Shown one piece after another: positions 1 through 32,763 of a stretch of 32,763 nt of DNA. The notes beneath the pieces were generated by a model that made no database searches, was not told where the DNA came from, and saw only the letters and a program-made list of their open reading frames with translations. This DNA comes from a virus (lineage: Duplodnaviria; Caudoviricetes), in the IMG/VR virus record IMGVR_UViG_3300033415_000009, positions 1 to 32,763 of that record; one strand, given 5' to 3'. The translations under genes were made by a program, and so were the position numbers. The number at the start of each line of letters is the position of its first letter. Within the stretch, counting starts at the first letter, position 1.

Positions 1-23
1 GGAAGAGCTTAAGGGGGTTTTAG

Positions 24-296
24 ATGGACGAGCAGCAAGCACAAGTTATTTTTGAGGCTTTGGGTTCAGAATATTTTGCTAGCCAGATGGGTGCTAGTCA
101 TTTTAAGAGCTTAGGCAATCATGGCTTGGCCTTCACTTTGCCTTTTAAGGTCAGGGTTGAGGTTATCAATATTGAGGACACGGACCGCTATAATATTGTC
201 ATTAATAACAAGCGTATATACGCTAATCTTCATAAAGTCATTTTAAAGCATATCATTACCCAGCATTTACAACTGACTGTAACCCCGATTGATTAA
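24..296 (+). CDS. Hypothetical phage protein
   Basis: 90 aa ORF with ATG start and upstream AAGGGGG SD-like sequence. It resembles small conserved phage proteins (AQxIxxxLG..F....GA..F....GL.F.LP). Confidence 0.7.
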   Translation: MDEQQAQVIFEALGSEYFASQMGASHFKSLGNHGLAFTLPFKVRVEVINIEDTDRYNIVINNKRIYANLHKVILKHIITQHLQLTVTPID

Positions 297-311
297 AAAT
301 CAAAAAAACTC

Positions 312-340
312 TTTACAAAGTCAAAAAACTAGTCTATTCT
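312..340 (+). promoter_or_regulatory. Putative sigma70-type promoter
   Basis: TTTACA (312-317), 17 nt spacer, TATTCT (335-340), upstream of the ORF at 367. A near-direct repeat TCAAAAAA(A)CT at 300-310 and 321-330 flanks the -35 box. Confidence 0.55.
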
Positions 341-366
341 ATAAATAGACAAAGCGGGGTGCAGAA

Positions 367-657
367 ATGAAAAACGACTTTACTCAAGTTCCTAAGAACA
401 CTGGAACCCACTGGAGAGTCTGCACTAACCGTAAAGATTTTAGCATCAAGCAAGTCTATGCATTGGAATGGGCCTACCAAACAGAAGAAGAGGCTTTGCA
501 GGCTATTGATATTTTAGACACTTTGAACTGTTACAAGACGTTTGCCTTTGGCAGTCTGATGGGCGAAAAGAAAGTGAAACAAATTTACTCAAGATTTTAC
601 CATGGCAAGCGTAAAGCCACGGAAACCAAAACAGTCAAAATATGCCCTGTTGACTAA
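367..657 (+). CDS. Hypothetical protein
   Basis: 96 aa ORF with GCGGGGTG SD-like sequence. It has a TAATG stop/start overlap with the next ORF. Confidence 0.7.
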   Translation: MKNDFTQVPKNTGTHWRVCTNRKDFSIKQVYALEWAYQTEEEALQAIDILDTLNCYKTFAFGSLMGEKKVKQIYSRFYHGKRKATETKTVKICPVD

Positions 658-875
658 TGAACTTAATCCTTAAACTCCAATACCTTGTAGCTCAGGCTAT
701 TGTTAACAAGCACATAGCCGAGGCCAAGGCCAATCCCACAGACCTTAAAGGCCCACTGCTAGACCCCCCTAGACCAGACCTAGACACCCCTCCATCCCAC
801 TGGAACACATGGGGGGACGCTGGCCTGCTCACCCGCCCTCGCATCTATTCCAAGTACACTAAGCAGGGCGACTAA
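657..875 (+). CDS. Hypothetical protein
   Basis: 72 aa ORF, translationally coupled to the previous gene by a TAATG overlap. Confidence 0.6.
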   Translation: MNLILKLQYLVAQAIVNKHIAEAKANPTDLKGPLLDPPRPDLDTPPSHWNTWGDAGLLTRPRIYSKYTKQGD

Positions 876-880
876 GGCCA

Positions 881-911
881 ATCCGCCCACATCCGCCCGT
901 CATCCGCCCAC
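881..911 (+). repeat. Three direct repeats of ATCCGCCC at 10-11 bp period
   Basis: atccgcccac atccgcccgt c atccgcccac, starting at 881, 891 and 902, in an intergenic region. Confidence 0.85.
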
Positions 912-985
912 TCCCAGCACCCCCTGTTTGATAAAACCCCCTTTGGCCGTTTACCATAGCTGTACCACTCAACTGAGGTCAGGCT

Positions 986-1357
986 ATGAGCATTCCCATA
1001 ACCAACGCTCCCCATCCCACTGCATCCCCACAAGGGCCCACACCAACCCCCTATCCACGAGCTAAAAAGCTCGACGAATTCAAAGTACGCAAGATTATTG
1101 AAGATATACTCAATGATGAATGTGGTGCTGTGGTCGCTGCCCGCTATGGCGTTACTCAGGGCCATGTTTCCACCATCATGTATCTGCGCTGCTGGAGGCA
1201 ATTACCCCATTCCAGTGCAACCATAGCTAAATGGAGAGAATGGCTAGGCAAACCTATCATCAGGCAGGTGACACGCTCCAAAGGGGGGCGCAACTGCAAG
1301 CCAACCTTGAAACGCTTTGATATGATGGTGAAATGTTCAGACTTTATGCGTAAATAG
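986..1357 (+). CDS. Helix-turn-helix DNA-binding protein (putative)
   Basis: KLDEFKVRKI...VAARYGVTQGHVSTI....W resembles the HTH-like DNA-binding tail of phage HNH proteins. No HNH motif is present. GAGGT SD upstream. Confidence 0.55.
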   Translation: MSIPITNAPHPTASPQGPTPTPYPRAKKLDEFKVRKIIEDILNDECGAVVAARYGVTQGHVSTIMYLRCWRQLPHSSATIAKWREWLGKPIIRQVTRSKGGRNCKPTLKRFDMMVKCSDFMRK

Positions 1358-1367
1358 GAGTTAACCA

Positions 1368-1589
1368 ATGGATAACTTTAGCGTTCTTGTTGCAACCCTG
1401 TTAGAGCGAGGCGTGGCCATTGAATTGAGGCTCACCCCATCTGCCCACACGACACCCATTGCCTCAACATCGAGTCAGCCCACTCAGCCCACTCAGCCCA
1501 CTCAGCCCACTCAGCCCACTGCCTCCAGCCAGTCTAGGCAGCAACCCGATCTGGATTCCCTGTTGTATCCTGAGGGCATCGATGGTTAA
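1368..1589 (+). CDS. Small hypothetical protein upstream of portal
   Basis: 73 aa ORF with a strong AGGAG SD; contains (QPT)5. Confidence 0.75.
   Translation: MDNFSVLVATLLERGVAIELRLTPSAHTTPIASTSSQPTQPTQPTQPTQPTASSQSRQQPDLDSLLYPEGIDG
1475..1519 (+). repeat. Tandem repeat (TCAGCCCAC)x5
   Basis: Five exact 9-mer copies, in frame, encoding QPT repeats. Confidence 0.95.
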
Positions 1590-1618
1590 CAGACAAAACA
1601 GTTGAGGGATAAAACACG

Positions 1619-3607
1619 GTGATTAAAACAGGTAATTCAGGCTACAAAGTCAAGCCAGCACTGCATTTGTTGGCAAGTAATCCTAACTCAGGCATGTGGT
1701 GGATGTTGCCCGAGGATGATCCGAAATCTTTTGCCTCGAGCATTTACCAAACGGCAAGGACCATCGAGGAACGCAACCAAGTTATCTTTGACTCGAACTT
1801 ACGGTTTTTACGCCTCTATTCAGGAAGCCCACAACTCAGCTCTACACTCAACCAGTATTCAACGAGTGCAGCTGGTAGCTGGGGAATGAGTGGAGCACGG
1901 CCCGCATTGGGTTTAAATGTGACTCAGGCGTGTGTAGACACAGTGGTTAACTCACTGTGTGAGACGAAGATTAGGCCCATGGTGGTGACTAAAGGGGGGA
2001 GTTTTAAGCTGCAAAAACGTGCCCAACTCATGAACAAATTCTCTGACGGTATTCTCATGCAGAAAAACGTTCACGAAATCACCACAGCAGCGATTAAGAA
2101 TGGTGCTATTTTTGGAACGGGCATAGTGAAAGTTGTGGCTGAAAATGGGGACATCTCCATTGATTCCATTTTGCCCACTGAGATTATCACCTGCCCCGGC
2201 GACTCCATTTACGGTAAGCCCCGCACACTTTACCAAACCCGGTTTGTGGCCAAATACACGCTTATGGAGGCCTATCCTGAGCACGCAGATGCACTAGCTG
2301 CTATCAAGTCTCAGACTGTCTCCATTGGATCTGGACATATCGTGACTGATTGTATTAAGGTGGTCGAAGCGTGGCACCTGGCAACATCCCGAAAATCGAA
2401 TGATTCCCCTAGAAGCCAAGAGATTCCCGGCGGTTGCCACGCTCTCGTTGCAGACGGATTAACTCTATTCCGTGAACCCTACCTCAAGGATCGTTTTCCC
2501 TTTGCCTTTTACAGGCACACAACGCTACCCATAGGATTCTATGGCAGAGGCGTGCCTGAAGAGCTTTTACCTATTCAGGCCGAAATCAACACACTTATGA
2601 CACGGTGCCAGCAGGCATTGAAACTGATTGCTATTCCTCGGATATTCATTGAAGAAGGTTCTCAAGTAAACGAAAACCAGTTGAACAGTCAAATTGGAGC
2701 CATCCACAAATACCGTGGGACTCCACCCATATTTAGTGCACCTCCCACTATGCCCACTGAGGTCTACCAGCAAATTGAGAGGCTGTACCAAAAGGCCTTT
2801 GAAACGCAGGGGATTCCCATGCTTCAAGCTGCGGGGAAGAAGCCCGCTGGTGTGGACAGTGGGCGTGCCTTGCGTGAATACGCCGATCAGGCCAACACCC
2901 GTTTCATCACACTCAGTCAGCAGCGTGAGCGTTTCCATATTGACGTGGCCAATCTCTATTTCGAGGCATGCCACGATTTATCAACAGAGTTTGGCACGGA
3001 TTATAAGGTCATCTCGTATGATAAAAAGGATGGCATAGAGCCCTTGAAGTACTCTCAGGTGTCTATCAAGCCGGATAATTACATTGTGCAAGTGTGGCCT
3101 ACCAACTTCTTTAGCCAGTCGCCAACTGCAAAACTTCAAGAGGTGCAAGAGCTCAGTCAGGCTGGGTTTATCCCACCTGAAGCTGCTTTAGATATCCTCG
3201 ACTTCCCTGACTTGCAGAAATACACAGAACTTGTGTTGTCAGGGCGTAGATTAGTTGAGGCAAATATAGAGAAGATGATTGAAACTGGGGAGTATATCCC
3301 CCCCGAGGAGACGGACGACCTCAAGACGGCCATGAGCCTCTCCTTGCAATACCTCTCTAAGTTCAAATTGCAAGAGGACAGTGAGGAAGCGGAACAACTC
3401 ATACGGCAGTACATGGATGATGTGGAAAGCCTCATCACCCAAGCTCAAGGATCTCAATCACAAGGAGCATCAGGAGGGCAACCCCCACCACACAGCCCAC
3501 CTGGGCAAGGTCAAATAGATCAACTTCCAATGGCACCTCCTTTAGCAAACCCAGCAGCGAGTCCAGTGAGTGACTTGCTACCCAATGCACCTGCACCAAT
3601 TGTTTAA
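1619..3607 (+). CDS. Portal protein (P22-like head-to-tail connector)
   Basis: 662 aa. Motifs N.....VD...S......RP, A..G.GIVKV, FPF......P..FYG.G..E.L..IQ.E.N and SG.AL, with a Q/P-rich C-terminus. It lies before the scaffold and capsid genes. Confidence 0.85.
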   Translation: MIKTGNSGYKVKPALHLLASNPNSGMWWMLPEDDPKSFASSIYQTARTIEERNQVIFDSNLRFLRLYSGSPQLSSTLNQYSTSAAGSWGMSGARPALGLNVTQACVDTVVNSLCETKIRPMVVTKGGSFKLQKRAQLMNKFSDGILMQKNVHEITTAAIKNGAIFGTGIVKVVAENGDISIDSILPTEIITCPGDSIYGKPRTLYQTRFVAKYTLMEAYPEHADALAAIKSQTVSIGSGHIVTDCIKVVEAWHLATSRKSNDSPRSQEIPGGCHALVADGLTLFREPYLKDRFPFAFYRHTTLPIGFYGRGVPEELLPIQAEINTLMTRCQQALKLIAIPRIFIEEGSQVNENQLNSQIGAIHKYRGTPPIFSAPPTMPTEVYQQIERLYQKAFETQGIPMLQAAGKKPAGVDSGRALREYADQANTRFITLSQQRERFHIDVANLYFEACHDLSTEFGTDYKVISYDKKDGIEPLKYSQVSIKPDNYIVQVWPTNFFSQSPTAKLQEVQELSQAGFIPPEAALDILDFPDLQKYTELVLSGRRLVEANIEKMIETGEYIPPEETDDLKTAMSLSLQYLSKFKLQEDSEEAEQLIRQYMDDVESLITQAQGSQSQGASGGQPPPHSPPGQGQIDQLPMAPPLANPAASPVSDLLPNAPAPIV

Positions 3608-3632
3608 CAGTTTACACAAGGATAAAAAAACT

Positions 3633-4430
3633 ATGGTAGATTTTAACGAACAGCTCACTCCAATTGACTCAACTGTTCCCACTGGCGAAATTCAACCAGC
3701 TGAGGAGAAAAAGAGTGAGAGGTTTTCATCGGCCTTTAGTAAACTTGCCCGTAAAGAGCAAGCGTTAAGAAAAGAAAAAGAGTCGTTCACAAAAGAGCGT
3801 GAGGAATCGAGTCAATTAAAAGAGAAGATAACCGCATGGGAACGGGCTAAGTCTAACGCAAAGTTAGATCCCAAATCAGCACTAGAGCAGCTAGGGTTGA
3901 ACTTTGAGGAGATCCAAGAGTACTTTTTAAATGGCGCTCAGCCAAGTGCTAACACGCTTGTGGAGCAGTTAAGGAGGGAACTGGAGGACACCAAAACCCA
4001 GTTTCAGAAACAGCTAGAAGAGAAAGAACAGCAGCAAACACAAGCACAAGTCGAGAGGCAAGAGAGAGAATTCAAGTTCACCATCCAATCTGAAATAGAG
4101 AAGAGTGAAGCAGAATTCTTGAAGGCCTCCGATGAGCCTCAAGAGACTGTGTACCGACTTATACAGGGCTGGTATGACAAAAACGGTGAGGTGCTTCCTA
4201 CAAAAGATGCCATTGAATTGATAGAAAAAGAATTAGAACAGGATTTCCAAAAACGTTTTGGCAAGCTAAACAAAGTTACCAGCTTATTTAAAGCCCATTT
4301 AGGTGAGCCTATGCAGTCCCCAGCGTTCCGTTCAATACCTCAAGGTCCAATAGGCAACAGTGGAGTTGACAGACGGATGAGTGAACAGGAAAGGGTAGCG
4401 GCAGCAGCTCGGTTAATGGCAGGCAGTTAG
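3633..4430 (+). CDS. Capsid scaffolding protein (putative)
   Basis: Highly charged coiled-coil (E/K/Q-rich) protein between portal and capsid genes, with C-terminal SEQERVAAAARLM. Start moved to ATG 3633 after AAGGA. Confidence 0.7.
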   Translation: MVDFNEQLTPIDSTVPTGEIQPAEEKKSERFSSAFSKLARKEQALRKEKESFTKEREESSQLKEKITAWERAKSNAKLDPKSALEQLGLNFEEIQEYFLNGAQPSANTLVEQLRRELEDTKTQFQKQLEEKEQQQTQAQVERQEREFKFTIQSEIEKSEAEFLKASDEPQETVYRLIQGWYDKNGEVLPTKDAIELIEKELEQDFQKRFGKLNKVTSLFKAHLGEPMQSPAFRSIPQGPIGNSGVDRRMSEQERVAAAARLMAGS

Positions 4431-4494
4431 ACAGTTAGTGTTTTATTAATCAGTCGGTATTTACGCAAGCGAATTATTGAAGGAGTTATCCGCA

Positions 4495-5709
4495 ATGGCA
4501 TTAGACTTTACCTCGTTCCAGTCGGCATTAAAGACACTCTACCCAGAGTGGGCGTTACAGAACATGATTTTTCAGAACAACCCATTTTTGGCGTTGATCT
4601 CAAAAGAGACGGACTTTGGTGGGGATTTTAAAAAGATTCCTATCATCATCGGTGCTCCACAGAACACCTCAGCGGACTTTAGTGTTGCCGCTAACTCAGG
4701 TGCAAGTTTAGGCACACAGTCCACTATCAAGGCATTTCTCTTAAGCCGTGCACGCAAACATACACTTGCAGAGATTAGCAATGAGATAATGAAGGCTTCA
4801 GAATCCAATAAAGATGCGTTTATCTCTGCTGTTAAAAACGAAACTGATGGAGCTATCCGTTCTATTTCCAACCAATTGGGTATGGATATATTTAGGGATG
4901 GCTCTGGCGTTGTGGCTCAATTGTCAGCCACTTCAGGCGTGACAAATACGATAACTTTAGCTGATCCTACACAGGCGATTACCCTAGAAATTGGGACTTA
5001 TTTGCGGTTTTCAACTCTAAGCACTGGTGGTTCAATCAAAACTGGTACGCTGCAAATTGCAGCCATAGATAGGCCAACAGGGACTATCACTTTATCCGCC
5101 TCTGGAGCCACGTTAACCCCTGTTCTAGCGGTTGATGACTACGTCTATATTAGTGGTAACCAGCAGGCAAATATTAAAGGCCTAGAGGCTTGGATTCCTA
5201 CCGTTGCTCCCACAAATGGAGACAATTTCTTCAACGTGGACAGAAGCGCAGATAGCCGTTTGTATGGTGCCTATGTAGACAAGAGAGGCTTCCCCATTGA
5301 AGAAGCTTTGCTGGACATGGACAGCCTTGTTTACACCGCTGGGGGTAAAGTCAGCCACATCATCTTGAGCCCTTCCCAGTACCTCAACCTCGCTAAATCC
5401 CTAGGCTCTCGTGTGATTTACCAAGAGTTGAAAGTGGGTGAAGTGGGCTTCCAAACCTATGAGATTCAAGGGATGAGTGGGCCTATTAAGGTGATTGCAG
5501 ACAGAAGTTGCCCACGGAATATCGCCTATACGCTCCAATTAGACACTTGGAAACTCAGCACATTAGGCCAGATGGTAGCGATTTACACTGGAGATGGGTT
5601 GAGCATGCTGAGAAGCACAAATGCTGATAGTGTGCGGTTACAAATCTCATTTTACGGAAATCTCGGAAATTCTGCTCCAGGCTGGAACGCCAAATGCCTT
5701 TTAAGCTGA
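4495..5709 (+). CDS. Major capsid protein
   Basis: About 404 aa from ATG 4495 with AAGGAG SD. Motifs LK.LY....L.N.....NPF.A.I.K, .RDGSG and YGNLG..APGWN. It follows the scaffold gene and is followed by stem-loops. Confidence 0.85.
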   Translation: MALDFTSFQSALKTLYPEWALQNMIFQNNPFLALISKETDFGGDFKKIPIIIGAPQNTSADFSVAANSGASLGTQSTIKAFLLSRARKHTLAEISNEIMKASESNKDAFISAVKNETDGAIRSISNQLGMDIFRDGSGVVAQLSATSGVTNTITLADPTQAITLEIGTYLRFSTLSTGGSIKTGTLQIAAIDRPTGTITLSASGATLTPVLAVDDYVYISGNQQANIKGLEAWIPTVAPTNGDNFFNVDRSADSRLYGAYVDKRGFPIEEALLDMDSLVYTAGGKVSHIILSPSQYLNLAKSLGSRVIYQELKVGEVGFQTYEIQGMSGPIKVIADRSCPRNIAYTLQLDTWKLSTLGQMVAIYTGDGLSMLRSTNADSVRLQISFYGNLGNSAPGWNAKCLLS

Positions 5710-5721
5710 TAAACATTGAAC

Positions 5722-5750
5722 AACTCGGTTAATAATTCGAGTTATTTTTT
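5722..5750 (+). terminator. Possible weak intrinsic terminator after capsid gene
   Basis: AACTCG...CGAGTT stem followed by ATTTTTT. A second 13-bp stem (two G-U pairs) follows at 5751-5780. Confidence 0.45.
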
Positions 5751-5805
5751 AATTCTCGCAAACGGGGGTTTGTGAGAGTTCTCCTTTCCCTCAATGGAGT
5801 TTTTT

Positions 5806-6183
5806 ATGTCTAATAGAATGTTTTATCCTTTGCGTGGAAGTTTGAATCGTGAGGTTGTCACTCTGTATGGTTCTGTCACCACGAGTACAGGCGGAGCTAT
5901 TGCTAGTCAGTCCTGTAAGGGTTTTAGTGTAGCCCGCGCTGACACGGGTGTTTATGCGGTGACACTTCAGGACGCTTATGCTGCGGTCCTTGACTCAAGG
6001 GTGACGTTGTCAGTCTCAGCCATCACAGCAGGCAAGGGTCAGTTGTTTGTGCTGACGACTAACACCCCTCTGAGTTCTGCTTTAGTGTTGAAGGTTTACC
6101 GGCCTGACACACAGGTTGTAGCGGATGTGGATGACGGTGCAGTTCTGCTATTTTCCATCTCCCTTAGCAGAGTGGCGGTGTAA
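5806..6183 (+). CDS. Small virion protein (capsid decoration-like, putative)
   Basis: Beta-rich protein of about 125 aa with SV.R..TG.Y.VT, directly after the capsid gene. GGAG SD before ATG 5806. Confidence 0.55.
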   Translation: MSNRMFYPLRGSLNREVVTLYGSVTTSTGGAIASQSCKGFSVARADTGVYAVTLQDAYAAVLDSRVTLSVSAITAGKGQLFVLTTNTPLSSALVLKVYRPDTQVVADVDDGAVLLFSISLSRVAV

Positions 6184-6185
6184 AT

Positions 6186-6509
6186 ATGTTGATGCGTAAA
6201 CGTGAAGACGATGGCATTCCGTCAATGAAGAAGCCTAGCCGTGACATGAGTGAAGAGAGTGGAATATCTGAGGGCACAAAAGAGCGTGGAGAGGTCACCA
6301 ACGAGCGTGAGGCTGCTGCACAGGATTTCCTTGATGCTATAGCAGACGGGGACGCTAAGGCCCTAGTGGACGCTTTTATTGCCCTAGATATGGCCTGTGG
6401 TGAGCTCGAGGATGAAGGTGAGGAAGAGGAAGAGGGGGAACCTATGGGTGAACCCAAAAAGTCACCAAAGGATCTCGTCAGCATCATACTGGCCAAGAAG
6501 AAAGCGTAA
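6186..6509 (+). CDS. Acidic hypothetical protein
   Basis: 107 aa E/D-rich ORF with an AAAQDFLDAI..GD..AL..A helical motif; starts 2 bp after the previous gene. Confidence 0.7.
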   Translation: MLMRKREDDGIPSMKKPSRDMSEESGISEGTKERGEVTNEREAAAQDFLDAIADGDAKALVDAFIALDMACGELEDEGEEEEEGEPMGEPKKSPKDLVSIILAKKKA

Positions 6510-6577
6510 GCTCTATCTCTATGAAATAGGATTTTGTAGAGATTAGCCGTGTGGAATGTCTAGATCATCGGTGTTGA

Positions 6578-7453
6578 TCAAACGGTATATTTTTTAAAAC
6601 TGGGATCAACGATCAAAGGAACGGCAGACTTCCAGTTCACACGGTGATGCAACCTTTTATTCTTAAATCCCATCTCCCGAATGCTTACAGAGCTCGGGCT
6701 GTAGAGGACAGAATAAAAACTTTTTACATAAGTTCCCAGGTCTTTGTAAATATCAGTCAAGCCCCCTTCATTAGCCTGTGTTTGCACTTGTTCAAGCCTT
6801 ATTCTGGGAACTGTTACAAACAGATATCCACGACTACCCAAATGGATATAAGCGTTTACATCTTCGTTAATTCTGCCCATGAACTTAAAGGGCTTAGCGG
6901 TGTTCATAAAGAATGCGTTCATGGCTTTACGAGAAAACAATCCAGCGGATTCCAGTTTAGCGACATTGCTACCATGGCCACCAATAAAGTCCCCTCCTTG
7001 GCTCATGGCTATACTGTGTGCTTGGCTGTCAATCAAGAATTGAGTCATAGCTAAGAACACTTTATCCAAGTTTTTCAGTCTACGTTGTGAAGTGATGTAT
7101 TGTCTTGAGTTATTAAAGATATTGGAAAAACGTGGGTAATCATCATCAAGCTGTAAAAAATAGGAAATACCTAATTCTTGAGCAACAACAAAATTCCAGT
7201 TGCGAGCATATACAACGCTGTTTGTTCTCGTTAAATTGTCTGCACTATCTGTATAGTCAATTGCTTTTTCTTTATTAAAAACAATAACTTGGTCGCCATA
7301 TAGTTTTTTATATAGATTTTCTTGTTTATCAGTGTCATCTATTAACAGATAGATTTTCCCCGTATAGCCTTGCTTCCTAAGGGCTGAATAGGTTGTTACA
7401 CGTTCAGCTCTGCCATGAGTTAAAATAAAGACAGCAAAAGAATCAGTAAGCAT
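6578..7453 (-). CDS. TAGT/GREB1-like glycosyltransferase (GT-A fold; putative DNA base glycosylation)
   Basis: N-terminal FILTHGRA, then ARN, LQLDDDY (DxD), FMGRINEDV, Q...GG.T..Y and RLHH.V.W. This pattern is typical of phage TET-associated glycosyltransferase-like proteins. Start set at ATG 7453. Confidence 0.7.
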   Translation of the reverse strand: MLTDSFAVFILTHGRAERVTTYSALRKQGYTGKIYLLIDDTDKQENLYKKLYGDQVIVFNKEKAIDYTDSADNLTRTNSVVYARNWNFVVAQELGISYFLQLDDDYPRFSNIFNNSRQYITSQRRLKNLDKVFLAMTQFLIDSQAHSIAMSQGGDFIGGHGSNVAKLESAGLFSRKAMNAFFMNTAKPFKFMGRINEDVNAYIHLGSRGYLFVTVPRIRLEQVQTQANEGGLTDIYKDLGTYVKSFYSVLYSPSSVSIREMGFKNKRLHHRVNWKSAVPLIVDPSFKKYTV

Positions 7454-8297
7454 CTTCTTCCTCATTTTCTTCACTGTTATCTTCTTCGTATATTTCATTT
7501 AAAGCCTGAGAAAGCTTTATGTAGCCATCCCTTATGGCGTGCTTGATATCGATAATAACAAGAGCACTATTCTCCATTAACTCTTGAACATCTTTATCCG
7601 AATGGCAATAATATTCGGCTATATTTTTATAATTAAACACAATGTGTCTATAAGCTGCTGCTATTAAAAAGTCCTTTTCACCTTGAGGTAAACTTTTTGA
7701 TTCTGACTCTATTTGTGCTATAAGCTGCAACGATTTTTCTTTATTGTAAAGTTCACACAATTCTGGTTTTATTTCTTTAGCTGGCCGGTATTGGATTGTT
7801 CCCGTTTTTTGAGAATAAGGGTTATTTGATCCGTCAGTATCGGTGCTAGCATCTTTTTTATTTCCGTTTATTTCATTGTCCATCTGATCATCTGAAGACA
7901 ACTTCGTGTCATCAAACCCAATGACATCCAGTTCAAAATCCTCAAGCCTCAATTCATCGAGTTCAATCTTCAACAGCTCTTCATCCCAACCAGCCTCTAG
8001 TGCTAGCTTGTTGTCTGCGAGTGTATAGGCCCGTCTCTGCGTGTCTGTGAGGTGGGCAAAGGCCACCGTGGGCACTTTATCTAACCCTAGCCTTTGTGCA
8101 GCTAGTAGTCTCCCATGGCCTGCAATAATCGTTTTACTCGCACTGTCTATGAGTATGGGGTTCAGGAATCCAAATTCTTGGATGCTGGCAGCTATTCTGT
8201 CAATCTGTTCACCTGAATGGGTTCTTGCATTGCGTGCGTAAGGGTGCAGTGAGTCAATGGGAAGATATTTGATGGAGTTGGTTAAGTTTTGTTTCAT
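7443..8297 (-). CDS. ParB/Srx-like N-terminal domain fused to a conserved helical C-terminal domain
   Basis: L.PY.RNARTH...QI..IA.SI.EFGF.NPILID....IIAGHGRL.AA..LG and RAY.LADNKL....WD..LL..EL match the phage ParB domain. Confidence 0.88.
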   Translation of the reverse strand: MKQNLTNSIKYLPIDSLHPYARNARTHSGEQIDRIAASIQEFGFLNPILIDSASKTIIAGHGRLLAAQRLGLDKVPTVAFAHLTDTQRRAYTLADNKLALEAGWDEELLKIELDELRLEDFELDVIGFDDTKLSSDDQMDNEINGNKKDASTDTDGSNNPYSQKTGTIQYRPAKEIKPELCELYNKEKSLQLIAQIESESKSLPQGEKDFLIAAAYRHIVFNYKNIAEYYCHSDKDVQELMENSALVIIDIKHAIRDGYIKLSQALNEIYEEDNSEENEEEDAY

Positions 8298-8803
8298 TGT
8301 GTTTCTCTTTTTAGATGATTATTTAAAGCATTGAGGTAAGCATGATGTGCTTCTTCTTGAGTCAAAAATCTGCCTAAGTAAAATCTTTTGCCATTGAGTT
8401 GTATGCTTGCTTGCCACGGCCTATTTATTGGTCTTATGCTTTTTTTCCTTTTAAAACAAGGTTTTCTATAGCATGTCCCCACTAAATGCCCTTTCCTGTG
8501 GCATTCTTTGTTTGATGTATTTTCTCTTCTCGTGCATTCCCTAAGATTTTCTATTCTATTGTCTCCACGATTCCCATTGATGTGGTCAATATCTCCTATA
8601 GGTTCTCTTCTGTACTCAATTATCCAAATGAGTCTGTGGGCTTGGTAATGGATCCCATTGTATCTAACCTTTCGATAACCTTGAGAATTGCATCCTGCAA
8701 GTCGTCCTATTTTAGCTCGTTGAGAAGGTCTTTTTTTCCAATAAAGCCGCCCATCTTCTTTGTCATAATTAAATAATTCTAATATTTGTTTTCTGCTTAG
8801 CAT
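8294..8803 (-). CDS. HNH homing endonuclease (HNH_3 type) with AP2-like C-terminal DNA-binding domain
   Basis: Y.AHRLIW and IDHINGNRGDNRIENLR..T..EN, then W.A.I...GKR.YLG.F.T.EEA..AY. TGATG overlap with the upstream gene. Confidence 0.92.
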   Translation of the reverse strand: MLSRKQILELFNYDKEDGRLYWKKRPSQRAKIGRLAGCNSQGYRKVRYNGIHYQAHRLIWIIEYRREPIGDIDHINGNRGDNRIENLRECTRRENTSNKECHRKGHLVGTCYRKPCFKRKKSIRPINRPWQASIQLNGKRFYLGRFLTQEEAHHAYLNALNNHLKRETQ

Positions 8804-9105
8804 CAAAACACCAGTAGCGTCACCGTCACAGGCCCAGCAGCGTTCAGCCTGAGGCTCGTCTGCGGGTATTTGTTATTGGCCTGCTCATCATAGATAACCG
8901 CCCCCGTGTTGCGTTTGACGACTAGCCAGCCTTGCAGCGCCCTTTCCAGTTTGTGGGGAATGAAGTTCGTGCCAGCTGTTAAATCAATATCTTTCAGTAG
9001 GCTCATGGTGTAAACGAGTGGGCTGATTTGGCTAAACGCCTCGGCTACTGTGTCTTGAACAAGATTCAACTCCTGAATATTTGACGCAATTCTCTTGGGC
9101 TTCAT
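8803..9105 (-). CDS. Small hypothetical protein, probably virion-associated
   Basis: 100 aa with H.L.R...GW.VV and a beta-rich C-terminus ending in VF. GAGGA SD upstream on the minus strand. Confidence 0.6.
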   Translation of the reverse strand: MKPKRIASNIQELNLVQDTVAEAFSQISPLVYTMSLLKDIDLTAGTNFIPHKLERALQGWLVVKRNTGAVIYDEQANNKYPQTSLRLNAAGPVTVTLLVF

Positions 9106-9179
9106 CGTTCAATTCCTCTGTGTTTTGTTAGACTAAAAACAGACAACACTTTTTCTCTTAACGCACAGGATAATTCACT

Positions 9180-10382
9180 ATGACGACTACGCCTAACATG
9201 GGCCTCACTCAGCCCGTCCCCGGAAGCCTTGGCCCTACATGGGCCACTGACATCAACACCAATTCCTCGACTCTAGACACCCATGACCATTCAGCGGGCA
9301 AAGGTGTGCCCATTACACCTAGTGGAATCAACATCAACTCGGATTTTAGCGTGCAGAACTTTACCCTCACAGATGCTAAGTCTGTGCGTTTTGTCAGTCA
9401 AACAGCCAGCATAGCGGGCACGGGTGCCCAAGATGTTTATGTGAAAAATGGCGACTTATTTTACGCCCGTGGTGGGACAGATGTTCAAATCACCAATGGG
9501 GGAAGCATAGCCGGAGCCAGTGGTTCTATTGCGGGGTTAGTCAGCCCTGCCAGTTGTGTGTTTAGTGGCCAGCAGTATAGCTTTTTTTACGATGCGGGCA
9601 CTTACGCCGACTTGCGATGCCGAGATCTCACCCTCTCCACCAACGGGGGGAACACTGTCAAAATCACTCAAGCCTCGACTGCCAGTTACACCTGCACACT
9701 CCCCGCTTCACCCCCTTCCACCTCGACTCAGCTTGTGGCAATGGGCACAACGGGCGCCCTATCCACCCCCGCTAACCCCACTCTAGGCGATGCTAGCAGT
9801 GTGCTCACATGGCAAGGCTCTACACAGTCTACGGCGATAGGCAATGGGGCTGTGGTCATTGCTGGTGGGGTCAGTGTGGCCAAGACACTCAGGGCTGAAA
9901 GTTGCCGCATTTCTAATGGTTTGAGTGTCACGAGTGGGGGACTGGGAATAGATGCCAATGGTGCCACCATAAATGGCACGACTGTTATTAATGGCACCAC
10001 AACCGTGACTGGCACGACAAATTTTGTGGGGGATTTAAACCAGAGTGGAGGCAGCCTTTTAACTAATGGGTTTATCCAAACCACTCTAAAGATCACTTGT
10101 AAGGGCGTGGATAGTGACAATTGGAGAATTCAGCAGCGTTTTATTACAACTTTTTTAAACGGTAGCGGGGGCCTTGTTTACACCCATGGACTAACAAGCC
10201 GTATTTTGTCTGTGACAGCATTTTTTGAATCGAACCCCAATGTGTGGAATTCCGTTGATGCAGCGGTAGGTATCGGTGGGTTAGGTGGGCTTTATTTCGA
10301 TTCCACAGAGATCAGAACTTTTGGATCAAGCGGTTTTTACTCCGGCAGAAGTGTCCGCCTGCTTATCATTCATGGAGATTGA
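9180..10382 (+). CDS. Tail fibre/needle-like virion protein
   Basis: N-terminal TTPNMGL..P..G..GP.WA..IN.....LD.HDH..GKG anchor motif. The body is G/T/S-rich with a GA.VI.GGV.V.K beta motif. Confidence 0.65.
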   Translation: MTTTPNMGLTQPVPGSLGPTWATDINTNSSTLDTHDHSAGKGVPITPSGININSDFSVQNFTLTDAKSVRFVSQTASIAGTGAQDVYVKNGDLFYARGGTDVQITNGGSIAGASGSIAGLVSPASCVFSGQQYSFFYDAGTYADLRCRDLTLSTNGGNTVKITQASTASYTCTLPASPPSTSTQLVAMGTTGALSTPANPTLGDASSVLTWQGSTQSTAIGNGAVVIAGGVSVAKTLRAESCRISNGLSVTSGGLGIDANGATINGTTVINGTTTVTGTTNFVGDLNQSGGSLLTNGFIQTTLKITCKGVDSDNWRIQQRFITTFLNGSGGLVYTHGLTSRILSVTAFFESNPNVWNSVDAAVGIGGLGGLYFDSTEIRTFGSSGFYSGRSVRLLIIHGD

Positions 10383-10385
10383 TCA

Positions 10386-13300
10386 ATGACACTCCAAAAG
10401 CAACTAGTCCCCATTGTGGTGCCTCAGGGTGTGAACACGAAAATAAATGAAGCCCTTTTGCCCATGCAGCAAGCAGCTAAGTTAGACAATTATAGGCTTG
10501 ATAAACAGGGAGAAATAAGAAAGAGATATGGATTTGACCCCATCACTCCATTGCCTAAAACAATTCGGCCAGAGTTTGGTGCTAATTTTGCATATGAAGC
10601 TAGAGGTGTTTTTGATTTTAATGGCAATGTTTTTATTGTTGGCAAGTATACTGACTATAATTTTTCAGACGTAGACATAGCAAACAATAAAGACACAGAC
10701 TTATATAGAGTATTCCAATACAACTCACTCAATAATTCATATTTAGATAGAGGAGTCACTGGGAACTTTACGCACACACTCCAAGAGCTAACTTACTCAG
10801 ACACTGAAGAGGTCATGCCCTCTTGGGCCATAGTGGGCAACTCGATTGTCTGTGCATTTATCCGCTACAACTCATCGAATGTGAGCACGGGTCTTTTGGG
10901 TGGCTTTGTCAATGTCTATGATTTGAGCACCTACACGCTGCTGACTTCTCTTTCTTTAGGCTCCACAGTGTGGGGGGTAAAGGTCTGCCAGCGGGATAAC
11001 AATTCTGTATATATCCTAACAAATCCAGCGGGTTCGACTAATCTCCTAGGCTACACCCTCGACGTGTCCCTTCTCACTCTTTCGAGCTCTTCCACCGTGG
11101 CAACCAACCTTTCTGCCACTCAGCCCAATTTCGATTTGAAATTCCACGCCCTCACCCAAAAGGCGCTCGTCTTTTACAATACAGGTGCCTCTGCCATCCT
11201 TGGCTATCTCTCTGCGACCGCCACCCTCGAGCCCAGCCCCACGCCCCTTGTGTTCACAGGGCAAAATGGAGATGGGGCCATCCACCTCAACACGATTGAT
11301 ACCCAAGAGGCCCGGGGAAATATTCAACTCGCGTGGGCAAGTGGGGCCTCTCCCTTCCCTTGCTACAACGCTTTTACCTCGTGGAACTGGACGGCACTCC
11401 CCACAGTGCGGAGTCAAAATCAAGCGTCTTTAGTCAGGCAAATCACGACCGACCAATCGTTTGTTTACTGCGGCCTCTTGGCCACTTTGGTGAACAGCCA
11501 ACCCATCAATAACAGTGTGGCCGTGTGGTCATCGAGTGTTGGCCCTTGGACTCTGTGGGACCAAGTCCGCTCAGTGGGGCTTGCCAGTGAAGCCCTTCAC
11601 TTCCAAGGGGTCGTCGCCCTTGCTCACGAGTCAAAATTGCAGCCCACAACCTTCCTGTACCATGGGGCCAGCAAGCGCATTCTAGCCAAAATGGCCCAAT
11701 CGAAATCAGGGGGCTTAGCTGGGGCAATAGGGCCAGTGGGCACATCCAGCTACACGTTATACCCCTCATGCCTCCCAGCGCTTATTTTGCACACTTTAAA
11801 CGACTCGGGTTCTAGCCCGTTTTACGAATTGCTCACCGTAACTAAGTCGGGGACGGTCAGCGAGGGTGGGGAGCTCTTTGGGACCCGTAATATCGCCGCT
11901 ATTCGTCTCACTAAGGCCGGGTCTCCTCAAGCCGTGCAGTCTTCCAGCCTCTTTCTAGCGGGTAGCCAAGTCGAGCAGTGGGACGGCGTGACGTTGGCTT
12001 CTCCGGGCTTTTATTTGAGTCCTGAGAATGTGGTAGCGGTGACAGACACAGGGGCCACAACGACCGCTGGTGTCTATGGCTGGGCGGTCACCTATTCGTG
12101 GGAAGATGCCACGGGGAAACGGTGGGAAAGCTTTGCGGCACAAGGGACAATCACCCTGACGGCAAGCCAACAAATCAAGCTGACCATTCCCACATTGCGG
12201 CTAACGGCTAAAAGCAATGTGGTCATCAACACCTACAGAACCACGGTGAACGGCACACTCTTACAGCGGTGTGACGCAGGCAACGCCACCAGTGCGACGA
12301 TTATTTACACGCCAAGCTCTCCACGGTTTAACGATAAAACAGTGGACTCAGTCAATTTGTGGCTCAACATCCCCGTGTCTGCCAGCGATACAGAAATTGA
12401 GACACGGGCCATTCTGTACACGAGTGGAGGGGAGTTGGATAATGACCCGCCGCCCAGCTGTTCCCATTTGGCCCTGTACCGTGGGCGGATGGTCTACACA
12501 GGTCTAGAGGATAAGAGATATATAGGCTATTCCAAGCTGTTCACCCCTGAGACTCCGCCCAATTTCTCAAATTCTTTTGTTCTTGGCATCCCTGACGATG
12601 GGGAAACGGTCACAGCGAGCCAGCAGCTTGATGACAAGCTCATCATCTTTAAACCCACTGGCATTTACGCCTTAGCAGGCAGTGGGCCACTCAACACAGG
12701 TTTACAGGATGACTTTGACACGCCCGTGTTGGTGGCCACAGATGTGGGGTGTGCCAGTCCTCAATCGATTGTTCTCTATTCTGAGGGCGTGTTGTTCAAG
12801 TCTTTAAAGGGTATCTACGAACTGTCTAGGTCCATGCAGGTGGCTTATACGGGGGCTCCTGTTGAGGATGACAACAGTTTGTTAGTCACCGGTGGCGTGC
12901 TCATTGACAATAAAAATGAAGTGCGGTTCACGACCACAGAGAAAACCCTTGTCTACAACTACTTTTTCAAACAGTGGATGACCCACAGTGGGCTCCCCTC
13001 TCTCACGTCAATTCTCGTGAAAGGGGTGCACACGATTTGTCTCACTGATGGCAGAATTGTGCAGGAAACAACAGGCTATCTTGATGGTGGCAGTGTGATC
13101 AGGAGCACACTAGAAACAGGTTGGTTGACGACGGCCATTCAGGGGTATCAACGCATTTATCGGTTTTTATTCCTTGGCCAATCACTTAGCAACACGCAAC
13201 TCAACGTCTCATTGGCTTATGATTACAACAAGTTCACAAGTGAGAGTTTCCTTGTCACCACAAGCACAATGTACCCCGTGTGTCCTTTGGGTGAAAGTGG

Positions 13301-13514
13301 CTATGGCGTGGGCTTATTTGGTGGGCCTTACTTTGGAGTGACGCAATTTATGGTTATGCCGAGTACACAAAAATGTCAATCGGTTAAAATCAGGTTAGAG
13401 GACACGCCACTTGAGGAGGGGGAAGGGTTGATTTTATCGGCAATCACGGCACTTGTGGGAGCTAAAGCGGGGACTCAAAAACTGGCAGCTCAATACAGAG
13501 CACTTAAAAACTAG
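10386..13514 (+). CDS. Tail nozzle / tail tubular protein B-like (P22 gp10-like)
   Basis: 1042 aa beta-rich protein with N-terminal G.NTK and G.IRKR.G. The C-terminal part has L.IFK...IY, D.GC....SI, VYNY...QW and ETGW.....G..RI. It precedes the ejection protein genes. Confidence 0.7.
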   Translation: MTLQKQLVPIVVPQGVNTKINEALLPMQQAAKLDNYRLDKQGEIRKRYGFDPITPLPKTIRPEFGANFAYEARGVFDFNGNVFIVGKYTDYNFSDVDIANNKDTDLYRVFQYNSLNNSYLDRGVTGNFTHTLQELTYSDTEEVMPSWAIVGNSIVCAFIRYNSSNVSTGLLGGFVNVYDLSTYTLLTSLSLGSTVWGVKVCQRDNNSVYILTNPAGSTNLLGYTLDVSLLTLSSSSTVATNLSATQPNFDLKFHALTQKALVFYNTGASAILGYLSATATLEPSPTPLVFTGQNGDGAIHLNTIDTQEARGNIQLAWASGASPFPCYNAFTSWNWTALPTVRSQNQASLVRQITTDQSFVYCGLLATLVNSQPINNSVAVWSSSVGPWTLWDQVRSVGLASEALHFQGVVALAHESKLQPTTFLYHGASKRILAKMAQSKSGGLAGAIGPVGTSSYTLYPSCLPALILHTLNDSGSSPFYELLTVTKSGTVSEGGELFGTRNIAAIRLTKAGSPQAVQSSSLFLAGSQVEQWDGVTLASPGFYLSPENVVAVTDTGATTTAGVYGWAVTYSWEDATGKRWESFAAQGTITLTASQQIKLTIPTLRLTAKSNVVINTYRTTVNGTLLQRCDAGNATSATIIYTPSSPRFNDKTVDSVNLWLNIPVSASDTEIETRAILYTSGGELDNDPPPSCSHLALYRGRMVYTGLEDKRYIGYSKLFTPETPPNFSNSFVLGIPDDGETVTASQQLDDKLIIFKPTGIYALAGSGPLNTGLQDDFDTPVLVATDVGCASPQSIVLYSEGVLFKSLKGIYELSRSMQVAYTGAPVEDDNSLLVTGGVLIDNKNEVRFTTTEKTLVYNYFFKQWMTHSGLPSLTSILVKGVHTICLTDGRIVQETTGYLDGGSVIRSTLETGWLTTAIQGYQRIYRFLFLGQSLSNTQLNVSLAYDYNKFTSESFLVTTSTMYPVCPLGESGYGVGLFGGPYFGVTQFMVMPSTQKCQSVKIRLEDTPLEEGEGLILSAITALVGAKAGTQKLAAQYRALKN

Positions 13515-13525
13515 GAGATTTTGCT

Positions 13526-14659
13526 ATGGGATTCATGGATTTTCTTTCAGGGCTTGATCCCACTAATGTCAAAAAGACCACAGTGGCACCAGCCAGCACA
13601 CAGAATTCACAGGCGTTTCTGCAAGCCGCCCAACAACAGGGCAAACAGGTGGCAGCTCCTCAACTCGCAGCAGCCCCACAAGCCCAAGCGGCAGAGATTG
13701 CCCGTGGTGGCATGTATGGAGCCCAAGGGCAGCAACAACAACTCGTCAATAGGCTACTGAGTGACGAGGGCCGGCAGCAACAACAGGCGTTGCAGACCAA
13801 CAGGGCCTTAGCGGAACAGGGGGCACGGGCACAGATGGCAGCCCTTGCAAGTGGAAGGGGGAACGCTGCGAGTGCTAACAGACAGGCCATGCAGACAGGG
13901 GCTTTGATGCAGTCTCAAGCGGCCCAACAGGGCATGGTGCAAGCGGGGCAGAATGACCTACAGAGGCAACAGCTCGCCTCACAGATAATCGGACAACAGT
14001 ATGGAACCGAGGCGGGCTTAGCACAAAGCCAAGCCCAGCTTGCCCAACAGGCGGCCCTCGCTAACCAACAACTCCAAGGTCAGTATGGGTTAACGGGCGC
14101 TCAACAGGCGTTACAAGCTCAGCAACTTAACCAGTCCGCAGAACTGCAAAGGTTGGGTTTGCAGGGCCAAGCACAGATGGGCATGGATCAATCCATTAAC
14201 GCAAATCTAGGTTTGCAGGCCCAGCTGGATTCAGAACGGGCCAAAGCGCAACAAGCGGCTAAGGGTGGAATAGTCAGCGGTATAAGTGGCGTCCTTGGAA
14301 AAGTGGCGACGCTTAGCGATAAGCGGGCTAAGAAAGACATTAAAGCCAGCAAAGATAAAGCCAGTCGTGAGCTGGACAAAATGGCGGGCAGTGGTTCCGA
14401 CCAGCGGAAATTCTTAGATGCCCTCCAATCTTACGAATACAAATATAAGCATGAGGGCAAGGGTGCCACGCCGCAAATGGGCATCATGGCCCAAGACCTA
14501 GAGAAGACACGGTTAGGCAAGCAAATGGTGGTTCAGGATGCGGTGAGCGGGCTTAAAACCGTGGATTTTGGCCGTGGGTTTGGTGCACTTTTGGCAAGCC
14601 AAGCCGAGCTCAATAAACGGATTAAAAAACTTGAAGCCACAAAGGGGAGGATCAACTGA
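13526..14659 (+). CDS. Q/A-rich internal virion (pilot-like) protein with C-terminal peptidase S74 intramolecular chaperone domain
   Basis: Q/A/G-rich helical body followed by SDKRAKKDI...Y.YKYK...GIMAQDLEK...VD...L...I..LE, the S74-type pattern. Confidence 0.75.
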   Translation: MGFMDFLSGLDPTNVKKTTVAPASTQNSQAFLQAAQQQGKQVAAPQLAAAPQAQAAEIARGGMYGAQGQQQQLVNRLLSDEGRQQQQALQTNRALAEQGARAQMAALASGRGNAASANRQAMQTGALMQSQAAQQGMVQAGQNDLQRQQLASQIIGQQYGTEAGLAQSQAQLAQQAALANQQLQGQYGLTGAQQALQAQQLNQSAELQRLGLQGQAQMGMDQSINANLGLQAQLDSERAKAQQAAKGGIVSGISGVLGKVATLSDKRAKKDIKASKDKASRELDKMAGSGSDQRKFLDALQSYEYKYKHEGKGATPQMGIMAQDLEKTRLGKQMVVQDAVSGLKTVDFGRGFGALLASQAELNKRIKKLEATKGRIN

Positions 14660-16182
14660 TGGGTTACAGAAAAAAATCAATAGGAGACCAATACCTAGAG
14701 GACCACCCAAATGCTGTTCCTAGCTATGTGCCAGACACACCGCCACCCTTGCCTAGTGGCCCTATTAATCTCAACGTGCCTTCACCTCTAGACCCCATGC
14801 CTGTAACGCCCATGCCTGTAACGTCCATGCAGTCTATGCCTCAGGGTGTTCAGCCTCAGCCTCAACCTCAGCCTCAGGCACCAGTGGGCATTCAGCCAGA
14901 GTTTATTGCACCTAGCCCACAACAATCCACTCCCATGGCAGCCCCACAAGGCCCCATGATGATCCCCACTTTTGAGAAGACGGCCAGCACTTTCATAGAC
15001 AATTCGACTAGTGGAGTCGATGCCAAAAGTGCAGCAGCTATTAGGGCTGCGTCAGCTGAGCAACAAAAAGCGGTGATGGATTTGAGTCAAGTTGAGGCAC
15101 AAAAAGCACAACAACAAAGCCTGTCTAAAGAAGAGCAAGCAGCGATTCAGGGCACTCAAATTGACGCAGAAAAAGCGGCGAGAGAAGAACAAAGAGCCAA
15201 AGAACTCAACGCACAAAAAGAGATGGACAAGACGGCAAACGACCTGTTGGCCACTGAGTTTGATCAAAACCGGGTGTGGAAACGCATGGGCACAGGGGGT
15301 TCTATTGCCGCTGGCGTGGGCATTGCACTGGGTGCTTTGGCTCAAGGTTTTGGCGCTAAATCCAATGCGGCATTAGACGTGATTGGTAAGCAAGTGGAGC
15401 GTGACATCGAACAGCAGCGGATGGAATACGAAAAGATTAAGGACAAGGCTAAGGCCCAAGACAGTGCTTATGGGCGCTTGAGGCAGCTGGGCATGGACGA
15501 TAATCAAGCACGGGCTCAGCTGAATAAGGCCACTCTAGACCAGATCCAAACGAAACTTGAGGTGGGGTTAGCAAAGTTAGGCGTGCAAGAGGCTCCACTG
15601 AAAGCCGCAGAGGCCACAGCAAACGCTCGATTAAAAGAGGAATATGCACTGAAGAAGACTGAGGTAAAGAGCGTCAAAAAACAAACCAACGAAACGCAAG
15701 GCATGAAGATAGGAGGTGGTGCCCCGCTCAATCAAAAAGAACAGGTCGAGCTCGCACAAATGGCGGACAAAGACGAGGCGATGAAAAACTTTCGTAATGC
15801 AAAAACAGGTTTACAGAAATTTCAAGGGACTCTTGATTCCAAAGGCCGTGCTAACCCCGTGGCTTTGGCTGAATATATATCAGGCATAACGGGGTTAGCC
15901 CAAGGGAGCTATAACCCTGATACGTTCAACAAAGCTATGCAAAGTGCTGGTTTTTCTGGGAGAACTAAAGAGGCTCTGCGTGACTTTTGGAATGACAAAA
16001 AGCCTGTCCCCAAAGACATCACGGACAACGTTCTTGCCACCTTTAACTCTAACGTTCGGCAATTTGAGCCAGCAGCAAGGCGGAGATACAGCGAGGTTTA
16101 CGCTAGTAAGGGCTTCTCTCCTCAAAGTGTTTTAGGTGAGGATTTGGAAATCATCACACCTCCACCTCGGGGGAATTTGTGA
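14659..16182 (+). CDS. Internal virion / DNA ejection protein (putative)
   Basis: 507 aa with a P/Q-rich N-terminus and coiled coils around a glycine-rich hydrophobic helix (IAAGVGIALGALAQG). Translationally coupled to its neighbours. Confidence 0.6.
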   Translation: MGYRKKSIGDQYLEDHPNAVPSYVPDTPPPLPSGPINLNVPSPLDPMPVTPMPVTSMQSMPQGVQPQPQPQPQAPVGIQPEFIAPSPQQSTPMAAPQGPMMIPTFEKTASTFIDNSTSGVDAKSAAAIRAASAEQQKAVMDLSQVEAQKAQQQSLSKEEQAAIQGTQIDAEKAAREEQRAKELNAQKEMDKTANDLLATEFDQNRVWKRMGTGGSIAAGVGIALGALAQGFGAKSNAALDVIGKQVERDIEQQRMEYEKIKDKAKAQDSAYGRLRQLGMDDNQARAQLNKATLDQIQTKLEVGLAKLGVQEAPLKAAEATANARLKEEYALKKTEVKSVKKQTNETQGMKIGGGAPLNQKEQVELAQMADKDEAMKNFRNAKTGLQKFQGTLDSKGRANPVALAEYISGITGLAQGSYNPDTFNKAMQSAGFSGRTKEALRDFWNDKKPVPKDITDNVLATFNSNVRQFEPAARRRYSEVYASKGFSPQSVLGEDLEIITPPPRGNL

Positions 16183-18938
16183 TGGCACAACCTCAGGGTG
16201 GAACTGGAGCAGCACAAGAGCCCACTGTTCGACTGTGGGATGGCACCAGTCAATCCTATGTCCAAGTGCCCAATTCTCAGGCGGTTCTTGCTATCAAAGA
16301 CCCGACTAAGGGCCAAGGCTTTAAACCCGGCGACTCGTATTACTTTCAGTACCCCGATGGGGAACTCGGCAAGGCATCTAACGTCAACGAGTTTTATTCC
16401 GCCATCAAGTCAGGTGGCAGAGAAATAGACAAACGCACCGCAGAGTTGAGGAATGAAGCCCGTGGTGCCATTGGGACGGCTATCGCTTTTGGTTCCAGTG
16501 CTGCCAGTTCTGCAACATTTGGAGGCTCTGACATCCTCGCCCGCGGTCTCGATGAGTTATCGGGGAACAAGTTTGGCATCACCGAGAGGATAAAAGCGAG
16601 TCAGGAGGCGAGTCCTATAGCCTCTACGCTAGGCAATGTCGCGGGTGCGGTGGGTAGTGCTGTGTTGCTCCCCGGTGGTGGTTTAGTGGGAGGTGTAGGG
16701 AGGCTAGCAGCGGGTGCTGTTGAGCGTGCTGCTGGAGGTGCTCTAGTGGGCCTTGCTGCTAAGGGAACACTGGGGGCTATAGCGAGTAGTGGGGTTAAGC
16801 TAGGTGCCACTGGTGCTCTAGAGGGCGCTGCTCAGGGTGTGGGCCAAACCATCTCACAACAGGCGTTGAAGTCCACACCTCAGGGTGTAGCCGAAAGTTT
16901 AGTGGCCAATGTGGGCACAGGGGTGCTCTTTGGTGGCGTGGTGGGTGGTGGTTTAGGGGCTGGTGGTAAGGCTTTAGCGCCTGTGATAGGCACTGCTGGC
17001 AAGGCGTTCACTCAAGTGACTGGCAAGTTGAAGGGCTTTAGTGGAGAGGAGTTGGCTGCCCAGCGGGGGGTTTTTGAACCCGGCAGTGAAGCTTTGAAAG
17101 CCTTACGCAGCCCACAAAAGTTTGAAGAGCAGGTGGTTAACTCCACATCGAAACTCATGAATGACATTGAGCAGACGGGTATCAGTGCCAGCACTAAGAT
17201 GAACGAAATGATCTCAGGAGGCACCACAGACCCCATCAAAGGGCAAGCAGCTAAAAACGTTGTGCTGGACCATATGGGTGCCATGAGCCAAGACCCGAGT
17301 TTATCACCCAAAGTCAAGGGTGTGTTCACTGACCTAAACCGCAAGTTAAGCCCTATGGCACCGCAACAAATGGACGCCATACAAACCCAAATTGGGGTTT
17401 TAGAGAAGCGGCTGGCCAGCCCCTTAACGGCAGCAGAAAAGGAATCCATACAAGCCCAAGCAGATATTTTAAAGAACAGGCTTGTCATGGCCTCCCCTGA
17501 GAATTCCCTTCAGGCATTGCGTGAAGCCCGCCGTGATGTGTCAGAGGCGCAAAGAGACTTTCAAAAAGCTTACACGATGACAGGAGATAGAGAGGCGGGG
17601 CAAGGGTTAAAACAACTCGATAGCCTAAACAAAGTCCTCAAAACCACTGTGTGGGACGAGGCCACTTTTGGCCCACAGGCGGGACTTTTGGCAGATCTCG
17701 ACGAGGCCATAGCCACCCGGTATTCCGCATTCAATGCCCTCAAAGATTCAGGGGCGATCAAAAAAGAGGGTGCTGGTTTTGTCCTCAAGAGGAACGGCGT
17801 GAAAGCCCTTTTGAGAGATGAGAAAAACGCAACCCTCATTGAAGACCTCCTAGCAGCAGAACACAAAGTGCAGGCCGTGGGCTCCCAACTCTCAGGTGAG
17901 GCCATGGATGCCACGATTTCTGAGTTGCCCAAGATGATTCAAGCTCGGCAAACTGTGCGTTCTCTCTTTGACAATGAACTGATGACGGGGCGTTCATTGT
18001 GGGCAGGAGGCTTGGGTTACGCGGCTGGTGGGGCTGCTGGTGCTTTCGTTGTACATGCCCTAGAAAACCCTGGAACTGTTACGAAATTCCTAGCTAACAG
18101 ATATTCAGATTCACTAAAATTGGGTAAACTGGTTGACAAAGAAAACTCTTGGGGAGTGCTGCAAGGAATAGCCTCAAACCTCAACCGGCAGGCTGCTGAT
18201 GAGGTCGCAAGCCGTGACATGCAAGCCCAAGCTCAAAAGAGCACAGAGCAAACAGCCAGTAAAATCAACGCTTCTGTGAGCTCCCTCCTTTCACGAGAGG
18301 CTAAGGGTGTCGTGGCACCAGCGGTTCAGTACACGGCAGCAGATTTTACCAAGACCAAAGAGATCCTAGCCTCACCCCCCCCAGCCCACATTGAGGCCAT
18401 TCAGGATCCCGTGCTGAAGGCCAGCCTCATCACTCAGCACCAGTTGGTCACAGGGTACCTCAACTCCAAATTGCCACCTGTTAGAGAGGACTCACTGGGG
18501 TTTGAGAGGCCTCCCACTAAGCAACAGTTGCTTGCCTATGGACGCACCGTAGAGGCTGCAAACAACCCATTAAGGGTCATAGAGGACATAGGGAAGGGGT
18601 ATGTGTCTAAAGAGGGCTTAGGCACGCTACAGGCCGTCTATCCAGCCCTCTATGAGGCTTTGCAACAACAAGTGAAGGGCACGATCACAGATGAGCCCAG
18701 TTTAAAGAACAAGGCGGTCATCGCTCAAATCATAGGCAGAGAGGGCATAGCAACACGGGCTAAAGCGAGCATGGAGGGTTGGGCCACTGCGTTTGTTGAC
18801 GCTGCTCAAGACCAAGCTACAGGCGGTCTAGATCCTCATCTCTCTCAGGGAATGGGAATGGGGATGGGTGGGCCTAAACTCAAGGGCATAGGGGCCATGG
18901 GGGTAGGTGGAGAGCCTAAGCGGGGTTCGATGGTGTGA
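16179..18938 (+). CDS. Large internal virion / DNA ejection protein (putative)
   Basis: 919 aa with ATFGGSD, P.AS..G.V.G and long G/A-rich hydrophobic segments typical of podophage ejection proteins. Confidence 0.65.
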   Translation: MMAQPQGGTGAAQEPTVRLWDGTSQSYVQVPNSQAVLAIKDPTKGQGFKPGDSYYFQYPDGELGKASNVNEFYSAIKSGGREIDKRTAELRNEARGAIGTAIAFGSSAASSATFGGSDILARGLDELSGNKFGITERIKASQEASPIASTLGNVAGAVGSAVLLPGGGLVGGVGRLAAGAVERAAGGALVGLAAKGTLGAIASSGVKLGATGALEGAAQGVGQTISQQALKSTPQGVAESLVANVGTGVLFGGVVGGGLGAGGKALAPVIGTAGKAFTQVTGKLKGFSGEELAAQRGVFEPGSEALKALRSPQKFEEQVVNSTSKLMNDIEQTGISASTKMNEMISGGTTDPIKGQAAKNVVLDHMGAMSQDPSLSPKVKGVFTDLNRKLSPMAPQQMDAIQTQIGVLEKRLASPLTAAEKESIQAQADILKNRLVMASPENSLQALREARRDVSEAQRDFQKAYTMTGDREAGQGLKQLDSLNKVLKTTVWDEATFGPQAGLLADLDEAIATRYSAFNALKDSGAIKKEGAGFVLKRNGVKALLRDEKNATLIEDLLAAEHKVQAVGSQLSGEAMDATISELPKMIQARQTVRSLFDNELMTGRSLWAGGLGYAAGGAAGAFVVHALENPGTVTKFLANRYSDSLKLGKLVDKENSWGVLQGIASNLNRQAADEVASRDMQAQAQKSTEQTASKINASVSSLLSREAKGVVAPAVQYTAADFTKTKEILASPPPAHIEAIQDPVLKASLITQHQLVTGYLNSKLPPVREDSLGFERPPTKQQLLAYGRTVEAANNPLRVIEDIGKGYVSKEGLGTLQAVYPALYEALQQQVKGTITDEPSLKNKAVIAQIIGREGIATRAKASMEGWATAFVDAAQDQATGGLDPHLSQGMGMGMGGPKLKGIGAMGVGGEPKRGSMV

Positions 18939-19094
18939 ACGTTCAACAATACCGTTTGAGCTTTCTCTTCTTCCGCAATTTGATTAGCTTAAGCTGCTGT
19001 TTACTCACACCTTGGATCTGTCTAAACCAGTAAGCAAAATGCTCTATGCTTTGGCCAAACTCTTTATGAGGTGGTGGCAATTCTCTGTTTTCGC

Positions 19095-19466
19095 TCATGA
19101 CTTCTTTTTAGCTTTCTTAGATTTCTTAGATTTCTCTGGTTTTTCTGGATCAACAAAACTGATCATTTTTCCCGTGTCATCAAATACTTGTAAATACTTA
19201 AAACTTCTTTTTAAATAGCCCATTTTAAAATATTTAAACGGCTTGTTGAGGACTGGCCTAAAAGAATGCCCATTTAAAAATTTCCAAGAATTTACCATGA
19301 GAAAGTCATTTAAACTTTCTAATTTAGAACATTTGAGCAAGGCCAATATTTTATTTTGCATACTTAAAAATTCGTGAAAGGGATCAACACAATTGACATC
19401 CTTTAACGTATTAACTGGATGATTTTCCGCGTAGCCTTCAGCCCAATCGTATTCACTCACAATCAT
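19095..19466 (-). CDS. Hypothetical protein, K-rich C-terminus
   Basis: 123 aa AT-rich ORF overlapping the end of the RepL-like gene by 14 bp, with an AAGGGA SD. Confidence 0.65.
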   Translation of the reverse strand: MIVSEYDWAEGYAENHPVNTLKDVNCVDPFHEFLSMQNKILALLKCSKLESLNDFLMVNSWKFLNGHSFRPVLNKPFKYFKMGYLKRSFKYLQVFDDTGKMISFVDPEKPEKSKKSKKAKKKS

Positions 19467-19923
19467 TCCCTTTTTGTATGTTCTCTATCAGTTCTCTATA
19501 GGCTTTTGCAGAGCCTCTAAAAACACAATTGTGGTTTACGAAATAGACTTGACCACACTTCTTTTTGATCATGTTTTTTTCAATTAACTCTTTAATCCCT
19601 ATGTAGTAAATTCGTTTACTTCCATATTTCTTCTCAAACTGGACTAGGGGAAGATCCACTTCTTTACTGCTTCTTTTGAGCTTGTTTAGTAAATACGCAA
19701 AAACGACTGTAGTTGAAGGCTTACATTTGGCCAGCAGTTCGTAAACTGGTGGATGGATTATGATACCTACACCGTGCATATGTCTCACCGTTTTTATAGT
19801 TGTACACTGTCTTTTTGTGGAATCATTATCATCGTCTCCCCGATTTAATAAATGACTGGCAACGAGCTTTATATGAGAATTTGTCTCATTGTCAAATGGT
19901 GAATTGCCATAGTGGACGGCCAC
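19453..19923 (-). CDS. RepL-like replication/maintenance protein (winged-HTH), copy 1
   Basis: N-terminal NSPF, then VFAYLL..L, Y.GIKEL.EK..I and YFVN...VFRG, matching the RepL family C-terminal signature. GTG start with AGGGG SD. Confidence 0.62.
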   Translation of the reverse strand: MAVHYGNSPFDNETNSHIKLVASHLLNRGDDDNDSTKRQCTTIKTVRHMHGVGIIIHPPVYELLAKCKPSTTVVFAYLLNKLKRSSKEVDLPLVQFEKKYGSKRIYYIGIKELIEKNMIKKKCGQVYFVNHNCVFRGSAKAYRELIENIQKGNDCE

Positions 19924-20142
19924 GCTAAAAGGCCCCTTTGCGGGTCAAGTGTGAAATACTATATACCATAAAGCGGATGATTTGTCTGCATTTTGGTTAC
20001 TACTGCACTGTGAAGAAGAAGTTCACAATTTGGTAACTGAATTTTTGTACCAAACATTTTGTTAATGTTCAAAAATTCACCAAGTCGGAAAAAAATTTGA
20101 TATTTCCCCTATACTCCCGACCGTCCGAAACATCTTGATCAC

Positions 20143-20369
20143 CGGCAAAAACCAACAGCCAACAGCCAACAGCCAACAGCCAACAGCCTTTACCTCTTTT
20201 AAGACCCCAACACACAGCCCAGCTAAGACTCAAAGAGATCTGGATCACTTCTCCTGTCTAGGACTGGGCCAGCCTACGGCTGTCCTCAGCCCACACACAA
20301 TTCAAAAAGAATGGAAAAAAGAAGAAGGAATACAGAACAGCCGAACAGCCAAAAACTAATACAGGGTCT
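20143..20369 (+). repeat. Inverted repeat, left arm (227 bp), with (AACAGCC)x5
   Basis: Reverse complement of 21218-21429 apart from heptamer copy number and a few changes in A-rich runs. Confidence 0.97.
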
Positions 20370-20454
20370 TGAGTGGGAGCATTGTACCTATCAGCACGGG
20401 TAATTCTCACGCAAAAGGGGTAAATTTAAACGAAAGCCCTTTGGAGGTATTCTC

Positions 20455-21126
20455 ATGACTCTCGCATCTTCCCTTGTCACACAGGCCCGTTTGCGGGCTG
20501 ACCAAGTGAATTCCCAGTTTGTGACTGACGCTGAGGCCCTCGGTTATCTCAGCTTGGGCTACCAAAACTTTTACGATCTCGTGACACAGTCTAACAATAC
20601 CTACTATGTCAGCCAGTTAGACATCACCCTAATCCCCAATGTGCAAGATTACGCCCTTCCAGCAAACTTTTATAAGCTCTTGGGCATGGATCTCGTGAAC
20701 GCAATAGGCGCCCCTGTTACACTGCGTCCCTTTCAGTGGAATGAGCGGAATCGCTACAAATATGCAGGCCTGACAACCATGGCTGGGCCTGTGTATCGGT
20801 ACAATCTGCTGGGCTCGAATGTCAGGTTTACCCCTATGCCGGGTAGTGGTGTGGTGAAGGTGTACTTCACGCCTCGGGCCGTGTTGCCCACTCTGTTGAC
20901 ATCTGAAATAGACACCATGGGGTTCGACGAGTATTTGATTGTGAGCGTGGCGTTGAAGATGTTGGCAAAGGAGGAGAGTGACACGACCTTGATTCAGGCG
21001 GAGTTGCAACGGCAGACGGAGAGGGTGCAAACGATGCTAGCTGACCAAGATTCCAGCTTTCCCAAGGTCGTGGTGGATGTGGACACCCTCAATGACAATC
21101 TCTATTTGCCGACGTTTTTACGTTAA
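20455..21126 (+). CDS. Head-tail adaptor / tail tubular protein A-like
   Basis: 223 aa with MT...L....R.RAD..NS.FVTD.E...YL, Y.LP..FYKL.G.D, Y...G..VRF.P.P and .DEYLI..VA.K.L.KEESD. GGAGG SD. Confidence 0.78.
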   Translation: MTLASSLVTQARLRADQVNSQFVTDAEALGYLSLGYQNFYDLVTQSNNTYYVSQLDITLIPNVQDYALPANFYKLLGMDLVNAIGAPVTLRPFQWNERNRYKYAGLTTMAGPVYRYNLLGSNVRFTPMPGSGVVKVYFTPRAVLPTLLTSEIDTMGFDEYLIVSVALKMLAKEESDTTLIQAELQRQTERVQTMLADQDSSFPKVVVDVDTLNDNLYLPTFLR

Positions 21127-21217
21127 CCAGAAAACCGTGTTCTTGATTAATATTAATAAAATGGGGAGGCCCTCAAGCGGGGCTCAATGGTTTAGGTCCC
21201 AAACTGCCTTTCCCCCT

Positions 21218-21429
21218 AGACCCTGTATTAGTTTTGGCTGTTCGGCTGTTCTGTATTCCTTCTTCTTTTCTATTTCTTTTTGAATTGTGTGTGGGCTGAG
21301 GACAGCCGTAGGCTGGCCCAGTCCTAGACAGGAGAAGTGATCCAGATCTCTTTGAGTCTTAGCTGGGCTGTGTGTTGGGGTCTTAAAAGAGGTAAAGGCT
21401 GTTGGCTGTTTGGCTGTTGGTTTTTGCCG
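21218..21429 (-). repeat. Inverted repeat, right arm (212 bp), with three GGCTGTT copies
   Basis: Reverse complement of 20143-20369. Confidence 0.97.
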
Positions 21430-21655
21430 TTGGTTTTGTGAGTGCGCTACAGCTCGATCTTAAATACAATAGAAAGAGATATCAAATTCCTTAATATTAT
21501 CAACCCCCCTAATGATACCAAATTGATATTCTTAATGCCAGTCTACTGATATTAGGGAAAATTGAAAGTTATATATTGCATTAAGTATTTGCTTATATTT
21601 TATATCATGATATTTAGGATATATTGTAAACGCTAAAACGAGGTGCCATATAGCA

Positions 21656-22261
21656 ATGGAAAATAGTTTGAAATGTGAAAACGAAATCAAAAAAGCTGGC
21701 AAGCCACGGGGAATAAAGAGATTTCACTCTAACCCTTTTATCGAGTTTAAGGGGGTGCAGTTCAAAAAGACAAAGATCAATTATTTTAAAGTCCTTACAA
21801 ATAAACCAGTTACAGTTGGAGACGAGAAAATAGGTAATAAACTTTTTGCGAAAGTTGAACATGAGGTCAGCGGTGAACAGTTTGTTAAAATCTATGCACG
21901 CTATGCTAGCATTTGGTTTGATCTGAGTCCCGCAGCATTAAAGATTTTTGGACTATTCTATTCAATGATTTTATGCTCCCCAGCGGAGATGACCTATTTT
22001 TACCTGTCTAACTCTGATCCGATTTTAAACCGTTACATCAAAACGCCCACAACCTTTCACAAAGCAATCAATGAATTGATTAAAAACCAAATCATTGCAC
22101 GGCATTTTTCAGAAGGCTGGTACTGGCTAAATCCATTTGTTATGGGGAGAGGGGATCAGCTAAAAATAATCACCGAATTGAAAATGAAAAACAACAAGGC
22201 TTCACATGCGGAAGTTGGGCAATTTTTAGATAAATCAATACCTGAAAAAGTTAAATTCTAA
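21656..22261 (+). CDS. RepL/RepA-like plasmid replication protein (winged-HTH), copy 2
   Basis: NPF, EQFVKIY, FDLS.AA.KIF, TFHKAINELI....IA and G.YWLNP....GD match the RepL-type pattern. GAGGTG SD. Confidence 0.75.
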   Translation: MENSLKCENEIKKAGKPRGIKRFHSNPFIEFKGVQFKKTKINYFKVLTNKPVTVGDEKIGNKLFAKVEHEVSGEQFVKIYARYASIWFDLSPAALKIFGLFYSMILCSPAEMTYFYLSNSDPILNRYIKTPTTFHKAINELIKNQIIARHFSEGWYWLNPFVMGRGDQLKIITELKMKNNKASHAEVGQFLDKSIPEKVKF

Positions 22262-22262
22262 C

Positions 22263-22646
22263 CTAACTCTCCACTTGCACAGTTAATCTCTCATCCCATT
22301 TCTGCTTACCAATAAACTGCACCGCCAATTCAAAGCCATGAACTAGAAACTTCCGCTTGTAAGCGGGGTGCCCTTTGACGGCCATAGTCTCAGCAAAATG
22401 AATAAACTCCTCTTTCACATAGTCGTAGGGATTCACAGTGGATTGGTAGTAGTGATAGGGTTCTTGATCTCCGTATGTTTCTGTTGTCACGTTTTTGTCA
22501 TATGTTTTTAACGTTAGCCAAAACACGGCTAACTCTCGAGGGCCCAGTTGGTAAGCATATTCTGCTTTTTTTGCTAGTGTGAGTGGACTTGGTTTATCCT
22601 GTAGGCTGAGTTTGTTCATTGATTTCAGTTCACTCCAAAAGGTCAT
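22263..22646 (-). CDS. Hypothetical protein
   Basis: 127 aa ORF converging on the RepL-like gene with stops 1 bp apart; fills otherwise empty space. Confidence 0.6.
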   Translation of the reverse strand: MTFWSELKSMNKLSLQDKPSPLTLAKKAEYAYQLGPRELAVFWLTLKTYDKNVTTETYGDQEPYHYYQSTVNPYDYVKEEFIHFAETMAVKGHPAYKRKFLVHGFELAVQFIGKQKWDERLTVQVES

Positions 22647-22706
22647 AAGGGGGGTATCATCTCAACAAAATCCAAATACAAAAATATCCAACTTGCAGAA
22701 AGCCTA

Positions 22707-22952
22707 TTGATGGGCCTTGGTGCCATCCTCCACAGTGAGATGAGGCACATGCAATCAGAGGCTAAAGATGGGCCTTTATCTGCACGCTCATTCAATAAAC
22801 TCATGCAACTCTCCACTCAGGTCAACTGCTATGCACGGGCAAGCCGTGACGTTGTGCAAGCCGATACACTCAGCCATTTCGATGATAAGGATCTCGAGGC
22901 TGCACTGGAACTAGCAACAGGTAAGTTGCGCAGTGTGGGCATGCTCTTATGA
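22707..22952 (+). CDS. Small helical protein, candidate terminase small subunit
   Basis: First gene of the overlapping cluster that leads to TerL, with a C-terminal .DDKDLE motif similar to the TerS LSDEEL tail. The start is uncertain. Confidence 0.35.
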   Translation: MMGLGAILHSEMRHMQSEAKDGPLSARSFNKLMQLSTQVNCYARASRDVVQADTLSHFDDKDLEAALELATGKLRSVGMLL

Positions 22953-23521
22953 ATTTCGAATACCCCCAGTTTGATGTAGCCCACCAGTTGGATCCCACTG
23001 TTCGTCCCTTTGTCATATTTGACACTGCTGGACAGGGAGACAAGGCTTTTGTCTGCGCCACATGGGCCAATTCTTACCAAGGCAAGTTCGTGGGCCAGTT
23101 GTCTAAGTACGAATACAAGCGTTGCCAGTACACGCTCATTGAGGCTGTGCTTGCGTTTCCCACCACTCAGGTATTCGTTGTGCGGTCTGCCGAAGAACCC
23201 ACCTCAGTGTTGGCTTTTGCCGCACTGGATGAGAAGCGCAAAGTGCTTCACTACATGTACTGTAAATTTGAGTACAGGAAGAACGCCTTGTGCCAAAACC
23301 TTGTGTTAGGCAGAGGGCTTAGATACCTCTCTATGTCCCCGGGCTATCGTTTGCCCCAATGGGCCAGCCACCTCTATTTCCACCCCTACATACTCGATGA
23401 GGTCTTCATACATTATGGCAGTGAGCAACAAAAGCGTCAGCACCAGCAGCACCAGCAGCACCAGCAACAACAACAACAGCAACAACAGCCATCCGGAGTT
23501 AGCAGTTCCTCGGAAAATTGA
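22949..23521 (+). CDS. GNAT-fold acetyltransferase-like protein (degenerate)
   Basis: D..FV..TW..SY, V.V......V.AFA and LHY.Y.K.EYRK.ALC..L resemble GNAT motif A. Poly-Q tail. Confidence 0.5.
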   Translation: MNFEYPQFDVAHQLDPTVRPFVIFDTAGQGDKAFVCATWANSYQGKFVGQLSKYEYKRCQYTLIEAVLAFPTTQVFVVRSAEEPTSVLAFAALDEKRKVLHYMYCKFEYRKNALCQNLVLGRGLRYLSMSPGYRLPQWASHLYFHPYILDEVFIHYGSEQQKRQHQQHQQHQQQQQQQQQPSGVSSSSEN

Positions 23522-23708
23522 ATCCCTATTTCTCGCACAACCTGTTCAATATGCGGGTTCCATGCGGACCTTCTTCAGAGCTGATGGAGGTTTTGACATG
23601 CGGAAAGTGGATGGCAATATCATCATCCATAGCCCATCTAAAGGGATGGGGAGAGAACTTGAGATTAGCTTTGCTAACATTTCTGCGGTCGTGTGGAAGG
23701 TGGGTTGA
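23415..23708 (+). CDS. Hypothetical protein upstream of TerL
   Basis: ATG 23415 after GAGGT, with a globular-looking C-terminal part (EISFANISAV). It overlaps the tail of the previous gene. Confidence 0.6.
   Translation: MAVSNKSVSTSSTSSTSNNNNSNNSHPELAVPRKIESLFLAQPVQYAGSMRTFFRADGGFDMRKVDGNIIIHSPSKGMGRELEISFANISAVVWKVG
23438..23489 (+). repeat. CAG/CAC/CAA microsatellite
   Basis: (CAGCACCAG)x3 followed by CAA/CAG triplets. Confidence 0.9.
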
Positions 23709-23735
23709 GCTTGAGTTGATCCGTGAGGGAGTGAA

Positions 23736-25208
23736 ATGCCTATAGATAAAACCAAACTCACGGACTTTGAAAAGCGGATACTTCTTGAATATTACCGCAG
23801 ACATAAGCACCTTTTAGCTGGCCGTGATCCTGTCACTCTATTGAAGCAATCCCTCTTTACCAATCAACAAGATTTTATCTTCTCATCAGACGAACTTAGC
23901 CTTGCCTGCTGTACAAGACGGGCTGGTAAGTCCCATGCGTGTGCCATTGGCCTACTGGTGCAAGCCCTCACACACCCCCATTCAGAGTGTCTTTACATAG
24001 GCCTGACAAGGCTCACTGCAAAAAATATCATGGTGCCCAATATTGAGAGACTGCTGAAATCTTACGAAATAGACTATGAGTTCTTTAAGTCTGAGTTGCG
24101 TTTTGTCTTCAAGAATTCTAGTCAGATTGTTTTGACTGGTGTGGGGGACAGTGTGAAGGGCATCCAGAAACTCTTGGGTGTGGCCTACAACCTTGTGGTC
24201 ATTGATGAGGCCCAGAGTTTCCCCACTCATATCAAAGAGTTGGTCTATGAAGTCCTCATGATTACTATTGCAGAACGCAAGGGTAGGATCCGCATGATAG
24301 GGACCCCGGGCATGATAGCCAGCGGGTTCTTTTACGATGTGTTTCTAGGCAAAGAGATCCAAAGTCGATGGACAACGCACCACTGGTCGTGGACGGCTAA
24401 CGTTGCCGTGAGCTCGCTTATCGAAGAACAAATCAAACGCATGGTGGAAAGCAATCCACTTATTCAGGACACACCTGCATTTAAGCGGAACTATTTAGGG
24501 GAGTGGGTGGCTGACGATGGGAGTCTTGTCTACAAATTTAATGCTCATAAAAACCTTATGGCAATTGAACAAGATGCTGCTATTTCTCTATGCAATCAGT
24601 TTATACTGGGAGTTGACCTTGGATTTATTGATGCCACAGGCTTTTGTGTTGTGGGTTGGGGCCCTCATGATGAACGTGTCTATGTGATAGAAAGCTATAA
24701 GTGCAGTGGGCTTATTCCATCAGAAATCATCAAAGTTATTCAGTCCTACCATGAGAAATATGAGAACAAAATCATAAAAACTGTAGTCGATGAAGGGGGC
24801 TTAGGCAAATCCATAGCAGAGGAGTGGAGGCGTAGGTACCTTGTGGCAATAAGCCCAGCTAAGAAAACAGAAAAGCGCTTATTTATTGAGCATGTCAATG
24901 GGCTCTTCATACAAGGCCTTGTGCAAATAGTTGAGGAATCAAACACACAACTGATAGAGGAGTTGAAGAACCTCGTGTGGCTCAATGATGAGAAACAGCA
25001 TGAACACCCCGCTTGTGATAACCATTTATGTGATAGTTTGCTATATTCTATAAGGGAAAGTTTAAGTTATTTATGGACACCTGAGGTTCACAATGATCCC
25101 ATTAAGGAGCAAGAGGAGAGATTGTTGAAGGCCCATATTCGTGCCGTGCAAGAAAAGGGCAATCCACTTGATAGGTACATGGAGGCAGCAGATGAAGGCT
25201 GGCATTGA
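23736..25208 (+). CDS. terL: Terminase large subunit
   Basis: Walker A RRAGKS, Walker B VVIDEA, coupling motif GTP, R.YLGEW, RNase H-like GVDLG and C-terminal NHLCDSLLY. Confidence 0.95.
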   Translation: MPIDKTKLTDFEKRILLEYYRRHKHLLAGRDPVTLLKQSLFTNQQDFIFSSDELSLACCTRRAGKSHACAIGLLVQALTHPHSECLYIGLTRLTAKNIMVPNIERLLKSYEIDYEFFKSELRFVFKNSSQIVLTGVGDSVKGIQKLLGVAYNLVVIDEAQSFPTHIKELVYEVLMITIAERKGRIRMIGTPGMIASGFFYDVFLGKEIQSRWTTHHWSWTANVAVSSLIEEQIKRMVESNPLIQDTPAFKRNYLGEWVADDGSLVYKFNAHKNLMAIEQDAAISLCNQFILGVDLGFIDATGFCVVGWGPHDERVYVIESYKCSGLIPSEIIKVIQSYHEKYENKIIKTVVDEGGLGKSIAEEWRRRYLVAISPAKKTEKRLFIEHVNGLFIQGLVQIVEESNTQLIEELKNLVWLNDEKQHEHPACDNHLCDSLLYSIRESLSYLWTPEVHNDPIKEQEERLLKAHIRAVQEKGNPLDRYMEAADEGWH

Positions 25209-25246
25209 TGCTAGAATCCAAAAGAACCACTAAAGGATAAACACCC

Positions 25247-25576
25247 ATGAGCGCTAAAGTCATTGGTCCTTACAAGCTCCTAGATGCCACAAGCCTAGGC
25301 GCCACAGTCAGCAGTTTAAGCATTGAAGTGACCCGTCTTATCTACGCAAGTCTAGCCGTGGAGTGGACTGGCACACCCACAGGAAGCCTTGTTGTTGAAG
25401 TGAAAAACGGAGATAGCCCCTGGATTGCAACCACATTTACGCAAGCTTTAAGCGGTGCAGCAGGCACTAAAATGTTTGAATTTACGTTAATGCCATGGGA
25501 AGCCATGCGGCTCACCTACACGCGCACCAGTGGCACGGGTTCTATTTCTGCCCATTTTATTGCAAAAGGTTGGTGA
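25247..25576 (+). CDS. Small beta-sandwich virion protein, paralog 1
   Basis: 109 aa with WTG.P.G.L.V.V.NG..PW and RLTYT..SG.G...A....KG, shared with the next gene. Confidence 0.7.
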   Translation: MSAKVIGPYKLLDATSLGATVSSLSIEVTRLIYASLAVEWTGTPTGSLVVEVKNGDSPWIATTFTQALSGAAGTKMFEFTLMPWEAMRLTYTRTSGTGSISAHFIAKGW

Positions 25577-25582
25577 GTTCAC

Positions 25583-25930
25583 ATGAGTCAAACACGCCGC
25601 TTTATACAGCCTTTTCAGGTCGCTGAGAACTGGAACATGCTGACCTCAACATCGAGTTCCGGCATTGATATTAGCAATGTGGACGACATTTCTATTGTCT
25701 ATTCTTGGACGGGTTCTTCTCCGGTAGGCACGCTGTTTGTCCAAGTGAGGAATGGGGAGACGTGCCCATGGACGAGCTTAGACATTGCACCCCCAGCATC
25801 TATAGCTACCAATTCTGGAAGCAATAACATACAGATAACCAGTGTCAGCTTCCAAGAGCTGAGGCTCACCTACACGGCCTCGAGTGGAAGTGGCACCTTG
25901 AACGCTTGGTTGACAGGGAAGGGGAGGTAA
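25583..25930 (+). CDS. Small beta-sandwich virion protein, paralog 2
   Basis: 115 aa with the same motifs as 25247-25576. Confidence 0.7.
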   Translation: MSQTRRFIQPFQVAENWNMLTSTSSSGIDISNVDDISIVYSWTGSSPVGTLFVQVRNGETCPWTSLDIAPPASIATNSGSNNIQITSVSFQELRLTYTASSGSGTLNAWLTGKGR

Positions 25931-25933
25931 GCC

Positions 25934-28843
25934 ATGACGTCATTTTTCCCTTCACGCTCCAGCGCCAGTACGACGTTGCCCAGTTACGGCACAGAGTCGG
26001 CCCTTCCTTCAACGGCCACAGTGGGCGATGTGGCTACCGTATTAGACACGGCAAGTATTTGGGTTTATGGGGGTGTCACGTGGGCCATGGTGGCCAGCCG
26101 GATCAACTTTGCGGGTGTGGGCACAGGGGTCCTCAATGGGGGCACCATCACCGTGAACCCCGGTGGGGCCAGTTACGCCGTGAGCAATGGCTGGGGTATT
26201 TACTTAGATTACACGACGAGTCCCCATAGTTTTTTCATTAGCCGGTGGAGCAATTTAACAACTGTCCCTGTGAACAACACGCGACCTAACACGTATATCG
26301 CCATCAATAAAGATGGGACTTTGTTCGAAACAGGCACCGCTTTAACCTCATCGGAAGAGAGGGACTACATTTACCTAGGCGCTTATACTCAAGTGGGCGG
26401 CGTGATTATTGGTATGAAGTCCGCTCCAGTCCTGGCTATCTCCCCCGCTAATCAGTTTAATGACATCTTGCGGGCTATTGGAATATTCAAAGTGAATGGG
26501 TTGACATTTGCAGGGATTCCGGCTTCTCTTTCCCTGTCACGCTCCCTAGGCGTCATGTTTGACCGGGGAAACAACTGGAAAAACACAGAGAAGGATCCTC
26601 ATCAGATTGCTATTGCAGCCCAAAGCCCGCTGACATTTAAACGAGTCACGCAGACCACAATCAACGCAACCAACTTTACCACGCTAGACGTGACAAACTA
26701 CGATGCAGCGGGCACGGTGACGGCGATCAGCGGCTCAAGTAACCAAGCCCAAAACTTCAGGGTTTACCAGTGGGGCACGGGCACGGTTTACGTGCAGTAT
26801 GGGCAAGTCGTTTACCCGAGTCTTTCCCAAGCTGTGTCTGCCTTGCCTACAGAGAGTTTTGTGACTAACGCTGTTATCACGCCTCAAGATGCCGTGCTCG
26901 TGTGCTCGATATCTGTCACTAAGGGTGCGACAAGTTTAACAAATTCCTCTGATGCCATCTTCCATTTAGCGGGCCGTTTTGGAGATGTGGGAGGTGGTGC
27001 TAGTGGGAGTGTGGCCTCTGTCACTTTGCAACAGGCCTTTGACAACTCCCTTCAGCCTGAGATCCAAACATCCAGCGTAAATGGGGGTTTGAATATACGC
27101 AGAGGGGCCACGGCTTCAGCTGGGGATATTGTGATTATTGAGAACCTCGGGGGCACCAAAGTGGCTTCGGTCACTGACACGGGTGGGCTGACGATTGGCA
27201 CCTCGACGGGCATTCTCCACTCCAACGCCAGTGGGGTCATCTCGTCGAGCCCTATTGTAGACGCTGATGTGGACGCCTCAGCAGCCATTGCGGGCACCAA
27301 GATAGCCCCCAACTTTGGTAGCCAAACAGTCTCCACAACGGGGGCCTTAAGTGCCTTTAGTGTGACGGGCACTAGCCAAGTCGTGAGTGGGGGGTTAACG
27401 ACCAGTGCCTTTGGCTACTCCTGCCCCGCTAACTTTGGGCTCGATACCAGCGCAGCCGGAACCCTCTCGATAGCGGGCTCTACGGCCACCACACTCAACC
27501 TCGGTGTCTCCACATCTAACACGACTCTCAACCTGTCTACGGGCTCAGGAATCGCCACCATTAACGTGGGCAGCGGGCTTTCGGACACACTCAATCTCAA
27601 TGCGGCAGCCAACTTCACTGACCCCTTGCTCACCTTAAATAGGGGTGGTGCTGCCGCCAGTGGGGCCGGTGTGGGCTTTGAAGTCGAGGAGAATGGGAGT
27701 TCCGCGGGTTATATCAAGGTGGGTGCCACTCGGACCTCTTACCAACTCAAGCCCCCAGCAGCGGGCATCATCGAGTTAGTGAGTGCTGGAGCCGATACAA
27801 CGCTAACGGCCACTAGCACAGTGGCACGGGCGTTGAGTCTGCCCAATGTGAGTGGAACCCTGGTGTCTAGCGGGGACACGGGCACGGTGACGGCTACCAT
27901 GCTAGCAGCGGACAGCGTGACGAGTGCCAAGATCCTAGATGGGACAATAGTCAACGCAGATATCAACGCTAGTGCTGCCATAGATGGCACTAAAATAGTG
28001 TCAGCGAGTGCAAGCGTGGCTGGAGTTGTGACGTTGGGAGCACAAACCCTAGCGGGGGATAAAACACTCAGTGGGGTCACAACCATTTCTAACGCCACGG
28101 CAGCCAGCGCCACGGATCCCACGATTGGGGCGTTGGTTGTGACGGGCGGCATTGGGGTGGGGGACAGCCTCACGGTGAAGGGTGGTTGGATTGAATTGGG
28201 GCAAGGGCGGGCCGCAGATGGGACGTCGTTTGTGGACTTCAAATCTGTCTCGGCAGCCCAAGACTTTAGCGCTCGTGTCATCCGGGCTTCAGGTGCCAAT
28301 GGGAACTTGAGCATCACCAACACGGGCACAGGGACGACCGTCATCAATAACAACGGTGGTGGGGGTGTGGGTAACGGCACACTTGTCCAAGGCTTAAGAA
28401 CTTCTGCTGTTATAACAACAACTTTAGGCGCCACCTACGGCGCTGCTACGGGCTACATTGGAGAGATCCTTTACAGCTCGCTCGCCACAACCACGGCCAC
28501 ATCGGCCAGCCCGCAGAGCGCACAGATTGGAACCCTGACCCTCACGGCAGGGATTTGGCTGGTGACGACTCATGTGAATGGCGACTCCACGGGTGGAACC
28601 ATTGATAGGTTAGAAGTGAGTATTGCGCTAGCAGCGAGCACTTTTGACTACAACGCCGCCAGTCAAGCCCGGCAAGGAACCGGTGTGGCGTGTGTTGGGG
28701 CCAGTCGGGTCATGGCGGTGACGGCCAACACCATCGTGTACGGCTTTGCCATTGTGACGCCGGCCTCAGCGTCGAGTTGCCGCATCAACGGGGATTCTTC
28801 TGCACCCGAGCGTTCCTATTTGCGGGCTGTGCGTATAGCCTAG
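25934..28843 (+). CDS. Fibre / receptor-binding virion protein
   Basis: 969 aa T/G/S/A-rich protein. Fibre motifs IV.AD..ASAAI.GTKI (twice), AQT.AG.KT, GALVVTGGIGV and GYIGE; ends in L.AVRIA. Confidence 0.8.
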   Translation: MTSFFPSRSSASTTLPSYGTESALPSTATVGDVATVLDTASIWVYGGVTWAMVASRINFAGVGTGVLNGGTITVNPGGASYAVSNGWGIYLDYTTSPHSFFISRWSNLTTVPVNNTRPNTYIAINKDGTLFETGTALTSSEERDYIYLGAYTQVGGVIIGMKSAPVLAISPANQFNDILRAIGIFKVNGLTFAGIPASLSLSRSLGVMFDRGNNWKNTEKDPHQIAIAAQSPLTFKRVTQTTINATNFTTLDVTNYDAAGTVTAISGSSNQAQNFRVYQWGTGTVYVQYGQVVYPSLSQAVSALPTESFVTNAVITPQDAVLVCSISVTKGATSLTNSSDAIFHLAGRFGDVGGGASGSVASVTLQQAFDNSLQPEIQTSSVNGGLNIRRGATASAGDIVIIENLGGTKVASVTDTGGLTIGTSTGILHSNASGVISSSPIVDADVDASAAIAGTKIAPNFGSQTVSTTGALSAFSVTGTSQVVSGGLTTSAFGYSCPANFGLDTSAAGTLSIAGSTATTLNLGVSTSNTTLNLSTGSGIATINVGSGLSDTLNLNAAANFTDPLLTLNRGGAAASGAGVGFEVEENGSSAGYIKVGATRTSYQLKPPAAGIIELVSAGADTTLTATSTVARALSLPNVSGTLVSSGDTGTVTATMLAADSVTSAKILDGTIVNADINASAAIDGTKIVSASASVAGVVTLGAQTLAGDKTLSGVTTISNATAASATDPTIGALVVTGGIGVGDSLTVKGGWIELGQGRAADGTSFVDFKSVSAAQDFSARVIRASGANGNLSITNTGTGTTVINNNGGGGVGNGTLVQGLRTSAVITTTLGATYGAATGYIGEILYSSLATTTATSASPQSAQIGTLTLTAGIWLVTTHVNGDSTGGTIDRLEVSIALAASTFDYNAASQARQGTGVACVGASRVMAVTANTIVYGFAIVTPASASSCRINGDSSAPERSYLRAVRIA

Positions 28844-28868
28844 TGCCTAGTTTTTGTAGAGGTTGTCT

Positions 28869-29165
28869 ATGTATTTAAAGGACTTTGAGCGTCTCATTAA
28901 AGACGAATATTCAGATTGGGATCACTCCTATTGCCCCATGAAGTCCACTTCAAACCGCGTCAGCTGTAACGCTATTTACGATAGAGATGATAGAGATAAT
29001 AGAGATAATAAAGATGGAATAGATGACATTATAGCCATCTATATTGAGGCTAAGTCGAGTGTTAAATGGTTCTTGAAGAAGAGAGATGGGACGTGCATTA
29101 AGGGGAATGGCGACTCATCCATCTACATCACTGCACAAGAATTTAACAATAATATTGTCAGGTAG
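28869..29165 (+). CDS. Hypothetical protein
   Basis: AT-rich ORF with GAGG SD before ATG 28869; contains a short DRD repeat. Confidence 0.55.
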   Translation: MYLKDFERLIKDEYSDWDHSYCPMKSTSNRVSCNAIYDRDDRDNRDNKDGIDDIIAIYIEAKSSVKWFLKKRDGTCIKGNGDSSIYITAQEFNNNIVR

Positions 29166-29244
29166 AACGCTAGGGGGAACCCCAATAATGCTAGAATAGT
29201 GATGGGTCGTCCCCTCATGTCAGCAGAATGGAGAGAAGAAAAAT

Positions 29245-29631
29245 ATGCCACTTCAGAGTCTAATAGGGTTCGTCGCACCACGAGTTATCAAATATTTATT
29301 TTCTAACTTAAGCGTGTGGGCATTGCCTTTAGCTAAGGGTGTGGCTGGTAATTTCGCTGGAGATGCTTATAAAAAAAGCAGATTAGAGATTGCACAGTGG
29401 ATCAAGGACGCTGTGCCCGGTGAGCGTTTTGACGACCTAGCGGTGAAAGTGGTCGATGTCATGATCGCCGTTGCCATGGAAGAAGTCTTCAAGCTTATCG
29501 GCATGGAAGCGGGCAGTGGGCTAGGTCTCGATATGGGGAAGATCCAAGAGCTGGGAGAGGCTACAGAAGTCTTTGATAGTATTAAAGATACTGTTGTCAA
29601 TCGTGTGAGAACTTCAGTCGCTAATTTCTAG
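29245..29631 (+). CDS. Hypothetical protein upstream of lysin candidate
   Basis: 128 aa with GGAG SD and an amphipathic/hydrophobic N-terminus. A holin role is not established. Confidence 0.65.
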   Translation: MPLQSLIGFVAPRVIKYLFSNLSVWALPLAKGVAGNFAGDAYKKSRLEIAQWIKDAVPGERFDDLAVKVVDVMIAVAMEEVFKLIGMEAGSGLGLDMGKIQELGEATEVFDSIKDTVVNRVRTSVANF

Positions 29632-29664
29632 ACTCATCAACTTTAGACTCATGGAGGGAAAAAC

Positions 29665-30129
29665 GTGCCATCCTATTTAAGGCTTGAGAAAACACAAGAG
29701 ACTTTTACAGATAATACCTACAAATGTACGCTGAAAATCTTCGACGATAAAGAGCAATATGCGGGTTCTTGGACTGTCTGCACGGGCCAAGGTTACGCAC
29801 AGAAGTTTCGTCAAGCGGGGCGCAATATCCCCGGTTCCATGGAGCCCTTACCTCAAGGAATCTATGAGGTCTTTGACATGGAATGGGCGGGGGGTAAGGA
29901 CAACTGGGGGGTGAGTCATGGCCCCGGTTTAGGCCCCGTGTTTGTCCCCATCGTGTGCCGAGAGGAAACGAGGCGGGGAGAATTTGGTATCCACATCGAC
30001 TACAACCGGGGCTCCTCAAGCGGCACGGCGGGCTGTATTGGGGTCCTTGACGAACAGGACATGGTGGAGATTGTGCAGCACTTGCGCACGTTTGATCCTA
30101 AAGTCTTGCGGGTCGAGTGGGAGCTCTGA
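29665..30129 (+). CDS. L,D-transpeptidase-fold (YkuD/Tlde1-like) peptidoglycan enzyme, candidate endolysin
   Basis: PLPQG.Y, GLGP.F.PI and RGEFGIH.D.N....GTAGCI give a His...[S/T]xGC catalytic motif. GGAGG SD with GTG start. Confidence 0.7.
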   Translation: MPSYLRLEKTQETFTDNTYKCTLKIFDDKEQYAGSWTVCTGQGYAQKFRQAGRNIPGSMEPLPQGIYEVFDMEWAGGKDNWGVSHGPGLGPVFVPIVCREETRRGEFGIHIDYNRGSSSGTAGCIGVLDEQDMVEIVQHLRTFDPKVLRVEWEL

Positions 30130-30533
30130 TGGAGCCCAAGAGGCAAAAGGGGGGCTCACTTCGTGAGTCCGAGATCCAGCGTCAAATACTCGAATACCTC
30201 GCCACTCAAGAAGATGTCTTTATGTGGCGTTCTCAGTCCACTGGAGTGTTTAACCCCGTGAGTGGGACATGGCGTAAATTGCAAGGCATAGGGCGTATAC
30301 AGGGCGTTTCAGACATCTTAGGCATCTTAGGGTCTGTGGGGGTAAAGGAGGGTGCTTTAGTGGGCTGTGGGCGCTTTTTAGCCATCGAGGTGAAGAGTCG
30401 TTACGGCAAGCCCACCCCAGCTCAAGAGCAGTTCCTCCTTCAGGTAAATAACCGTGGAGGGCTAGCGTTTATAGCGAGGAGTTTAGAAGAAGTCACCGAG
30501 CAGCTTAGACGGCACCGGGTGGCAGTGTCATGA
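30129..30533 (+). CDS. VRR-NUC domain nuclease (PD-(D/E)xK, resolvase-like)
   Basis: E..IQ..I..YL, G.SDILG, F.AIEVK...GK....Q..FL and GG.AF.ARS.EEV. Confidence 0.88.
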   Translation: MEPKRQKGGSLRESEIQRQILEYLATQEDVFMWRSQSTGVFNPVSGTWRKLQGIGRIQGVSDILGILGSVGVKEGALVGCGRFLAIEVKSRYGKPTPAQEQFLLQVNNRGGLAFIARSLEEVTEQLRRHRVAVS

Positions 30534-30885
30534 GCTCAAGCGGATAGGCTGGCTGAGGCTCTAGAGGTGTCAGTGTAGGGATAGGTGTAGGGATAGGTGT
30601 AGGGATAGGCTGTGTAGGGGTGGGGGTAGGGAGGCTTGCGGTGGTGGCATGGTCATGAACCACGCATGAAATGCCTGTTAATGCCACGTAACAATAGGTA
30701 CTCCACTCGGGCATCTTGCACTGGTAAAGGGCGGGCTTCTCACTGATCTTATCACATTTCGAAGAAATGACAGGAGCGGGGGACTGGGCTAGAGGAGCTG
30801 CAAGCCCATCACTAAACAGTACACAAGCCGTTGTTACGCAAGCTAAAATAGAGACACCTACAAAAGTCAACTGTTTGAATTCCAC
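30505..30885 (-). CDS. Exported/membrane-anchored small Cys-containing protein with Pro-Thr tail
   Basis: N-terminal hydrophobic signal-like segment, a four-Cys core and (PTPI) repeats from a 12-bp tandem. AGAGGGG SD with GTG start. Confidence 0.6.
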   Translation of the reverse strand: MEFKQLTFVGVSILACVTTACVLFSDGLAAPLAQSPAPVISSKCDKISEKPALYQCKMPEWSTYCYVALTGISCVVHDHATTASLPTPTPTQPIPTPIPTPIPTLTPLEPQPAYPLELMTLPPGAV

Positions 30886-30941
30886 GGTTTATTCCCCTCT
30901 TGAGTTGGTTGTTCTATTTTACCACGAGGGGGAATCAGAGA

Positions 30942-31619
30942 TCAGAACGGCACGTCTTCAAAACTTTGGTGGCTCGAAAAAGCGGCCAGTGTTTTCTCCC
31001 TTTGCAAGTCACTCATGGGGTTTTGAGAAGCGGGGGTTAAAGGAGCTTGAGCCTTAGCCAGTTTAGTGTCTCTGAGTGCTGTGGCCTTTTGGCAGACCTG
31101 AGGGTGGCCCGTTATTGTCTCAGTGGCAAGTGGGCCTTTAATAGGCTCCATATACCTATGGACTCCCTCAAACTCCCCACGGCCAAAGTACGCAGCAATC
31201 TCAGGTCTGAGTTCATGCTTCACCTTATCCATCTTGTGGTAGACACGAATATAGATAGACTTATCTATAGTGAGCAAGGGAAAGTCTCTTTCTAAATCGT
31301 CAATCTGTGTGTCATTCGATAACCCGCAGGCTATAAGAATATCTGCCAGTGTACGTTGACTGATAGCCGTCACCTGTTCGTTAGGGTGGCTTATCATCAA
31401 GTTGTTCCAGAGCCTTCTGCTGACAAAAGGGCAATCAGGGTATTCAATTTGAGGCTCTATTGTAAACTCAAAGGCAAAGAAGGGATGCCCAGCCTGAGAG
31501 ACTTTGTGTTCACATCCGCTTATTTTAGCTGCATAACTCCCCTCAGGCAGTAGGTCCCTATCCTGACTGACATTGATTTTAGACTGCTCGATAGCTCTTA
31601 GGTTCAGTGTAAAGCTCAT
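30942..31619 (-). CDS. DUF669-like single-stranded DNA-binding protein
   Basis: LPEG.Y.A.I...E.K.S.AG, R.LW.NL...HPN and an acidic aromatic tail EDVPF. It lies downstream of the Sak4-like gene. Confidence 0.8.
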   Translation of the reverse strand: MSFTLNLRAIEQSKINVSQDRDLLPEGSYAAKISGCEHKVSQAGHPFFAFEFTIEPQIEYPDCPFVSRRLWNNLMISHPNEQVTAISQRTLADILIACGLSNDTQIDDLERDFPLLTIDKSIYIRVYHKMDKVKHELRPEIAAYFGRGEFEGVHRYMEPIKGPLATETITGHPQVCQKATALRDTKLAKAQAPLTPASQNPMSDLQREKTLAAFSSHQSFEDVPF

Positions 31620-32659
31620 GATGTGACTCCTGTTTTCAATGCTTGATTAGCCTCGGCATCGAATATAGATGTGAACACTTTATGGGTCGGGTTACTCAAG
31701 CTGGGCTTGATAAACTCAAATCTATTCTTAGCCATAATCCCCCCTTCCTGTGAAGTGATGAGCTTCCGGCCTCGTGTAGCCGATAGCTTTTCCTTAGTCA
31801 TTCCCAGCTGTTCCTCTCTGATGAGGATGTCAAAGGTGTAATAAAAGATAAAATCACACTGGATATTCAACCAACCCACGAGCCCTTTATAGAGGCTAGG
31901 GAATGTGGAGTGCATGAGCTTGCTATCGCCCAGTGTGTCAATCTTTTCCTTTTCGTGCCCAATTAACAATAGGTTGCACTGGTTGTTAGCGAGGTACCGC
32001 ATGACCCCAGTGGAGGCCGTTTGACCACCAAGGAAGTCCTTGACCAGTGTGTTTAACTTATCGTAATCCCTACCAAAATCAGCATCGAGTGCAGTCTTTT
32101 GGTTCTCTATAAGGTATTGCCGTTCAAAGATATTAGCTAAACTCGTTATGCTATCGATGATGATGGTGGTGTAGCCCTGTTGCACGGCAAAGGCGATAGC
32201 CCGCTTAATCTTGGCGATGGTGGCCCTAGGGGTATCTTGCTCTGCGATTGATATCCTCGTGCAGTCTAGGCCATCTCCACCCCGTTCTAAGTCGATAACT
32301 AGGGAGCCGGGTATTTGAGAACACAGTGTGGTTTTGCCTACCCCGGGGCAGCCATAGACTAAGCCCACATAGGGCCTGAGGACCTTTGAGCGGAGAATTG
32401 TGAACTCGGGCTCTTGCGGCTCTTGCGGTTCTTTTGCGTAGCCTGTGTTTGCGTAGCCTGTGTTTGCGTAGCCTGTGCTGGTCTGTGCCTGTGGAGTGGG
32501 TGCTAGGGGTGAACCCTTTGGAGTTGCAGCTGTTTTAGGAGTGGGTGTTTGTGGTCTAGAGTCGGAGGGTGTGGGGTCTTGTAGGCCCATCTCTTCTATG
32601 AGTTTGTCTATCTCTAGGGACACGGGATCTAATTCTGACTCTTGCTTTCTTGCTGTCAT
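31616..32659 (-). CDS. Sak4-like AAA_24 ATPase (phage ssDNA annealing/recombination protein)
   Basis: YG.PGVGKTT, IDLE.G, IIIDSI, GHEK and AKNR; low-complexity N-terminal extension. Confidence 0.85.
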   Translation of the reverse strand: MTARKQESELDPVSLEIDKLIEEMGLQDPTPSDSRPQTPTPKTAATPKGSPLAPTPQAQTSTGYANTGYANTGYAKEPQEPQEPEFTILRSKVLRPYVGLVYGCPGVGKTTLCSQIPGSLVIDLERGGDGLDCTRISIAEQDTPRATIAKIKRAIAFAVQQGYTTIIIDSITSLANIFERQYLIENQKTALDADFGRDYDKLNTLVKDFLGGQTASTGVMRYLANNQCNLLLIGHEKEKIDTLGDSKLMHSTFPSLYKGLVGWLNIQCDFIFYYTFDILIREEQLGMTKEKLSATRGRKLITSQEGGIMAKNRFEFIKPSLSNPTHKVFTSIFDAEANQALKTGVTS

Positions 32660-32763
32660 TTCAACACCTTAAGACACTTAACCGTTAATCACCTTAATCA
32701 ACTCAACCAAATTTAGATGGAATTGTAGGCGGTGTAAATAGGTTTCTGCAAGTTGTGTTTCTG

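Follow-up and report, generated by a model that had tools for sequence, protein, structure and literature searches.

RepL proteins occur widely in small plasmids and also in phages, crAssphage among them, and the start of replication is poorly studied in them. In the available excerpts of three papers, crAssphage (Carjivirus communis) is described with two distantly related RepL genes of family PF05732, which are 24.6% identical and are proposed to serve two origins (PMC4111155, PMC10983915, PMC7551546). The stretch of DNA analysed here, hereafter the window (32,763 nucleotides of an incomplete phage genome), resembles crAssphage in that it belongs to a tailed phage and encodes two divergent RepL genes, a combination already published there. 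According to the same excerpts, the crAssphage genes are the first and the last of a positive-strand gene block, whereas those of the window lie back to back, 1.7 kb apart. Each RepL gene of the window also stands behind a shared arm of ~220 bp and the alleles are exchanged between strains, whereas the crAssphage excerpts describe no shared arm.

The other close systems are small plasmids. The pHW126-like modules of pIGRK and pIGMS31 are composed of a palindrome followed by binding repeats and then rep (PMC6854812, bioRxiv 2022.12.05.519187, both in excerpt), and the order observed here agrees with them. As far as the excerpts go, the locus appears to share with pHW126-like modules and with RepL plasmids of the pSN2 family (also PMC5703833) a small winged-helix putative initiator without typical rolling-circle motifs, the palindrome-repeats-rep order, inverted repeats before the gene, clear here for Rep3 only, and several incompatibility types. 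Unlike in pHW126-type origins, four 20-bp iterons are absent, and the arm has no DNA similarity to those origins. The carriers also differ, being 33-40 kb tailed phages here and 1-4 kb plasmids there, and the window carries two cassettes per genome. The initiators of pBI143 and Col(MG828) are 28-30% identical to Rep2 over 77-84% of its length, and the arm finds no counterpart upstream of these initiators.

The window encodes portal, capsid, terminase, adaptor and two RepL genes. The region of interest is ordered as Rep1 (minus strand), a 219-bp gap, the left arm, the adaptor gene (plus strand), the inverted right arm, a 226-bp gap and Rep2 (plus strand) (Table 1). The inner edge of the arm is 446 bp from the Rep start on the Rep1 side and 438 bp on the Rep2 side; layout and distances were exactly as stated in the original prediction. 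With moderate confidence, this region is explained as two cassettes standing back to back, each composed of a conserved arm, a Rep-specific gap and repL and each likely a plasmid-type replication-origin module, while the adaptor between them likely moved with the left cassette. Three Rep alleles of the cassette were found; it occupies two positions in the phage group and also occurs in an unrelated myovirus. As the symmetry is absent in close relatives, the unit of interest is the swappable cassette, which appears to be built like small RepL/pHW126-type plasmid replication modules. The spacer between the adaptor stop and the right arm folds at about -20 kcal/mol on either strand and was not called as a terminator by a consensus terminator scan.

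Table 1. Features of the cassette region and of the slot after the capsid block (positions in the window).
Feature	Position	Strand	Remarks
Slot after capsid block, adaptor missing	6503..8806	-	glycosyltransferase, ParB-N and HNH genes
ORF at left edge of cassette	18943..19098	-	51 aa; no match in family searches
ORF behind Rep1, variable cargo	19095..19466	-	123 aa; no match in family searches
Rep1, RepL family	19453..19923	-	156 aa, GTG start
Rep1-specific gap, putative promoter/operator and Rep-binding region	19924..20142	-	219 bp
Left arm	20143..20369	-	five AACAGCC units at Rep-facing end, conserved core, hairpin with GTA loop near 20279
Adaptor leader with ribosome-binding site	20370..20454	+	moves along with adaptor; 81/84 bases identical to L001 leader
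SU10-type head-tail adaptor gene	20455..21126	+	223 aa; Pfam SU10_adaptor (PF24175), E 8e-11
Spacer, adaptor stop to right arm	21127..21217	.	small stem-loops
Right arm, inverted copy	21218..21429	+	hairpin near 21306; 210/212 aligned bases identical to left arm
Rep2-specific AT-rich gap	21430..21655	+	226 bp, 30% GC, short repeated words
Rep2, RepL family	21656..22261	+	201 aa
ORF bounding cassette on right, phage backbone	22263..22646	-	127 aa

By sequence comparison, both window Rep proteins are assigned to distant branches of the RepL family, in agreement with the earlier proposal. Rep1 matches Pfam PF05732 just above the cut-off of 20.3 bits (20.5 bits, E 3.5e-4), Rep3 of the relatives L001 and L014 reaches 15.6 bits and Rep2 has no Pfam match. 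Profiles built without Rep1-like sequences detected Rep1 with E 3.5e-9 and 1.9e-6, and Rep2 matched RepL profiles, including plasmid RepL, with E 1e-25 and 1e-38. A profile of 11 RepL proteins from plasmids, genomes and phages detected Rep2 (1e-25), Rep1 (2e-6) and Rep3 (6e-6) and none of three control ORFs. The two Reps were said to share only family motifs; BLASTP indeed found nothing significant between them (E 3.4), yet hhalign does align the two family profiles (probability 88.5%, E 2.7e-6). Rep2 matched 157 plasmid records by tblastn, with top rows 27-31% identical and mostly annotated as RepL, including pBI143 and Col(MG828), and its closest annotated matches are RepL genes on 2-4 kb plasmids. 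No tblastn match was found for Rep1 in the plasmid collection, nor for Rep2, Rep3 and the RepL of the phage-plasmid L019 in annotated phages, and a genome scan with the Rep1/Rep3 alignment gave only distant RepL genes. The Atlas clusters nearest to Rep1 are RepL, mostly viral, and Atlas TM values to RepL clusters are 0.55-0.65 for Rep1 (Atlas model) and Rep2 alike. The AlphaFold2 model of Rep2 (mean pLDDT 77.6) has a confident, winged-helix-like core of helix-helix-strand-helix-helix-hairpin; an earlier model from 10 sequences (pLDDT 44) was discarded. Foldseek with the Rep2 model placed winged-helix proteins in the top rows, none at E 0.001, and sequence search found no solved structure of a RepL relative. 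The RepL tree has long branches and is used only to show that Rep1 and Rep3 are far from Rep2.

The two arms, delimited in Table 1 as exact-match blocks, are 95.5% identical and have a perfect core of 137 bp in common (20175-20311 and 21274-21410). Aligned with each other, they reach 343 bits (E 3e-95), whereas the best score among 20 shuffles of the window was 35.6 bits. An arm is located upstream of a RepL gene in all five copies found (two from near-identical strains), and the two proposed Rep and arm units do exist. The gap of ~220 bp is not a constant feature; it is ~179 bp in L001. Three adjacent pairs of the hairpin stem are kept by two-sided changes between the window and the myovirus G002, which is one independent comparison, and the loop is invariant. 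Across the four cassette types, the hairpin lies 356, 350, 301 and 330 bp from the start. When the arm is folded as a whole, it exceeds shuffles only weakly (z -1.6 and -2.0). By blastn, plasmid and phage collections contain no meaningful match of the arm, only three short ones at chance level, and it is absent from RepL plasmids and from L019. The first exact arm pattern found 0 viral contigs, L001 being one base off; a shorter exact pattern and a degenerate hairpin pattern found one contig each, and a metagenome scan found three loci, two of them the window's own record. In an X8 contig a 198-base core of the arm is replaced. By analogy, the arms likely form part of a replication origin.

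In the gap comparison, the Rep1 gap has no similarity beyond shuffles to the Rep2, Rep3 and G002 gaps, and the only one of six pairs that aligns is Rep2 with G002 (score 48, reached by 0 of 200 shuffles), whose Rep is 59% identical to Rep2. Thus, gap and Rep co-vary. Rep3 has a clear 14-bp inverted repeat just before its start, and Rep1, Rep2 and the G002 Rep have only inverted-repeat pairs of 8-10 bp there. Direct repeats of at least 12 bp are absent from all four gaps; the only tandem units are those of 7 bp in the arm.

Close relatives contain one arm, a RepL gene facing away from it and the adaptor, with Rep3 or Rep1 as the allele. Rep3, arm and adaptor occupy the post-capsid slot in L001 and L014, where the adaptor protein is 100% identical to that of the window, and contigs of read run X3 show Rep1, arm and adaptor as a unit in the same ancestral slot (two records of equal length and depth, counted as one contig); neither arrangement has a second arm. 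The adaptor follows the capsid gene in seven of eight distant relatives, and the eighth locus stops short of that gene. The predicted displacement of the adaptor from the morphogenesis operon was supported. Because close relatives have the adaptor in its usual place behind a single arm, it likely moved with one cassette; the arrangement suggests that it came to its present place together with the Rep1 (left) cassette, beside a Rep2 cassette. The head-to-head symmetry is strain-specific, and the form with the adaptor between arms was found only in the window's own strain type. The idea of a designed symmetric system finds no support, as the symmetry is missing in L001, L014 and the X3 contigs and the relative G001 has no arm near its adaptor.

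G001 carries other genes at the slot of the window cassette, a 57% identical homologue of the 127-aa ORF in the same place with no Rep beside it, and a 29-aa relic of the C-terminal end of Rep2 (69%). A 5'-open ORF at its start appeared RepL-like by eye but was detected by no RepL profile and was not counted. RepL was found neither in eight partial records of distant relatives nor in the 20 kb of G001; in such relatives the cassette may be dispensable or located in unsequenced parts. The window terminase had no relative among viral contigs. Among relatives, unrelated DNA-modification genes are exchanged in both slots as well. At the left edge, the 123-aa ORF is partly exchanged for 525 other bases in an X2 contig, and a joint to 22289 starts at 19088, inside the 51-aa ORF. 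G002 (40 kb, estimated 91% complete) possesses one such unit, a homologue of the right arm followed by the gap and a Rep2 homologue. No polymerase, primase or helicase was recognisable among its 53 ORFs scanned, which include a 532-aa ORF without assignment and a 154-aa ORF with a weak winged-helix match. The cassettes lie among late genes. In L001, the window and G002 a structural gene follows them directly, a position that would suit a promoter as well and counts against the origin reading.

We infer origin function, priming role and rearrangement route as follows. Each RepL would bind the short repeats of its own gap and thereby regulate its own gene and open its own origin. The signal supplied by the shared arm would not depend on the allele; it would most likely be a hairpin for priming on single strands, comparable to the ssi of pHW126-type modules. 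Since the arm is common and the gap changes along with the gene, recombination within the arm would exchange one initiator specificity for another, and the symmetry would be a by-product and not a switch. The incomplete window may encode another initiator. The suggested dual replicon of a phage-plasmid agrees with the data in its two RepL genes and virion genes. As to partition, no ParA was found among the 38 ORFs of the incomplete window; a phage-plasmid lifestyle is at present an unproven reading of these plasmid-type initiators. The ParB-N domain adjoins DNA-modification genes and in L014 is fused to a methyltransferase-like region.

Other explanations were weighed against these cassettes as origin modules. 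IS91 and ISCR are rolling-circle transposons, and similar behaviour of selfish mobile cassettes would mean that RepL nicks the arm and mobilises the cassette with or without its neighbour gene, so that a composite captured the essential adaptor. We regard this as unlikely, though it fits the different positions and orientations in close relatives, the occurrence in an unrelated myovirus, the adaptor moving along with its leader and arm, the relic in G001 and the nicking activity reported for the distantly related RepM (bioRxiv 2022.12.05.519187). Searches for transposase and HUH families gave no match, neither flanking gene nor any of the 38 ORFs matches a transposase family as a composite transposon would require, the exchange of unrelated DNA-modification genes in the same slots shows that ordinary modular recombination explains the mobility, and the adaptor lies between arms in a single strain type. 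It is decidedly unlikely that the RepL-like proteins are transcription regulators or superinfection-immunity proteins, with the arm as a promoter or regulatory RNA of the adjoining structural gene. The arm does stand directly before a structural gene with Rep divergent in L001, L014, X3, the left unit of the window and G002, operator and protein co-vary as in immunity regions, and the fold weakly resembles winged-helix regulators. However, the right arm of the window points at the adaptor's end rather than at the beginning of a gene, and in distant relatives these structural genes occur without the arm. The nearest annotated homologues are initiators of plasmids, a promoter scan found no more than chance would give (7 against 8.2 expected), and five Rfam matches at E <= 10 are all far under gathering scores.

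It is very unlikely that the symmetry is a chimera in which the assembly joined co-occurring strains at the repeated arm. At least two strains with these modules in common are present in runs X1 and X2, X1 may be the source of the window, no single contig listed spans the whole cassette, and X1-X2 contigs do not cross the 137-bp core with unique DNA on both sides. Against this, X1 contigs bridge arm to adaptor (20325-21029), adaptor to right arm (21000-21261) and arm to Rep2 (21335-22338) with no mismatches at depths of 27-39, the dominant X1 strain has the ancestral slot without adaptor (one contig spans 6503..8806 without adaptor or Rep at depth 41.9), and an adaptor end of the window type occurs in X2 too, at depth 66. 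X1 depth differences track GC (r = -0.92, 8 pieces, the GC of some taken from approximate coordinates); extra copies of the Rep genes, considered from their higher depth, were rejected as mostly GC bias. The yeast 2-micron plasmid has two near-identical inverted repeats separating unique DNA, and a comparable flip-flop device, inverting the adaptor or redirecting forks between two origins, is highly improbable here. The window arms are closer to each other (210/212) than to the L001 arm (195/203 each), which indicates recent duplication or conversion, and a Sak4-like annealing protein is encoded, making occasional inversion through the core plausible. Neither site-specific recombinase nor transposase is found among the 38 ORFs of this partial genome, so that a classical composite transposon lacks its enzyme as well; in further difference from the 2-micron plasmid, the segment between arms is <1 kb without a candidate origin and the layout is not kept in relatives.

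As a tentative extension of the origin-module reading, the conserved hairpin arm might be a socket for exchange of whole initiator and operator alleles, possibly via RepL nicking. Two or three compatible RepL replicons per genome would then allow escape from incompatibility with resident relatives, the cassette could drag an essential virion gene along, and the window would be a snapshot of this. The symmetric layout is apparently a rearrangement of a single strain and of less importance than the cassette. At this locus a virion gene has likely changed place along with an origin-like cassette, and the locus offers natural controls, namely one constant arm, three very different Rep-plus-gap alleles and both a podovirus-like phage and a myovirus. 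With the arm constant and the alleles varied, experiments can decide directly which part is responsible for specificity and which for priming. A word of the arm recurs in a 9-bp repeat at 1475-1519; this repeat is located inside a coding frame and was treated as a coincidence.

Re-measurement bore out the original prediction on the three ORFs, both arms and each of the four distances. An alignment of 223 bases shows the arms to be 95.5% identical, scoring 343 bits where the best of 20 shuffles reached 35.6 bits. They possess a perfect common core of 137 bp, and the main difference is how many 7-bp AACAGCC units stand at the end that faces the Rep. Identity between the window's arms is 210/212, and 195/203 against the arm of the close relative L001. 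Because all the substitutions relative to L001 are common to both, the window arms were duplicated or homogenised recently, though their Reps are unrelated at the sequence level. Five arm copies were found (two in the window, and those of L001, L014 and the unrelated myovirus G002), and all five are situated upstream of a RepL gene, as the predicted association requires. A more divergent arm variant with several indels was observed on a contig of metagenome run X2 (depth 91), and on a contig of run X8 the arm core is replaced by 198 other bases between the Rep3 gap and the adaptor.

Coordinates of the cassette pair and of related features
Record	Position	Strand	Feature
Window	1475-1519		Tandem 9-bp coding repeat, in 73-aa ORF before portal
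Window	6503-8806	-	Ancestral slot, after capsid block
Window	6578-8806		Cargo: glycosyltransferase, ParB-N, HNH
Window	8803-9105		100-aa gene
Window	19453-19923	-	Rep1, 156 aa
Window	20143-20369		Left arm
Window	20455-21126	+	Adaptor gene
Window	21218-21429		Right arm, inverted copy
Window	21258-21345		Divergent arm variant (X2)
Window	21656-22261	+	Rep2, 201 aa
Window	23397-23521		Glutamine-rich repeat in overlapping frames, before terminase
L014	1092-1249		Arm core replaced (X8)
L014	2034-3566		Cargo: ParB-N fused to methyltransferase-like region
G001 (L026)	258-344		Rep2 C-terminus relic, behind unrelated 5'-open ORF
G001 (L026)	1673-1972		100-aa gene
G001 (L026)	11884-13538		Cargo: ParB-N, ATPase/acetyltransferase
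G006 (L019)	2667-5192		Locus with single RepL

Profiles, Atlas clusters and the plasmid matches of Rep2 support the RepL-like nature of both Reps. Rep1 is just above the Pfam RepL cut-off, and Rep2 has no match in Pfam. For Rep2 there are matches in 157 plasmid records; the top rows are 27-31% identical, are mostly annotated as RepL, and include pBI143 and Col(MG828). Two profiles, both built without Rep1-type sequences, detected Rep2 (E 1e-38 and 1e-25), Rep1 (3.5e-9 and 1.9e-6) and Rep3, the RepL allele of L001 and L014 (7e-9 and 6e-6), and none of the 3 control ORFs run alongside; the first profile is not independent for Rep2, because it was made from matches to Rep2's own family. In the Atlas both Reps were placed with RepL clusters, those nearest to Rep1 being mostly viral. 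In the AlphaFold2 model of Rep2 the core is winged-helix-like and confidently predicted, and Foldseek matched the model only weakly to winged-helix proteins. As Rep1 and Rep2 are beyond the reach of BLASTP and far apart in the tree, the pair is not the product of a recent duplication.

L001 and L014 are near-identical to each other, share about 95% DNA identity with the window and encode the same adaptor protein. Their order is capsid block, Rep3(-), gap, one arm, adaptor and ParB-methyltransferase(-), and Rep3 shows only 32-36% identity to Rep1. In the relative G001, the adaptor (78%) precedes the tail genes and has no arm, while DNA-modification genes occupy the slot used by the window's cassettes; 0.5 kb upstream of the adaptor, a remnant of the C-terminus of Rep2 suggests an overwritten cassette. 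All 8 distant relatives have the adaptor in the morphogenesis block, with a capsid gene visible upstream in 7, and neither arm nor RepL was found in their partial records. The adaptor is thus displaced in the window from its normal place, as predicted, and its position there is derived, because the relatives keep it in that block. In 7 of these 8 (compared loci L003-L007, L009 and L029) the 100-aa gene comes after the adaptor and shares its strand; the window, L014 and G001 have it on the other strand, a local inversion inside the morphogenesis block. Two variable slots exchange cargo of DNA-modification type.

In run X3 (freshwater, different study), a 1,756-bp contig links a 110-aa gene to the arm across 1,397 other bases, and a record of equal length and depth contains Rep1 and the arm; on this agreement the two are taken as one contig. 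The X3 adaptor contig continues into a ParB-N piece and then the 100-aa gene, with no second arm. The run also contains Rep3 and a further contig, the third with an arm, whose upstream DNA has no match; all are at a depth of about 10. From the original interpretation, the RepL-like proteins and the Rep-plus-arm units hold, while the symmetric form is found only in the window's strain type among the relatives compared. The lasting result is an exchangeable cassette whose arm is constant; the symmetry looks like one strain's rearrangement.

G002, a 40-kb myovirus estimated to be 91% complete, has one cassette, between head genes. Its Rep is 59% identical to Rep2, and among the gaps compared only that of Rep2 aligns with its own. 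The core common to its arm and the window arms scored 31, reached by 0/1,000 shuffles (best 29). This core is a hairpin with a loop invariant between the two phages, and three adjacent stem pairs differ on both sides; such covariation is suggestive only, because it comes from a single independent comparison. In single-stranded DNA, three-base loops of this kind have unusual stability. No polymerase, primase or helicase was found in 53 of the 55 called G002 ORFs by PHROGs (13 rescanned with Pfam), and a 532-aa ORF is unassigned.

The symmetric feature in the window is real. Contigs of run X1, a possible source of the window and hence not independent, bridge arm to adaptor, adaptor to right arm and arm to Rep2 without mismatches. 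The ancestral slot is spanned by one X1 contig, of depth 41.9, and no adaptor is present there. In X2 the window-type adaptor end has a depth of 66 and the adaptor-to-ParB form 166; the two runs, alike in year and habitat label, may come from one campaign. X1 depth over the Rep genes exceeds that of the flanks, tracking AT content (r = -0.92, 8 pieces). The orientation of the adaptor relative to both Reps rests on the original assembly, because none of the listed contigs spans the whole cassette pair.

In this phage group it may be common for a genome to have two cassettes. X1 has a joint between 19088 and 22289, on opposite strands, with a depth of 5.7, similar to the L014-type strain's 6.8 there, and Rep1 variants in X2 are at 160-177, near that strain's 155-166. 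These similar depths, and not contiguity, lead us to infer two cassettes in the L014-type strain, one with Rep3 next to the adaptor and one with Rep1 next to a 127-aa ORF. Alternatively, the X1 joint could come not from a second strain but from a minority of molecules in which the whole cassette is inverted.

We favor, with some reserve, each unit being a replication-origin cassette, on the model of the module order reported for pIGRK and pIGMS31. There, an ssi-like palindrome stands ahead of the iterons, the inverted repeats and rep, and the Rep protein both binds the origin and acts as repressor of its own gene (PMC6854812; bioRxiv 2022.12.05.519187). The window cassettes are proposed to work in the same way: each RepL would bind its own gap and the shared arm would supply a common single-strand signal. 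Unlike those modules, they have no 20-bp iterons and their arm has no meaningful match in the plasmid collection, and for this reason they are not members of that class. In the simplest history, the Rep1-arm-adaptor block would have left the slot behind the capsid genes and come to rest against a Rep2 cassette. Either RepL activity or ordinary recombination could be the mover; both slots also exchange unrelated genes.

In pSN2-family plasmids, which comprise at least two incompatibility groups, RepL (PF05732) is described as the initiator (PMC5703833). CrAssphage is reported to have two PF05732 genes close to strand switches (PMC4111155), a pair 24.6% identical for which two origins were proposed (PMC10983915, where the methods give PF01719 as the profile) and which has been called ancient paralogues (PMC7551546). 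Literature searches for this layout, which reach only a minority of subscription journals, gave no account of RepL genes placed back to back around a virion gene, nor of a shared arm. The G006 locus belongs to a phage record of 30.7 kb that has terminal repeats and encodes ParA, a small partner and a single RepL, and is likely a RepL phage-plasmid; the region upstream of its RepL is hairpin-rich and has no match to the arm. By eye, the RepL replicons L019, L022, L024 and L025 have in common a short conserved motif about 130-170 bp upstream of repL, which is absent from the phage cassettes.

The window is a contig of 32,763 bp. Among 38 of the 101 listed window ORFs scanned, P22/SU10-like portal, capsid, terminase and adaptor genes mark a tailed phage, and the same scan gave no polymerase, primase, helicase, integrase, transposase or ParA. 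Part of the genome is probably missing from the contig, since G001 is rated 46% complete at 20.2 kb, which would put a full genome at about 44 kb. Sak4, SSB and VRR-NUC genes are situated at the right end, and two coding repeats were also noted (table).
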